Origin: an uncultured Nitrososphaerota archaeon
GTDB taxonomy: Archaea; Asgardarchaeota; Njordarchaeia; Njordarchaeales; Panguiarchaeaceae
DNA length: 64,000 nt
Reading direction: 5' to 3'
Assembly: GCA_964636085.1 (NCBI GenBank)
Contig: CAZWPQ010000002.1
Coordinates: 9,481-73,480, forward strand
In this document: positions 1-64,000 of the stretch, one piece after another
Layout: each line of letters starts with the position of its first letter
Numbering within the stretch: the stretch's first letter is position 1
Notes under the pieces: model-generated
What the model was told of the DNA's origin: nothing
Seen by the model: the letters and a program-made list of their open reading frames with translations, nothing else
Database searches by the model: none
Position numbers and translations under genes: made by a program

Positions 1-1
1 A

Positions 2-1768
2 CAGATATTTGGTAGGTCTATATTTGCCTCGCTATATGTGGATGGACTATTTAACGATGAGTTGGAGCTGATCAGGATACTTATAAACGCAGTATTTGGG
101 GTAATGAACATAATCACATTTACGTATCAACATATAATACCATTTACTGTGGGTGGTGTTCCAGTTACTGTTAGACTCGGAATAACATTTACAGTAAACG
201 CATTTGTTAGTGGCACCGCCGTTGTGGGTGGGAATTGGACGATAGACTACTTCATGGTGGACTTTAATCCACAGATAATCGCGGGGGCATGGGCCTATGT
301 AGATGTTGCCCTTGGATTGGCAAGTGTAGGTGTGATAATATCACCAACAATAGATATACATGGTATATACGAATATGCTAGGGATTACGGTAGTTCATGG
401 TCTGTTTCTGCATCGCTAACGATACCATATAAGGTGGTGGTATCCCTATTCTTTGGTTCTATTCAAACTACAGTGCTTAGCGGAACATTAGGGCCATGGA
501 CATGGAGTACTGGAAGCAATAAATTGGATATATTATCGAGTGAGACAGTTATTGGGGAGGATCCATTTGCAAAGGAGGCACTTCTTCAGCAGGCAGACAT
601 AGAGTCCGATGGTACACAGACAATGGTTGTATGGGTGCATGGTGAGGAATTAGCATATGCGCTCTTCGATGGATATGAGTGGCACTCATACCTATTAACC
701 TATGACGGCTATCCAAAGAGCAATCCTACACTTGTAAAGATGAATGATAAGTGGATGGTTATATGGACCCAAACCGATGTTGAGGGAGATCTCAACACAT
801 TAAGATTATACTATTCAATCCTTGACGATGAGGGCTGGACTGTACCTGAACCAGTAACAGACGGGGCGTTTCCAGAGGGATATCCCAAGGCAATATATTA
901 TGATGGTAGAGTATATCTTGTGTTCCTAAGGGATCCAGATGGTGATATCTCGACAAGGGATTGGGAGTTATATTACACAGTATATGATGGGGACTCTTGG
1001 AGTGAACCTAGATGTATAAGTAGTGATGGCCCTATAGTCTCCCCAGATATCGGTGTTGTGAATGGCAGGGTAATGGTTACATTTGTCTCGGATACTGATG
1101 GTCTATTTAATACTTCGGAAAATCAGAGGATTTGGCTTTCGGATCTTAGTGGTAATATGATTCCTCTCAGCAGTGATGCTTTTGTTAAAGACCCAGCAAT
1201 AATTGAATATGATGGAGAAGCTAAGGTGGCGTGGGTTGAACTAGTCGGAGATGGAGAAGTAACTTATAAACTAGTTGTTGCGAGTGTTGGCGGCTCTGTA
1301 GAGGATATAAGTGTTGTAACTACGAGTGATAGTATGATCTCTAGGCCTAGATTTGTTGTTGATGAAAATGAGCTTCGTCTCTTCTGGATTACTGGCGAAG
1401 GGGGCCCAGATGGGGATGTTGACAGTGCTGTGTATAGTGGTGGCGAATGGATAAAGGATCTGGAGCAAAGGGATGATAAGGAGATATGGACAATAGATTA
1501 TGCAGGCGGAGGGAATGTATGGTATGGAGTATTTAGCGAGCCCTATACATATGGGGTACATGTTGTTTCGATTGATAGATCATGGTATATTTTTGCGGAT
1601 TCTCTTCCAACAGAAAAAGAACCCGAGAGATATGTTCCTCCAACGATTCAAAAGGCTCCAGTATCAATAGAGACTGTAGTCATAGGAGTGCCGCTAGGTA
1701 TACTCCTGGGCGCGATCTTGGCTATAGTGCCTATGGGGAGAAAAAGAAAATTTGTTCTACTACGCTAA
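2..1768 (+). CDS. Surface protein, C-terminal part (5' end lies outside the window). It has degenerate BNR/sialidase-like propeller repeats and a C-terminal TM anchor.
   Basis: The frame is open from nt 2, with no stop before the GTG at 38, so the gene probably starts upstream. Strand-rich units ending in D-G/D-x-x-W motifs recur (LDDEGWTVPEP, YDGDSWSEP, YSGGEWIKD). The C-terminus is a hydrophobic helix (VVIGVPLGILLGAILAIVP) followed by MGRKRK. An oligo-T tract follows the stop. Confidence 0.8.
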   Translation, partial: QIFGRSIFASLYVDGLFNDELELIRILINAVFGVMNIITFTYQHIIPFTVGGVPVTVRLGITFTVNAFVSGTAVVGGNWTIDYFMVDFNPQIIAGAWAYVDVALGLASVGVIISPTIDIHGIYEYARDYGSSWSVSASLTIPYKVVVSLFFGSIQTTVLSGTLGPWTWSTGSNKLDILSSETVIGEDPFAKEALLQQADIESDGTQTMVVWVHGEELAYALFDGYEWHSYLLTYDGYPKSNPTLVKMNDKWMVIWTQTDVEGDLNTLRLYYSILDDEGWTVPEPVTDGAFPEGYPKAIYYDGRVYLVFLRDPDGDISTRDWELYYTVYDGDSWSEPRCISSDGPIVSPDIGVVNGRVMVTFVSDTDGLFNTSENQRIWLSDLSGNMIPLSSDAFVKDPAIIEYDGEAKVAWVELVGDGEVTYKLVVASVGGSVEDISVVTTSDSMISRPRFVVDENELRLFWITGEGGPDGDVDSAVYSGGEWIKDLEQRDDKEIWTIDYAGGGNVWYGVFSEPYTYGVHVVSIDRSWYIFADSLPTEKEPERYVPPTIQKAPVSIETVVIGVPLGILLGAILAIVPMGRKRKFVLLR

Positions 1769-1790
1769 TTTCTCTTTTTTATTTATTTAT
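1769..1790 (+). terminator. Oligo-T tract directly after the stop codon (archaeal-type terminator candidate)
   Basis: TTTCTCTTTTTTATTTATTT begins right after the TAA at 1766-1768. Archaeal RNA polymerase terminates at T-runs. Confidence 0.4.
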
Positions 1791-1914
1791 TATTCTTCTA
1801 AAGCCCAAGTATTTGCAGATCAACTATATTTGTGAGCCAGTTTGGGTAGGGATTTTGTCTCGATTATATTTATGTCTTCTTATTTAGTATTTGGTTTTTT
1901 TCTTAGTGGTTTAA

Positions 1915-2832
1915 ATGCTTGATCTTGAACTCGAATATCGACATATAAGGCGTGTCAGCAAGATTTTTGAGAGGATGGAGCTAAGGAGAGATAAATATGA
2001 GGATCCAAGATATTTCCCTCCTCCTGATTGTGACGTTGAATTACAGTTGGCCTACTATACTGTTATGGTCGGCATAGACCACAGGACTAGTTCTCCCTTC
2101 GGCCAGTTCGAGGGATATGTAGATGGGGAGTTTTTCCATGGGGCAGACCTACTGTATCGTTTGGGAATGAAGATATTTGAGGAGGAACCAGAATTCTTTC
2201 TCGCCGAAAATCTTGCCAGACTCGCTAGTGAGAGGGCCATGAGGTTGATAAGCTTTAACGGAAAACCGCTTTGGGATTATCATGTAAGGACACTACTCAT
2301 AAGGGATATAGGGATAAAAGTAATGGAGTATTATGATGGTAGTTTTCGAAGGCTACTCAACATCAACACCATAGCAGAAATGATAGAAAGATTATCCATT
2401 ATGAGGGCATATGAGGATCCAGTCCACAAGAAAATCTATCTACTGGCAAAATTCCTGGATGGTCGTGGATTATTAAGATTTAGGGATCCCGAGAATTTTC
2501 ATGTCCCCGTCGACAATCATCTGGCTAGAATAGCCATCCGGCTGGGGATAGTCATGCTATCAGACTATGAACCCATAATAAAACGCATAGAAGTAACAAG
2601 AGATGAAGACATAACGATTCGAACCAAAATAATGACTGCCTGGAAGGAGGTATCCAAAATATCTGGCTACGACCCATTCACACTGGATGATTTCCTCTGG
2701 AGCTTCGGCAGAAAGATATGTACTAGGGACAATCCAAAATGCCAAAATTGCCCCCTCAATCAGGTATGCATAGCAAGAGAAAATAGGACATACTGGCCAG
2801 AGCACAGGCACACATTAACATGGTACTACTAG
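1915..2832 (+). CDS. HhH-GPD superfamily DNA-glycosylase-like protein with an endonuclease III-type [4Fe-4S] cluster loop
   Basis: The C-terminal CTRDNPKCQNCPLNQVC has C-x6-C-x2-C-x5-C spacing, as in the EndoIII/MutY iron-sulfur cluster loop. PVDNHLARIAIRLGIV resembles the vDtHv.Rv..RlG helix of HhH-GPD enzymes. Confidence 0.7.
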   Translation: MLDLELEYRHIRRVSKIFERMELRRDKYEDPRYFPPPDCDVELQLAYYTVMVGIDHRTSSPFGQFEGYVDGEFFHGADLLYRLGMKIFEEEPEFFLAENLARLASERAMRLISFNGKPLWDYHVRTLLIRDIGIKVMEYYDGSFRRLLNINTIAEMIERLSIMRAYEDPVHKKIYLLAKFLDGRGLLRFRDPENFHVPVDNHLARIAIRLGIVMLSDYEPIIKRIEVTRDEDITIRTKIMTAWKEVSKISGYDPFTLDDFLWSFGRKICTRDNPKCQNCPLNQVCIARENRTYWPEHRHTLTWYY

Positions 2833-3010
2833 TCAAAATCATTAAACACTCTAAGAGGAGAACCTTGAAATAAGGACAGCATATAGTGGCCTCTACACTG
2901 TTGTTTCTATGGCTATGAACCACATAAAAATAATAATAATAATGATTCGTATTCTAGGGCTGTAGTCAATATTAGCTTCTCTTTCCATAGGGCACAATAC
3001 TTCACAGGTT

Positions 3011-3400
3011 ATGGTTGCTATTTTTGGTTCCGGAGATCTCTATAAATCGCTGAGTCAGGAAAAGAAGTCCAAGCGTGCTGATTTTTTATTATTGATTTTT
3101 GCATATTTTTTGGTGTCTTGGATGTATACCATAATTGTGTTTTATAGATTTAAAGAACTAACACCTGAGCAAGAGGAAAAAGTTAGGGCAGAGTGGGAGC
3201 AACTTAAAAAGGGGTTTGAAAAATTTGGGGTGAGATTGGTAAGTAATAATGCCCATGCCTTCGGCACGGACTGGAATGGTTTCGTAATTTTCGAGGCAGA
3301 TGATTTCGAGAAGTATGTCAAATTCTGGAAGTGGTTCAAGGACAGGGTCAGGTGGTATATTATTAAAACAATGACAGTAATCGGTGTAAAAAAACCATAG
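3011..3400 (+). CDS. Small alpha/beta protein, tentatively GYD-domain-like. The real start is probably the ATG at 3122.
   Basis: From M38, MYTIIVFYRFKELTPEQEEK...GTDWNGFVIFEADDFEKYVKFWKWF...TMTVIGV follows the beta-alpha-beta pattern of GYD/dimeric alpha-beta barrel proteins (g.yD.v.i.EapDde). The N-terminal 37 codons look like read-in from upstream. Confidence 0.4.
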   Translation: MVAIFGSGDLYKSLSQEKKSKRADFLLLIFAYFLVSWMYTIIVFYRFKELTPEQEEKVRAEWEQLKKGFEKFGVRLVSNNAHAFGTDWNGFVIFEADDFEKYVKFWKWFKDRVRWYIIKTMTVIGVKKP

Positions 3401-3753
3401 TACCCTAATAGGTACCTAAGTTCCCCCTGTATAAAGATGCCCCATCTTGTACCCAAGATTTAGAGATGTGTCTCTAGGGAAAACATATCTGCCTATCTTT
3501 AAATTTTTTGTTTGGTTTGGAGTCTATATTCATAATACTACGTCTGTAGACACAATTTTTGATTTGTTAGATGGATGTCAACGCTGTTTAGATTTATGTT
3601 TTTTATCAAAGATAACAATTTTTTTATGGAATTTAGCAATATTTATTGGCTGGAAAGATAAGCGACAAAATGTATATTCTTTGTATTTCTATTCCTAAAT
3701 GGATAGTGGTATTGTCGCTTTAAAATTAGATTATTAAAGTTATTAATGGGTGA

Positions 3754-4446
3754 ATGGCGATTCATGTGGCGATTGTTGAGATTTTTGATCTTACAAAAAC
3801 ATATGGGAATGGTGTGGAGACCGTAGTATTTGAGGATATGGATCTCTCAATTCCAAGCTCGAAGGTTGTAGGTCTTTTTGCGCCATCTGGACTTGGTAAG
3901 AGTACATTGATATTTTTGATTGCTGGCTTAGAGAGGCCCGATAAGGGAAGGATTATTGTCGCGGGAAAGGAGATAACTAGGATGAGTGAGAAGGAACTTG
4001 CATTATTTAGAAGGCATAATGTGGGTATTGTGTTTCAATTCTTCAATCTGATCCCTACATTGACCGCCATAGAGAATGTTATGTTGCCAATGAGACTGAT
4101 AGGTATGCCCTATGATGAGGCTGGTGAAAGAGCGAAGGAATTACTTAGAAAGGTAGGTCTAGAAGAAGAGCATTATGTAAAATTCCCTGACCAACTGAGC
4201 GGTGGCCAGCAGCAGAGAGTAGCTATTGCACGTGCTCTAGCCAATAATCCTAGTATTATTCTTGCGGATGAACCAACTGGAAATTTGGATGAGGATAATG
4301 CTATTAGAATTTTTAAGCTCTTTAGGGATCTAAACAGGGCTATGGGTGTGTCCATACTTATTGCTACTCATGATGTTGAGCATGCAAAGAATTATGTGGA
4401 TATATCCCTGACTATAAGGAACAGGAAAGTTGTTGTGGTGCAGTAA
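3754..4446 (+). CDS. ABC transporter ATP-binding protein (MacB/LolD-like subfamily)
   Basis: Walker A is APSGLGKST. The ABC signature is [15 protein letters not shown]. Walker B is [12 protein letters not shown]. An H-loop (ATHD) is present. Confidence 0.95.
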
Positions 4447-6799
4447 TGTGTTTGTTTGGAGAGAGATCAAAAGACTAAGATGGAGATCACTCATAATAGT
4501 GATCCTTCTTGCATTCTCGATGGCTTTTATATCCATAATAGGGAACATGGCTAAAGGCGAGATGCTAACATTAAAGAATATAAATGAGAAGTATTCAGTG
4601 GCTGATGTAACAATTTATCTCAATGATTCATATGGCGTGGGGGATATAGAGTCTAGCGGTATAACTCAAGAGGATTGGCTTGAGAAGATAGAGTATGTGC
4701 TCTCGATCTGGGGGAACGCATATGTCTCTGGCGAGAAGACACGTATAGCGCTCTGGGGCGTAAAAGACCGGCCGAAAATAAACACGATAAACGCGCCGGA
4801 AGAGGTTTGGCATAATTTCCACGGGAATGTCGGGGTCATGGATAAAAATCTGGCCGAGACCCTTGGCTTATCGGCAAATGACATAGTATCCATATTTATT
4901 GGCAACAAAATAGTTAATGTTACAATATTGGCGCTTGTCGATATGGCATGGTCAATCTCATTTACGAGGCCAATGACAATATATATTGCTATTCCTCTCG
5001 AATTTGCGATGAATATCCTTGAACTAGACTCTGAAGAATATAACACCATACTTATGGATGTGAAGCCGGGATATGACCTAGAGAATGTGACAAATAGGAC
5101 TCTGGAATTGCTAGAGGCAAAAAATATTTCGGTCTCAACATATACAATAGTGAATATCCAGGCCCTAGAGGAATATGTGGAGCGATTTTCCCTGATATTT
5201 AGCCTACTGATGGCGCCTCTATCAATAATCGCTGCCGTGTTCATAATTATCATATTTATGTTGAAAATTTCCAATGAGGCACGTATAATAGGTGTAAAAC
5301 GTGCGTTGGGATATACACCGAGACAGATTTTTGTTGAGATAATGGTTATTGGGATGGCTCTATATATATTATCTCTCCCCGTAGGGTTCCTTTTGGATGT
5401 TGGCATGACTTATGCTGTGGCTGGTTATGTCTATAGCAAGTATTCTGGTATATCAAAGCTAATTGTTATTGTTATTGACCTAGAAGTATTTTTTAGATCC
5501 GCTATTATATGTCTATTTGCAACAATCATAGCTATATACCTCCCGGCAAGGAAGGCCAGTAGAATGAATATTTCGGATGTGATTAGATATGGTATGGAGA
5601 AACCTAGGGCCCAATATGGGAAGGGTCGGGTATATAAGAGACTGTTTATTGGCTATGCTATTAGACATTTAAAGTCGAGAAAAATGAGGAGTATGGCTAT
5701 TGTACTGGCATTTATTATTGGATTTGGCATGGCTACAGCAATCATAAATTTTATGGTGTCCCTAAACAAGGAAGGCATGGTCGCAGAAAAATTCTATAAG
5801 GCGGATATCATGATAAGCTTTAACAAGCCCAGGGATAGGGCTTCGATCATGGAAAATATAAGTAGAATTCAAGGTGTTGAGGATGTCGAGGCTATACATT
5901 TTATGTATATTGAACAAAAAAATTTTGAGTTAAATGGACGAAAGAATGGCGAACTATTCGATGTTTCTATACCAATCACAGTAATATTTTGCGAGCCAAA
6001 GACAGATCTAATAGATCCATTGTTGATCCGTGGGGGTCTCCCTAATAATGCTGACGAGGCCTTCATAAGCTATAGGTTGGCTTTAGTTTATGATGTTGAT
6101 GTAAATGACATTATTAGCATAAAGGATATGGATACTGGAGTTGTGTTGAGGCTTAAAATAACTGGTATAGGCATCACACAGAGATCTGGAGGAAAGACAA
6201 TAATAGCAATGATAGACATGGCATATCGACTAGATCTATTACCAAATGGGACAGTAAAAACTCTCCTTATAAAAACCAGCAATGATGTAGAGCCAGAATA
6301 CATAGCGAAAAAATTGATTGAATATTTTGGGGATGAAGTTGCTGAGGTCGACATTTTATCATATGGAACAGGGATCGGTGAGATGGTTCAATCTATCCAA
6401 GCCTTTTCGATATCCACACTATTTGTGATATTAATCATAGTATTTTCAATATATGTTGTTGTGAGCGTTATATCTATTCTAGAGAGAAAATATGAGATCT
6501 CTACACTGAAAAGTGTGGGAATGACAAACAACGATGTCCTCAAAATCATAGTGCTAGAGAGGACATTACTTTATTTAGTCGCGATCGCCCCTATAGTCAT
6601 GCTTTCCATAATTCTGTCGCAGGTGTTATCTGAATATTTCACCTTAGCGAGTAGTATAGAGATATATGTATTTATTGACATGTACTATCTTATAACTACC
6701 CTCATGTCCCCCCTAATAGCGATATATCTTGGTCTGTTCCCTTCCTACTTAATGATAAGAAGAATAAGTCCATCACGTGTATTCCGAGGAGTACTGTAA
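4430..6799 (+). CDS. ABC transporter permease, FtsX/MacB-type, with two FtsX-like 4-TM modules and large extracytoplasmic domains
   Basis: It overlaps or abuts the ATPase stop; the likely start is GTG 4448, right after the TAA at 4444-4446. The N-terminal TM (RSLIIVILLAFSMAF) is followed by a roughly 230-aa loop, then a TM cluster, and this arrangement occurs a second time. That topology is typical of MacB-like permeases. Confidence 0.85.
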   Translation: MLWCSNVFVWREIKRLRWRSLIIVILLAFSMAFISIIGNMAKGEMLTLKNINEKYSVADVTIYLNDSYGVGDIESSGITQEDWLEKIEYVLSIWGNAYVSGEKTRIALWGVKDRPKINTINAPEEVWHNFHGNVGVMDKNLAETLGLSANDIVSIFIGNKIVNVTILALVDMAWSISFTRPMTIYIAIPLEFAMNILELDSEEYNTILMDVKPGYDLENVTNRTLELLEAKNISVSTYTIVNIQALEEYVERFSLIFSLLMAPLSIIAAVFIIIIFMLKISNEARIIGVKRALGYTPRQIFVEIMVIGMALYILSLPVGFLLDVGMTYAVAGYVYSKYSGISKLIVIVIDLEVFFRSAIICLFATIIAIYLPARKASRMNISDVIRYGMEKPRAQYGKGRVYKRLFIGYAIRHLKSRKMRSMAIVLAFIIGFGMATAIINFMVSLNKEGMVAEKFYKADIMISFNKPRDRASIMENISRIQGVEDVEAIHFMYIEQKNFELNGRKNGELFDVSIPITVIFCEPKTDLIDPLLIRGGLPNNADEAFISYRLALVYDVDVNDIISIKDMDTGVVLRLKITGIGITQRSGGKTIIAMIDMAYRLDLLPNGTVKTLLIKTSNDVEPEYIAKKLIEYFGDEVAEVDILSYGTGIGEMVQSIQAFSISTLFVILIIVFSIYVVVSVISILERKYEISTLKSVGMTNNDVLKIIVLERTLLYLVAIAPIVMLSIILSQVLSEYFTLASSIEIYVFIDMYYLITTLMSPLIAIYLGLFPSYLMIRRISPSRVFRGVL

Positions 6800-6806
6800 T
6801 GGAGAC

Positions 6807-8453
6807 TTAGGGCCATATGACATCCACATTTAATTCTTTCAACTCATTTACCTGTTCCTTTCTGACTCTTGTGCAGCGTCTTAAGTCTATATAAACAAGG
6901 CTACCCTCTCTTGCGAGCCTAATCGCGGGAGATAGATCCACAATATTTGTGCCCGACAGTATGAGTTCTTTAAGTCGCATCAGACCACCGAGAGGCTCAA
7001 TGCTCTCTACAGGAGTGTTTGTTAGGTTAAGTTCTTCGAGCTTATGCAGTTTACTAAGTGGTAAGATATCTCTGACGTTAGTGTTCCATAGGCTTAGTTT
7101 TCTTAGATTCCTCAGGCTGGATAGTGGTGATATATCTGTTACAAGTGTACCGGCGAGAGAAAGGACTCTGAGCTCCCTTAGGTTAGATAGGGGAGAGACA
7201 TCAGATATATTTGTGTCGTATAGATAGAGTTCCTGTAGGTTCTCTAGGTATTGTAAGAATGACAAATCATCTATGTTGCTGTTGCTGAGATTAAGTATCC
7301 TCAATTGTTTGAGTGGTGCTATGTTAGAGGCGTTGGATATATAGTTTTTGCTGGAGTATAGCTCCTCAAGATTGCTGAGCCATTGTATCTTGCTAAAGTC
7401 CACATGGCCTATATGGTTTATGTGTAGAATACGGAGACCACTGAGTGCTGTTATGGGGGATAGATCCGTGATTTGAGTCGAGTCTAGATAAAGTACCCTT
7501 AATTTTTTCAAATATTTTAATGGTGTGAAGTCCATTATGTTTGTTCTCCCAATATTTAATTCTTCGAGATTATCCAGAAATGTGATGGGTCTAAGATCGA
7601 TAACGGCGGTGCCATCTATATGGAGGGATACGATTTCCTTAGATTCTTTGAGTAGATCGAGATCTGAGAAGGCGGTATTGCTTAGGTATAGATGCCTTAG
7701 TTTGGTCAAATATTTAAGTATTGAGAAGTCAGTGATTTTTGTGTTATCCGCATATAGGGTCCTTAGATTCAATGCACGGCCTATGGGTTTTATGTCGTTT
7801 ATGGGGGTGGTTCCTATGTCCAGTACTTTTAACTTGTGGTTGTTTATTAATGGTAGTAGCCTTGTAACTTTTGTCCCACGCATATATAACTCCTTAAGCA
7901 CTGTATTCTCTTCTAATGGCGAAATGTCTGAAATCTCGGTATTGCTTATGTCCAGTTTCTCCAGTTTCCATAGGCTTATTAGTGGTTCCAGGTCACTAAC
8001 TTTTGTATTGTTTAGGTAGAGCTCTACTATGTTTGTTATATCGGATAGAGGCCCTATATCTGTTATTCTTGTGTAGCTAATATCCAGGATCCTAAGACTA
8101 TCAAGTCCTATGAGTAGTTCGAGATCAGAGTTTGAAACATTAGTACCGGATAATATGAGTACCTCAAGAAACTCTATGTCGGCTATAGCTCCAAAGGATA
8201 GGAATTTTTTACAACCAGTTATATCCAGAAATCTTAGCTTTCTAAACTTCTTAACGAGCTCAAGATCCAATATCTGGACACCATGGAGATGAAGCTCAAC
8301 TATATGTGATTGCTGGACGACATAATAGGGCGTTGTATTAGTCATCTCAGACAATTTTTGGAGGGCTCTTCTTTCCTCGTCAATAGGGACATCCCTAAAG
8401 ACTTTCTTTCCTCTTGGCCTGATTTCTGGCGGTATTAGATCCATCAAAATCAC
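6807..8453 (-). CDS. Leucine-rich repeat protein with about 20 tandem 22-residue internalin-like LRRs and no signal peptide
   Basis: L..L..L.L..T.I.D(I/L).PL units recur throughout, for example LRILDISYTRITDIGPLSDITN and LEKLDISNTEISDISPLEENTV. The N-terminal 50 aa are hydrophilic. Confidence 0.9.
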   Translation of the reverse strand: MILMDLIPPEIRPRGKKVFRDVPIDEERRALQKLSEMTNTTPYYVVQQSHIVELHLHGVQILDLELVKKFRKLRFLDITGCKKFLSFGAIADIEFLEVLILSGTNVSNSDLELLIGLDSLRILDISYTRITDIGPLSDITNIVELYLNNTKVSDLEPLISLWKLEKLDISNTEISDISPLEENTVLKELYMRGTKVTRLLPLINNHKLKVLDIGTTPINDIKPIGRALNLRTLYADNTKITDFSILKYLTKLRHLYLSNTAFSDLDLLKESKEIVSLHIDGTAVIDLRPITFLDNLEELNIGRTNIMDFTPLKYLKKLRVLYLDSTQITDLSPITALSGLRILHINHIGHVDFSKIQWLSNLEELYSSKNYISNASNIAPLKQLRILNLSNSNIDDLSFLQYLENLQELYLYDTNISDVSPLSNLRELRVLSLAGTLVTDISPLSSLRNLRKLSLWNTNVRDILPLSKLHKLEELNLTNTPVESIEPLGGLMRLKELILSGTNIVDLSPAIRLAREGSLVYIDLRRCTRVRKEQVNELKELNVDVIWP

Positions 8454-8610
8454 TTGAAGACCCTAATACTAAAAACTATATGAAATAAATCTAGACAATA
8501 TAGACAAACCATTATATAATATATAATTAAAGTCTCTGATTCATACGATCGCTGTTTTGCCCTGTTGAGTAATCAAAAAAGCGTATCTGTTTTTAATTAC
8601 TAAAACATCG

Positions 8611-9468
8611 TTGCCACCTGCATTTTGTGGTTATAAATTGTATTTCCATAATTATTCTAATAGGACATTGTCGAAATTTACTATGGTCTTGCCTATGTTT
8701 TGTGCTTTTAAGGAGAGGTTTTTTGATTACATGGAAGGGAAGGATAGGTCATACGAATGTAGAGAGCGAGCTATTAAGGATGGGCTTTGTCTATTTCACC
8801 ATGATAAATACTGGATTGACCATCCTGAAGAGGTTCTGAATGCGTTCATGGGCAAGCTTGAGGAGTCGATGGATAAGGGGGATAATTTATTGTGTATTGG
8901 CTATCATTTGCCTAATGTGGATCTGAGTATGAAGGAGATTTCCATACCGATGTATTTTTTATATTCTGTATTCCATGGCAAAGCTGTATTTGCTAGATCC
9001 ATATTTATGGGTATTGTTGATTTTAGCATGGCGAAGTTTGCTAGTGATGTTGTGTTCAATAGCGCAAAATTTATGAGTGATGCATATTTCAGTTTCTCTA
9101 ATTTTCAGTCAGCTGCCTACTTTAGGCTTGTAGAGTTTGGAGGAAAACTGGATTTCACAAATGTAAAGTTTGATGGCGATGCCATATTTTGGAGCTGTAG
9201 GTTTATAAAGGATACGGATTTTAGTGGCTCTGAATTCGGCGGAGTTGCTGATTTCAGGCTGTCGAGGTTTTATATGGAAGCCGATTTTAGCTATGCAAGT
9301 TTTAGGTATGCTAGATTCTATGATGCAATGTTTGGGGGCTATGTTTCGTTTAGATATGCCAAGTTTATGGAGAATGTAGACTTTAGGAAGGCAAAGTTCA
9401 GGGCTGGTAAAGACTTTACAAATATAGTTTTGCCAAAAGGTAGGGAGAAAATTGGAGCTTTCGTCTAA
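8611..9468 (+). CDS. Pentapeptide-repeat protein with an N-terminal Cys/His motif. The likely start is ATG 8683.
   Basis: A long run of A(D/N)(F/L)xx-type pentapeptides is present (AVFARSIFMGIVDFSMAKFASDVVFNSAKFMSDAYFSFSNFQSAAYF...). The N-terminus carries YECRERAIKDGLCLFHH. A TTATAAAT box at about 8632 favours the ATG at 8683. Confidence 0.8.
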   Translation: MPPAFCGYKLYFHNYSNRTLSKFTMVLPMFCAFKERFFDYMEGKDRSYECRERAIKDGLCLFHHDKYWIDHPEEVLNAFMGKLEESMDKGDNLLCIGYHLPNVDLSMKEISIPMYFLYSVFHGKAVFARSIFMGIVDFSMAKFASDVVFNSAKFMSDAYFSFSNFQSAAYFRLVEFGGKLDFTNVKFDGDAIFWSCRFIKDTDFSGSEFGGVADFRLSRFYMEADFSYASFRYARFYDAMFGGYVSFRYAKFMENVDFRKAKFRAGKDFTNIVLPKGREKIGAFV

Positions 9469-9506
9469 TCTTTGCTCCTAGTGTTCTATGGGAATAAGTT
9501 GCCTAT

Positions 9507-10228
9507 ATGGTGAATTCTATGTTTAGTATTCCCCGAATTATGCTTGGAACATCCCCTTTTATTGGTGCTGGCCAGTTCGGTCGAAGGTCTCTGGATTACT
9601 TATCTAGATTTTATAACAAGCCTGACAGGATTGTTGAAATTATAGACGCGTGTTGGGAAACCGGTGTGAATGCTATACAGCTTCTGCCAGAGAAATACAT
9701 AATTGATGCCATCAGTATGTGGGAAAAGAAGAATGGAGAGATAATAACAGTTATATCCTCCATATTTCGCCTAAGGCAGATAGATGATCTCATAAATAGA
9801 TTTGAACACTCTGCTATGTTAGTTCACGCATCTATCGTTGATTACCATGACAAAGATATATTAAATAGATTCCTATCAAAAATAAGAGAGCGGGGCCTCC
9901 CAGCTGGGATTGTGTCTCATACTCCATATAGAACATTATCATGGATAAAAAACTGGGAGATAGACATAGATATTGCTATGATTCCAATAAACAAAATCGG
10001 ATATATGATGGATGCCGACATAGAACGCATAGGGCGATTAATAAGAAAGATTGACTGTAAAGTTATTGCAAAAAAGTTCTTGCTGCTGGCAGAATACCAC
10101 CAAAAGAGGCACTAAAATACATCGCGTCAATCGATTTTGTAGGCTCTGTCGCTATTGGTGTAGCATCCGTTAAAGAAGCCAAAGAAACATTTCCAATCGC
10201 GGTAGAACAGCTAGGACAAAAAGAATGA
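9507..10228 (+). CDS. Conserved hypothetical protein, possibly TIM-barrel-like, that is only continuous if a -1 frameshift occurs at 10070-10076. The 0-frame product stops at 10115.
   Basis: The 0-frame reads ...KIDCKVIAKKFLLLAEYHQKRH* and ends in a junk-like tail. The -1 frame continues from the slip site as VLAAGRIPPKEALKYIASIDFVGSVAIGVASVKEAKETFPIAVEQLGQKE* (stop at 10226-10228). This looks like a genuine protein C-terminus. Confidence 0.6.
10070..10076 (+). other. Slippery heptamer A AAA AAG in the 0-frame (candidate -1 ribosomal frameshift site, or a homopolymer indel)
   Basis: The codons are gcA AAA AAG, with the frame set by ATG 9507. This X XXY YYZ heptamer is identical to the E. coli dnaX slippery site. 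The -1 frame is open only from 10061 onward. Confidence 0.45.
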
Positions 10229-10273
10229 GATATTTTAGGTTCATAAAAATCTAATGCAAAAAAGATCCAGTCA

Positions 10274-10981
10274 TTATTCTTCAATTCTGCGCCATGATTC
10301 CTCAAGGCTATCCACTTCCAGCCCAGAAGCCTCCATGAAGCGATTGATATCCCTGAGGCTTAGAGCATAAATAGGATCCCTCCCCATATTAGATTTAAGT
10401 TCTCGAGCAAACCTGACCACTATGTCTTTCTTCCCACTAATGTATATTTCGTCGAGATAGTACTTCTTGTCCTCAAAATAGCGACTCCATGCGAATCCTA
10501 TCAGAAAGAATACACATAGCCAGATAACCCAGGAGGGTATGACATTATCAATAATGTTTGTGCTATCTCCTAGATTTATAATTGCATACGCAAGTCCCAT
10601 CCCAATTATCCACCCCAACCACTCTGGTATGGGAGATTCATAATAATAACTTGTGATGAACTCCGAAACTTGCAGTTCATCAGAACTTGGAAATTCAATG
10701 ATCCTCTTCCCATGCCCCATTTTCTTTACCTTAACCTTATCCATGATGCCATTGGGTTCTAGTCCTGTTGTTGCTGCTAGTGTTGGACAACGCGATATCG
10801 CGATTGATATATCGGTAATAGTCTTAGTTTCGGAATCGGACGGGTACTTCACCTTGGGTTGTATTGGAAACGCATAAAGCTTAATGGAATAGGGCTCACC
10901 CCCCTCCATTTTCTTCACCCAGAAAATAACAAAAAATAACACTAAAAATGTGTTGTCGATAATACAAAGAATACATAACAT
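10274..10981 (-). CDS. Hypothetical membrane protein
   Basis: The ORF shows coding-like composition. It has an N-terminal hydrophobic segment and two central TM helices (WLGWIIGMGLAYAIINL, VIWLCVFFLIGFAW). I recognise no family. Confidence 0.6.
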   Translation of the reverse strand: MLCILCIIDNTFLVLFFVIFWVKKMEGGEPYSIKLYAFPIQPKVKYPSDSETKTITDISIAISRCPTLAATTGLEPNGIMDKVKVKKMGHGKRIIEFPSSDELQVSEFITSYYYESPIPEWLGWIIGMGLAYAIINLGDSTNIIDNVIPSWVIWLCVFFLIGFAWSRYFEDKKYYLDEIYISGKKDIVVRFARELKSNMGRDPIYALSLRDINRFMEASGLEVDSLEESWRRIEE

Positions 10982-11112
10982 GGATAGTATGTACGTTCAA
11001 ATGATAATTATAAAAGTTTTGTCCATTAGGAAGCTCTGTGATGTGGGTTAGGAAAGAGTTTGAGATTATGAAGAGACTCTTGATGACGAAAATACGAATA
11101 TTATGTTGATGT

Positions 11113-12417
11113 CTATACTTCTAGGAGGATTTTCCATAAGGGTATATATACTATTCGCTTTCCGTTTACTGTCTTTTGCGTTTGGGTGTCCCATGTGACT
11201 ATATATCCCTTCTTTATGCCTAGTTGTTTCATTGCTTTTACTAGTGCTTTCTCCTCTCGCTTTATTGTTTCTTCCTCCATAGGCTCATATGATATCTGAT
11301 ATAGGGCCTTTACCTTTAGATTCTGCTCAATTACGATGTCTACCTCTCGGCCTTCGTGATCCCTCCAATATCCTATATTTTCCAATAGTCTCTTCGTCCT
11401 TAGCAATGTCAGAAACACTAAATTTTCAAACATCCTACTTTTGCTTAGTGCCCAGCTTTTACATATTGCTCTTCTTAATCCAGTATCTATGAAGTATATC
11501 TTCCTTGGATACTGTAGTCTGTCTTTTATTTTTGGAGATATTATTTCGAGTTGATATATGAAGTATGCCTTCTCAGCATAGCTCTTATATTTCAAAATTG
11601 TGGCTTTTGATGCCCTATAACCGATGCTTCTCATTGTTTTTTCCATTTTTGACGCACTAAATAGTGTCGTATCGGCCAAGAGCTTAAGTAGTACCTCTAA
11701 GACTTCAGGTTTATCGATGTTATGTCTTCTTACGATATCTCTATACATTATCGCCGCAAAATACTCTTGTAGTCTCCCAATTTTTTCATATGGGCTACCT
11801 CGCAATGTGATCTCAGGAAAACCTCCATAAAGCATATATTCCTCTAAGAGTCTCATCACGTCATGTTTCCTCATCGAGAACTCAATATGTTCTTCCACAT
11901 CTACTTTCCTGAATCTAAGAAACTCACGAAAGGATAACGGATAAACAATATGGGTTTTTGTTCTCCCTCCTAAAACGCTGGAAATTTGGTCGGGCATGAG
12001 TTCTGAGGATGAGCCAGAAATTACGAAATATATATCCTTAAGCAAATTTCGTCTCAGCCAACGTTCCCATCCAGGTATCCTATGTATCTCATCTAGGAAG
12101 AGATAGATCTTATCACCAACACCAAATTCTTCCCTAATTGCTGGAAGCAACTCGGTAAGAAATTCTGGCCTTGGATCTATGCGTTCATCCTCAAAGTTTA
12201 TATAGAATATTGTTCTCTCATCAATTCCACTCCTCATAAGGTCCATCATTGTCTGGAACATCAGATATGTCTTCCCAGACATTCTGGCCCCAGTTATTAT
12301 GGTCACCACCCCTCTGTTAGGTTTTATGCTGATATCCCTTCTAATAAGATCTCTTGGTATACCAAATTCCTTCCATTCGACAAGTATTTGTCTCAGGATA
12401 TGTCTTTCTTTAACCAA
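11113..12417 (-). CDS. AAA+ ATPase of the COG1373 type (AAA_14 N-domain plus DUF4143-like C-domain)
   Basis: Walker A is GARMSGKT and Walker B is LFLDEIH. The C-terminal part (GREVDIVIEQ...ALYQISYE) aligns with the restriction-endonuclease-like DUF4143 module of this family. The TTG start is preceded by GGGTGG. Confidence 0.9.
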   Translation of the reverse strand: MVKERHILRQILVEWKEFGIPRDLIRRDISIKPNRGVVTIITGARMSGKTYLMFQTMMDLMRSGIDERTIFYINFEDERIDPRPEFLTELLPAIREEFGVGDKIYLFLDEIHRIPGWERWLRRNLLKDIYFVISGSSSELMPDQISSVLGGRTKTHIVYPLSFREFLRFRKVDVEEHIEFSMRKHDVMRLLEEYMLYGGFPEITLRGSPYEKIGRLQEYFAAIMYRDIVRRHNIDKPEVLEVLLKLLADTTLFSASKMEKTMRSIGYRASKATILKYKSYAEKAYFIYQLEIISPKIKDRLQYPRKIYFIDTGLRRAICKSWALSKSRMFENLVFLTLLRTKRLLENIGYWRDHEGREVDIVIEQNLKVKALYQISYEPMEEETIKREEKALVKAMKQLGIKKGYIVTWDTQTQKTVNGKRIVYIPLWKILLEV

Positions 12418-12447
12418 TATTGTCCACCCATTAGAACAATTATATGG

Positions 12448-12507
12448 AAAAATTGTTTAAAATAGAAAACAATTTTTTAGAAAAATCGTTTAACATTTTA
12501 AACGATT
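12448..12507. promoter_or_regulatory. Two related palindromes in the promoter region of the ATPase gene (operator candidates)
   Basis: AAAAATTGTTT (12448-12458) pairs with AAACAATTTTT (12467-12477). AATCGTTTAA (12484-12493) pairs with TTAAACGATT (12498-12507). Both share an AAT(T/C)GTTTAA core, and their centres are about 33 bp apart. They lie 30-90 nt upstream of the start at 12417. Confidence 0.5.
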
Positions 12508-12976
12508 ATTATCAGTAACCCCTAACGAATTTGGATATTGAGTTTTAAAACTCTATAGGTGCCAAATAATGGGGCATGTTTTATGTTTGCTTCTAGAAGT
12601 AGGTTCATAATGGGTGGTCTTAATAGTAGATAGTTTTGTTTCGTCTTCTTTTAAGTGGTGATGATCGGTCAATGAGCGAGAACAGAATGATATCTTGGAC
12701 ACATAACAAATATACTTGACCTAGAATTAGGAAGATGAAAAATAGGGATTATTATGGCCCCTTTATTCAATATTTAGCATGGGGCTTGTCTCTAGTTTTT
12801 TTTGCTGGTTTTTTATTTAAAGGTTGTTTTGGTTTTGGGGTATGTTGAATTATAGAGCGGTCTCTCCTTTTATTGGTTGAGGCATTTTTTGTGTGTTATT
12901 TTTCAAATTATTCTTTCTCTTGTAGTGCCCTTAGAGAACGAAACTAATTTAAAAGGAATATAAGATATAGTAATTT

Positions 12977-13017
12977 GGTAACCAAAGAAGGAGATTTCTC
13001 TCCTTACTTTGGTTACT
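12977..13017 (+). other. Long hairpin with an 18-bp stem, one bulge and a 4-nt loop
   Basis: GGTAACCAAAGAAGGAGA-TTTC-TCTCCTT(A)CTTTGGTTACT. It sits in a 750-bp ORF-free spacer, 24 nt upstream of a small ORF. Confidence 0.5.
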
Positions 13018-13040
13018 ATTTTTGGTAAGAGTGGTGGTTG

Positions 13041-13172
13041 ATGATTGTTAGAAATTCCGATAGTTTATTGATTATATCGACAGGGGTGTCAACTGTATTG
13101 ATCCCTATCTTGCTGATAAATAATGGGTTTTCGGGGTTACAGTCTTATGGTCTGATTGGTGGGGAGGAATGA
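13041..13172 (+). CDS. Candidate 43-aa hydrophobic micro-protein, translationally coupled to the next gene
   Basis: ATG 13041 is preceded by GGTGGT. The product is MIVRNSDSLLIISTGVSTVLIPILLINNGFSGLQSYGLIGGEE. Its TGA (13170-13172) overlaps the ATG of the next gene at 13169 (ATGA). It falls below the ORF-track size cutoff. Confidence 0.3.
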   Translation: MIVRNSDSLLIISTGVSTVLIPILLINNGFSGLQSYGLIGGEE

Positions 13173-14671
13173 GGAGCCTTCTAGTGTTTTTTGTCGCATC
13201 ATTAGTGTTGTTTTTTATGTTAAGTGCATGGTGTAATACGTATAGTAGTAGGATATATATTTATAATGTTGATCCCGTTGGTTTTTCGACTACTGAGGAT
13301 GGATTTGTTATATCCAACATAACCCCTAGCGGTAGTATATCCCTTATCTATATCGACAAAAGTGGAGGCGTCATCAATACCACAAAATTGAAGTCTGATC
13401 TGTCCAGATATGGGAGATGTACTGGATTTTGCAGATATAATTCAAATTATTACTACCTCGTGAAGAGTAGCGAGTATAAAATAATAACCTTGAGCCATGA
13501 TGGGGTAATAATTAGTGGTGCAACAATAAATGCAACATTGGATCCCGACATACTGTTAGACTCTATACTATATGATGGGGAAAAGTTTTGGTTCTCCTAT
13601 CACAGTACCAGTGTATATAAAGCCGGGATAATAAGACTTAACAAATCATTAGACTCCATAGAGGTCAAGATAGAATTGGATTCGCAAAGGGTCATGTTCG
13701 CCATTATTAACGATACTGTCTGGATCGTTGATGATAACTATGTTGTCTATAAAACAGATATACCGGGTAATCCTAAAAAAGTGGCAGATATAAAATGCGA
13801 CATTGAGGATATCGCTGACGAGTTGAATACTAGTACATACAGGCTTGCTGGAATAGGCTATGATGATAAGATATGGGTAGGTGTTGTTTACTATGTGGGG
13901 CCAGTTAATGAATCAATAACTGTTTTACTGGGTTATGACCCACAGGATCTTTTGGCATTTGGTAAAGGCAAGCCTTTCCTAGAAACAGTTTTAATTAATC
14001 CCAGCACGGGGATTATATGTGGTTGCGTAACGCTGTTTAGTATATTATATGTAAGCAAAGCCCTAGTGGTTCAACCAATAGTGCAGAAGGAAATGGTAGT
14101 GGCAGAGTCTATGGGTGAAGGGGCGCCGGTTACCCCCGAGGCCCCCAAGCCTCCATCTAAACTCCCGGAGACAACACCTCTAACCCTCGAGATGGTTAAG
14201 AAGAAGGAGGATTTATCAAAGCTGAAGAACTTATTGGGACTCAGAAAATTAAGGCATATACCTGAGAAGGATCGGGCTGAGAAACCAAATTTTGATAAGG
14301 CCATGGGATACGCGGTGGCTATTGGCCTATTGATAGGCGGAATAATGTATATAAGATCTATAATAGAGAATATCTATACATCAATAGGGATCAATGTTGG
14401 GTTGCTCCTATCCTCAAGCGGTATTTTGGCTGGGGCGATATTATGGAGACTAAAGCGGGGAGGGACAATAATTCTTGGGAGATTATCAACGTTTATAATC
14501 ATTATATGCATTCCAATAGCCATATTTGGGATAATCATAAATAGCTGGCTTTTGATTGGTATAAACTGGATCTTTGTTGTTATTGAGGTAATAGTAGCGT
14601 TATTGCTGATTATTCATCGATACCTAAAATTTGTCTATATTAGGAGAATTGTGGAGCGTGAAAATCTCTAA
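13169..14671 (+). CDS. Hypothetical membrane protein: signal peptide, ectodomain, TM helix, charged Pro-rich linker and a C-terminal 3-4 TM bundle
   Basis: The N-terminal MRSLLVFFVASLVLFFMLSAWC is signal-like. The mid TM is GIICGCVTLFSILYV. The linker contains GAPVTPEAPKPPSKLPETTP and K/E-rich sequence. Several C-terminal hydrophobic helices follow. Confidence 0.8.
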   Translation: MRSLLVFFVASLVLFFMLSAWCNTYSSRIYIYNVDPVGFSTTEDGFVISNITPSGSISLIYIDKSGGVINTTKLKSDLSRYGRCTGFCRYNSNYYYLVKSSEYKIITLSHDGVIISGATINATLDPDILLDSILYDGEKFWFSYHSTSVYKAGIIRLNKSLDSIEVKIELDSQRVMFAIINDTVWIVDDNYVVYKTDIPGNPKKVADIKCDIEDIADELNTSTYRLAGIGYDDKIWVGVVYYVGPVNESITVLLGYDPQDLLAFGKGKPFLETVLINPSTGIICGCVTLFSILYVSKALVVQPIVQKEMVVAESMGEGAPVTPEAPKPPSKLPETTPLTLEMVKKKEDLSKLKNLLGLRKLRHIPEKDRAEKPNFDKAMGYAVAIGLLIGGIMYIRSIIENIYTSIGINVGLLLSSSGILAGAILWRLKRGGTIILGRLSTFIIIICIPIAIFGIIINSWLLIGINWIFVVIEVIVALLLIIHRYLKFVYIRRIVERENL

Positions 14672-14841
14672 TCGTAATAATAGGAAGGTTCTACTATTGA
14701 TCAATTTTTACATGGGGAAGTTTTTAAATATTTTGTACATCGCTGAAAAAGAGACTCTTTAAAGTGTAAAATTAGTTATATTGTTTAGAGGCATATTTTG
14801 ACTCGTGGTTTAGGGGGATTGTGCTCTTGGAGGTTTGATAT

Positions 14842-15051
14842 ATGTTGACGAGAAAAATCATCCAAAAAATCTTAGCCGAATTCATTGAGGCCTGCAAAGG
14901 AGTGCCTCTCGGCACGATTAAAGCAATTTTATTCGGTTCTGTGGCACGGGGCGATTTTGATATTGATAGCGATATAGACATCCTGGTCGTCTCGACAAAT
15001 ATAAAGGAGGCGAAATGTTTTTTGGTAGGGTTGCTGATGAGTTGTTTTTAA
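14842..15051 (+). pseudogene. Minimal nucleotidyltransferase (MNT-type), N-terminal part only; probably frameshifted or truncated
   Basis: It carries the GSVARGDFDIDSDIDILVV motif (GS-x-x-RG...D-x-D of the NTP_transf_2 fold). The ORF ends after 69 aa with a junk tail. An alternative frame from ATG 15015 gives MFFGRVADELFLKTSNCLTIVV, which resembles the missing C-terminal part. There is no HEPN partner next to it. Confidence 0.5.
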
Positions 15052-15173
15052 AGACTTCTAATTGCCTAACCATAGTTGTAGGATTACTGTTGCTGGGGTC
15101 ATTATGAAGTGTATGGCCTGCTGATATTTTAAGGACAAAACTTTATAGATATTATTGGGCGGTTAGGTGGGAA

Positions 15174-16427
15174 ATGAGATTGCGTGTGGATGTTGGGAAG
15201 ATAAGGAGGGATTTTCCTATATTAAGCAGGAAGATAAGGGGCAAAAGGCTCATATATATTGACAATACGGCCACCAGCCAACGCCCAATACAAGTAATAA
15301 GGGCCATGGAGGAGTTCTATAGAACATATAATGCGAATGTACATAGGGGAATACACACATTAAGCGAGGAGGCGTCAGAGCTCTATGAGGAAGCGCATAA
15401 GGTTGTTGCAAGGTTTATTGGGGCTAAGGGAATGCAGGAAATAATATTCGTAAGAAATACTACGGAGGCATTAAATATTGTTGCTTTATCTTACGGCCTT
15501 GGTGTCATTGAGAAGGGGGATGAAATAGTCATATCTATCATGGAGCATCACTCTAATATGTTGCCATGGATTTATCTGGCCGAGAGAAAAGGTGCGAGAA
15601 TTAGGGTAGTCGATATACTGGACAATCATACCCTCAACTATGACATGCTTGCAGAGATAATAAACGAGAAAACAAAAATTATTGCGATAACACAGGCATC
15701 TAATGTGCTCGGCACACTAAACGATATCAAGAAGATAGCCAAATTGGCTAGGGAAGTGGATGCCACACTAGTTGTGGACGGTGCACAGTCAGTTCCACAC
15801 ATACCAGTGGATGTGAGAGACATAGACTGCGATTTTCTTGCCTTCTCCGGACATAAAATGCTGGGGCCTACTGGGATAGGTGCACTATATGGAAGGGAGG
15901 AACTGTTGGAGAAAATGAATCCAGTATTCGTAGGGGGCGGGATGATTAGTAGTGTTAGTCTACAGATAGACGGCAGGCATGATGTTGAATGGGGGGTTTT
16001 GCCATGGAAATTCGAGGCAGGAACTCCAAACATTGCGGGAGGGATAGGATTGGCAGAAGCAGTCAGATATCTGGAAAATGTCGGTATGCAAAACATCAAG
16101 GAGCATGAATATAAACTCACCAAGTATGCGCTGGAGAAATTAAGAGAAGGACTAGGCGATAATATTGATATATATGGCCCTCCCCCTGAAGAGAGGGTGG
16201 GTATAATACCTTTTAATATCAAGGGTATGGATCCTCACGTCGTCGCTTTGTATCTCGATGAATATGGGATATGTGTCAGAAGTGGTTTTCACTGTGCCGA
16301 ACCTCTCCACCATAGGCTTGGTCTGGAAAAGGGAACTGTTAGGGCTAGTTTTTATCTATATAACACGTTTGAAGAGATCGATATATTTGTTGATGCACTA
16401 GTGGAGATATTCAAGAAACAAAAATAG
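15174..16427 (+). CDS. sufS: Cysteine desulfurase, SufS/CsdA-like (class V aminotransferase, group II)
   Basis: The PLP lysine lies in FSGHKMLGPTGIG. The active-site Cys lies in RSGFHCAEP (group II motif R-x-G-x-H-C-A). The length is about 417 aa. Confidence 0.93.
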   Translation: MRLRVDVGKIRRDFPILSRKIRGKRLIYIDNTATSQRPIQVIRAMEEFYRTYNANVHRGIHTLSEEASELYEEAHKVVARFIGAKGMQEIIFVRNTTEALNIVALSYGLGVIEKGDEIVISIMEHHSNMLPWIYLAERKGARIRVVDILDNHTLNYDMLAEIINEKTKIIAITQASNVLGTLNDIKKIAKLAREVDATLVVDGAQSVPHIPVDVRDIDCDFLAFSGHKMLGPTGIGALYGREELLEKMNPVFVGGGMISSVSLQIDGRHDVEWGVLPWKFEAGTPNIAGGIGLAEAVRYLENVGMQNIKEHEYKLTKYALEKLREGLGDNIDIYGPPPEERVGIIPFNIKGMDPHVVALYLDEYGICVRSGFHCAEPLHHRLGLEKGTVRASFYLYNTFEEIDIFVDALVEIFKKQK

Positions 16428-16552
16428 TGAAGCGCAGCAAGATGACTAATTATCCCTTAATCGATCCTCTAGGTATTTAAGCGACATATTAAGGTTCCCC
16501 GAAAATCGTCCCACTATTGGGGGCTAGAAAGAAAGAAACATAATTAGGGAAA

Positions 16553-17338
16553 CTATAGGTTTTGCTTTTTACTTTCCTCAAGTATCTTCAGTATCCTCTT
16601 AAGAACATCTAGGGTTTCTCTCTGTAACTTTAGCATTTCGTCCTGTCGTCTCAGCATTTCGTCTTGCCGTTTTAGCATTTCGTCCTGTCGTCTCAGCATT
16701 TCGTCTTGCCGTTTTAGCATTTCGTCCTGTCGTCTCAGCATTTCGTAGTCTCTAAGTGCGGATGCTACTTCTCTAATATTTATTGTCCATAGCATTTCTA
16801 GGTTTTCTGCCTTTCTTTTTTCGTCTAGTAGTTTATTTATTAGTTCGCTGAGTTTACTTGTGGGATATATTCTTAGTATTCTTGGTACGTATATTATTGC
16901 GATATAGTAGCGTGATTTTTTACTTATTATTGCTCTTACGGGGACAAGTGCCAAGAGATCTGTATCTGCTCTCTCATATTTCCATGATTGAACACAATAT
17001 CTGATCTTCCCGCTTGGCGAGAATTTTACGCTTAGTTTAACTGTGATCTTCTTATTTTTTATTAGCGTTATATCAGCCTCTCGTGCAGGATGTCTCCCAG
17101 GTCTTATGATTATCTCATCATAATCTGGAACCCCAAGCTCCCTTCTGACTTTCTCATCCCTAAGTACTCGTGGTAAGTATTCTATTATTTTTACACCCAT
17201 TTCTGGTTCTGTCTGGTATAACGCTATTTTCATGTATGCCTCGGCTCTAGTTTGTATCATCACGAGCTCTGTGCCCTTCTCTCTCACTCTTACTACTTTA
17301 TCAACTATCTGCATAGTCTGTATCACTTCATTCCCCAA
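16553..17338 (-). CDS. Hypothetical protein with a C-terminal heptad-repeat coiled coil ((EMLRRQD/EMLKRQD)n)
   Basis: A 190-aa N-terminal globular part is followed by YEMLRRQDEMLKRQDEMLRRQDEMLKRQDEMLRRQDEMLKLQRE. I recognise no family. Confidence 0.75.
   Translation of the reverse strand: MGNEVIQTMQIVDKVVRVREKGTELVMIQTRAEAYMKIALYQTEPEMGVKIIEYLPRVLRDEKVRRELGVPDYDEIIIRPGRHPAREADITLIKNKKITVKLSVKFSPSGKIRYCVQSWKYERADTDLLALVPVRAIISKKSRYYIAIIYVPRILRIYPTSKLSELINKLLDEKRKAENLEMLWTINIREVASALRDYEMLRRQDEMLKRQDEMLRRQDEMLKRQDEMLRRQDEMLKLQRETLDVLKRILKILEESKKQNL
16632..16746. repeat. Perfect in-frame tandem DNA repeat: a 42-bp unit made of two 21-bp subunits, about 2.7 copies
   Basis: AGCATTTCGTCCTGTCGTCTC and AGCATTTCGTCTTGCCGTTTT alternate without mismatch from 16632 to 16736, followed by a partial unit to 16746. 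Confidence 0.9.
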
Positions 17339-17468
17339 ACAATAATAATCTAAATAGCATATATATTATAGAGCATTTTGCACATCTTAAAATAAACAAC
17401 CTTTTGGCTGGGATTAATTTGGTGAGTATGAAATTAAACTTTGCTCATATTTATGCCTATATATGGAT

Positions 17469-18680
17469 CTAATGTGGTTTCCAAGAACTTATCTTTCTTA
17501 ACCTTTTTATGGCCTTGGGGATCTGTTCTAAGGCATAGTCTATATCCTCTATTTTGTGGTATCTACATACCTTAAATAGGATACTTCCATGTGCCTCTTC
17601 ATGTTTTCTACCAATAGCCATTAGGACGTGGCTTGGTTGAAGATATCTGCTGGCACAGGCAGATCCGCTGGATGCATATATTCCTCTTAGGCTTAGTTCT
17701 ACTGTTATTGCTTCTCCCTCCGCATACAAGAAGCTTATGTTGACGTTGTCTATGACTCTCCTATCGCCTTTAGGACCATTTAGAATTGTATAATCCACGT
17801 TTTCGAATATTCCATTCATAAGTTTGTCTCTCAAGGATCTTACATATGATACATTAGAGTCGAAACTATTGAATGCTAACTCTACTGCTTTTTTGAATCC
17901 CGCTATGATCGGTATGTTCTCGACACTGGGCCAATATTTTTCCGAGCTAATTTGTCCTCTTATTATTGGAACAATGTTTATTCCCTCTCTAACATAGAGA
18001 ACCCCAATGCCTCTCGGTCCATGTATTTTATGACTACTTAATGTCAACATGTCCACACCCAATTTCTTGACGTCTATTCTCATCCTACCGTAGGCATCTA
18101 CAGCGTCAGTATGGAATACAACATCTGGATTTTTATCTTTTGCAATATCAACAAGCTCTCTAATATTTTGTATTGTACCTATCTCATGGTTAACAAGCTG
18201 AATGGATACGAACTTGACATCCTTATCCATATATGCCCCAAAAACTTCTGGATCTATAAATCCCTCCTCGTCCACTGGTACATATTTTACATTAATTCCC
18301 ATTGCCTTTTCTAGATAATTCATCACAAAAAGCACACTTCCATGTTCGATTATGGAAGTGAGAAATTTGTCCTTCTTGTGGGATAGTGCAAACCCCATGA
18401 TTGCGAGGTTATTTGCTTCAGTCCCACTATTTGTAAAAATAATCTCATCAGGAGAACTTGCACCTATAGTAGACGCGATGAGGTTCTTAGTACTATAGAT
18501 GACCTCGTAGGCCTCCCATCCAGGTTTATGGGTAATTGCAGGATTGCCATAGCCGATTGTATTAAAATAAGGTAGCATAGCCTCAACTACTTCATCTGGC
18601 ACAAAACCATTATTCTCTAGATCAAAATATACCTCCTTTTTGGGCTTGCCATGAACCTTCAGAAGCTCTCTAATCGACAT
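17469..18680 (-). CDS. iscS: Cysteine desulfurase, NifS/IscS-like (class V aminotransferase, group I)
   Basis: The PLP lysine lies in SSHKIHGPRGIG. The active-site loop is SSGSACAS. It is the last gene of the iscU-tusA-iscS string on the minus strand. Confidence 0.9.
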   Translation of the reverse strand: MSIRELLKVHGKPKKEVYFDLENNGFVPDEVVEAMLPYFNTIGYGNPAITHKPGWEAYEVIYSTKNLIASTIGASSPDEIIFTNSGTEANNLAIMGFALSHKKDKFLTSIIEHGSVLFVMNYLEKAMGINVKYVPVDEEGFIDPEVFGAYMDKDVKFVSIQLVNHEIGTIQNIRELVDIAKDKNPDVVFHTDAVDAYGRMRIDVKKLGVDMLTLSSHKIHGPRGIGVLYVREGINIVPIIRGQISSEKYWPSVENIPIIAGFKKAVELAFNSFDSNVSYVRSLRDKLMNGIFENVDYTILNGPKGDRRVIDNVNISFLYAEGEAITVELSLRGIYASSGSACASRYLQPSHVLMAIGRKHEEAHGSILFKVCRYHKIEDIDYALEQIPKAIKRLRKISSWKPH

Positions 18681-18694
18681 TGCCCCGACCAGTT

Positions 18695-18925
18695 CTATTT
18701 AACCTTGATACAACGAATAATATAGACCCCATTCTTCGAAACTTTGTCCTCTATTCTCAAGTTTTTCTTTCTAATTATAATCATAATGGCGTCCTCAGGT
18801 ATTTCGTTGGGGTCAAAAATGATCTCCACTTTTTCTCCCGCGCCTACTTCCCTAAGTTTTCTATTCAGACGAATTATTGGGTGGCTCACACATCCAGGCT
18901 CCCTCCTAGTCAGATCTATCCTCAT
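18695..18925 (-). CDS. tusA: TusA/SirA-like sulfur-carrier protein
   Basis: It is 76 aa. The N-terminal Cys motif is REPGCVSHPIIRLNRKL, a variant of the CPxP motif. It has the two-layer alpha/beta size and pattern of TusA. It overlaps the iscU 3' end by 20 nt. Confidence 0.65.
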   Translation of the reverse strand: MRIDLTRREPGCVSHPIIRLNRKLREVGAGEKVEIIFDPNEIPEDAIMIIIRKKNLRIEDKVSKNGVYIIRCIKVK

Positions 18926-19529
18926 TTTTAGCCACCCCCATAAATATTCTTAGCCTTTCCATCGCTCCCTCCTCATTCAACACATGCTTCTCAACGTTTG
19001 TAAGTTCCTCAGGAAGCCAATCGGGTTTCCTGCCGATCTTCTCAAAATAGGCCCTAATTCCCCTTCTCAATGCACCAACGGCAAGAATAGAGCAATGATA
19101 CTTTATGGCTGGAAGCCCACCAATCTCATCAGAAACATCCTTCCAAGAAACATTCCAAGCAAATCTTAACGACTTACCCTTAATCATCTCGGTCAATATG
19201 GATGTCGCAGCAATGTTGGCCGCACAGCCATAGCTCTCAAACTTTGCGTCAGAGATAAAATACTCATCATTTACCTTCCTAATCTTCAGATAAATCGTTA
19301 TCATGTCCCCACATGCCGGAGAACCAGCTCTAGAAACAATATCGGCATCTTTCATCTCCCCAAAATTCTTCGGGTTCCTAAACAACTCTAGGATCTTTGG
19401 AGAATATGGCAACGGAGTCCTACTAGACAAAGCATGGCACCCATACAAGCAATAAAGGCGTATCCTCATAATAAATAATAATCCATAGCGGTTTAATACT
19501 ATATCTATATAAAAGGAAAGGATGACCAA
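18906..19529 (-). CDS. iscU: IscU/NifU-N-like Fe-S cluster scaffold protein with a C-terminal extension. The start is probably the internal ATG at 19469.
   Basis: The three conserved Cys motifs are present: GSPACGDM, ESYGCAANIA and IKYHCSILA. FRNPKNFGEM matches the IscU N-terminus. Confidence 0.85.
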   Translation of the reverse strand: MVILSFYIDIVLNRYGLLFIMRIRLYCLYGCHALSSRTPLPYSPKILELFRNPKNFGEMKDADIVSRAGSPACGDMITIYLKIRKVNDEYFISDAKFESYGCAANIAATSILTEMIKGKSLRFAWNVSWKDVSDEIGGLPAIKYHCSILAVGALRRGIRAYFEKIGRKPDWLPEELTNVEKHVLNEEGAMERLRIFMGVAKNEDRSD

Positions 19530-19640
19530 AAGAATGTGTATCTCGAACCAAATTACACCGTCTTCAAAAATAGAGACCCATCAATTCTCCCCCTAGGGAC
19601 ACCAATAATGACTTTTTCTATGTATATCCCCGTACTGCGC

Positions 19641-20403
19641 TTAACTGTATTTTTTCCATTGACTTTTCTCATCAGTGTGAGGCATACCAAGGGCACAATC
19701 TTTTTTAGGAAATCGCCTGGGAAAAAGCGTTTTTCCGACTTGTTGTAGTACTTGTCTATACCATATAATTAGCTGTAATATCTTCCTCTGGAGTTTTATG
19801 CTTTCATCCATCATTTTTATCGCATCTTTTAGATTCACATCTTTAAGTCTATCTATTAGACCCAGCACATCGGTTACCCTTTTTTACCTCATAGATTTTC
19901 TCTGAAAGTATGTCTGGCGGCATCTGTAGCTCGTAAAATCCCTTTATATGAAGACAATAATCAAAGCTATAATATTTTTTCCACAAAGTCCTTTTTCCCC
20001 GAACTTTTCTTAGCGTTCTTATAAAAAATGCTACTCCAAATTCTATGCCCCTAGCCTTCTGTTCAGAAACTCCCATAGCAATTAGTGATGCTTTTCCAGC
20101 ATTTCAATAGCGCGCCATGCCTTTCTCAGCAGCATCAAATATTTTTCCTTTTCTAATAATCTTAGGGGGTCCTCATATATTTGTGGTGTTTGTGATATAA
20201 ATAATTAATATTTGCTTTCTATATATACCTGAAATACAATTCATCTGACTGTTTCCCCCAGAATATACCCTAAATTCTCCCCTGGAAAAATTTCGCCAGA
20301 AGAGTCTTTCCAGCTGTGAACAGCACGGCATACTTTCTCTTTTCACACCGCGACCCTTGGTTCTGCTTAAGGAAATAGCAGATGTTTTCTCTGGGACGGC
20401 CAC
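19641..20403 (-). pseudogene. Decayed gene remnant, probably an archaeal P-loop ATPase (Arch_ATPase-like), broken across several frames
   Basis: Three abutting short ORFs on the minus strand are each in a different frame. An alternative frame at about 20300-20400 reads GRPRENICYFLKQNQGSRCEKRKYAVLFTAGKTLLAKFFQG, a degenerate ...REkE...G.rR.GKT.L P-loop region. Downstream fragments include LRLLEKEKYLMLLRKAWRAIEMLEKHH*. Confidence 0.35.
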
Positions 20404-21054
20404 AAGGTATCCATTGATGGTAAGCCTAAGCTCGAGGAGACTAGGGTTTGGTTCGTTGTTCTTTTTGGCGATAGTAAGTACTTCTCTGAGGGGTTATCTT
20501 GGTGCTTTTGCTTGGAGATACATACTGGTGATTGGGCCTCGTAGGGATATGCCGTATGCCGCGAGGCCGAGGCCGTTTATTGTGGCGTATACTGTATTTT
20601 CTGGCGCTATTTGTGGTGGATCTATAGGCTTCGTGTTGTTGTTGAGTGCGTCTTTGCCTATCTTTCTAAGTGTGGTAAGTTGTTGTCTAGGTCTGTTTCT
20701 TCGGCTTGTCGTGAGGTTCTATCTTCTGTTCTTGCTAAGAATATTGCTACTCGTGTTTCGCTTGGTGTTTAGGTGAGACCATTGTCGTGCCTTTATGGGT
20801 TGTCTTGTTATTTCGAAAGTTTGCCAGTCCACATGTCGGTGGGCTGTGTCCTAGCTCATTAAAGGGCAAAAGAGACAAAATGTATTCTCTGTAGTCAGAT
20901 GAAAATATTGAAAATGCTCAGCCTATCCATAACCTAGGACTCGGGTGATCCCCTTTCACCTCCTCCTAAGATTATATTTACTCTATATATATGCAATCTG
21001 GAGGGTTTCTTTTTTGTTAGAGATAAGATTGTATCTTGTGTCATTATATTGTTG

Positions 21055-21084
21055 TATGATTAACTTTTTATATGATTAATCATA
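21055..21084. promoter_or_regulatory. Operator candidate for vapBC: a 14-bp perfect palindrome plus an upstream half-site
   Basis: TATGATTAATCATA lies at 21071-21084, and a TATGATTAA half-site repeat lies at 21055-21063. Both flank a TTTTTATAT box. An AGGTGA SD and ATG 21107 follow. Confidence 0.5.
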
Positions 21085-21106
21085 TAGTAATTTTAGGTGA
21101 TGAATT

Positions 21107-21355
21107 ATGTCGAAAAGGACAGCGGTGATTCTTGATGATGATGTTTACGAGATTCTAGTAAGAGAGAGTTTGCGTAGGTTTGGGAATACTAGATCTATCT
21201 CCAAGGTTCTTAACGATCTTATTAGAGAAGCCATAAAACTGAGGGGGTTACTGAGCGTCCTCGAGCTTACTAGAAGGAAGAAGTATGCTTCGATATCCGA
21301 GGCGGAGTTCGAGAAATTTAGAAAAAACCTATCGAGGAGTTTCGAAGATAGGTGA
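21107..21355 (+). CDS. vapB: Ribbon-helix-helix (CopG/VapB-like) antitoxin
   Basis: The N-terminal KRTAVILDDDVYEILVRESLRR is a beta-strand plus helix typical of RHH. Its stop overlaps the start of the PIN gene (GTGA). Confidence 0.7.
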   Translation: MSKRTAVILDDDVYEILVRESLRRFGNTRSISKVLNDLIREAIKLRGLLSVLELTRRKKYASISEAEFEKFRKNLSRSFEDR

Positions 21356-21840
21356 AGCATGTGATCGTGCTTGATACAACATATTTTCTGCCTATAGTGG
21401 GTATTGGAGTGAAACATGACTTTTTTTCAGCTCTAGAAAGAAACGAGATTTTTGTTGACCCGAGAGAGATATATTTGAGTGAAATAACGCTTTTTGAGAT
21501 TCAGGCGAAAGCTGCGAAGCTTGGTGTGCCACCTAGGAGAGTTGCCGAAGGCATAGAAGCTATAAAGGAAGCATTCAACGTTATTCCATTTTATGAACCA
21601 GAAATAATAAGGATATCATTCAAATTGAGGAGAATATTCCCCGACTACATAGACTGCATAATACTGGCAACAGCAATTAGTAGGAAATATACCCTACTGA
21701 CGGAGGATAGTGATATACACTCCAACAAACAGGCAATACTCATCGAGATCTCCGACAAAAAAGTAGATATTTTAAATCTGACAAAACTAAAAGAGATGTT
21801 TAATAATAGGTTGCCAGATGGAAAATTTAATTTTTTGTAG
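21352..21840 (+). CDS. vapC: PIN-domain ribonuclease toxin (VapC-like)
   Basis: The four acidic residues occur in PIN order: VIVLDTT, LSEITLFEI, IDCIILATA and LLTEDSD. There is a 4-nt overlap with the upstream antitoxin gene. Confidence 0.85.
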   Translation: MKHVIVLDTTYFLPIVGIGVKHDFFSALERNEIFVDPREIYLSEITLFEIQAKAAKLGVPPRRVAEGIEAIKEAFNVIPFYEPEIIRISFKLRRIFPDYIDCIILATAISRKYTLLTEDSDIHSNKQAILIEISDKKVDILNLTKLKEMFNNRLPDGKFNFL

Positions 21841-22622
21841 AGGCTGTTTCTGTCTTTTCTGGGCCTTGATGTTCTCTATTATGTCTGTCCCTATACACAT
21901 AGGGCCCTATATCGTAAAGTTCCGACATCTTTTATGTTCCTAGAAACAACATTGATAGATACTTTTAAGCCTCTTAGATATATTAGAAACAGTTTGGAAT
22001 TTCTACGCTTCTTGATAAAGCATGGATGTAAATGAAATGCCCAAGTGCTTAATATTAATGCCCCCCTACATTATGAAGCCTAGAAAGTCATAGGACACAT
22101 ATAGGGTAACTATAATTGTCTTTTGACACTATTGTTTATAGGTAAATAAGCTGCATGCAATATGGCAACAAATATTGATGGTTTTTAGTCCTTTCCCATG
22201 TGAAGACATTCACACGAAACCTCAGGTGGAAAGCATTTCAGATACCCGACATAAGGTTCATTATGGAGGGTTAGGTTAGATAGGGACACTATCTTCTATA
22301 CGTCAATTTTAATCACACTATGTTTAGTATGCGTTATTACTATTCGCTTGTTGTGTCTTTCGTTGAATGAGATAGTTGATGGTCTTAGCAGAACAAATAT
22401 TATCGAAGCCCGGATTGAAACAGGACAATCTCCATAAAAGACCAAATTTTCTGCATGATACCAAAAATAAATTTCCTGTTAGAAACAATACCAGAGAGAT
22501 ATAGTTGCATCTAAAAAACTGTAGCGGCTTTGTACTTTGTAGGGTCTATATAAAAATACGATCGGTCAGGATTTTTATATATTATTTTCCAATTTATTAT
22601 TTATGGTACTCTCGCTTATAGA

Positions 22623-25600
22623 TTGGGTGAGGGGGCCTTGTCGAAAATTTTGCGTGGTTTATCAATCATATTCCTAATAGTGGCGGCATCAATACCTCTG
22701 GCAAAACCCGCCAAAAGCTCTGACAAAGCTAGGATAGTGTTTATAAAGAATAATGGTGGACTCTCAGAATTCCTATATCAATTCTTCAGATCTAGGGGGG
22801 TTCCAGTTGTTCTTGTTGGAGATAATGGAAGACCTACAAAATCATCCATAATAGACGATACCGTAAAGTCTAGGCTGACTAGGGATGACATATGGGATCT
22901 AATAAGGATAGCTAGGGGAGAGGAAATACCCTCGGTTGAATATCAGGAGCTTAGAACAAAGACCGGACTAGATATAGATCCAGTTTCCGCTGGGCTCATA
23001 TTAAAATCACTAGATACTACAATTGATAGAGATCCAGAAGTAATATTCTTAGGCAAGTATAATATGTACATTAATTTAAGAAACTCATATGCAGCAATGG
23101 AGCACTGGCTAGTAAACCTAGAGAACTACGACTCCGACCACGACAAAATAGCAGATAAATTGGAGGAAATTATCGCTATAGGCACAGAAAAGATAGTGAT
23201 TCCTGGAAGAAAAGTGATGCTCGACCTAGGAGACATGATCGTCCCTATTGATGAGATAGGCCCAAAGACAATAGAGATAAGATACAGCAGAGATGACCTC
23301 ATATTTGTGGATGTTGCAGCGGCAGACCGAAGATTAGAGGAAGCTATTGCCTATTTCAAAAGTATGGGGGGCACCATAGAAACTGTATATAGGGAAATAT
23401 GTGCATTCAGCGGATATATAGAACTCTACAAAGTTCCATTGCTCTCCAGATCACCACTAATAGGGTTCATCGAGCAACATAACGAATATTTCTATCCAAT
23501 GACTTCCTGGACGGTACTTCAAATGAGAATAGGAACGCTAAGCACAAAACTAGTACCACCAAATTCATATCCAATGAATAATGAGACTCCTTGGGGCAGA
23601 GGCATATTCGGGGATCCCTCCATAGCTATAGCGATAGTTGACACAGGAATAGATGATACTCACCCTCTCACTAACAAGGTCATATATTGGTATGACTACT
23701 CAGGGGACGATGCCACAAGTCCCGAAGACTATCATGGGCACGGTACCCACTGTGCGAGTATAGCTGCAGGAAACATATGGACCGGCGACTATGTGGAGTG
23801 GGGGATAATTGCCAGAAATAGAACCGATAGTTTTGGTGCCTCGGGCAACTATTATTTGTATATAGACTCGCCGGGATGGTACGGGGTCGCGGCACTTTAT
23901 TATACATCGTCAGGAACGGCTGACATATCGTTTGAGGTATACGACCCCAATCATGTTCTTCTAAACACTAGCAGGCAAGTATATGCGTCGTTTTGGGGCA
24001 CCGTCGAGATAGAGCAGGCAGTGTTTAATGCCTCCCTGCCAGGTACCTATAATGTATCAGTGACGAACCTTGGAACTACAGGGGGCACTCTGATCGTAAC
24101 ATGGGAAAAACAGTTCCCTTATGGTTCATATGGTTCCCAACCTGGAAGACATGCTGGAGTCGCCCCCGAGGTTAAGTTGGTTGGCCTGAAAATATTTGAC
24201 AGGTCTGGATGGTTTGGCGACTATAATTTTGACTCGATAAGATGGCTGATACAGAACGCTAGTGACTATAATATTACTGTTTCCTCGAATTCATGGGGTG
24301 GAGGAGATGATGCCACTCTTAATGAACTCATGAACCAACTGGTGATGAGTGGGGTTGTTACCGTAGTAGCTGCGGGGAATGATGGTGCTGGAGGAAACAT
24401 CGGATCTCCCGGATCCGCCGACTTAGTAATAACTGTTGCCGCGATGAACGACATAAATGAAATCTCAGAGTATAGTACCTCTGGAGACACGACAACTGGG
24501 AATACAATAAAGCCAGATGTATCTGCGAATGGTGGTACTGGGTATTATAATGGAGACTATATAGATAAGGAGGACTCAGATCTTGATGGTAGCTCTGGAG
24601 CTGTTGCAGCTGCGGATTCTAATGATGCCGATAATGCCCCATCGGGAGGAGGATTGTTGGGGGATGCAATAACCACACTGGATAATTTCTGGGATATTCA
24701 GGGAACATCGATGGCAACTCCACACGTGAGTGGGCTCGCAGCTCTCGTTGTTAGTGCTTTGGGAGGAGCTAGTAGTTGGGTTTGGGATGGAGAACATGCA
24801 CTAAAGGTAAAGATGTTGATCTTGATGACATCTGTGGAGTTTACTAGGGCAGAGACCGGCCAGACCGTACCATCATTGGATAGGGGCGGAAAGGATAATG
24901 TGGAGGGATACGGTAGGGTTAATGGTGATGCGGCAGTCATGGCTGTTTTAAATGAGCTATTCCCTAATAGGACATATAGATATACCTTGGGTTCAAATAA
25001 TTCAACCGCAATAGCGCAGGGCATAGCTCCCAGGGTATGGGCGGGCAAAATATACCTAGAGGCAGGATCTAGGTATAGGTTCAATCTGACTGTCCCAAGT
25101 GGGGCGGACTTTGACCTATATATCTACTATGGAGAGCCAGATGAGTATGGTCAACCAGTCATAGCTGGCAAATCTACTAGTGATTCTATAGGAGGAAACG
25201 AAGTGGTCGATATTATAGCAACGAAATCTGGATACTACTATGTTGTTGTAAAGTGGGTGGATCGCTCTGCAACAACACCATCCATCCCGGATGAGCAAAA
25301 TTATGGTGAGTTTACTCTTCATATCGATATATTGGACAGAGGCATACCGATCGTGGAGATTATTGAGCCAGAAGAAGGAGATATTATTGAAGGTGTAACT
25401 AGGATCTATGTTAATGCAACTGATGTGGATGGGACAATAACATATGTCTATCTGAACATAAGTAATTCTACGTGGGGAACTGTTGTTGATATAACATCGA
25501 ACTATGATGCGTCCCGGGGCCTATATTACTATGATTGGGACACTAGTACTGTTGCCGATGGATACTATATGATATTTGCTGGTGCTAGAGATAATGAGTC

Positions 25601-28600
25601 AAAAACAAATAATGATACAATACAGGTACATGTATGGAACAATATCCCGCCAATACTTCTAGTTGATGACGACAAGGGTGATTCTTATGAGACATATTAT
25701 GAGCAAGCACTCCAAGACCTTGGGTATCAGAGAGATATTGATTACATCTATTGGGATGTATCGGTGAATGGTACACCCACAAAGTATTTACTTGATAGAG
25801 TCGTAATAGTCATATGGTTTACTGGTGATGATTTCACCACTACACTTACAACAGAGGAAAGGGATGTGTTAGAATATTATCTATCTAGGTGTGGGCAATT
25901 ATTCATATCTGGCCAAGATATAGGTTTTGATATTGGGGATACAACTTGGTATAGTACATGGCTAAAAGCTAATTATGAACGTGATGATACGAATATTGAT
26001 TATGTTAGGGGTGTCTCGGGGACTCTATTTGGTGGAGCCATATACAACCTATCTGGCACAGATAGTGCGAACAATAATGACTTTCCTGACGAAATATCTC
26101 CAACTGGTGGCTCAACACAAATACTCTATTATGATGATGACACAGGTATTGGGGCTGGAGTCATGTATGACGATGAGTACCGTCTTGTCTATATGTCCTT
26201 CCCATTCGAGGCTATTGATGGTTCAGTAAATAGATCCGACGCTATGCAGAGGGCCACGGACTGGATGAAGGCACCAATAGCTAAGATCTATGACTATAGT
26301 TTCTACATCGATAAATATACCGAGAATGTATCTCTCGCTATTGCGGCTAGGGCATACCATTATATTCGGAATCTCGAGATACTTATTAATGGAACGGTGG
26401 TGTATTCGTTATCTCCGGGAAGGAGGACTTACATCAATAATATAACCATTGATACTAGCTCGTTTCCCTCTGGGACACTAAATATTACGCTGAGGATTGT
26501 AGATAATAACCTTGACGAGGTAACAGATACTATATTCATAAGTAGGGAACATTTATATCTTGATTTGGTGTTCCCAAATACGTACGATCCTGTATGGTCC
26601 ACAACTAGGATCCTCGTTAATGCATCAACATACTCTGGTGTTAATCTGACAACACTAAATGTTACTATTAGCAATGAGACATGGAGCCAGATCATAGACA
26701 TTTTATCTAATTATGACTCACAAACGGGGTATTACTATTATGACTGGGATACTACGGGCGTCGCCGACGGATCCTATAATATATCTGTGTCAGCGATTAC
26801 TGATGAGGGATCTTCAAAGACGGATAATGTTTATAACATTGGCGTATGGAATGGGATAGTGCCTATATTGCTTGTGGATGATGATAACTGGCATGACTAT
26901 GAGCAGTATTTCATGGAGGCCCTCGAAAATCTGAGCTATCATTTCAACAGGGATTATGCATATTGGAATACCACTAGGAGGGGTGCTCCGCCACAAGATT
27001 TCCTCGACAGGGTTCAGATAATGATATGGGAATGTGGTCTTTCCGCACCTAATAGTGCTGAGAGAAATGCAATATCGGAGTTTCTATCGGATCTTGGCCA
27101 ACTATTTATAAGTGGACAAGACATAGGATACCTAATTGGAGATACTGATTGGTATAAAGATTGGCTAAGAGCTATATATGAGAGGGACGACACCAACATA
27201 AATAATGTGAGTGGGGTTGCTGGTACGATATTTGAGGGAGTAACATATCTACTCTCTGGATCAGATAGCGCCAATAATAATTTCTGGCCAGACGAGATAA
27301 GCCCAACAAATGGATCATTCCTAATGATGTACTATGGAAGGGATCCAAGCATAGGCGCAGCAATTGGTTATGATGGGTATTATCGTCTGGTCTATTTTGC
27401 ATATCCATTCGAATCAATAAATGGTAGTGAATACAGGGCCGATGCCCTTGATAGGATCCTCCAGTGGCTTAGGAAACCCATCGGTGCGATAGTTAGTCCA
27501 GAAAACATGACCATAACCAATAACGACACGATAGATATAATTGTTCATGCAAAGGCAATTACTGGGCTTGACATTATAAGGATATATGTCAATGGCTCCT
27601 TAGTAGTATTTGATGATATAGATGGAGTTGAACTAATTAAGCATTATGATATTGATGTCTCCGGATATCCGGACTATACAACACTCAACATAACTCTTGT
27701 AACGAATAGTGTTACTGGAGACATGGACACATTCATGATCTATATTATTAGGGACAAGGTGCCGCCGTATGCTGAGTTTCTATCGCCTGCTAATGGCTCC
27801 TATTTCAATGTGACGGATATAACATTTGAGTGGAATGGTACTGACAACTTTGGAATGAATCATTATGAGATTAGAATCGATGGCGGTGCATGGATAGATG
27901 TCGATCTACAAAACGAATATACATTCGCTGGCCTAGATGAGGGTATCCATACGGTCGACTTAAAGGCTATAGATCTCGCAGGAAACCAATTCACAACATC
28001 CTTAACTGTCATTGTTGACCTAACACCACCAGTCCTAATAGATATATTCCCCGAGAATGATAGCTATGTCCAATCAAAGGTTGTTATTTCATGGAACTTT
28101 AGTGACAACTATGAGCTGGATTGCTATAAGATTAGACTGGATGGTGGCGCATGGATTATGACAACATCCACAAGCCATGTATATGAATATCTTACAGAGG
28201 GAGAGCACAGTGTCTACATTAGGGCCTATGATAAGGCAGGTAATGTTAAACTAATTACTTTGAGGATAATTGCCGATACAACGGATCCATATATTGAAAT
28301 AACATACCCTCCTGGGGGAACATTCCTAAACACTAGTACGGTATATGTAGAGTGGTATATGAGTGACAACTTTGAGCTTGATCATTGTGAAATAAGGGTG
28401 GATGGTGGAGAATGGATTGATGTGGGTCTGGCATCAAACTATACAATATCTGGCATGTCTGAGGGCACACATATAATAGATGTGAGAGTCTATGATTCAG
28501 CAGGGAACTACGGGGAGGATACAGTAGTGATTTCGATAGATCTAACACCCCCAATTATTGTTGCCGTATATCCAGACTATGAGTTCTACATAAATACTAC

Positions 28601-30017
28601 ATCAACAGTAATCTCATGGGATGCTATCGATAATTATGGGATCGATAGATACTATGTAAAGGTTGGAGACGGTGCATGGATCGATGTTGGTCTCTCAAAC
28701 AACTATACCGTTACTGGTCTGGTTAATGGAGAAAACACTGTATATATAAAGGCTGTTGATAAGGCTGGCAACGCCGATGTTGAGATAGTGACAATAATTG
28801 TTGATACAGAGCCCCCAACTATCAATATTGTCTATCCTTCAAATGGGACATACATAAATGTGGACAACATAATAATTTCATGGGAAGCAAACGACAACAT
28901 GGAGATAGAAAGGTTTGAGATAAGTATTAATGGTGGAGATTGGATAGATCTTGGAAAGTCAACAGGATACGCAATGGCGGAGATGGATGAGGGAATATAC
29001 CTAATAGTTGTTAGATGTTACGACATTGCTGGAAATGCGAATAGCGATGCCATAACCTTTATCGTGGATTATACGGCCCCAGAATTTATTATGTACTCCC
29101 CACCAGATGGCTCATACTTCAACTACACCAATATTGAAATCCAGTGGAACGCCACAGATAACTATGGAATCGACCACTATGAAGTATATGTAAACAACGA
29201 ACTCCTCTACTCGGGAACAAATAGCAGCCTAGGAGTAGAACTTTCGGCTGACACACATTCCATTAAGATAATAGCCTATGACTATGCTGGCAATTCAAGA
29301 TATGTAGCGATTGTTGTTCACATAGACCTTCAGACTCCATCCATCATAATAACATCTCCATCAGATGGTGCCTATATTAATGAAGACACAATATCGGTGG
29401 CATGGTCTGCCATTGATGACTTTGGTATAGATCATTATTGCATTAGGATAGACAATGAGTCATGGATATCCATCACTAATAATAGATATATGTTCTATGG
29501 CTTAAGTGAGGGGCTACATGCAATATATGTAAGGGCATTTGACAAGGCTGGAAATTCAGCAGAGTCTAATGTATCGATTATTGTTGATCTAACAGAACCA
29601 GCAATAATAATATTGGAGCCAAAGAATAATTCGGAGCTAAATGCCACCACGGTAACAATATCATGGAATGCTACCGACAACTTTGACCTCGACCATATAG
29701 AGATATCCATAAATAATTCGGCATGGCAAGACATTGGACTCACGAATAGCATTAAGCTACAACTAGACTATGGCAAATACATAGTGAAACTGAGAGCATA
29801 TGACAAAGCTGGAAATATGAAGGAAGTAGCAGTAGTATTCATAATCAAGCAAATACAGGCACCTCCATCCCATCTCAAGTGGCTACCCTTCATTGCTATA
29901 GGTGCAGCGATAGCAATAGCACTTGTCTTAGTACCCTGGTGGAAGAGAAGAAAGAGTCGCGCGGCTGAGGAATTAGAGATTATTGAAAAGCCTATTGACG
30001 AGGAGGAGGCGGAATAA
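22623..30017 (+). CDS. Giant membrane-anchored subtilisin-like serine protease (peptidase S8) with large inserts, a PPC-like domain, two duplicated tri-domain modules, 8 Ig-like repeats and a C-terminal TM anchor
   Basis: The catalytic motifs are AIVDTGIDD (Asp), HGHGTHCAS (His), SNSWGG (oxyanion Asn) and GTSMATPHVSG (Ser). DFDLYIYYG resembles a pre-peptidase C-terminal domain. The signal-like N-terminus is SKILRGLSIIFLIVAASIPLA, and an alternative TTG start at 22638 follows GGGTGAGGGGG. The C-terminus is WLPFIAIGAAIAIALVLVPWWKRRK. Confidence 0.95.
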   Translation: MGEGALSKILRGLSIIFLIVAASIPLAKPAKSSDKARIVFIKNNGGLSEFLYQFFRSRGVPVVLVGDNGRPTKSSIIDDTVKSRLTRDDIWDLIRIARGEEIPSVEYQELRTKTGLDIDPVSAGLILKSLDTTIDRDPEVIFLGKYNMYINLRNSYAAMEHWLVNLENYDSDHDKIADKLEEIIAIGTEKIVIPGRKVMLDLGDMIVPIDEIGPKTIEIRYSRDDLIFVDVAAADRRLEEAIAYFKSMGGTIETVYREICAFSGYIELYKVPLLSRSPLIGFIEQHNEYFYPMTSWTVLQMRIGTLSTKLVPPNSYPMNNETPWGRGIFGDPSIAIAIVDTGIDDTHPLTNKVIYWYDYSGDDATSPEDYHGHGTHCASIAAGNIWTGDYVEWGIIARNRTDSFGASGNYYLYIDSPGWYGVAALYYTSSGTADISFEVYDPNHVLLNTSRQVYASFWGTVEIEQAVFNASLPGTYNVSVTNLGTTGGTLIVTWEKQFPYGSYGSQPGRHAGVAPEVKLVGLKIFDRSGWFGDYNFDSIRWLIQNASDYNITVSSNSWGGGDDATLNELMNQLVMSGVVTVVAAGNDGAGGNIGSPGSADLVITVAAMNDINEISEYSTSGDTTTGNTIKPDVSANGGTGYYNGDYIDKEDSDLDGSSGAVAAADSNDADNAPSGGGLLGDAITTLDNFWDIQGTSMATPHVSGLAALVVSALGGASSWVWDGEHALKVKMLILMTSVEFTRAETGQTVPSLDRGGKDNVEGYGRVNGDAAVMAVLNELFPNRTYRYTLGSNNSTAIAQGIAPRVWAGKIYLEAGSRYRFNLTVPSGADFDLYIYYGEPDEYGQPVIAGKSTSDSIGGNEVVDIIATKSGYYYVVVKWVDRSATTPSIPDEQNYGEFTLHIDILDRGIPIVEIIEPEEGDIIEGVTRIYVNATDVDGTITYVYLNISNSTWGTVVDITSNYDASRGLYYYDWDTSTVADGYYMIFAGARDNESKTNNDTIQVHVWNNIPPILLVDDDKGDSYETYYEQALQDLGYQRDIDYIYWDVSVNGTPTKYLLDRVVIVIWFTGDDFTTTLTTEERDVLEYYLSRCGQLFISGQDIGFDIGDTTWYSTWLKANYERDDTNIDYVRGVSGTLFGGAIYNLSGTDSANNNDFPDEISPTGGSTQILYYDDDTGIGAGVMYDDEYRLVYMSFPFEAIDGSVNRSDAMQRATDWMKAPIAKIYDYSFYIDKYTENVSLAIAARAYHYIRNLEILINGTVVYSLSPGRRTYINNITIDTSSFPSGTLNITLRIVDNNLDEVTDTIFISREHLYLDLVFPNTYDPVWSTTRILVNASTYSGVNLTTLNVTISNETWSQIIDILSNYDSQTGYYYYDWDTTGVADGSYNISVSAITDEGSSKTDNVYNIGVWNGIVPILLVDDDNWHDYEQYFMEALENLSYHFNRDYAYWNTTRRGAPPQDFLDRVQIMIWECGLSAPNSAERNAISEFLSDLGQLFISGQDIGYLIGDTDWYKDWLRAIYERDDTNINNVSGVAGTIFEGVTYLLSGSDSANNNFWPDEISPTNGSFLMMYYGRDPSIGAAIGYDGYYRLVYFAYPFESINGSEYRADALDRILQWLRKPIGAIVSPENMTITNNDTIDIIVHAKAITGLDIIRIYVNGSLVVFDDIDGVELIKHYDIDVSGYPDYTTLNITLVTNSVTGDMDTFMIYIIRDKVPPYAEFLSPANGSYFNVTDITFEWNGTDNFGMNHYEIRIDGGAWIDVDLQNEYTFAGLDEGIHTVDLKAIDLAGNQFTTSLTVIVDLTPPVLIDIFPENDSYVQSKVVISWNFSDNYELDCYKIRLDGGAWIMTTSTSHVYEYLTEGEHSVYIRAYDKAGNVKLITLRIIADTTDPYIEITYPPGGTFLNTSTVYVEWYMSDNFELDHCEIRVDGGEWIDVGLASNYTISGMSEGTHIIDVRVYDSAGNYGEDTVVISIDLTPPIIVAVYPDYEFYINTTSTVISWDAIDNYGIDRYYVKVGDGAWIDVGLSNNYTVTGLVNGENTVYIKAVDKAGNADVEIVTIIVDTEPPTINIVYPSNGTYINVDNIIISWEANDNMEIERFEISINGGDWIDLGKSTGYAMAEMDEGIYLIVVRCYDIAGNANSDAITFIVDYTAPEFIMYSPPDGSYFNYTNIEIQWNATDNYGIDHYEVYVNNELLYSGTNSSLGVELSADTHSIKIIAYDYAGNSRYVAIVVHIDLQTPSIIITSPSDGAYINEDTISVAWSAIDDFGIDHYCIRIDNESWISITNNRYMFYGLSEGLHAIYVRAFDKAGNSAESNVSIIVDLTEPAIIILEPKNNSELNATTVTISWNATDNFDLDHIEISINNSAWQDIGLTNSIKLQLDYGKYIVKLRAYDKAGNMKEVAVVFIIKQIQAPPSHLKWLPFIAIGAAIAIALVLVPWWKRRKSRAAEELEIIEKPIDEEEAE
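25341..27750 (+). repeat. Internal duplication within the protease gene: two tri-domain modules of about 400 aa each (Ig-like, then an LLVDDD alpha/beta domain, then Ig-like)
   Basis: Module 1 contains ...YYYDWDTSTVADGYYMI...IPPILLVDDDKGDSYETYY...GQLFISGQDIG...YERDDTNI...FPDEISPTGG...YRLVYMSFPFEAIDGS. Module 2 contains ...YYYDWDTTGVADGSYNI...IVPILLVDDDNWHDYEQYF...GQLFISGQDIG...YERDDTNI...WPDEISPTNG...YRLVYFAYPFESINGS. The divergence is at the protein level; the DNA copies are not identical. Confidence 0.7.
27762..29850 (+). repeat. Eight tandem Ig-like repeats of about 87 aa within the protease gene
   Basis: The recurrent pattern is PP.I.I..P.NGSY.N.t.i.i.W.a.DNfgidhYEirIdgg.WidvG....Yt..gL.eG.H.v.vrAyDkAGN......i.vD.t. 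I counted 8 copies by eye. Confidence 0.85.
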
Positions 30018-30564
30018 ACTCTTTAATCTTTTTACTTTTCCGCCTCTGTCTTTTAATTCTGCGGCCTATTGCCTATCTATATGTCTATTATATGTCTTAT
30101 TCTTCCAGTTGATGGCTATGCTATCAGTGGTGGAGAAATTATTTGAGACCAAAATAATTATGATTGCATAATTTACTTCTTGCTCTTTTGATGCTTGTGC
30201 GATAATATATACGGGAGAATAGCGAGCATAGAATCTGCTAGAGACGATATGTGTCATGTTCTATATTCGTGTGTGCGTATTTTTATTTACTAATTATTTT
30301 TTTATGTTGACATGAGTGTCATTGACATGAATGTCTATGACAATTACGTCGATATTATTTATTCAAAATCTGAAAGAAACCTGTTCACGAATAGAGAGGA
30401 GACCCTAAAAAAATCTTATGTTTGCTCTTGATGAGGTAAAGAAGAAGGGCTTTCGAGGCTTTACATTCGAAACTCACTAAAAAGCTACTTAAACGCTCAT
30501 TAGAGGATAACTCGCATACATATCCCCCCGTTGTATAGGGCTAAAATAATTATCATGGGCATCG

Positions 30565-31332
30565 CTACTGTAGCTTTTCTACATGGGCTAGAAGTTCGCA
30601 GAGCTTATTTATCACATATATATTCGTATCATAGAACCGTGTCATGTCTAGTCTTATTCTATATTTATTCCACACATAACTCGTAATATGGGGCGCTAAA
30701 TCCTTTACAAGATATACCCCCCTATTGAACATATCTGTTATCCAGTACAGGTTTTTTATACCAGCGTTAAGGGCGCCATACACATCGAAGTAGGGGTGAT
30801 CCCCCACAAAATAAATTTTATCTGCTGGGAGCCCAGAAATAGAGAAAATCTTCTCAAATGCTTTCCTCGACGGTTTTGGCTCCTCCATACGATCATTAGT
30901 TATTAGCTCGTCTATAAGACCCGCAATACCAACTTTACGTAGTACTGGAAACTGGTACCTATAATACCCATTCGTCAACACATATATGGCTCCACCACTC
31001 TTTTTTATTGTCCTCAATACATCGGCAGCACATTCATTGGTGTCTACTAAGCACTTATTTATTCCCTCTAATATAAGTTCTAGAAAGAGCCCCCTCCTAT
31101 ACGTAATACCTATCCTTCTACATGAAAACTCTGAAACCTTCTCCCAGTCAAAAGCATCCGTAAACCTCCTCGCTCTAACCAATTCATAATAGGTATCCAA
31201 GAAAATCTTCGGAAAAACATCACGCTCTTCGTCCAAACCCAATACCTTAGGGAGTTTTTCATATGCATATTTAAAGGCCCTATTTCTAACAAGCGTACCA
31301 TCTTGATCGAAAACAAATGCGAAATCCACCAT
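30565..31332 (-). CDS. HAD-superfamily hydrolase
   Basis: Motif I is FVFDQDGTLV, motif II is VLTNG, and motif IV is FVGDHPYFDVYGALNAG. Confidence 0.85.
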   Translation of the reverse strand: MVDFAFVFDQDGTLVRNRAFKYAYEKLPKVLGLDEERDVFPKIFLDTYYELVRARRFTDAFDWEKVSEFSCRRIGITYRRGLFLELILEGINKCLVDTNECAADVLRTIKKSGGAIYVLTNGYYRYQFPVLRKVGIAGLIDELITNDRMEEPKPSRKAFEKIFSISGLPADKIYFVGDHPYFDVYGALNAGIKNLYWITDMFNRGVYLVKDLAPHITSYVWNKYRIRLDMTRFYDTNIYVINKLCELLAHVEKLQ

Positions 31333-31410
31333 ACTTATGAACCTCCCAACAGTTATTCAAATACAGTCAAGATAAATAATATCAAGGAGTTTTGGATCCC
31401 GAAAATTATT

Positions 31411-32130
31411 TTATTTAGTAGTCATTCTTATGGCGGCCACTATCTCAGCCTTAAGTTTGTTCTCCTCATATTCGTCTAATACTGGTTTACTCCCTACTAA
31501 TCCCTCGCTAACTCTTTTTATGCCTTCTCTGCCACCTACGAACATCCCTTCACTTATCACTCCTAAGATATTTTTTGGCGGCAAAAATGCTAAGGGAAGC
31601 ACATCGCCCCTTTTTACTGTTTGATCATTCGTAACAATTTCATATGTCTCCAAGCCATCAGTCACCCATACAATTAATAGGTTCTGGGACTTTGGATGAT
31701 TCTCAACATTTACGACCTTGACATATGACATCGCAACGACGCTCGAAATATCCAATTTTTGCCTCACTAATCTCTCCCTCAGCGTACTGAGGGTCTTTAC
31801 GAAGAATCTCACCATTTTTCTAGTCGCGTCGTCTTGTTTATCTAGAACGGGCCATACCAAGTTTTTAAATTCTTTGAGTTCCCTATCAAGATTATCCAAT
31901 AAGCCCTGCTCCTCCATACATTTTGGGCTCACATAGCTCCACTTTATTTTCCTCATTATCTCACATAGGTTGTTGAGTTTTTCTAGGAGGGCATCACGAC
32001 GGATATGCTGGATCTTTCGCGACTTAAAATAATCGAGAATATTCCTAGCTACGGCTTCAGCAAAGAGGATCCTAGGATCCTTAGACGTATCATAATACTC
32101 CATTATGGGGCACCCAACATAAACATACAT
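31411..32130 (-). CDS. Protein with a C-terminal tRNA-binding (Trbp111/CsaA/EMAP-like OB) domain and an unknown N-terminal domain. The likely start is the internal MEYYDTS.
   Basis: VKVVNVENHPKSQNLLIVWVTDGLETYEIVTNDQTVKRGDVLPLAFLPPKNILGVISEGMFVG matches the g.V..ve.HP.adkL.v..vd.G...iv......v..Gd.v.va...a.l.g..S.GM pattern of tRNA_bind domains. Confidence 0.75.
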   Translation of the reverse strand: MYVYVGCPIMEYYDTSKDPRILFAEAVARNILDYFKSRKIQHIRRDALLEKLNNLCEIMRKIKWSYVSPKCMEEQGLLDNLDRELKEFKNLVWPVLDKQDDATRKMVRFFVKTLSTLRERLVRQKLDISSVVAMSYVKVVNVENHPKSQNLLIVWVTDGLETYEIVTNDQTVKRGDVLPLAFLPPKNILGVISEGMFVGGREGIKRVSEGLVGSKPVLDEYEENKLKAEIVAAIRMTTK

Positions 32131-32387
32131 AATTTACATAATTAAGTAATCTATAAACAAAAAAACATAAGCCTTTAAACCCGAAAACTGCCAAACATAG
32201 TAAGAGAGGTGAATACACTAATGATATATCTTTTTCGCTCCAGGGAAACATTAATTCTGTAGCAATGATTGTTGAAGTATGCATGAGTGTTATGATATTA
32301 GTATTTTTTCCATCCTTATATCTATGGAAACAACTTGGCGAGCTGGTTTGTTGCTAGAATAAACATAGGATTGTTTTTGGGCCCAAA

Positions 32388-33278
32388 ATGGACATGGTTG
32401 GCGTCAGAGAAATTCCCGCTAAATCAATATTAAACAAGCATAGAAGGAGAGATAGCTGGTTTTTGGACGATTATTCATTAAATCCATACATAAACTGCCA
32501 GTTCGGATGCGTATATTGCTACATACATGGAGGGAGATACGGCAAACGCATTGGAGGAATTGCGGTTAAGATAAATGCTCCCTCCCTCTTGGAGAGAGAA
32601 TTAAGGAATCTCTATAAGGCCAAAAAGTTTGGATTCATTGCCCTCTCATCATCTACAGAGCCCTGGCAACCCATAGAGAATAGGTACATGATAACTAGAA
32701 AATGCCTAGAGATAGTCCTTAGGTATAGATTTCCGATCCATGTTTTGACGAAGTCCGATCTCGTTCTACGCGATTTCAACATCCTAAAACTGATAAATGA
32801 AAACGCAATACTTCCCGTGGATCTAAGTGACAAGATAAATTGTGGTCTCTTTCTGACGGTATCTCTATCAACTATTGATGAAGGGATCGCTAGAATCTTT
32901 GAACCCCACGCACCTCCTCCCTCTAGAAGACTGGACATTATAGAGAAGGCAGTCAATAACGGCATTTGTGCCGGCGTGGCATATATCCCAGTGCTACCAT
33001 ATATATCCGACTCCACAGATACTCTCGAAGAAATGGTTCTGGAGGCGAAATCCCATGGGGCTAGATACGTATTTTTCGGGGCGCTAACTCTTGAGGGGAA
33101 GGGAAAAAGAGCGTTCTTTAGTATCATCGAGAGAGAATTTCCTGAACTTCTAAACAAATACCAAAGACTTTATAGAACATCATTTCAGCCCAGTCGGGAA
33201 TACCAAAACAGATTATATTCCATCGCTAGATCACTATGTAGAAAATATAATGTAAAGTACTCCCTCTTGGCTACATAG
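32388..33278 (+). CDS. Radical SAM protein, SplB-like (COG1533 family)
   Basis: The CQFGCVYCY CxxxCxxC cluster motif follows SILNK...LNPYINC, the characteristic N-terminus of the COG1533 so-called DNA repair photolyase family. Confidence 0.85.
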   Translation: MDMVGVREIPAKSILNKHRRRDSWFLDDYSLNPYINCQFGCVYCYIHGGRYGKRIGGIAVKINAPSLLERELRNLYKAKKFGFIALSSSTEPWQPIENRYMITRKCLEIVLRYRFPIHVLTKSDLVLRDFNILKLINENAILPVDLSDKINCGLFLTVSLSTIDEGIARIFEPHAPPPSRRLDIIEKAVNNGICAGVAYIPVLPYISDSTDTLEEMVLEAKSHGARYVFFGALTLEGKGKRAFFSIIEREFPELLNKYQRLYRTSFQPSREYQNRLYSIARSLCRKYNVKYSLLAT

Positions 33279-33551
33279 TTTTCTCAAAATACAAGAATTC
33301 TAAGTGGCAGTAGAAAATGATGCATCATATTTATAATATTGGAGCCGAGTTTTGTTCATGAATAAACGATGGTGAGAAATAAGTCTAGTATTAATGGTCT
33401 CCCACAGATAGGCTGATTGTCATATAGGTTCTCCCATTATGGCCAGAAAAGTACCTAGGCGTATGGCTCGAGGATAACAAAATATTCTATAGTCATTAAA
33501 AAGATTTTCTATACTTTTGTTTGGAGGCCATAGCTCCTAGTATAGATATGT

Positions 33552-34802
33552 GTGAGTAAATTGAGCTTGATAGATACCCTACTGGGCCTAATACCATCAG
33601 GCGAGAATATTATAAGGGATTTGCTCTTCGTGAGTTTAACGCGAATTCATGGTGGCGACAAATATATTGGAGAAATAGCAAATCCGCTATTGAGAGCGGA
33701 GGCCCTAATACATATCGGATCGGGGGAGGATTTAGAGAAGCTTGGATCCGAGTACCTATACAGAATGGTGGATCTTCATCCCATGGGCGTGTTGATCTAT
33801 TTATCAAAGATTGATCCCAGTGATATTGGTCTAAGGCTATACACATATGTGATTAAGAAGGCCATGAGATCAATAAATCTTCTGGCTTTGGCTGTTAGCT
33901 ATACTGGTTCCAGAAGACTCTACGATATCTTTACGGGCATAATCGAAGGTGAGAAGGACGCTAAAAAAATATTAAACATATCTATATTGCTTGACGCAAT
34001 AATCTTTAGGTACTCTATAGATGAGGTACTTCCATTCGGAATAAACACCATAGAGAATTACATGTCCAACAGTAAATACCCAGACATACTTAGGAGAATG
34101 CTATTGTCAACACTTCTAGCTTGTCATGCCATCCGCGGAGAGGGGGATGTGGACGAGATTTCTTCGGTTCTCATAAGGGGACTAAGATTAAGCACTGATG
34201 ATCCATTCTATCTCCAGGCGGCTCCAATAATCGCTAAGAACTTGTATGTGGCAGATAAGATTGATTTGTCAAAAGATATTTTCTACAGACTCAAAGAACT
34301 GAAGAATAGGATGCTACAGAGTTATGGGCCACTTAGTTTTATTACGCCAACATCCCCTGGAAAAATAACTAGGATATTAAATAATATCGCCCTCATAATC
34401 AATAGTCTAATACATGTATTTAATGCCTTCAGCCGGTCTGAAAGACTTATAGATAACAAATTCGCCATAGAATATCTGGGTTCATTGCTCCACGAGTCCA
34501 TGGATCCCATAATTCTCGCTGTCCAAACAAAATTCCTAATAAGAGAGAACCCGCATAATGTTGGGGAAACCATAGATAGATATATCTCAAACTCCGATAA
34601 GATACTATCAAAGGGAGAGAAATATGTAACATATAGGAACCTGGGTCAGATATATACTCTAAAAAGCATCACGGATACGGGAAGAGAACATATAGAGAGT
34701 ATACTTTTACAAAAAGGATTTGATATCATCCAGCACTTCATATTGGGATTATATGAGGAGTCGCTAAGGCAGTATCCCATCAGCAATAATATTCAAACAT
34801 AA
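33552..34802 (+). CDS. Hypothetical cytoplasmic, mostly helical protein with no recognised family
   Basis: It is a 416-codon ORF with coding-like composition and a GTG start, sitting 20 nt upstream of the trmO-like gene on the same strand. Confidence 0.7.
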   Translation: MSKLSLIDTLLGLIPSGENIIRDLLFVSLTRIHGGDKYIGEIANPLLRAEALIHIGSGEDLEKLGSEYLYRMVDLHPMGVLIYLSKIDPSDIGLRLYTYVIKKAMRSINLLALAVSYTGSRRLYDIFTGIIEGEKDAKKILNISILLDAIIFRYSIDEVLPFGINTIENYMSNSKYPDILRRMLLSTLLACHAIRGEGDVDEISSVLIRGLRLSTDDPFYLQAAPIIAKNLYVADKIDLSKDIFYRLKELKNRMLQSYGPLSFITPTSPGKITRILNNIALIINSLIHVFNAFSRSERLIDNKFAIEYLGSLLHESMDPIILAVQTKFLIRENPHNVGETIDRYISNSDKILSKGEKYVTYRNLGQIYTLKSITDTGREHIESILLQKGFDIIQHFILGLYEESLRQYPISNNIQT

Positions 34803-34822
34803 TATCTTTTTTAAGGAGGGAG

Positions 34823-35770
34823 GTGGATGTATTGAGGCTTATCGCTATAGGAGAGGTCATCGAAAATAGAGAAGGGAATGCCAAAATTCTAATATATCCA
34901 AGGTTTGCCCGTGGATTGAGGGGGCTGGACGAGTATTCGCATTGCATTATACTCTATTATCTCCACAAGGTGGTTCTCGATATCGAGAAATTTATCGCGG
35001 AGATCGATAAAATAAGACCTATGCATGCACCATTAGGTGCTAGTTATGGCGTCTTTGCCACTAGGTCACCACACAGACCCAATCAGATAGGAATGACTGT
35101 TGTTCGGATAAAAAAGATCGATGAGAACATTTTACATGTTGAGGGCTTCGATGGATATGTAGGAAGCCCAATTCTGGATATTAAGCCATATACGACTAGA
35201 GATATTGTCCTTAATGCATCCTTTCCCCAATGGTTCCCACGCAGAGACTACGAGGAAGAAGCCATATTGCTTGTTCATAATCGCATGAATAGTATATGGA
35301 ATATGGGCAAAAAGGTACGCGAGTTACTTGTAGAACATGGCTATAATGTCTCCGCAGTATCGTATTCCCACAACAATTATGTGTCTATAAAAAATACATA
35401 CTACAGACAGGAATATCCCCTACCATGCCTCACCATTACTAATCTATGTGAGATTATTATACAATTAGACTGTATCTATGCCACTTTTGCGGTCAGAAGG
35501 GATTCCATCGACAAAAACTTTCTAAAGTCCATGATCAATACGTTTGGTTTGGATCTCGAGATATTCGGCGGCGAGGACTACTTGCATACGTTCTATCCTA
35601 AAGATGAATTAACAAGCATTGATGACGTATTCATGGATATTATTCGGAGTGGCGAAAAAATCATACAATTGTCAATAAAGATCAAGTTTGAGAACTATCA
35701 CCACATAATTGATGTGCTGGAGAAAATAACAACAATTATTGGCAAGTATGGCACAGTTATTCCCCCCTAA
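34823..35770 (+). CDS. trmO: TrmO/TsaA (YaeB, UPF0066)-like SAM-dependent tRNA methyltransferase domain fused to an uncharacterised C-terminal domain of about 170 aa
   Basis: The family signatures RSPHRPNQIGMTVVRI and GSPILDIKPY are present. The N-terminal IGEVIENREGNAKILIYPRFARGLRGLDEYSHCIILYYLH matches the TsaA beta-barrel start. The GTG start is preceded by AAGGAGGGAGG. Confidence 0.85.
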   Translation: MDVLRLIAIGEVIENREGNAKILIYPRFARGLRGLDEYSHCIILYYLHKVVLDIEKFIAEIDKIRPMHAPLGASYGVFATRSPHRPNQIGMTVVRIKKIDENILHVEGFDGYVGSPILDIKPYTTRDIVLNASFPQWFPRRDYEEEAILLVHNRMNSIWNMGKKVRELLVEHGYNVSAVSYSHNNYVSIKNTYYRQEYPLPCLTITNLCEIIIQLDCIYATFAVRRDSIDKNFLKSMINTFGLDLEIFGGEDYLHTFYPKDELTSIDDVFMDIIRSGEKIIQLSIKIKFENYHHIIDVLEKITTIIGKYGTVIPP

Positions 35771-35837
35771 TATCCAATAGTATGTGACGAATTAATGTAT
35801 CCATCTTTTATAGCATCAAAAACAGTAAAATGTTTGG

Positions 35838-36176
35838 GTGCCAAATATGGCCTCATTTAGCATAAAACCCAAGAGAAAAATCGGCGAGATCGAGATTAGT
35901 GAGGAATTCATAAACATCTATAAGAAGATTCTATTAAGTGGTGCAAAGAAGTACTTCGGGGAATGGGTAGAATTTAATAGCAACACAAAAATCGTAGAGA
36001 CAATAATCCTCGGCGAACTTAGGAACATAGTAACATATGGGCATCCTTACTGCCCCTGTAGGCCCGAAAAAATAAGAGATAACATATGCCCATGTGTTCC
36101 AGCAAAAAAGGAGCTAGAGAGGGATGGCATTTGCCACTGCCGTCTCTTTGTAAACCCAGAGAAGTACAGCAGGTAG
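35838..36176 (+). CDS. Ferredoxin:thioredoxin reductase catalytic (beta) subunit-like protein
   Basis: YCPCRPEKIRDNICPCVPAKKELERDGICHCRLF reproduces the CPC...CPC...CHC Cys pattern of FTR catalytic chains (4Fe-4S plus a redox disulfide). Confidence 0.85.
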   Translation: MPNMASFSIKPKRKIGEIEISEEFINIYKKILLSGAKKYFGEWVEFNSNTKIVETIILGELRNIVTYGHPYCPCRPEKIRDNICPCVPAKKELERDGICHCRLFVNPEKYSR

Positions 36177-36268
36177 GAATTCTTCCCAAATTTTTAATTT
36201 TGATGCATCTGAAAACCCCTAAGTCCTTTAAGACGCCCCCTGAACTCTTGGTCAGATAGAAAAGCTTA

Positions 36269-36688
36269 GTGGAGATAAATCTCTTGCCGCTGGTTGGATG
36301 TGAAAAACTAGAGGAACTATGGTTAAGTGGTAATCAGCCTAGGAGAGCTGTTCTTGCACCAATTAAGAGCCTTAAGCTATTAGCTCTAGACAGGAATCGC
36401 TTGACAAAAATAGATCTTTCTCCATTGTCTGGATGCAAAAAACTGGAAAAATTATTCCTATCACATAATCAACTTGAGCATATTGATCTATCTCCGCTTT
36501 CAAGCCTTAAAAACCTTAAAAGTCTGACACTACAACATAACAATTTAAAGAAGATAGATCTATCTCCTGTCGCCCATATTAGGGGACTCGTAATTGAGGC
36601 TGATTGTCATGCTAAGCTCTATGGTGCGAATGTAGAGCTTGTAATGAGAAATATATTTTTTAGATTTTGTAAATATAGGGTAATCTAA
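36269..36688 (+). CDS. Short leucine-rich-repeat protein (about 5 LRRs), possibly a gene fragment
   Basis: The repeats are LEELWLSGNQ..., LKLLALDRNRLTKIDLSPLSGCKKLEKLFLSHNQLEHIDLSPLSSLKNLKSLTLQHNNLKKIDLSP. It has a GTG start 9 nt after an in-frame stop and no flanking domains. Confidence 0.7.
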   Translation: MEINLLPLVGCEKLEELWLSGNQPRRAVLAPIKSLKLLALDRNRLTKIDLSPLSGCKKLEKLFLSHNQLEHIDLSPLSSLKNLKSLTLQHNNLKKIDLSPVAHIRGLVIEADCHAKLYGANVELVMRNIFFRFCKYRVI

Positions 36689-36778
36689 CCGCAGAAAGCA
36701 AAAAATTTGTGGCTAGAGTATAGGTAGATATTCGGACTACCTTTAACCTTTTAAATAAAAAATATTTTTATTCTAGTT

Positions 36779-39700
36779 TTGACTACGAAAGCCTTAATTC
36801 TTGGGGCTTTTCGTAGTCAAGAAGATTCGATGGTGAAGAGTTTGAGAAAGTATAATCAATATTTGTGTTCTCTAATAATTGTCGCTATGTTGGCTACGTA
36901 TGGTGTATATGGTAGTGTGATGAGGATCGCGAATGATGCAAATAGTAGGACTACTACTGCTCATGGGTCGAGTGCCAATAACATGGGTATAATGGAGCAT
37001 AAGCTTGTGATCGGTTATGATGCTACCTTCAGAAACTGTATAATAAATGGGACAGTGGAGATTAGAAACGGATCGAGAGTAATGTTCGAAAATGTAACAT
37101 TCTATGCCGAATCCCTATACTATTGGGTTGAGGGGAGAGAAAAGGGCTTTATAGAGGTCTATGACACTGCGGAGGTAATGATCAAAAATTCAAGGATTAT
37201 AGCTACTTCGTGGTCCCCGCGAATATATGTCTATAATACATCAGGAATCACAATCGATAACGTGAGTATATACTCAACAATGGGAGGGATCAATATATAT
37301 GCATATGGGGACTCAAGTGTAAATATCTATGATTGTAATGCCAGCACAACATTATACATATTCCTTCGTGACTATGCAGCGGCGATTGTGATTAACTCCT
37401 CAATATGGCAGATACTCGCATACGATAATTCGGGCGTATACCTATACGAGAGCATTAATAACACATATATAGAAACACATGATTCCTCATTACTTTATGT
37501 ATTCGGAGCAAAAATGGGGTATGGCGACTATATAAGTGCGGGGGATAATAGCCATGTAGAAATTATAAACACTGTTTTTTCAAGCGGAGGAATAGCCTGT
37601 GATGGACATGCAAGCGTTCAAGCTACACAATCAGTATTGGACTATATAGTTGCGGAGGACGCGGCTAATGTCTCGCTTGTAAATACAAACGTATCAAATC
37701 TCTGGGCATACGATCACGCAGACCTGCATATCAGTGGTGGATACTTTAATTGGATAGATCTATATCATGTTCCTATGGCCGGAGAAGAAGCAATGCTGGG
37801 TCCAGGAGGGGAAATTAAAGATGCGACCATCACAACGCTACATACATCCTCTGCAAGGATAATAAGACTTATTAACTGTTATGTCTCATCGCTTTATTAT
37901 CTCGACATATTTAATGGCTCTTATGCATATGTATACGTTGGTGGCTATATATACGATAGTGCATACCCGAATTATGAGGCGTTAGGATCAACAATAGTCA
38001 ATACTTATCATATATCAGGCGTGGCCGTTGGAAATAATGTAGACCTATTTGTGATCCATAGACCCATGAATCAAATCGTGGCTTTCAATGTAGACAGGCT
38101 TGAAATATACAATATTACTGACACTGGTAGCGTTATTGCGTTATACACGAACTGCTATATATATAATATAAGTGTTTATGATGTAGAATTTGCCTTTTAC
38201 GGGAGCAATGTAACAATAAATAACCTAACATATAAGACTTCTGGCTTTTATTTCTCGTTTCTGGCCAGGGATTCAAACATAACCATATACGACTCCAACA
38301 TAGAGTACATGGATATTAGTATCTATGATTCGAAGGTATCGTTTAGGTCAGTTTTGATAAACAACTCCTATTTATTGATCGAAAACTCTAGTGGGACACT
38401 GGACTGCATAATGGATTCCACGATTCCTGATCTCTCAGATAGTGATATAGTTTTCAACAACTCGGTTATTTCTTCGACACTACATATTTATAGGTCTAAG
38501 GTAGGTCTAATAAACACGACGCTATATGATGTGATAATAGATGAGGTTCGCCTTGCCGACGGCGTTTTCAACATGACTGATGGAGTTATAATTTCCTACA
38601 CCGTGGATATAATAAGTGGTCTATATGAAATAGAACCCTCCAATATTTATAGTGGATATATTTCTATTGACTACTTCGTACTTGATAATGCTTCTCTAGA
38701 GATAGATACCTATACGATCAATGTAATAATGGGGGGATATGTGGATATAGATCTCTATAATTCCTCTAAGTTGTATCTAATAAATGTATCTGCCGTTTAT
38801 CCAAGAGAGGTATGCATCAATGTGTATAATGACTCTGCAATATATCTCTTCGATTCGGATGTCTACACTATATATGCTGAGGGGGATGTCTATATTGAGA
38901 ACACAGGCGTGAACCAAATTGATATTCATAACTCGGACATAGAAATTTTCCACTCCCAAATCTCTGAATTGGAGATGGATAGCTCACGCCTCGTTGCGAA
39001 CTATACCAACTTTTCAGAAATAGAGATAATGTCAGGAGAGGTTATGCTTGATTCATGTTATGTTGATGATATGGGTGGTGGCGACTTGTTTGCATTCATG
39101 TTAAATGGAACGATCTGTGATGCCAACATAACCATATTAAACTCAAATGTCTCTGGATATCATGCACTCCTAGGAGGCAATCTAACGATTAAAAACTCGA
39201 ATGTTTCCGAGATATTTGCAGCATATCAATGGGTGGATATATATGACTCAAATATAGGATTCGCCCTAAATGTAAGCCTATTTACATCGGGATCCGCAAC
39301 CATAAGCAACAACGTGATCACGTCAGGGACATATATGGTTCTACTCCATAAGTATGGTACAACAGTCATAGGAAGCATGGGTTATGCTATTTCAATACTG
39401 CAAGATCCAGATGAACCACTTGTGGATTTAAGTATAGAAAATACTTTTGCTTACCCAGTAGTGGTTGCGCTGGGAGGGAGATTAGATATCGACAACTCGA
39501 TGTTTATGATTGTATTTGTAAATACAGATACAGATTTTAGAGCCACAAATTCCATCATTAATGCCTCAGAAATGGAGGAAGTCCCAGTAATTTTGGTGGC
39601 GAGTACACTCTACATGGATAATGTAACAATAATCTCAGAGATGCTTATACTTGCGGCATCGAATGATGCACAAATCCTCAACTCGGGATTTAATGTTGAT

Positions 39701-40957
39701 GGTATATACATATATAATACAACAATAACAATCACAAATACCGACGTAACGCCCTTTGCAGATCCAGATGGAACAGTCATTGCGAATTCCTACGTCTCTG
39801 TGGAGTATTCGACAATACTTGCAGCAACGTTATATGAATCCACACTTCATCTAAACGTAGTGAATGTCATTGACGCCAATGTAGAGGGTATTGTATTGTC
39901 CGAGGGATCCGTGCTGGATGGGGATAGTGTGAATGCATCAAATATACTAGCAGCCTACATGTTCAAGTATTACTTCATGATATTTACGATGGTCTCCACA
40001 TACGATATCCCGGTAAGAAATATAGATGTTCATCTCGTAAACTCTAGGATAATGGAGGGATACATCAAATATTATGTGGTTGATAATCCACTCGGCGCTG
40101 AATTTGATAACGAAACAATAATGGGTTCATATAGTACTTTAACAAACTACTCAAACTCATACACGACAGGCGCGGTACCATATTTCGTTTTCAGAATCTC
40201 TGGGAGTGGACATGCCAACATAACTAATTACAGGGGAGGAAATATAATACACTCCATAATGATCATGGCTACCCGGGACATTTCGCCGCCAGAAATAGCT
40301 GCACTTAATGCCAGTACGATAGAATATGAGTATGGGCTAGAGAGGAAGTTGTGCTATGTGCTGAATGACGAGACGCCAACGAATTATAAGGTCTCTATCA
40401 ATGATACAATCATCGAAACCGGCATATATACAAGTGGATATACGCTATGTGTGGACCTTGCCACATACATAACTTCTCCTGGTTATTATGTCGTTAAAGT
40501 ATATGCCTATGATAGTGACCTAAATAGTGTATATACAACAACTTATGTTCGTGTACATCCCGCAGAGGCACCACTTATAACACTGGAGCCTAAGGATAAT
40601 TACACGATTAATGTAGGTGAAGGAATAATACTTAACTGGTCGGCGACAGATCTTTCCCCCGATTTATATCAAATTATTGTCAATGGATCAAAGGTGGAGG
40701 AAAAATCTTGGGCGTCTGGCGAGGTAATATCGTATGAATATCAGGCAGAAGATGTTGGGAAGGTCAATATAACCATAGTATTCCAAGACCAGCTAGGGCT
40801 AAAGTCTACAGATACTGTAATTCTAAATGTCACCAAGGCAACAACCACAAAGAAACCTATAACTTATATTGCCATAGGTGCCATAGCTTTTCTTGCTTTG
40901 GTAGTCGCCATAATATTACTAAAGAGGAAAGGAAAACCTATGAAGGAGGAGGAATAG
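36779..40957 (+). CDS. Giant surface protein: signal peptide, about 1150 aa of degenerate short repeats consistent with a parallel beta-helix, Ig-like modules, and a C-terminal TM anchor. The likely start is ATG 36830.
   Basis: Short units rich in N/S/T/I/Y/V recur with a period of roughly 20-25 aa (…VNIYDCNAS…, …ITIYDSNIEYMDISIYDSKVSF…, …IYLFDSDVYTIYAEGDVYIENTGVNQIDIHNSDIEIFHSQISELEMDSSRL…). There are many N-x-S/T sequons. The C-terminus is ITYIAIGAIAFLALVVAIILLKRKGK. Confidence 0.85.
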   Translation: MTTKALILGAFRSQEDSMVKSLRKYNQYLCSLIIVAMLATYGVYGSVMRIANDANSRTTTAHGSSANNMGIMEHKLVIGYDATFRNCIINGTVEIRNGSRVMFENVTFYAESLYYWVEGREKGFIEVYDTAEVMIKNSRIIATSWSPRIYVYNTSGITIDNVSIYSTMGGINIYAYGDSSVNIYDCNASTTLYIFLRDYAAAIVINSSIWQILAYDNSGVYLYESINNTYIETHDSSLLYVFGAKMGYGDYISAGDNSHVEIINTVFSSGGIACDGHASVQATQSVLDYIVAEDAANVSLVNTNVSNLWAYDHADLHISGGYFNWIDLYHVPMAGEEAMLGPGGEIKDATITTLHTSSARIIRLINCYVSSLYYLDIFNGSYAYVYVGGYIYDSAYPNYEALGSTIVNTYHISGVAVGNNVDLFVIHRPMNQIVAFNVDRLEIYNITDTGSVIALYTNCYIYNISVYDVEFAFYGSNVTINNLTYKTSGFYFSFLARDSNITIYDSNIEYMDISIYDSKVSFRSVLINNSYLLIENSSGTLDCIMDSTIPDLSDSDIVFNNSVISSTLHIYRSKVGLINTTLYDVIIDEVRLADGVFNMTDGVIISYTVDIISGLYEIEPSNIYSGYISIDYFVLDNASLEIDTYTINVIMGGYVDIDLYNSSKLYLINVSAVYPREVCINVYNDSAIYLFDSDVYTIYAEGDVYIENTGVNQIDIHNSDIEIFHSQISELEMDSSRLVANYTNFSEIEIMSGEVMLDSCYVDDMGGGDLFAFMLNGTICDANITILNSNVSGYHALLGGNLTIKNSNVSEIFAAYQWVDIYDSNIGFALNVSLFTSGSATISNNVITSGTYMVLLHKYGTTVIGSMGYAISILQDPDEPLVDLSIENTFAYPVVVALGGRLDIDNSMFMIVFVNTDTDFRATNSIINASEMEEVPVILVASTLYMDNVTIISEMLILAASNDAQILNSGFNVDGIYIYNTTITITNTDVTPFADPDGTVIANSYVSVEYSTILAATLYESTLHLNVVNVIDANVEGIVLSEGSVLDGDSVNASNILAAYMFKYYFMIFTMVSTYDIPVRNIDVHLVNSRIMEGYIKYYVVDNPLGAEFDNETIMGSYSTLTNYSNSYTTGAVPYFVFRISGSGHANITNYRGGNIIHSIMIMATRDISPPEIAALNASTIEYEYGLERKLCYVLNDETPTNYKVSINDTIIETGIYTSGYTLCVDLATYITSPGYYVVKVYAYDSDLNSVYTTTYVRVHPAEAPLITLEPKDNYTINVGEGIILNWSATDLSPDLYQIIVNGSKVEEKSWASGEVISYEYQAEDVGKVNITIVFQDQLGLKSTDTVILNVTKATTTKKPITYIAIGAIAFLALVVAIILLKRKGKPMKEEE
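36781..36818 (+). other. Hairpin (13-bp stem with one bulge) immediately upstream of the probable start of the 1392-aa gene
   Basis: GACTACGAAAGCC-(11 nt)-GGCT(T)TTCGTAGTC. It ends 12 nt before ATG 36830, from which a signal-like peptide (MVKSLRKYNQYLCSLIIVAMLATYGVYG) begins. Confidence 0.5.
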
Positions 40958-40970
40958 ACATATAAATATT

Positions 40971-40980
40971 CCTTTTTTAT
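40971..40980 (+). terminator. Oligo-T tract after the stop codon
   Basis: CCTTTTTTAT lies 14 nt after the TAG at 40955-40957. Confidence 0.4.
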
Positions 40981-41169
40981 TCAAATTCTTGTCTCTAATA
41001 TCACTAAATAACCCAATATTTTCTAATGAATTCTAATTATCTGTGGATAAACTAATTATATCTTAGAGCGTGTATGTAAAGGAGTCAATATATCTTTTTT
41101 TTTAAAAGAATATCATTATATATACATGCTAAATCTATCAAAATATGTATGCGTCTTAAGGGGAGCTAG

Positions 41170-42492
41170 ATGCGTGGGAGTCGAAAGTATTTTCTCATTC
41201 TCTTATTCGGCATTATATTAGTCTCGATAACATATGTTGAGGCCGCTAACGGCTATCCTGACTGGATAAAAAAAGGCACCTATGCCAAGTACTCAGGCAC
41301 TATATATGGTGGTGGTGAAGTAGAGGAAGAAGTAGAATTTATAAGTGACGTCTATGGCAGTAAGGTATTGGTTAAATACTACGTGAAAGAGGTTCTTGGT
41401 GGCATGACATGGTCAAATACCTCAATACTAGAGGTAGATGTCAATACGCGAGAAACAAATGTTACGATATTTGATCCATTTAGCGGTACAAATAAAACAG
41501 TATACTTCAACTTGTGGATAGAGCTGGATGTCGATGTAGGAGATTATGTCAATATCTCTATATGGACACTGAAGGTATCGTCTATTGGGGATAGGATAAA
41601 AGTTAAGGCATATTCATATAAAAGACAGACAATAAGGGTTTATGGTTCAGTTTATACATATTCTGGGTATAGTGTATATTGGGAACTATACTATGACAAA
41701 GACACGCATCTCCTCCTATACATTCATACTTGGTTCGAGTATGGCTCACAATCTGTTGATACTCTTGAAGTAGAACTTGTGGACACAAATGTACCTCTTC
41801 CTCCCCTTCAAATTAGTCAAACCGAATTGTCATGGTCAGCTATTAGCATGACGCTTGGTATAATTAGTGTTGCAGTAGTTATATATATGGGCACATTAAT
41901 TGGGGCTGTGGGATACGGAGCTATACCTGCTTATGGGGCGGGTTGTCCTAGGGAAGGTATGGAGGGAGGAGGCCCTGCGGTATCTGTGGATCCAGAGAGG
42001 GCCAGTAGGTTATCTGGTCTGAAAAAATTTGGTGATGACATTCTCGACAAATTATTTAGATTCGCAGCGAAAAAGGCAATAGAGCGAGGGTCAGAAGTCA
42101 GAGAGCCTGATTCAAAGAAAGTTACAGCATTTTTAGTTGTCTTGGCTGCGGTTATCGGAGGGCTACTTGGTGTATACTTTGGTTTTAAAGAAATCCGTAG
42201 TTTTATCTCACTCATAATGCCCTCCATAGGAGTAACACTTGGCATGCTTGGTTTTATTGTCATGATCCTACTATTTCTAGGATGCGCCCTTGGAGTATTT
42301 AGGTTCTGGAAACTCTACGTGCCAATACTATTGCTAATACTCACAGTACTGGAACTGATAGGCCTATTCTTCTCAACAATGACCCTTGTAAATATGTTGG
42401 GTATAATAGCTGTGGCAATCATCCTGCCACTGTATACTGTTGCCTTTCTTGCGGGGATAATGCTATTCTCAACAGTAATTCCCACACTATAA
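41170..42492 (+). CDS. Hypothetical membrane protein: signal peptide, an ectodomain of about 200 aa, a TM helix, a charged cytoplasmic linker and a C-terminal 4-TM bundle
   Basis: The N-terminal MRGSRKYFLILLFGIILVSITYVEA is signal-like. The TM is WSAISMTLGIISVAVVIYMGTLIGAV. The linker is ...SRLSGLKKFGDDILDKLFRFAAKKAIERGSEVRE. Four hydrophobic helices follow to the C-terminus. Confidence 0.8.
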   Translation: MRGSRKYFLILLFGIILVSITYVEAANGYPDWIKKGTYAKYSGTIYGGGEVEEEVEFISDVYGSKVLVKYYVKEVLGGMTWSNTSILEVDVNTRETNVTIFDPFSGTNKTVYFNLWIELDVDVGDYVNISIWTLKVSSIGDRIKVKAYSYKRQTIRVYGSVYTYSGYSVYWELYYDKDTHLLLYIHTWFEYGSQSVDTLEVELVDTNVPLPPLQISQTELSWSAISMTLGIISVAVVIYMGTLIGAVGYGAIPAYGAGCPREGMEGGGPAVSVDPERASRLSGLKKFGDDILDKLFRFAAKKAIERGSEVREPDSKKVTAFLVVLAAVIGGLLGVYFGFKEIRSFISLIMPSIGVTLGMLGFIVMILLFLGCALGVFRFWKLYVPILLLILTVLELIGLFFSTMTLVNMLGIIAVAIILPLYTVAFLAGIMLFSTVIPTL

Positions 42493-42496
42493 CCAA

Positions 42497-42509
42497 TTTT
42501 TCTTTTTTT
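42497..42509 (+). terminator. Oligo-T tract after the stop codon
   Basis: TTTTTCTTTTTTT begins 5 nt after the TAA at 42490-42492. Confidence 0.4.
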
Positions 42510-43099
42510 AACCTAATCCCTAGTATTCCTTATATTACCACTAAGAGAAGTTTATGTAGTGGGTTTGGGGTTCTTCTATTTGAGAAGAGATTCTTGGGTT
42601 GGCTTGTGTTATTTCAATTGTCGCTACGGCCTGTAGAAATTCTTCTGGTCTAAGTATTCTTACATATTTTGTACGTACTCTGAGTAGCTTTTCTTTGTAT
42701 CTTTTCATGATATATAACATATAAGTTGCAATAAATTACGAAGACATTCAATCTTAGGATTCTGTATGAGCTAGAACAATAGACGATTCTGTAGCCCTAC
42801 TCATAAATACGGCAATAAGAATCCATGATGTGCTCTTAGAAGTGCCGAAAACATACAGACGGATACATATGGTCCGTGTAAAACAATAAATTGATATTAC
42901 ATAAATTTCTAGGATCGTCGATGCTAAATAATTCGCGAAAAGTTTTACTGTATTAACACCAACATAGCTCGTCTATATATTCAATTTTTTCCTTTATATA
43001 TTCTTTTTGTATCTTAATCAAAACGCCCAATTAGAAATCGATCGCATAATGTCGGTTTCTAATTGGGTCCTAAACATAAAAACTGTGTGGGTGTAACTA

Positions 43100-46000
43100 T
43101 TGGTAAGGGGGAAGCTGGCCTGTCTATTATTAATATTGGCGATTTTGACGCCCAGACTAGTCGTTTTTAACGATTTTGATGGGGTTTCTAGTGTTGAGTC
43201 TAAAGGAACAGAGGACGATTTTGTTGACATATGTTTGTTCTACAGCGAGTATAATTCTCTACTTGGGAGATCATCCGAGAGACTGTACTTCAATATAAGG
43301 TACATATATCCACATGTTGACTTGTGTGGTGTGCGTAGTATTTATGATATAACGCTGAAAGCCGATGATTACGACATACTTATCTTGATGTTCAATACTA
43401 CACGGGACTCCGTTATCGTAGGTAATACACCACTATCATGGGGCGAATTTGTGGATTTTCTACGCATGTATCCTGATAAGGAAATCATACTCTTACTGGG
43501 CAACTCCTACATGCTGAATGAGACAAGCGATAATTGGCATTTTGAAAGCGTAGAATATGATAGTATCTATGCATATGAGACCTATGGCGTCTGGAAGGTT
43601 GCCAAGATATTCGAATCCCTAGGCCCAGAATATAAATGGTACGCATTAAAGTTGAAGGAGAGCGCGCTCAGCTATTACTTCGATAACATAGACAGAATAT
43701 TCGAATCAAAAATTACGCCATCACAAGTAATTGGAAGCAGGGATGAGGAGTATAGAAAGGCAAAAATAGAGGAATACCTAAGAGAACATCCCTCCTCCCT
43801 TAGGGTCAGGGTAGCCGATGAGAAAAACCCCAATGGCCCAATAATATACATTAGAAATTTTGCTAAGAATTCAGATGGATATGACTACTTACCATTCCCC
43901 AAGATGTCCGGGATTGCAAGTTCTATCGGGGATTTCATTGACGAGGTGCTGGGCTTCTTATCTGGCAATGGTTGTGATTTTCTAACAATAAATTTCTCGG
44001 TGATAGATCAAATCGTAGATGCATTTAAATCCGTATATGATTTTATTGGCGACCCCGCAAAAATGGGGGAGGGATCGCTGCTCAAGGGGTTCCTAGGCTC
44101 GCTGATGCAAGAGTTTCCATACATTGAGAACTATACAAAATACTTGGATCTTTTTATGGACGGCTTCTATGCCCTCAAGGGCGACATAAGTTCCATACTG
44201 GACTTCCTAATGGGGGCCATCGATCTAGTCTTTCCTTCGGGAACGGGAGTGGATGAGTATATAGAGCAATTAAAATCCATAGCGGGGGAGATATTATCCA
44301 TAACTGACCAAGTAATGAATCTTTACCAGAGAATCACCAGCAACAAAATTAGCATGGTTCTCCAGTATATAATGGGGAAAATCACCAATATTACGATCCA
44401 AGAATTCCTAAAAAACATGACTGGAATAACAGATTTTGACTCGCTATATAACAGATTGAGCTCACTGTTCTCCATTGGCATGCAGATATTTACACTCCAA
44501 AACATAACAGATTTCGCCTCAAAATTGTTCAAATTTATAACGGAGGACTTGAATATCTTTGATTATCCCGACATTGGCGACATAGCAGGAAAAATAAAGT
44601 CTATAATATCCCTAGCATTATCGTTTCTAGAGAAAGAAAAATCATCTCTATCGCAACTACTGAGGGACGCCATAACCTCATTCATAGGCGAGTCATATAT
44701 ATCGGACATAGAGAAAATGGTTGATGATATACTGGATGAAGTTGATGATGCCATAAAAGAGGCAGAATCTGATATAGAGGGCTTTAGGTCACGCATAGAG
44801 GACATCATAAACACTTATGTCTCTAATTTCCCCGATCTGGAAGAGGTAAGAGAGATACTAAGAGAAGTAATAACACTGATAACTGCGATCTCAAACCCCG
44901 GATTTGATATCTCAGAGGCTACTAGCCTCATAGAAATATTTGAGGATATACTAGAGACCTATCTTTCTGGATATGAGGATGATATCAATCGTTTATTCTT
45001 AATATTGAACTCCACTGTAATCCCAATAGGGCTTCTAAATGCTCCATCAAGACTACAGAAGGCATTTCTAAAACAATTAAACCCATTATTGGACATGCGG
45101 CAAAATGTCCTAAGATACCTAATAGAAACGGTAAAGAGAATAATAATGGATACGGAGGAGTACGTTCAGATAGAAGATGTGCTGAAGTACATAGAGAATG
45201 GAACAACAATAATCAGCGCAATACTTAACATAATCTCGGAGGTTAGGGAGAGACCATTCGATGGGATAACGTCGGCCCTAATGTTTGCTGCGTCCATCAC
45301 ACAGACCCAGTTATTTGGCAATATGACTATAGGAAATCTGACGACATTTCTAATGGCATTATTACCGGATCTAATGGGGCTAGATAGGGTACCATCTTTG
45401 GAGGAATGTAAGAATATGATAATCAATGCTCTAAGTGGATTTAGTTCTCAAATAAAAACCACGGTTATTACGCTATTCGAGTTCCTGTATGACATTAGAG
45501 AGGTTATGAGGAATGGAGTAAAATGGTTTACAACAAAGATACTCGATTGGGTGGCTGGATATGTAGCGGACTTTGTTTCAGATCTTGTTGGGGAGATAGA
45601 GGATATAATAGACCAGTATACGTTTCTTAATCTAGAGGGAGATATGAATTTTGGTTTTGCTGGGCTTGATGCTATTACATTTTCATACAAGATAGTTATA
45701 AGCGCTGGGGTCGACATTGATGAGTCTGGACTAACTAATGATATTAAGGACATGATATTGAGGGGTAAGTATTTAGACTTCTTGAACCCGATAAAGGTTT
45801 TCGAAACGTTGATAGGCCATGTAACAATAACGCCCATAATAGAGGCACAGATAAAGATGTCATCGATGGCTACGAATACAGATCTTCTAGGCGAAATTAT
45901 AGGTCTTCTAGGAGCGGATATAAGTATAGAAGGAGAGGCCAGATTTAAACTGGTATTGTTCTCATTCAAATCTGGTACCTTCGATATGAGCGAATTCCTA

Positions 46001-55100: not shown

Positions 55101-56858
55101 TCTCCAAATATCGAGGGAAGTGTTTTCACATTTGATATAAATTCTGATGGCCTAGACGAGCTAATAGCATGCAACTATACCAACGGCATGTATGATTTAA
55201 TGGTAATCGATATACTGAATGGCTCCATTCTAAGTATTCTAGAGACAAAGTCAAGGTTCCAATATAGGTGGTATAGTATCGTGAATATCGATGGCGACGA
55301 GTTCCCGGACATATTCGCATATACAGAGATGGGCGAAATTGTGATCTCCACTAAAAACTTCGACGTTATATGGATGGATGAGTTCAGGTACTACAAAGAG
55401 TTCTATGAATTTGTTGACTATGATGGAGATGGAAGAACAGAAATATTGTACTCGTTTAATGGAGGCACAATACTATCCAATTCCTATGGATGCCCCATAC
55501 TATACTATGGAATCCCCAACAACAGGACATTCATGACGCTGGGCGACATCGATATCGACGGAGAAATCGAATTAGTTGGGTATCTCGAAAACGGAGTATT
55601 TGTCGTTGTAAACATAACACAGTTCAATGAATCATTAACCGGAGTCGCATACTTAGAACCAAAGATTGTTGGTGAGAAACAGATTGTTGATGAGATGGAT
55701 TACGGCCTGATGGCTATAGCCGACATAAACAAGGATGATAACGATGATATCATTATATCAAACACAACCAATCTAATCGTGTATGACTTCTATATGGGTG
55801 ACTATGTATTTAAGACAGATCTAAGGATGCAGATACGTGAGATCCTTACAGGCGACATGCTTGGCTACGGGTATAACTCCACAATCGTTGTATATGGGGA
55901 CTACGACGTCACTATCTTCGACAATACGGGGCAAATAATAGTGGATATGCGTGTTGTTAGTGGTAAAAACTATATAGTGAGGGCGTTTATAGGAAATTTC
56001 ATGGGATCCGCGAAGGATGAGGTCATCGTAGTAACAACACTAGGTACATACTGTATTGATGAGTCGGGCATATACTATCTATTAACAATAGGCTCAAATA
56101 CATATCCAATTGTTGGGGACTTTAATGGGAATGGCTACCTAGACATAGCATATAAGATGTTGGGAACATCGACCCTATATGTGTATGAGGGAGACGGAAC
56201 ATTTATGTGGAGCAAAACACTGAGCACTAGTTCTGGAAATATGTTTGCATGCGATGTATTCACTCTAGATATAAACAAGGACGGCATAGATGATATAATA
56301 TTCACAGACTTCAATGGTACTATAGCAATATATGATGGCTCCTCTGGAACAGCCATCTATAAGATACCCACAGGTATACACTCGTACGCCCTATCGGTGG
56401 ATATCGACAGAATGTTTGGTACTGGTGGCCTAGTAGTCAAATATCTAAACTATGGTCTCTATGTATTTAAGCTAGATGGATCAATGGTCTATCACTTCCC
56501 CGATATGTCAACCTCAGGATATATTCCGGCTTATGTATCTGGAATAGGATACACCTACTTCGCTATGACCCCAGGGAAAATATTTGGAGTAAACCGCTAC
56601 GACAGATACATCTATAAATCTCTTAGCTACGAAACTGTAGCATTCAACCGAATGGTAATGGCCAATGAAATATATATAGTATCCCTCGCAAAAACTGGCT
56701 ACGTAACAATCATAAACATAGCCGATCTCTCATCCAATCCCATAAGACCTAGCACTCTCTCCAATGGTCACAGCGATAATTGGAATGGAGCAACCCTACT
56801 ATTGATAACGGCAATTCCACCAATTGCCGTGGCTATATACGTGAAGAAGAAAGAATAA
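49152..56858 (+). CDS. Giant surface protein: signal/anchor helix, at least 20 FG-GAP/VCBS-type repeats (integrin-alpha-like propellers), an embedded BNR (sialidase-like) propeller region and a C-terminal TM anchor
   Basis: FG-GAP-like units include GDINGNGLPDMLVGLRNGELVLFE, IGDLDGDGIDEVSII, ADVDGNGYKDIVLAFGGKLYMLW, YGDVDSDGKGEVIVGDFDNNVYIFE, VGDANGNGWDEIIIATDYGNVYSYE and VGDFNGNGYLDIAY. The BNR motifs are YSDDGGKTW (about 53270) and SMNGGQTWSKP (about 53965). The gene overlaps the upstream gene by 26 nt. An alternative GTG start at 49170 follows GGAGGTGAGG. The C-terminus is LLLITAIPPIAVAIYVKKKE. Confidence 0.92.
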   Translation: MREVRRVHRRKILALLVIIGMIAPIFVVLNTNQSTYDVGENKGFETSSSQHMDFNDLFSEKSISYSWSGNYYPENWSFIKYLKDNPNEYRKVWEPWLTKAAIHSIVTNDNGTMIAFGGGYLYDNEIHIYRWNYVTQNYEKVWDSGDGIISGDVVSLDFADTDNNRLMEVVAGSADGHIYVFEQRHVFDPITNTEHMFDLVWKSEFLGPVWRVMVYDMDLDYDPDIVAGTWNNKIYMFEYEDHSGYPYSTSHWISYKMVWESPELSDKILSFVCGDINGNGLPDMLVGLRNGELVLFENNGTIIQAPDYYLPLPQDNSYKIIWSYNYGSYAPILDMSIGDLDGDGIDEVSIIESGREAYVLDYSETYDRFDLIKLYYPPKSFELDPPHPIDYYIDWMISGINVYYNNSTAYIAEPSEEIDIYDNNTAMGGPPDGKYSEFLPNATHNATAVLDFGMQEEAAGDGTYYFDICMVLMYKQGYDLVPNRTSMRIYVSKYGYKYVEVKDYFVYDFGSVAYLFFDIDGILKNNSWKHIRYLKIVVPYGYKFAIDAIITYDIDKQLSDVTSTYITELDLDYYGEKNYLLFGTVNGRLVIFQYNDTIHRYEMVYDSLSEDMFSLENNIWDIVKVMPDKRFPYWTKYWEKGIDLGTKKMIDFEYFDIDHDDNYDLLIGTDKGTVLLYRYQWGTFINDSYATSKIFGDINGVSKSNLTLRMCDILNNKPNKPGIELILGYYKDVQYNLRIFYLYNPAVLTYSFEYTYDVAEHEITGKLYSLFHYSGVRSPVTFDVADVDGNGYKDIVLAFGGKLYMLWYLYGDASGPVFMLDEKYFEDIPNLLKNKKPFKPQLVDFNNDGVYDLVISYLNKNGTTYFENIGTVDEPIWVQKRTLFANSLRSLNPVTNFAFNGYTLSEIEKIGDTYWLIANKRGTSTFILFNGETDRIQTLALATYPLLTVINMAPVVPKASENFGYHIFEVWSNHRDLHGWTQAVDYGDVDSDGKGEVIVGDFDNNVYIFEHMINNTYKRAFRSGDLYYEIVTNTSPYYSEELVGLQGTFKRRIWEHARYLVANTDIDGDAKLEAIVATKYQIFVFEHERYENYILEYRYSFLEHPLGSEILEQTNGISAFAYAGDMDYNGYGEIIVALDNYLFVLEMTEDGFIETFSSLVSIFADKIIDYAATHKYYLLDPVFVLPGNPYTYYYDLMGQGVNDYSEFEIRAIIIVDLDNNGNKEIIIGGLNRSLECPSLRDGFLYAIENEFGTYYIRWSAPDNVLYENAINALDVDDQDYDGKKELYVAGDKGVDVFEASDTSYLEYITTISGDPNHPFVNNMALYNNSPLAYDDEKFDDADIVVTPQGRIFVIYQSEYTITATKTTEIFYSYSDDGGKTWYGPYILAPTTDYSGTPLFEKFPRALYHNGSIYIAWYASIDVSGIVQYNICYRTLDPQTLVKGPIEYPVKSMSDVISDLSIWRFPVKFWYVSYDMGISYINYTDRCIYPMFRLLGSWYPLVSKKIEYIYDGNWTLFFRHDIAYIGAYRWLIAFTMYIPDQYGRRLIWTSITDTSFSSWTMPVTIYDSYELQEYPNVEYIESENVTVVSGMRYTVSHYWEPFLCVSMNGGQTWSKPKYLYRYHPRVKIVCSNGVPRYQFLTRTYEDLGMHRTYALRVSARNGYFVYSMPAMITYNPLGTIGTVYDIIVGVRDSYEWLRFDVSKVDVLAVGDTDGDWRREVIVNMDDYVVVVEISDNNESYRRYTQKAILGPFNRTIQDIVVGDANGNGWDEIIIATDYGNVYSYEFLYSTWLGSDFRVPNEEFSKKYLISASLISFYGLGNIDNDPQPEYYFTTMYGLYVYDHIWENFSHMLFYPAKINYTVAFNPLGEDKIDFILALNNGTVYRIDGETFSVVAEKDIATDGFVDIILTNTTVFLANKSGFVIELTLDSLSEVFTYNLDAVNTTGIGIGYYLGGISRIFIQLDNDTLYCIDYQSASLAWTIHVSPNIEGSVFTFDINSDGLDELIACNYTNGMYDLMVIDILNGSILSILETKSRFQYRWYSIVNIDGDEFPDIFAYTEMGEIVISTKNFDVIWMDEFRYYKEFYEFVDYDGDGRTEILYSFNGGTILSNSYGCPILYYGIPNNRTFMTLGDIDIDGEIELVGYLENGVFVVVNITQFNESLTGVAYLEPKIVGEKQIVDEMDYGLMAIADINKDDNDDIIISNTTNLIVYDFYMGDYVFKTDLRMQIREILTGDMLGYGYNSTIVVYGDYDVTIFDNTGQIIVDMRVVSGKNYIVRAFIGNFMGSAKDEVIVVTTLGTYCIDESGIYYLLTIGSNTYPIVGDFNGNGYLDIAYKMLGTSTLYVYEGDGTFMWSKTLSTSSGNMFACDVFTLDINKDGIDDIIFTDFNGTIAIYDGSSGTAIYKIPTGIHSYALSVDIDRMFGTGGLVVKYLNYGLYVFKLDGSMVYHFPDMSTSGYIPAYVSGIGYTYFAMTPGKIFGVNRYDRYIYKSLSYETVAFNRMVMANEIYIVSLAKTGYVTIINIADLSSNPIRPSTLSNGHSDNWNGATLLLITAIPPIAVAIYVKKKE

Positions 56859-56866
56859 TCTTCTTC

Positions 56867-56872
56867 TTTTTT
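56867..56872 (+). terminator. Oligo-T tract after the stop codon
   Basis: TCTTCTTCTTTTTT directly follows the TAA at 56856-56858. Confidence 0.4.
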
Positions 56873-56880
56873 AATAACAG

Positions 56881-56989
56881 TTTGTTTTTCTTGTGCTCCC
56901 AGCTGAGTGGTATTTTATGATTCTTATCTCTCCATTGTCATAGCTTAGGAGTTATAGAAAAGCCTAAAAATACCGTTTTGCAGCGCTAT
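56881..56989 (+). repeat. Noncoding conserved element, copy A (about 109 nt), related to 63317-63425
   Basis: TTTGTTTTTCTTGTGCTCCCAGCTGAGTGGTATTTTATGATTCTTATCTCTCCATTGT...ATACCGTTTTGCAGCGCTAT aligns colinearly with copy B. About three quarters of positions are identical by eye, and the first 45 nt match best. Neither strand has an ORF conserved between the copies. Confidence 0.6.
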
Positions 56990-57078
56990 ATTATATATGT
57001 ACTGATGGAAGTACCGCCACAAGGCTACCGACCAAGCCTCCAAGATAACATACATAAAGACCCCTGATGAGTTCCCTA

Positions 57079-58242
57079 TTACCATACCTTAAGGATCCAT
57101 GTAGTTTGGTGTACAGCAATTTCGAATTTTCCTTGGTACGAATTACATTCTCCTATTATTATGACATGATTATTGATCGTGTTTAGTGCTGTCTGAGTAT
57201 TTTCATCCAGTTCTTCCCACACAGAGATATCTATCCATACAGTAACGGTCTGGTTGGGACTTATTGATTCATCTAATACATATATCTTATTATGGTAGCT
57301 TGAATCAACCCCCACTATGGTAACATTAATCATAACGATACGACCCTGCTCGACAAAATCGCTCATATTGCTCAGTATAGTACTGAGGTTCATCACTGAT
57401 AGTTTCTCTAGGATACTAATACAGTCGCCACTCCAAGGAACAATTTCTGGTGACCCCCTATATTCCCATAGGTTTCCAACTATCTCTACTTTATCTCCAA
57501 CAAACGCATCTGGCATTTCCCCTAGCCATCTCATGACGATTTCGGGAACGTATACGCTCAGTTCAAAGTCTAAGTATGAATAATCCTTGATACTCCCAGT
57601 TATAAATGTTGTATAATTTATCCACTCAACTATCCATCCACTCACCCTTACGGCTTCTCCCTTCAATTTTTCCCAGTTATACGATATAAACTCTAGGGTA
57701 TAACTTTCTGGTGTATCTCTTTTTATGGTTAGATCATCGGGCTCATTTATTATTAGAGAGATAGAATCTCCGACTCTTAGCGTTCCAGTGACCTCAATTT
57801 TGTCTCCAGAGACAGGTACTTTTTCTTGCTCTATCAAATCCCTACTAGTAGGAGTGTAGGCATAAACCGTAATTGTTTGAGTCTCAAATTTCTCGTTATA
57901 TGTCCAATCCTCATCAACGATACTAAAATATAGTCTCTCTTGAACATCATCATAAGTCGCCGATGTATATGCATATCCTATTATTTTGACCCTCGCATAA
58001 TCCATCTCGGATGTTATGTCCCTTATATATACAACTGGCGTCTCCGTATGCTTGGAGGTATAATATAGGGCGAAAATACTCGCGCTAGCTATGATAAGCG
58101 AAATAATAAGCAGTATACGTATTTTTAGTCCATATCTATTTCTAGCACCATAGTAAGGGTATATATCATAGGTACCTACATATCTGACGCAACTGGGGCG
58201 ATATGTCCCCTCTTTTATCCTCCCTATTTCGCTATATTGCAT
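57079..58242 (-). CDS. Type-II membrane protein with three OB-fold-like modules in the ectodomain (tentative)
   Basis: A cytoplasmic N-terminus of about 40 aa is followed by the TM LKIRILLIISLIIASASIFALYY. Strand-rich modules then recur, built around ARVKIIGYA.../GDKIEVTGTLRV, GEAVRVSGWIVEW.../GDKVEIVGNLWEYRGSPEIVP, and VMINVTIVGV.../VIIIGECNSYQGKFEI. Confidence 0.7.
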   Translation of the reverse strand: MQYSEIGRIKEGTYRPSCVRYVGTYDIYPYYGARNRYGLKIRILLIISLIIASASIFALYYTSKHTETPVVYIRDITSEMDYARVKIIGYAYTSATYDDVQERLYFSIVDEDWTYNEKFETQTITVYAYTPTSRDLIEQEKVPVSGDKIEVTGTLRVGDSISLIINEPDDLTIKRDTPESYTLEFISYNWEKLKGEAVRVSGWIVEWINYTTFITGSIKDYSYLDFELSVYVPEIVMRWLGEMPDAFVGDKVEIVGNLWEYRGSPEIVPWSGDCISILEKLSVMNLSTILSNMSDFVEQGRIVMINVTIVGVDSSYHNKIYVLDESISPNQTVTVWIDISVWEELDENTQTALNTINNHVIIIGECNSYQGKFEIAVHQTTWILKVW

Positions 58243-58556
58243 TCAATATCACCATAAGTTTTAAGGAAAAGCCTAGATATATTCTTATATAGACTTTATA
58301 ATAATAACCCAATCACGATGTGAGGACCGTGTTGAAAAACTTGTTTCGTTAGCTAATTTTTATGACTTCTAGCACCCAACAATCAGCACTAGAGAGTTTA
58401 GACTGTTCGTCAGCGTCGAGGAGAAAGAGAAACAGAAACAAGCAACAGATTGTATTTGTAGTAATGTAGCTGGGGGTCATGGAACCTATAATACAAAACC
58501 TTGAGCAATAGGCGAATAAAAGGGCATACTATCAACTAAAGTATTATAACATATTT

Positions 58557-59366
58557 CTAGTGCTGTATGAACGCCCTTATTTTCGATATGAGCTCGAGAG
58601 TTCTTTTTCTCTGTGTGAATATTATCTCGAGGTTTTCTGGTTTGTTTCTCAATATTTTTTGTAGTGCTTTATGCGCATTTATAACAAACTTGTGGTCTGT
58701 TATTTCTCCAAGGATATCTATTATTTCCACTAGGGCTTCGGGCCAATTGTCTGGATGAGATCCGAGGACAATCAGTAGTATTTTTACGTCATTTATGTGG
58801 CTTGCGGCATACCTCATAGTAGTAAGTATCGCTCCTTTTGCATCAATGAGATCTCTTAGAATCTCGAAGAGCTCGCCATATCGATATAGCGTAAATGGCT
58901 CAAAAAAACCTTTCTTGTTTCTATGTCTTCTAACCAAACTTAGTAGATGGTTTAGAAATACTGGGTCTTGGGGGACAAGAACTCCTTCAACTATTTTTAT
59001 TAATTTTTTCTTGTCGTTGGGGATCTCGAATTGGAATGTTATTCCATCATACATAAGATTTCCAGATTTATGTGGTTGGGTTAGTAGTCTTTTTACCAAC
59101 AATTTTGCTTCTTCCACTGTGGATAGTCCAGCTCCAATAATGTATTTCCTTCCTTTTTCTGTTATTCTTACTATATTGGTTCTGCCTATGCTTGTTCTTG
59201 ATATGAGCTCCTGTTCCTCCATCTTGTCTAAGAGGTCGCTGAGCCATGATTGAGATATGCCTATGACCTCTGCAATTTTATTCTGCTTTAGTGCCCCAAA
59301 ATATAGCAGTGTTAATACTTGGCAATATCTTTGTTTTAGCCGTTCTTTTCGGCCCGAAATTTTTAT
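58557..59366 (-). CDS. Winged-helix (MarR/TrmB-like) transcriptional regulator with a C-terminal domain of about 200 aa. The start codon is unclear.
   Basis: The frame is open to 59366. Upstream of the first ATG (59222) it encodes a clear HTH: ERLKQRYCQVLTLLYFGALKQNKIAEVIGISQSWLSDLLDKMEEQELISRTSIGRTNIVRITEKGRKY. There is no in-frame ATG, GTG or TTG in that extension. Confidence 0.7.
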   Translation of the reverse strand: MKISGRKERLKQRYCQVLTLLYFGALKQNKIAEVIGISQSWLSDLLDKMEEQELISRTSIGRTNIVRITEKGRKYIIGAGLSTVEEAKLLVKRLLTQPHKSGNLMYDGITFQFEIPNDKKKLIKIVEGVLVPQDPVFLNHLLSLVRRHRNKKGFFEPFTLYRYGELFEILRDLIDAKGAILTTMRYAASHINDVKILLIVLGSHPDNWPEALVEIIDILGEITDHKFVINAHKALQKILRNKPENLEIIFTQRKRTLELISKIRAFIQH

Positions 59367-59441
59367 TCACCTAAGATAAAGCCAAAACTACCGAAAATCC
59401 TAAATAACATAAGTGAAAAAATTAGTTAAAGGTGGGGTGGT

Positions 59442-60788
59442 ATGAATATAAAATCAGTTCTTGAGGATTCCCCTGCCGTGGTTGTTGGGGGCGGATACAT
59501 ATCGCTACATGGTAGGTTGGCCATACTCCACTGTGGGTGGAAAGAAAGGATTATTGCTCCCGTGATAGCATATAGTCGTATGGGCGGGACTACATTATCC
59601 GATAGGGATTTTGTTGTGTCTAAATACATACTTACAGAACTGGAGTGCGATGAGAAGAAAATCGATATAGAGTTCTTTGAGGATGGATTATTTGTCTATG
59701 GAACTCTGCTCCCAAGATATATTACTCCCGAGGGCACAATTCACTCTGAATGGGGAGGTCTAAGCAATTATCCCTGGGTAAGGACGCTTGTCTCTGGCTT
59801 CGAACTGATATATAATGGCCTGCCATATGCCGTGCAATCGAAACATAAAAATGTTGTCGGTGCAACCTATATTGGCATACCAAAACCATTAGAATCAAGG
59901 ATAGACGATATTGAGCTAGGTGCGGGCTACAAGAAAATAGAGACAGAAGGATTTATTCTAGAGAATTACCCCATAATACCTAGGCTACGGATTAGAATGT
60001 ATATGCATCACAGAGTTAGTGGCATGTCCCTACCAACAATGCTTTATGGGGAGCTATTTGTTAGTAAGGGGGAAATGTTTTGGTTTCAAAGAAAAGGATA
60101 TTTTGATGTTTTGGAGGGCAATCATGGATTACTTATTACTGCCCCCCATGGGGGATATCTTAGGCCATTGGATATGAAGGAAAAATCGGAGTCAATAGCA
60201 GATGAGAATACATATGACCTAGCAAGGATGATCGGCGAAAAAATATATGAGCTAAGCGCGAAGAATATTGTGCCAAACATCTTATTGGCCAGAATACATA
60301 GATCCATAATCGATCTAAATCGGCACTATTACCTTTCAAATCCCATCGCACAGGAATACCATATGGAGATAAGGAAAATAGCTAGGAAATACAGAAAGGT
60401 GCTCCTAATAGACATACACGGCATGGCTGAAAGGGAGGGAAGAAACATTGAGATCGGGACAATATATGGGAAAACCGTTCATGGAGACATGGAGATCCCT
60501 GAAAGTATCCGAAAAACTCTAATCGGACATGGATTCAAAGTGGCTATTGACAGGGAGCTTATAGGGGGATTCACGGTTAGTGAGCACGGCAAAAATCAGA
60601 ATGTATATGCAGTACAAATAGAGGTTGATAGAAACAATAGGAAAAGAAAGAACTTGGAGAAAACGGCTATGGCAATAGCGAAATCAATACTATACGTGTA
60701 CAATCAAATATCTAATACAGCACCCATAGAGGAATCTAATAGAGAACATCTAGGCCGCATAGAAAAAGTAGTTGACTTAGAAATATAG
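59442..60788 (+). CDS. Fusion protein: AIG2/gamma-glutamylcyclotransferase-like domain plus N-formylglutamate amidohydrolase (FGase)-like domain
   Basis: The GGCT/AIG2-like part has GLFVYGTLLPRY...GFELIYNGLPYAV...VVGATYIGIP...IELGAGYKKIETEGF. The FGase-like part has GLLITAPHGGYLRP...DENTYDLARMIGEKI...ARIHRSIIDLNRH...VLLIDIHGM...EIGTIYGKT. Confidence 0.8.
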   Translation: MNIKSVLEDSPAVVVGGGYISLHGRLAILHCGWKERIIAPVIAYSRMGGTTLSDRDFVVSKYILTELECDEKKIDIEFFEDGLFVYGTLLPRYITPEGTIHSEWGGLSNYPWVRTLVSGFELIYNGLPYAVQSKHKNVVGATYIGIPKPLESRIDDIELGAGYKKIETEGFILENYPIIPRLRIRMYMHHRVSGMSLPTMLYGELFVSKGEMFWFQRKGYFDVLEGNHGLLITAPHGGYLRPLDMKEKSESIADENTYDLARMIGEKIYELSAKNIVPNILLARIHRSIIDLNRHYYLSNPIAQEYHMEIRKIARKYRKVLLIDIHGMAEREGRNIEIGTIYGKTVHGDMEIPESIRKTLIGHGFKVAIDRELIGGFTVSEHGKNQNVYAVQIEVDRNNRKRKNLEKTAMAIAKSILYVYNQISNTAPIEESNREHLGRIEKVVDLEI

Positions 60789-60791
60789 GGG

Positions 60792-61412
60792 GTGATAGTT
60801 ATGGGCACAATCACGGCAACTATGCTAATAGGGGGCACACATCCATATCATGGTGGGATAACCCCGACCCATATGATACTTTTCCGAGAGAACGACTGCC
60901 CAATATTGACACTAATTCAGCTAAGAAGAGGCCCAATCCCAAGCACTTTTGGAATAGTCGTTGAGAAAGTAGACAATGTGGAGTATAAGGTATCTTGGGT
61001 TCCAAGATCTTGGAACGATGTGCTTGAGGATGCGCTCCTAATGGTTGGGATCTATATATTGAGGATTCCAGAGCTCGAATATTTGGCGAGGAAGATATTT
61101 GGGAACATGGCCCACGTAAGTATTCCCGACCTAAAGGTAGGTAAGGATGAGATAAGGAAGATGAGAAAAATTCTTAAAAAACACATTGGAGAGCATGACA
61201 TAAAGATCGTACTCACAGTGATGTTGAACAGCATATTATTGAGACAAATACCAATACTAAGAGAGTATGAGGTCGCATTCGAAGTATGCGTCAGCAGATT
61301 CCAAAGACTAAGAGGATACTGGCATAGAGAGGGCGAATTGGGAGGCTTCATAGAGGAGGACTACGCAAGGCTCATCTCTGGATGGACAAAGAAAACAACA
61401 AATAAAAAATAG
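60792..61412 (+). CDS. Hypothetical protein, probably co-transcribed with the fusion gene
   Basis: It starts 3 nt after the stop of the upstream gene and has a GGGGGTGA SD-like sequence. The composition is coding-like. I recognise no family. Confidence 0.65.
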   Translation: MIVMGTITATMLIGGTHPYHGGITPTHMILFRENDCPILTLIQLRRGPIPSTFGIVVEKVDNVEYKVSWVPRSWNDVLEDALLMVGIYILRIPELEYLARKIFGNMAHVSIPDLKVGKDEIRKMRKILKKHIGEHDIKIVLTVMLNSILLRQIPILREYEVAFEVCVSRFQRLRGYWHREGELGGFIEEDYARLISGWTKKTTNKK

Positions 61413-61582
61413 GCTCCAAAAAATCCAAATGAATAAGAGGATCATTCCTGCAATGATTTTTACTTCTCTTTTTTTCGAGCAACAATAATACAAAATCATG
61501 AGCAATGGGTGAGCAAAAAGAGCACACTAGTAACTAAAGCGTTCATGATAGATTTCTAAGTGCATTGTTATTTAAAAAATAT

Positions 61583-61610
61583 TTTGAACCTATTTATAAA
61601 TAGGTTCAAA
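61583..61610. promoter_or_regulatory. 28-bp perfect palindrome centred on a TATA-like box, 12 nt upstream of the ATPase start
   Basis: TTTGAACCTATTTATAAATAGGTTCAAA is its own reverse complement. The TTTATAAA centre lies about 26 nt upstream of ATG 61622, the spacing expected for a leaderless archaeal mRNA. Confidence 0.6.
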
Positions 61611-61621
61611 GTTGAGTTTGA

Positions 61622-63037
61622 ATGTCTAGCCTAATGTGGGACATTCTCGGGAGAGTTAATAAGTGGTGGATTGATCCTAAGAGAATTGTTGAGGACGATC
61701 ACGTAAGTAGATTTATGAAGTCTACCGTTAGGTGGTGCCCAAATGTTTTTGGGGTCGATGACATTGCGGATGGGGTCTATACATTAAGGGGCCCAAGACA
61801 GGTTGGTAAGACGACGATGCTCAAGCTTTTCATCAAACAGTTGCTTGAGTCCGGATTCGACCCACATTCCATTGTATACGTTCCTTGTGATATTCTTGAG
61901 GATTATAGTGAATTACTTAGGCATCTGATTGATATTAGGCGAAGGGTGTCTGGAAGAATATTAATTATTCTTGATGAGGTAACATTCGTTAGGGAGTGGC
62001 AGAGAGCCGTAAAGGTATTTGTAGACCAAGGATTATTGAAGGACACGACGATAATAGCCTGCGGATCTCATGCAGTGGATGTAAAAGAGGGAGCCTCTTA
62101 CCTAGTTGGAAGAAGAGGTCATGCTAGGCATCCAATAGATAGAGAACTCCTAACGATGAAATTTAGGGACTATGTGGCAGTAACAAATCCAGAGCTTGTC
62201 AAGAAAATCAAAACTCTTGATGATGTAGTTTCGATGTCTTCATTGAAAAGAGAGGCCTTTATTGAGGAGATCTTCGAGATTTTCATGAAATACTTAGTGA
62301 CGGGAGGATTTCCAAGGGTTATAGACGAGTATAATAGGAGGGGAATGGTGAGTAGGGAGACATTCAGTGATTTTACGAATTATTTGTCGCGGGACATAGC
62401 AAAGCTTGGTAAATCCGAGAATACTGCGAGGGCGCTCATGGCATCAATAATAAAGCAGAGGTGCAACCCAACATCATGGAATTCGATAGCTAGGGAGATA
62501 GGAATATCCCAACCAGTAGCTCAAGAATATGGGGACTTTCTATCGAGAATGTACATAATCAGGCTAACATACCACCCAAATAGGACATTTACAGGAAGAG
62601 ATGAAAGAAAAGACAAGAAACTAATACTAAGGGATCCGTTCCTATATCATGTAGCCAGTGTTTGGATACGGGGATTCCCAGAAATCAGCATAAACCCACA
62701 GGAGACCCTCATCCAAAACCTAGATGCAGAACAACAACATATTGTCGAAATGATTGTGATAGAGCATATCGCTAGACACTATGTAACATACTACTGGAGG
62801 CGAGAAAAAGAGATAGACGCCATCATTATCAGGAATGGTAACGTCATGGGATTTGAGGTTAAATGGAAAGAAAGAATATCAAGGAGCGAAATCAGAGAAG
62901 CCATAAGAACATACAACAAGATACCGCTAAATCGAAGAAAACTGATAATAGTGACAAAAAATACTTTTGATGATAGAGGAAATGTAATGCTAGTCCCAGC
63001 ACCACTTCTCTTGATTATAGAGGATCTCTTCTCCTGA
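61622..63037 (+). CDS. AAA+ ATPase of the COG1373 type (AAA_14 plus a DUF4143-like nuclease-fold C-domain)
   Basis: Walker A is GPRQVGKTT and Walker B is IILDEV. The C-terminal EKEIDAIIIRNGNVMGFEVKWKE fits a (D/E)...ExK restriction-endonuclease-like motif. Confidence 0.9.
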   Translation: MSSLMWDILGRVNKWWIDPKRIVEDDHVSRFMKSTVRWCPNVFGVDDIADGVYTLRGPRQVGKTTMLKLFIKQLLESGFDPHSIVYVPCDILEDYSELLRHLIDIRRRVSGRILIILDEVTFVREWQRAVKVFVDQGLLKDTTIIACGSHAVDVKEGASYLVGRRGHARHPIDRELLTMKFRDYVAVTNPELVKKIKTLDDVVSMSSLKREAFIEEIFEIFMKYLVTGGFPRVIDEYNRRGMVSRETFSDFTNYLSRDIAKLGKSENTARALMASIIKQRCNPTSWNSIAREIGISQPVAQEYGDFLSRMYIIRLTYHPNRTFTGRDERKDKKLILRDPFLYHVASVWIRGFPEISINPQETLIQNLDAEQQHIVEMIVIEHIARHYVTYYWRREKEIDAIIIRNGNVMGFEVKWKERISRSEIREAIRTYNKIPLNRRKLIIVTKNTFDDRGNVMLVPAPLLLIIEDLFS

Positions 63038-63316
63038 TCCACTGCTAAATACGAATCTATGGCCTACATTCGAACTCGCTTGGGGAAAACTGGCGCCCAA
63101 TGTAAATAATCTCCGCCCATATAGTTGACATCAACTTAAAAATAAATGCAGATACAACACAAAGACAAAAGGAATTCTATCTTGGTGTATTGTTCAGGAT
63201 TGTAGCTTTGTCTTTATAGGTTATCTTAATATTTCAAAAGTTTGTTACTTTTCGTGCTGATGGGATTTTATCTTTACTTCTCTGGCAGTCTAAATCATCA
63301 AATTCATTCCCTTAAT

Positions 63317-63425
63317 TTTGTTTTTTCTTGTGCTCCTAGATGAGTGGTTTTTATGCTTTCTATCAACCCATTGTAGCTATTTAGATGCTATCAAAATGTC
63401 CTATATATACCGTATTGCACCCTAT
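63317..63425 (+). repeat. Noncoding conserved element, copy B, with a degenerate partial copy at about 63237-63288
   Basis: TTTGTTTTTTCTTGTGCTCCTAGATGAGTGGTTTTTATGCTTTCTATCAACCCATTGT...ATACCGTATTGCACCCTAT aligns with 56881-56989. Upstream, TTTGTTACTTTTCGTGCTGATGGGATTTTATCTTTACTTCTCTGG resembles the first half again. Confidence 0.6.
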
Positions 63426-63605
63426 GAAAAATAAAGAGTCTACACAACACTCCCCATCTTGAGCGCGCTTTAAAGATTTTCTAAATTAATACAATAATAT
63501 ATAAATACTATAACAGATAACTATATCTATATAATATATACAATATTTGCAATAAATTTTTTAAAATGAATACAAATATGTATTATCAAATACAAATTTA
63601 TTACG

Positions 63606-64000
63606 GTGGTATATTTGCGAAAAGTATTTAGGCAAATACCTTTAAAGCACTCCGCCCCAGTCCTCGCAACCATAGCTCTCCTTCTAATAACACCACAAAT
63701 ACTACAAAACACACCACCAACAGCAAAGGCAAACGTAACACCACAAATAGCAGACATAGGACAAGTAATAATATTCGACGCCAGAGAATCTCACGGAATG
63801 ATAGTAGATTATGAATGGATATTCCACGATGGGACTATAAAACATGGAGCAGTGGTACAGCACGCATTTCAGAAACCAGGAATATATTACGTAACGCTAA
63901 TAGTAACAGCAGACAACGGACTAACAGACCTAACGACAGTAAAAGTAGTGGTGAGAAATGATCCACCAAAGGCAAAGATCACCGCAAACACAATAGCATA
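63606..64000 (+). CDS. Secreted PKD-domain protein, N-terminal part (3' end lies outside the window)
   Basis: It is not in the ORF track because there is no stop inside the window. The frame is open from 63570, with a GTG at 63606 or a TTG at 63615 after GGTGGT. The signal-like sequence is SAPVLATIALLLITPQIL. The PKD pattern is IIFDARESHGMIVDYEWIFHDGTIKHGAVVQHAFQKPGIYYVTLIVTADNGLTDLTTVKVVV. Confidence 0.8.
   Translation, partial: MVYLRKVFRQIPLKHSAPVLATIALLLITPQILQNTPPTAKANVTPQIADIGQVIIFDARESHGMIVDYEWIFHDGTIKHGAVVQHAFQKPGIYYVTLIVTADNGLTDLTTVKVVVRNDPPKAKITANTIA

Follow-up and report, generated by a model that had tools for sequence, protein, structure and literature searches.

A gene in the archaeal window analysed here (the whole stretch of DNA, 64,000 nucleotides in length) is split between two reading frames at a run of six A nucleotides that forms part of the sequence A AAA AAG. 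Our preferred explanation, to which we assign a probability of roughly 0.65, is that a real one-base deletion has turned the gene into a recent frameshift pseudogene or inactivated allele. A previous interpretation of this DNA made from its letters (the sequence-only reading) had offered three explanations for the split: recoding, either by programmed −1 frameshifting or by slippage during transcription; a recent indel in the homopolymer that made a pseudogene; and a sequencing error in the A run. It is the second of these that is favoured by the orthologues read at this site, which are single open reading frames (ORFs) and in several instances carry a run that is one base longer.

We recommend annotating the locus as a single frameshifted gene or pseudogene from a conserved archaeal family, as yet unnamed, of predicted TIM-barrel proteins, and not as a gene for a protein of 191–202 amino acids. 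Beyond annotation, the finding has little significance.

One gene split across two reading frames

The codons at 10068–10076 in the frame set by ATG 9507 read GCA AAA AAG, which confirms that a heptamer of the form X XXY YYZ lies in phase with the 0 frame, as the sequence-only reading had proposed (Table 1). That reading had also described an implausible 0-frame tail that ends 13 codons past the heptamer, together with a −1 frame that is open only from 10061 and encodes 50 further well-behaved residues. Both descriptions proved accurate, including in the coding signal of the two stretches. Dicodon coding scores, for which 870 long ORFs from this genome served as the training set, amount to +108 bits for the upstream part (189 codons) and +56 bits for the −1-frame piece (49 codons), which is the highest-scoring part of the gene, whereas the 0-frame tail (11 codons) scores −6.6 bits. 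Thus, a single gene is split across two frames, and the split is real in the sequence.

The −1-frame piece contains no ATG, GTG or TTG codon, and the ORF listing for that frame is empty. This piece therefore cannot be a separate gene, and independent expression of the C-terminal part was ruled out on the same grounds. When the two parts are joined at the heptamer, the product is a protein of 240 amino acids (…VIAKK|VLAAGR…), whereas standard decoding gives 202 amino acids, of which the last 12 are nonsense.

Table 1. Features of the split gene, with positions counted from the first letter of the window
Feature	Position	Strand	Basis	Remarks
Upstream 190 codons, 0 frame, ending ...CKVIAKK	9507..10076	+	ORF and translation; homologues align from residue ~3–8	beta1–beta7 of the predicted TIM barrel
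TAA stop in −1 frame (frame open only from 10061)	10058..10060	+	Sequence	
Heptamer A AAA AAG (A6 at 10070–10075, plus G)	10070..10076	+	Sequence	Last base of the Ala codon and both conserved Lys codons; A run exactly six bases; one base short relative to all orthologues
0-frame tail FLLLAEYHQKRH and TAA (10113–10115)	10077..10115	+	Out-of-frame sequence, without homology	Called product P0003 departs from all homologues exactly at the start of this tail (alignment A1)
−1-frame continuation VLAAGRIPPKEALKYIASIDFVGSVAIGVASVKEAKETFPIAVEQLGQKE, 50 codons, VLAAGR...EQLGQKE, and TGA (10226–10228)	10076..10228	+	Translation, alignment	End of beta7, then alpha7, beta8 and alpha8 (secondary structure from the P0005 model)

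A mainly archaeal family with a predicted TIM-barrel fold

Homology searches with the joined 240-residue product recovered 236 homologues of about 230–270 amino acids, with E values down to 1e-87 and with 93–99% of the length covered. The only short entries among them are the called product of this very locus (191 amino acids) and its 202-residue twin from the Logan assembly. The family has no established name in the resources that were searched. Pfam profiles gave no match to the joined product at E ≤ 1 beyond noise, NCBIfam profiles gave no match, a precomputed Pfam domain is absent from all 120 homologues listed, and a profile search of PDB sequences returned nothing significant.

A (beta/alpha)8 barrel is predicted with very high confidence (pLDDT 97.2, pTM 0.93) by an AlphaFold (AF2) model of P0005, a homologue with 59% identity, for which 62 homologues were aligned. 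The top Foldseek matches for this model are aldose reductase and PA4992, a putative aldo-keto reductase (AKR), at TM scores of 0.6–0.7 and 12–18% identity. The model therefore shares the (beta/alpha)8 barrel of the aldo-keto reductase superfamily, which is a remote fold resemblance only, and the Pfam Aldo_ket_red profile does not recognize the sequence. Judged from the predicted structure, the gene is a member of an uncharacterized, compact TIM-barrel family of ~240 amino acids that is mainly archaeal. The family, comprising the window gene (9507–10228) and P0004–P0122, is unnamed and widely spread, and its invariant motifs include GTSPF, AGQFG, H..P, P.N and KxLAAG.

Members occur in Bathyarchaeia, Methanobacteriaceae, Methanomethylicia, Nezhaarchaeales, several Asgard lineages and a few bacterial metagenome-assembled genomes (MAGs). 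Among 41 related genomes, 18 carry the gene, but only one of the four other genomes of the genus does so. This patchy presence, along with the existence of a split copy in another lineage, indicates that the TIM-barrel family is dispensable. We observed no conserved gene neighbourhood: the window, the congener and a Methanobacteriaceae locus all have different neighbours, and thus gene context provides no clue to function.

The split copy in the other lineage (L016; G039:C175, 645–1403, minus strand) comes from a distant genome. Its frameshift occurs at a non-slippery site without a homopolymer, about 10 codons upstream of its IAMKPLAAG motif. It is the only split copy among the orthologues, and its break lies elsewhere in the gene.

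The break lies in the most conserved motif of the family

The junction between the two parts is seamless in the alignment and falls inside the most conserved motif of the family, I-[AG]-K-K-x-L-A-A-G. Alignment A1 shows no variation at K190 and L192, and conservation of at least 90% at I187, A193, A194 and G195. The −1-frame piece aligns without gaps to the homologues and retains the conserved LAAG, AIGVAS and EAxETF motifs.

In the P0005 model, the VIAKK segment corresponds to strand beta7 (E180–184). A break in this strand deprives the 0-frame product of alpha7, beta8 and alpha8, together with the LAAG, AIGVAS and EAxETF motifs that are conserved in the family. According to the model, two of the eight beta/alpha units would be gone, and the truncated product should not fold.

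The remainder of the gene shows no decay, and all 20 residues that are invariant in the family are kept. Thus, there are three possibilities: a recent deletion, an incorrect consensus sequence, or continued production of some full-length protein. The intactness of the gene fits a very recent mutation, a functional recoded gene and a consensus error equally well. An intact paralogue was not found in the MAG, which is 83% complete.

Orthologues carry the motif in a single frame

The sequence-only reading had suggested asking whether orthologues are single ORFs of the …IAKKVLAAGR… type, and this is what we found for every orthologue that was read at the motif. The motif is in frame at all of the loci where it was read (157 of 174), of which 87 come from relatives and metagenomes and 70, out of 80, from species-representative genomes. 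A split at the heptamer site was seen in 0 of these 157 loci and in 0 of the 236 homologous proteins. The other feature whose conservation had been in question, the A run itself, gives a different picture. In-frame runs of A6–A8 exist at the same spot in about 40 orthologues (15 from relatives and metagenomes, and 25 from species-representative genomes), because the Ala/Gly-Lys-Lys residues are encoded there as GCA/GGA AAA AAR. The split is therefore not conserved, and the A runs of these orthologues are part of an intact reading frame.

Several orthologues reveal how the window sequence could have arisen. Three of them (L025, L048 and L100) read GCA AAA AAG GTT TTA in frame and a fourth (L106) reads GCA AAA AAA GTT TTA, also in frame. 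The window sequence, GCA AAA AAG TTC TTG, corresponds to either form minus one base.

The gene is also found in G002, the only other genome of the same genus that has it. Its copy is an intact 240-residue ORF with GCC AAG AAG ATC at this position, and so lacks the heptamer. ENA assembly ERZ27248328 contains this intact copy from the congener alongside the split one. Searches of proteins, metagenomes and species genomes yielded no relatives above 59% identity except re-assemblies of the same population.

Hallmarks of programmed recoding

A −1 ribosomal frameshift, or slippage by RNA polymerase that adds one A to the transcript, could in principle make the full-length enzyme, with the short product or the ratio of the two products serving a regulatory role, as in E. 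coli dnaX or S. solfataricus fucA1. Such selected recoding is quite improbable in our estimation. Its appeal comes from the perfect in-phase X XXY YYZ heptamer, from the intact downstream piece, and from the fact that either a −1 shift or a transcript with one added A restores exactly …IAKKVLAAG…. There is also archaeal precedent in the fucA1 gene (PMC8211752), and a drift experiment in the laboratory showed that indels in homorepeats of 3–8 bases are often bypassed sufficiently for function (Rockah-Shmuel et al. 2013, PMC3812077). These points are opposed by the absence of the split from all of the loci and proteins compared, as well as by the same-genus copy that avoids the heptamer.

The heptamer is also common in ordinary genes. 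Among 1,353 long ORFs in this genome, we counted 163 in-frame occurrences, and thus the heptamer cannot be strongly shifty by itself. Depletion is only modest: a codon of the form NNA precedes 0.29 of AAA AAG pairs, compared with 0.38 of AAG AAR pairs. The presence of A AAA AAG at this locus is not beyond chance and simply reflects how Ala-Lys-Lys is encoded. Because a conserved Lys-Lys motif in an AT-rich genome needs to lose only one base to create a ‘canonical’ heptamer, the identity of the heptamer alone is no evidence for recoding.

Elements that stimulate frameshifting were sought around the site. A downstream hairpin, which the sequence-only reading had raised as a potential stimulator, is not borne out by pseudoknot-free folding: positions 10077–10150 have a minimum free energy (MFE) of −11.6 kcal/mol against a mean of −13.2 for shuffled sequences (z = +0.61), and a wider context of 161 nucleotides (10040–10200) gives z = +0.43 relative to shuffles. 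By inspection, a Shine–Dalgarno (SD)-like GGAGG stretch is absent from the 20 nucleotides upstream (attgactgtaaagttattgc). There is no rare-codon pause either, as TTC and TTG, which follow in the 0 frame, are both frequent codons (17.1 and 16.6 per thousand).

The tRNA complement also argues against efficient frameshifting. In E. coli, the strong tendency of ribosomes to shift at A AAA AAG is reported to depend on the absence of the CUU isoacceptor (Tsuchihashi and Brown 1992). The genome studied here carries a tRNA-Lys(CUU), on contig C34, in addition to two tRNA-Lys(UUU). Aragorn, which was run without intron-aware settings and reported 29 tRNAs in total, also listed candidates for tRNA-Pyl(CUA) and tRNA-SeC(UCA) that may be false calls.

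Slippage by RNA polymerase is not favoured either. Efficient transcriptional slippage usually takes place on runs of at least 10 nucleotides (PMC3812077). The A run at this locus is six bases long, well below such lengths. Moreover, three quarters of a predicted TIM barrel would have no plausible role. Programmed recoding, the first option offered by the sequence-only reading, fails with regard to conservation of the split, downstream structure, an E. coli-like tRNA-Lys set and rarity of the heptamer, and programmed frameshifting is not supported.

A deletion in the DNA or an assembly artefact

If the A run were miscalled, the DNA would contain seven A nucleotides (or AAAAAAGG) and the gene would be an intact 240-codon ORF from which the consensus had dropped one base. 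We regard an artefact of sequencing or assembly as unlikely, although certain features of the locus would be expected from it. The gene is otherwise perfectly preserved, the break is located at a homopolymer, and the host genome is a MAG of 2.41 Mb in 102 contigs with 83% completeness. Further apparent splits in this genome also coincide with homopolymers, namely a G8 run on C19, a G5 run on C17 and a T6 run in a nucleotidyltransferase gene of the window.

Against an artefact, the same A6 is present at 100% identity in three assemblies, each made with a different assembler: the MAG, a MEGAHIT contig from ENA (k141_181942, L001; 4,015 bp) and a Logan contig of SRR7051321 (L002; 2,412 bp), so that identity extends over 2.4–4.0 kb. 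The three assemblies probably share the same or overlapping read sets. The k141_ contig names and scaffold gaps of 10 N point to short reads, in which errors in an A6 run would be rare.

Genome-wide counts likewise speak against an artefact. The genome has about 4,900 homopolymers of at least six bases, but only a few dozen strict candidates for split genes. The strict scan, which required a coding stretch without a start codon, returned 36 candidates, a few of which were checked by Pfam. A looser scan, in which every homopolymer of at least six bases was examined for frame joining, produced 79 rows that were mostly ordinary gene junctions and was uninformative. The candidates on C56, C61 and C64 proved to be whole domains or neighbouring genes, and we left them out of the tally of splits. 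In addition, at least two verified splits in this genome lie at non-homopolymer sequences (see below), and so real frameshift mutations exist in it.

A different possibility is that the population is heterogeneous and that the gene is a contingency locus, off with A6 and on with A7, of which the assemblies captured the majority ‘off’ form. Variation in homopolymer length is a mechanism of phase variation in many bacteria, and the gene is otherwise intact. Nevertheless, we consider this arrangement very unlikely. Tracts of A6–A7 are short for high-frequency switching, and we know of no phase variation in this TIM-barrel family or in this lineage. Both the Logan and MEGAHIT contigs are unbroken at the site, with the qualification that contigs drop rare variants. 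Furthermore, switching would be favoured by a role at the cell surface or in defence, and the predicted cytoplasmic, AKR-like fold suggests neither.

Origin and consequences of the proposed deletion

In the explanation that we prefer, a real deletion, one base was lost from the A-rich stretch that encodes the invariant Ala-Lys-Lys within I-A-K-K-V-L-A-A-G. Homopolymer runs are where replication slippage usually gives rise to indels. The ancestral form may have been GCA AAA AAA GTT, in which case A7 became A6, or GCA AAA AAG GTT, in which case GG became G. Orthologues are uninterrupted and differ from the window by a single nucleotide of length at the homopolymer. The product of standard decoding, judged by the modelled structure, would lack essential parts.

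The 202-residue product, which is missing the last two beta/alpha units, should not fold, and for this reason the locus is best interpreted as a recent frameshift pseudogene or inactivated allele. The heptamer would then be an unavoidable residue of the Lys-Lys codons and not an evolved signal. Any full-length protein would arise only from incidental, unselected, low-level slippage on the A run by the ribosome or by RNA polymerase. By inference, the base is missing from the DNA itself, the short product has no function, and any bypass would be no more than incidental.

There is a small chance that the gene is nonetheless still expressed, in the sense that a few percent of ribosomes or transcripts slip at the A6 run (A AAA AAG), unaided by a stimulator, and so supply the full-length TIM-barrel enzyme. 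If low-level bypass of this type is true, the locus would be the second cellular example from archaea after S. solfataricus fucA1, in this case from an uncultured lineage, and would add one more data point to the thin record of archaeal frameshifting.

Comparison with known systems

The closest match among systems that have been described is with homopolymer-indel pseudogenes, in which the frameshift is occasionally bypassed at the level of phenotype (PMC3812077; archaeal surveys cited in PMC8211752). The window gene resembles these in having a one-base change in an A run within an otherwise intact, conserved gene, uninterrupted orthologues and a frameshift in an A/T-rich, slippery-like tract, and nothing material differs.

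The fucA1 gene of Sulfolobus (Saccharolobus) solfataricus is the one proven cellular case of frameshifting in archaea, and its full-length homologues differ from it by one A in the run (PMC8211752). Like the window gene, it consists of two ORFs that are put back into one full-length enzyme by a −1 shift at a heptamer rich in A. Frameshifting in fucA1 occurs at A AAA AAT with an efficiency of ~10% in vitro and at very low levels in vivo (PMC8211752, PMC1616953). In contrast with the window gene, fucA1 has biochemical proof, flanking rare CAC codons, a putative stem-loop and a split that is common to two strains (PMC1616953, PMC8211752). No flanking element was found at the window locus, where position Z of the heptamer is G with a cognate tRNA-Lys(CUU), and no second split strain is known.

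The dnaX gene of E. coli has the identical heptamer in the same phase. Its frameshift site is preceded by an SD-like element and followed by a strong hairpin, in a host that has no tRNA-Lys(CUU), and its conserved shift yields the shorter gamma product. By comparison, the window site has no stimulators that we could find, its host possesses the CUU isoacceptor, the site is unconserved, and a shift would be needed for the only functional product.

Transcriptional slippage on A/T runs, as in Thermus dnaX, insertion sequence (IS) elements and the poly-A tracts of endosymbionts, is similar in that one added A restores the frame. Efficient cases differ from the window gene in that they involve ~9–10 or more bases.

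Other frameshifted genes in the genome

Besides the TIM-barrel gene, the same genome contains genes for which Pfam matches verify a break at non-homopolymer sequences, where an error in sequencing would not be a natural cause. A gene for an Fpg/Nei DNA glycosylase has a −1-type frameshift inside its H2TH domain (C30:14824–14836) at AGAGAGAAAATAGGGG. Pfam assigns its pieces to positions 21–109 of 117 in the N-terminal domain and 24–77 of 93 in H2TH. A HEPN gene (C32:10290–10332) is frameshifted at the non-homopolymer sequence GCACACAGGCAG; its pieces span profile positions 2–32 and 27–116, and the joined form scores 98.9 bits. Frameshifts thus affect a modest number of genes in this organism, most of them accessory, and the TIM-barrel locus is one of these.

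Several other loci were noted in the course of these comparisons. A Mutator-family transposase gene (C17:2168–2195) is likely split at its G5 run, and a gene pair that can be joined across the G8 run at C19:37314–37321 is likely another split gene. Within the window, a minimal nucleotidyltransferase (MNT) gene at 14842–15107, which matches Pfam NTP_transf_2 at positions 5–41 of 93 only, ends early by its T6 run. It has a plausible continuation in another frame and may be a further frameshifted accessory gene. Finally, a short ORF that follows a Cas_APE2256 (CARF-type) gene at C64:4341–4384 encodes …EEVEVIVSIAKELSEEFLRGKLERKR. This peptide is similar to the C-terminal stretch encoded by the split Fpg/Nei gene (C30:14824–15153; …SEVKKIVKIAEELSHEFLRRKLNGERIG), and the ORF may be a duplicate gene fragment.

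Follow-up and report, generated by a model that had tools for sequence, protein, structure and literature searches.

Does a row of four same-strand genes for secreted and membrane proteins in an uncultured archaeon encode one surface system, or does only part of the row belong together? The question arises in a window of 64,000 nucleotides (the whole stretch of DNA analyzed here), for which the best matches indicate Njordarchaeia as the nearest named relative. The first-pass annotation had read the four genes, here called P1 to P4, as a single candidate envelope or adhesion system. Asgard surfaces are invoked in models of the archaeal host contacting the future mitochondrion.

Cultured Loki and Heimdall Asgard cells have no S-layer, although S-layers are typical of archaea. 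They carry an amorphous coat together with complex surface proteins, and the papers describing them do not name the composition of either. Cells of Ca. L. ossiferum imaged by cryo-tomography bear both an amorphous layer and "complex surface proteins", and an amorphous coat is present on Ca. Y. umbracryptum, a Heimdall-class isolate. The main text of the P. syntrophicum proteome paper reports no detected S-layer proteins and does not mention proteins of the P3 or P4 type. We found no paper describing the P3-P4 pair.

Results

Layout of the locus

Four consecutive plus-strand ORFs (36779-40957, 41170-42492, 43100-49177 and 49152-56858) and a convergent minus-strand ORF (57079-58242) were present as originally annotated. 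The features of the locus are collected in Table 1. P1 probably starts at M18 (36830); a gene caller chose 36887.

T-tracts were read after the stops of P1, P2 and P4, and TATA-like boxes 5' of P2 and P3. This pattern suggests separate transcription units. The tract behind P2 is a candidate archaeal terminator between P2 and the P3-P4 pair, and the tract behind P4 a candidate terminator of the P3-P4 unit. The motif TTTATATA, about 100 nt 5' of the P3 start, may be the promoter of a P3-P4 operon. Both this box and the oligo-T tract after P2 lie in the 607-nt spacer between P2 and P3.

The same spacer holds a small minus-strand ORF (42541-42720), which was considered as a conserved regulator by comparison with the MazE-like gene 5' of P3 in the Njord locus; no family match was found for it. 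A scan for sigma-70 promoters and hairpin terminators, which carries no information for an archaeon, gave counts equal to those in shuffled sequence. In the 64-kb window, neither Rfam nor tRNA scans found anything.

Table 1. Coordinates of features at the P1-P4 locus (window positions; aa, residues of the ORF)
Feature	Coordinates	Strand	Basis or description
P1	36830..40957	+	~1375 aa counted from M18; neighbouring surface protein outside the conserved module
P2	41170..42492	+	440 aa; polytopic membrane protein outside the conserved module
Oligo-T tract right after P2 stop	42497..42509	+	sequence
TTTATATA, archaeal TATA-box-like motif	42993..43000	+	sequence; AT-rich surroundings
P3 gene	43100..49177	+	ORF, 2025 aa; putative upstream subunit of the conserved pair
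P3 N-terminal ectodomain, aa 25-1120	43172..46459	+	conserved across Asgard, with invariant columns
P3 TSP3 array, aa 1127-1851	46478..48652	+	22 strict DxDxDxxxDxxE motifs and a few degenerate ones
P3 membrane-proximal beta-sandwich, predicted Ig-like, aa ~1880-1975	48737..49024	+	conserved block; invariant G1943, Y1945, F1965
P3 TM helix (aa 1982-2000) and K/R-rich tail ending ..NEGGEESA	49043..49174	+	hydropathy 2.85
Shine-Dalgarno GGAGGTGA	49157..49164	+	8 nt upstream of in-frame GTG 49170
P4 gene	49170..56858	+	ORF, ~2562 aa from GTG 49170; putative downstream subunit
P4 N-terminal propeller block, ORF aa ~60-1200	49329..52751	+	AF2, 41-sequence alignment, pLDDT 81.2, pTM 0.74
P4 BNR/sialidase-like propeller candidate, ORF aa ~1311-1700	53082..54251	+	BNR_2 (PF13088)
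P4 TM helix (ORF aa 2546-2564) and KKKE tail	56787..56855	+	hydropathy
Oligo-T tract right after P4 stop	56861..56872	+	sequence

P3 and P4 form a conserved gene pair

At all 54 assessable loci, the gene immediately upstream of the P4 orthologue is a P3 orthologue; this count includes redundant copies of the same lineages and corresponds to nearer 40 independent ones. These loci span Njord-, Loki-, Thor-, Hod-, Heimdall- and Odinarchaeia, and one of them belongs to the cultured Ca. Lokiarchaeum ossiferum. The genes flanking the pair differ at every locus, while its order and strand are kept.

The pairing was seen from either gene. When six P4 homologues were looked up (two metagenomic relatives, Njord, L. 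ossiferum, Heimdall and Odin), each had a same-strand TSP3 gene of 2040-2205 aa directly upstream. P3 was also found upstream in 39 of 39 assessable metagenome loci carrying the P4 N-terminus. From the P3 side, every one of the nine genome loci where P3 matched over its full length had P4 directly downstream; the P3-alignment scan behind this figure was keyed on generic TSP3 peptide patterns, and 71 of its 80 loci held unrelated bacterial or archaeal TSP3 proteins, leaving nine informative. End-to-end identity to P3 is 52-53% in Njord-like loci, 36% in L. ossiferum, 33% in Odin and 31% in Heimdall.

In at least two lineages, the two genes are joined in frame and in the same order into one gene for a protein of about 4350 aa. 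P0017 (4355 aa, 16 member sequences) and P0018 (4348 aa) match P3 aa 44-1958 at 38% identity and continue into a P4-like part. P3-P4 also occurs as a single ORF at L098 (identical to L112) and at L013 of Thor. The fusions still contain the TM helix of P3, followed by a basic loop and the N-terminal hydrophobic segment of P4, and the C-terminal anchor of P4 has been lost.

The P3-P4 junction

The last two genes had been described as overlapping by 26 nt, with a strong ribosome-binding sequence inside the last codons of P3. The overlap is real; its length of 26 nt holds for the maximal P4 ORF only, which runs from ATG 49152 and encodes 2568 aa. The ribosome-binding sequence does lie inside the last P3 codons, but GGAGGTGA is located 3' of ATG 49152 and thus cannot serve that codon. 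The start of P4 is most likely GTG 49170, which gives a product of 2562 aa and an 8-nt overlap, GTGCATAG. The same 8-nt geometry is found in the closest orthologous loci (L002, L003 and L004), and the N-terminus read from this GTG, (M)HRRKIL.., agrees with MYRRKIV.. and MNRKKIL.. of orthologues.

Across the family, a GGAGG-type Shine-Dalgarno core was found within -30..+12 of the P3 stop in 45 of 51 junctions, compared with 13% of random 45-nt windows. P4 starts within -14..+14 nt of the P3 stop in 48 of the 51, most commonly as an ATGA overlap, a +1 gap or an 8-nt overlap. The earlier proposal of a translationally coupled pair is strongly supported by the constant adjacency at 54/54 loci, by the embedded Shine-Dalgarno core and by the in-frame fusions.

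P3 carries a calcium-repeat array behind a novel N-terminal region

P3 begins with a signal peptide and an N-terminal region of about 1100 aa. The TSP3 array follows, then an Ig-like domain, and the protein ends in a TM anchor with a basic cytoplasmic tail. The TSP3 repeats were verified with TSP3_bac (PF18884; E=1.8e-40, 136.8 bits versus a cut-off of 25). Their Asp/Glu positions are invariant in seven orthologues from five classes, which indicates that repeat number and order are fixed. The Ig-like assignment of the membrane-proximal block is inferred from its sequence pattern. All orthologues share the C-terminal TM/tail layout.

The N-terminal region of about 1100 aa is novel, judged by profile searches, and belongs to no known family. 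No Pfam family was consistent across 13 orthologues, and a profile search against the PDB gave only weak matches to designed helical bundles. An AF2 model of aa 1-1120 from three sequences was unreliable (pLDDT 37.5), and its secondary structure alone was used. It predicts an alpha/beta unit at ~44-136, an all-alpha part at ~150-840 and long beta-hairpins at ~840-1110. A word-index search with the P3 N-terminus returned nothing, which is a false negative, since full-length orthologues exist.

P4 is a multi-propeller protein

P4 begins with a hydrophobic segment, continues through about six domains of beta-propeller type and ends in a TM helix with a KKKE tail. Both FG-GAP and BNR propellers had been proposed for it. 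The FG-GAP assignment is firm: FG-GAP_3 matched with E=6.9e-33 and 113.5 bits (cut-off 26.9) and FG-GAP with 28.6 bits (cut-off 22.1), and 18 FG-GAP calcium-loop motifs (Dx[DN]x[DN]GxxE) were counted. The BNR signal in P4 itself is weak (BNR_2, E=0.007, 16.2 bits versus a cut-off of 31.4). Several orthologues carry PF13088 matches, and the paralogue P0015 reaches 41.8 bits with BNR_2, over the cut-off.

The N-terminal block was modelled as an almost all-beta propeller chain with an inserted beta-sandwich. Its first propeller (aa ~60-360) is the best-conserved stretch of the protein. We retrieved 123 homologues of ~2550-3150 aa, and the named ones are nearly all Asgard. Most orthologues have a TM helix followed by a cluster of 4-10 K/R residues at the extreme C-terminus, which is lost in the fused forms.

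A link to the propellers of the BBSome and KICSTOR (BBS2, BBS7, PTHB1, ITFG2, kaptin) was considered and rejected. The whole-protein scores of these profiles against P4, 35 and 33 bits, are sums of blade-level matches, and no single stretch passes. The PDB match to kaptin has E=0.0055 over about 100 residues.

Ends, anchors and glycosylation sites

Hydropathy placed a hydrophobic segment at the N-terminus of all four proteins. P1, P3 and P4 each end in a single TM helix followed by a K/R-rich tail. These three are also enriched in N-x-S/T sequons over composition-matched shuffles: 47 versus 17.6±3.7 in P1, 28 versus 13.4±3.4 in P3 and 40 versus 19.3±4.0 in P4. The hydrophobic ends and the sequon enrichment support the first reading of the gene products as archaeal surface proteins that are secreted, anchored at the C-terminus and rich in sequons.

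The TM and basic-tail architecture resembles archaeosortase/PGF-CTERM sorting signals. No NCBIfam CTERM model matched at E<=0.01, the PGF motif is absent, and no exosortase-family gene was found among the window ORFs scanned. The cytoplasmic tails of P3 and P4 have no conserved motif except basic residues, and so nothing in them points to a cytoskeleton link. The same signal/C-terminal TM/basic-tail layout recurs in an S8 protease giant that is unrelated and lies 13 kb upstream, and the layout is therefore generic for the surface proteins of this organism.

P1, P2 and the convergent gene lie outside the pair

Synteny among relatives had been set beforehand as the refuting test for a four-gene system. 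The four genes are not kept together, and it is P1 and P2 that drop out. Neither they nor the convergent gene were found among ~140 fetched loci, and all P3-P4 loci of relatives lack them. In close relatives whose loci extend more than 3.4 kb upstream, a glycosyltransferase or Fe-ADH gene takes that place.

The ectodomain of P1 is repetitive and rich in N, S, I and Y; the protein also has two Ig-like domains and a TM anchor. Homologues of P1 (39 clusters, 24-35% identity, 1300-1500 aa) occur in unrelated contexts without P2, P3 or P4. The beta-helix-like label given to P1 was not supported: no Pfam family matched even at E<=5, no PDB relative was found, and hhalign of the P1-family profile against the Beta_helix/NosD alignment (PF13229) gave a probability of 0.07%. 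P1 may still have a beta-solenoid fold.

For P2, a word-index search of 5.8 billion protein clusters returned only P2 itself, with a method that also missed the P3 orthologues. No tblastn match to P2 was found in any fetched locus, and no Pfam or NCBIfam family matched it. The role of membrane base suggested for P2 finds no support in the P3-P4 loci of relatives, from which P2 is absent. The OB-like label of the convergent ORF derives from a match of 18.5 bits, under a cut-off of 27. Profile searches assigned neither P1 nor P2 nor the N-terminus of P3 to an enzyme family, and the first reading had recognised none either. By gene content, we regard P1, P2 and the convergent gene as unrelated neighbours of P3-P4.

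Discussion

A proposed two-subunit surface complex

We think it probable, with considerable reservation, that P3 and P4 form an operon for an obligate two-subunit giant, membrane-anchored, calcium-loaded glycoprotein surface complex of an Asgard archaeon. Such a complex would have a mass of ~500 kDa before glycans and would stand on the outer face of a single membrane. Coupling of P4 translation to P3 would supply the two proteins in roughly 1:1 amounts, and their ectodomains would assemble side by side. Synteny, coupling and fusion are the grounds on which we infer a physical interaction. For the fused proteins we propose a TM hairpin, made up of the TM helix of P3, a basic loop of ~50 residues and the P4 hydrophobic segment, that would leave both ectodomains outside.

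Calcium would rigidify the TSP3 "wire" and the propellers, and N-glycans would decorate the surface of the complex. Cultured Asgard cells may owe part of their non-crystalline protein coat, or of their "complex surface proteins", to this complex as a conserved building block. It could mediate contact with partner cells or a substrate, support the envelope, or both; calcium-dependent adhesion by P3-P4 is plausible. A more far-reaching reading makes P3-P4 the principal conserved component of the Asgard coat, an Asgard-specific, calcium-dependent heteromeric adhesion/envelope machine with a new fold of ~1100 residues. We hold that reading to be doubtful.

Alternative explanations

The larger system with which we began, P1 to P4 together with P2 as the membrane base, has in its favor that the genes are contiguous on one strand and that the giants share their layout and their sequon enrichment. 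This layout is generic, being found also in the S8 protease giant, and the 607-nt spacer with its oligo-T tract and TATA-like box separates P2 from P3. Because P1 and P2 are missing from every relative's P3-P4 locus, P1-family genes occur without the other three and P2 found only itself in the word-index search, we consider a four-gene system highly improbable. Chance, at the other extreme, would make P3 and P4 independent surface proteins that happen to be neighbours, as big surface-protein genes often cluster. That is scarcely credible for a pair that keeps order and strand at 54/54 loci while all flanking genes differ, that conserves the geometry of a Shine-Dalgarno core in the stop region and that has been fused in frame independently.

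P3 and P4 could also be polymorphic toxin delivery proteins or extracellular enzymes, such as a sialidase-like glycosidase. The supplementary table of the L. ossiferum paper gives the FG-GAP/TSP3/PQQ orthogroup arCOG07561/arCOG10338 labels, and the BNR_2 (sialidase-fold) signal, weak in P4, is stronger in relatives. P3 and P4 do resemble the FG-GAP/VCBS giant secreted proteins of these arCOGs in their FG-GAP_3 and PQQ-like repeats and in their large secreted build. They differ in having a TM helix and basic tail at the C-terminus in place of a toxin domain, in being strictly orthologous and collinear between Asgard classes with no polymorphic C-terminus, and in that P4 always accompanies the P3 family. 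No immunity-like small gene follows P4 at any locus, the downstream genes differ, and no catalytic family scored over threshold. A toxin or enzyme role is accordingly very unlikely.

The remaining alternative is an integrin-like signalling receptor that would pass ligand binding on to the cytoskeleton, an evolutionary forerunner or analogue of integrin alpha/beta. Like the integrins, P3-P4 would pair two glycoproteins, each crossing the membrane once, anchored at its C-terminus and ending in a short cytoplasmic tail. One subunit carries FG-GAP calcium-binding propeller blades, as in integrin alpha, and the extracellular architecture would depend on divalent cations. An actin cytoskeleton lies under the Asgard membrane, and P3 may have an N-terminal alpha/beta unit, by low-confidence secondary structure only. 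Against this, no VWA-like beta-I, hybrid, PSI or EGF domain was detectable as a Pfam family in P3 and 13 orthologues at E<=1, and the MIDAS DxSxS is not evident in the P3 N-terminal consensus. Integrin alpha has one 7-bladed propeller with thigh and calf domains, whereas P4 is a chain of about six propellers over ~2500 aa with no leg domains detected. Unlike an integrin subunit, P3 has its novel 1100-aa region and about 22 TSP3 repeats, and the P3 and P4 genes are either fused or probably coupled in translation. Basic residues aside, the tails show little conservation; they carry no NPxY- or GFFKR-type motif, and the embedded Shine-Dalgarno sequence constrains the last codons of P3. FG-GAP is widespread in bacteria and thus indicates no specific relationship. 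A receptor of this kind is improbable, and we regard the likeness to integrins as an analogy of layout, not membership. The two-subunit surface complex remains our preferred explanation.

Comparison with other known systems

P3 shares its DxDxDGxxDxxE calcium-binding repeats with the type-3 "wire" of thrombospondin/COMP and with bacterial TSP3_bac proteins. Among the latter, Myxococcus CglD, MtsC and MtsD are annotated for gliding motility and cell-cell cohesion. P3 scored 159.7 against an equivalog threshold of 400 for CglD (NF033765), at profile positions 75-241 of 1124 and thus in the repeat region only; its scores for MtsD and MtsC were 40.1 versus 800 and 15.1 versus 350. Unlike thrombospondins, P3 has neither a C-terminal L-lectin domain nor a VWA domain. 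It differs from thrombospondin/CglD-type proteins in its fixed array of at least 22 repeats, its TM anchor and its propeller partner.

The SlaA/SlaB S-layer of Sulfolobales is likewise a two-gene envelope unit of large, heavily N-glycosylated proteins (for P3-P4, a prediction), with a C-terminal TM anchor on at least one subunit. It forms the outermost layer, as P3-P4 may do. The two systems have no sequence or fold similarity, and P3 and P4 are both predicted to be membrane-anchored, unlike SlaA/SlaB. In contrast to the SlaA/SlaB lattice, the Asgard coat is amorphous.

Foldseek gave DDB1, SF3B130 and CPSF160 as the best PDB matches to the model of P4 aa 30-1200 (E~1e-16), with TM 0.15-0.22 and 7-10% identity. 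These are cytosolic or nuclear WD40-like proteins without calcium loops, unlike P4. We rejected a specific DDB1-type relationship, as the low TM indicates a generic fold class only.

Relation to the Asgard cell surface

P3-P4 is a candidate for the protein coat of the archaea closest to eukaryotes. If the more far-reaching reading is true, the pair would give a molecular identity to the amorphous layer and "complex surface proteins" of Ca. L. ossiferum and to the amorphous coat of Ca. Y. umbracryptum. It would also mediate the cell contacts of eukaryogenesis models, such as protrusion bridging and partner attachment. In a cultured organism, Ca. L. ossiferum, the pair corresponds to NEF87_004126 and the gene directly upstream of it. 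Annotation pipelines name genes of the P3 and P4 type BamB, PQQ-like, VCBS or hypothetical, names that are generic or misleading.

Genes of the Island

ORF checking placed the four plus-strand genes P1 to P4 and the minus-strand ORF converging on them at exactly the coordinates of the first-pass annotation, which had read the four genes as one multi-component surface system. G+C is uniform through the window (∼0.38-0.41), and scans of the window found no tRNA or Rfam element. Hydropathy agreed with the protein ends that had been described. P1, P2, P3 and P4 all carry a hydrophobic, signal-like N-terminal segment, and the three giants P1, P3 and P4 end in a single transmembrane helix (TM) and a K/R-rich tail. 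In P2, a single TM segment lies centrally and about four more lie towards the C-terminus. To evaluate the reported density of N-x-S/T sequons, we compared the giants with shuffles of the same composition. The counts were 47, 28 and 40 in P1, P3 and P4, against 17.6±3.7, 13.4±3.4 and 19.3±4.0 in the shuffles, an excess of two- to nearly three-fold.

Pfam profile searches, the check proposed with the original domain labels, confirmed TSP3 repeats in P3 (TSP3_bac, E=1.8e-40) and FG-GAP repeats in P4 (FG-GAP_3, E=6.9e-33). The BNR label of P4 (BNR_2, E=0.007) and the OB-like label of the convergent ORF (OB-fold, E=0.0019) correspond only to matches under the Pfam cut-off. P1 and P2 matched no Pfam family. 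On P3, NCBIfam detected TSP3 repeats only, with CglD reaching 159.7 bits where the cut-off is 400.

Features of the island and its surroundings (window positions)
Feature	Position	Strand	Remark
LRR protein	6807-8453	-	548 aa
AAA_14 + DUF4143 ATPase	11113-12417	-	
Subtilase giant	22623-30017	+	2464 aa; S8 domain, six Big_7 and other Ig-like domains
LRR protein	36269-36688	+	139 aa; directly upstream of P1
P1 ORF	36779-40957	+	
P2 ORF	41170-42492	+	
59-aa ORF	42541-42720	-	inside the 607-nt P2-P3 spacer
P3 ORF	43100-49177	+	
P4 maximal ORF	49152-56858	+	
SD-like GGAGGTGA	49157-49164	+	3' of ATG 49152, 8 nt before in-frame GTG 49170
Convergent ORF	57079-58242	-	
AAA_14 + DUF4143 ATPase	61622-63037	+	

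P3 and P4 Are Paired in the Sampled Asgard Classes

We found 123 homologues of P4, most of 2550-3150 aa. Among those with a name, nearly all belong to Asgard archaea (Njord, Thor, Loki, Heimdall, Hod, Kari and Odin). For both P3 and P4, the best matches come from metagenomes, and the nearest named relative is a Candidatus Njordarchaeia MAG, with 52% identity to P3 and 37% to P4. On this basis the window probably derives from an Asgard archaeon with kinship to Njordarchaeia.

Genomic context was examined for six P4 homologues, from two close metagenomic relatives, the Njord MAG, Ca. Lokiarchaeum ossiferum (NEF87_004126 on CP104013), a closed Heimdall genome and an Odin MAG. Each of the six has, directly upstream of its P4 homologue and on the same strand, a TSP3_bac gene encoding 2040-2205 aa, and the other neighbours vary from locus to locus. 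BLASTP identified the products of these upstream genes as orthologues of P3, aligned from residue ∼40 through to the C-terminal end (52-53%, 36%, 33% and 31% identity). Across a seven-sequence P3 alignment, no variation occurs at the acidic positions of the TSP3 repeats, so the number and order of repeats in the array are fixed.

A one-genome-per-species scan with the P3 alignment returned mostly unrelated TSP3 proteins, since it was the repeat motif that had supplied the search patterns. Nine scan loci also matched the N-terminal region of P3; all nine are Asgard, and in each the next gene downstream is a P4 homologue. Scanning metagenomes with the alignment of the P4 N-terminus yielded 47 loci, and P3 lies directly upstream in all 39 that contain both the P4 start and upstream DNA. 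In total, P3 and P4 are adjacent in 54/54 assessable loci, which include same-lineage duplicates and represent an estimated ∼40 independent lineages.

By tblastn, P1, P2 and the convergent gene had no match in any P3-P4 locus fetched. The four-gene system, for which synteny had been set as the test, is thus wrong for P1 and P2, which the P3-P4 loci of relatives lack. For P3-P4, adjacency, junction geometry and fusions make a stronger case for a real pair than the first-pass annotation had proposed.

A word-index homology search with the N-terminal 1120 aa of P3 (43100-46459) returned no match, not even to itself. The apparent lack of homologues is a false negative of the word filter, as end-to-end orthologues occur in the named Asgard classes sampled. 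In six divergent soil-metagenome loci (L123, L124, L128, L129, L132 and L137), the P3 match starts only at query residue ∼772-929; the helical N-terminal region may be absent or highly divergent there.

Public annotations of P4 orthologues are generic or misleading, and include "outer membrane protein assembly factor BamB", "PQQ-binding-like beta-propeller", "sialidase family protein", "VCBS repeat-containing" and "hypothetical". Downstream of the pair in the Heimdallarchaeota locus (CP070695, L007:19459-29462), a 925-aa gene with a faint match to a PPC domain has a 4-nt overlap with the P4 stop; after it comes an FG-GAP giant, a paralogue, with C-type lectin and lamin-tail domains. These genes may be a lineage-specific extension of the P3-P4 module.

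The P3/P4 Junction and the Start of P4

The window junction reads ..AAATGAGGGAGGTGAGGAGAGTGCATAGGAG... The Shine-Dalgarno (SD) sequence said to be embedded in the end of P3 is indeed there. The 26-nt overlap is that of the maximal ORF; this SD lies after ATG 49152 and so cannot serve that codon. With GTG 49170 as the start, the overlap with the P3 stop (TAG 49175-49177) is 8 nt. This geometry recurs in the nearest orthologous loci, with gggaggtgagaataATG..TAA in L002 and 8-nt overlaps in L003 and in the Njord locus L004. P4 orthologues begin with MYRRKIV or MNRKKIL, compared with (M)HRRKIL in the window. From the SD position, the geometry of the closest orthologous loci and the matching N-termini, P4 most likely starts at GTG 49170, with a predicted product of 2562 aa.

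We surveyed 51 junctions in which P3 and P4 are separate genes. P4 starts within -14 to +14 nt of the P3 stop in 48 of them, most commonly as an ATGA overlap (-4), a +1 gap or at -8; the separate pair of L095 has a 6-nt spacer and that of L. ossiferum one of 3 nt. A GGAGG, GGGAG, GAGGT or AGGAG core is found within -30 to +12 of the P3 stop in 45/51 junctions, compared with 13% of random windows. The conserved C-terminal ..KGGA or ..EGG.. of P3 orthologues reflects nothing more than the embedded SD read as codons.

Fusions of P3 and P4

Two protein clusters, P0017 (4355 aa, 16 member sequences) and P0018 (4348 aa), match P3 residues 44-1958 at 38% identity and continue as P4-like sequence. At the DNA level, L098:3455-16531 (identical to L112) is one ORF of 4359 codons, and in Thorarchaeota L013:9914-18247 the reading frame is open across the P3 and P4 parts. 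The seam retains the P3 TM, a K/E-rich basic loop of ∼50 residues and the hydrophobic N-terminal segment of P4, and the C-terminal anchor of P4 is lost. Such a seam would form a hairpin leaving both large domains outside, and indicates that the P4 N-terminal segment can act as a membrane span. The fused sequences are classical gene-fusion evidence for a physical partnership of P3 and P4.

P1 and P2

Exhaustive phmmer against 1.84 billion representatives identified 39 relatives of P1 (1300-1500 aa, full-length alignment, 24-35% identity), so P1 is not an orphan. The three P1-family genes that could be located adjoin PadR/HAAS, a HAD-hydrolase or a P1 paralogue, and none of the three has P2, P3 or P4 beside it. 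One contig (L089:147-9625) carries two paralogues ∼1.4 kb apart, one of 1372 aa (34% identity to P1) and one of 1328 aa (25%); P1-type proteins thus form small multigene arrays. The family ends in Ig-like domains (Big_7, Big_9, PKD) followed by the anchor. P1 had been called beta-helix-like, a label without support: its 1100-aa repetitive ectodomain matched no Pfam family or solved structure, and when the family profile was compared with an authentic Beta_helix/NosD region, the probability was 0.07%. P2 matched only itself in a word-index search of 5.8 billion protein clusters, a result of limited weight since the method also missed the P3 orthologues.

The stop codons of P1, P2 and P4 are each followed by an oligo-T tract, and P2 and P3 each have a TATA-like box upstream. 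Read in AT-rich spacers, these signals fit three transcription units, P1, P2 and P3-P4. The 59-aa ORF in the P2-P3 spacer is annotated as a gene on an ENA metagenome contig that carries the exact window proteins, and matched no family. In the Njord locus, the corresponding place is taken by a 78-aa gene that is MazE/AbrB-like (L004:2162-2398, minus strand).

Predicted Structures of P3 and P4

P4 aa 30-1200 was modelled with good confidence from a 41-sequence alignment (pLDDT 81.2, pTM 0.74) as an almost all-beta propeller chain with an inserted beta-sandwich. The best Foldseek matches in the PDB were the triple-propeller proteins DDB1, SF3B130 and CPSF160 (E∼1e-16, TM 0.15-0.22, 7-10% identity); for this predicted model the likeness is one of fold class only. 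A link to BBS2, BBS7, PTHB1, ITFG2 and kaptin was rejected, as it came from summed blade-level similarity with no single significant stretch.

The model of the P3 N-terminal 1120 aa, from three sequences, has a pLDDT of 37.5, too low for a fold. It suggests a layout of an alpha/beta unit, about 35 helices and then long beta-hairpins. This region showed no consistent Pfam family in 13 orthologues, and the only solved structures matched were designed helical bundles.

Relation to Known Systems and Proposed Role

P3-P4 shares with integrins the layout of a two-subunit anchored adhesion receptor, and uses thrombospondin-type calcium repeats. When compared for membership, it fell outside the integrins, the CglD/Mts proteins, the polymorphic toxins and the S-layer pairs. 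We rate it as an anchored multi-subunit surface glycoprotein complex built from known repeat modules, which is a known kind and no new mechanism. What appears new and undescribed is the novel 1100-aa region together with the lineage-wide obligate pairing. The original observation largely stands, with its system narrowed from four genes to P3-P4.

The literature searched contained no paper mentioning Asgard together with FG-GAP and none discussing the P3/P4 genes. The clearest trace is a supplementary orthogroup of the L. ossiferum paper, where FG-GAP, TSP3 and PQQ domains stand together and the arCOG labels are the generic "secreted multidomain / toxin delivery". A further trace is a citation, in passing, of Liu et al. 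2021 for "integrin repeat-containing ESPs".

Export signals, anchors, calcium-site arrays, sequon enrichment, strict pairing, coupling geometry and fusions are directly supported for P3-P4. We propose that both proteins are made from a single transcript, in roughly equal amounts through translational coupling. They would be inserted so that both ectodomains face outwards, and would form a heteromer of ∼500 kDa. The TSP3 wire and the FG-GAP loops could hold several dozen Ca2+ ions, and N-glycans would cover the complex.

Imaged cultured cells of the Loki and Heimdall classes have a non-crystalline coat and complex surface proteins bridging protrusions; those papers do not name the composition of the coat. 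S-layer proteins were not detected in P. syntrophicum. Together with conservation in the sampled named Asgard classes despite varying neighbours, this leads us to infer that P3-P4 is most likely a complex at the core of the coat or of adhesion; the data fit envelope support as well as adhesion. As a specific and conserved gene pair, it offers a candidate answer to a question still open in Asgard cell biology, and cultures that already exist would allow it to be tested.

Surrounding Genes

The island is surrounded by housekeeping genes, LRR proteins and one further anchored giant. This subtilase has the signal, C-terminal TM and basic-tail layout of P1, P3 and P4, so the layout is generic among the surface proteins of this organism. 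Its sequons are also strongly enriched (56, against 22.3±4.2 in shuffles). LRR proteins, of which two are present, are unusual among archaea other than Asgard. AAA_14 + DUF4143 ATPases are encoded by two paralogous genes, one ∼24 kb upstream of the island and the other ∼5 kb downstream.
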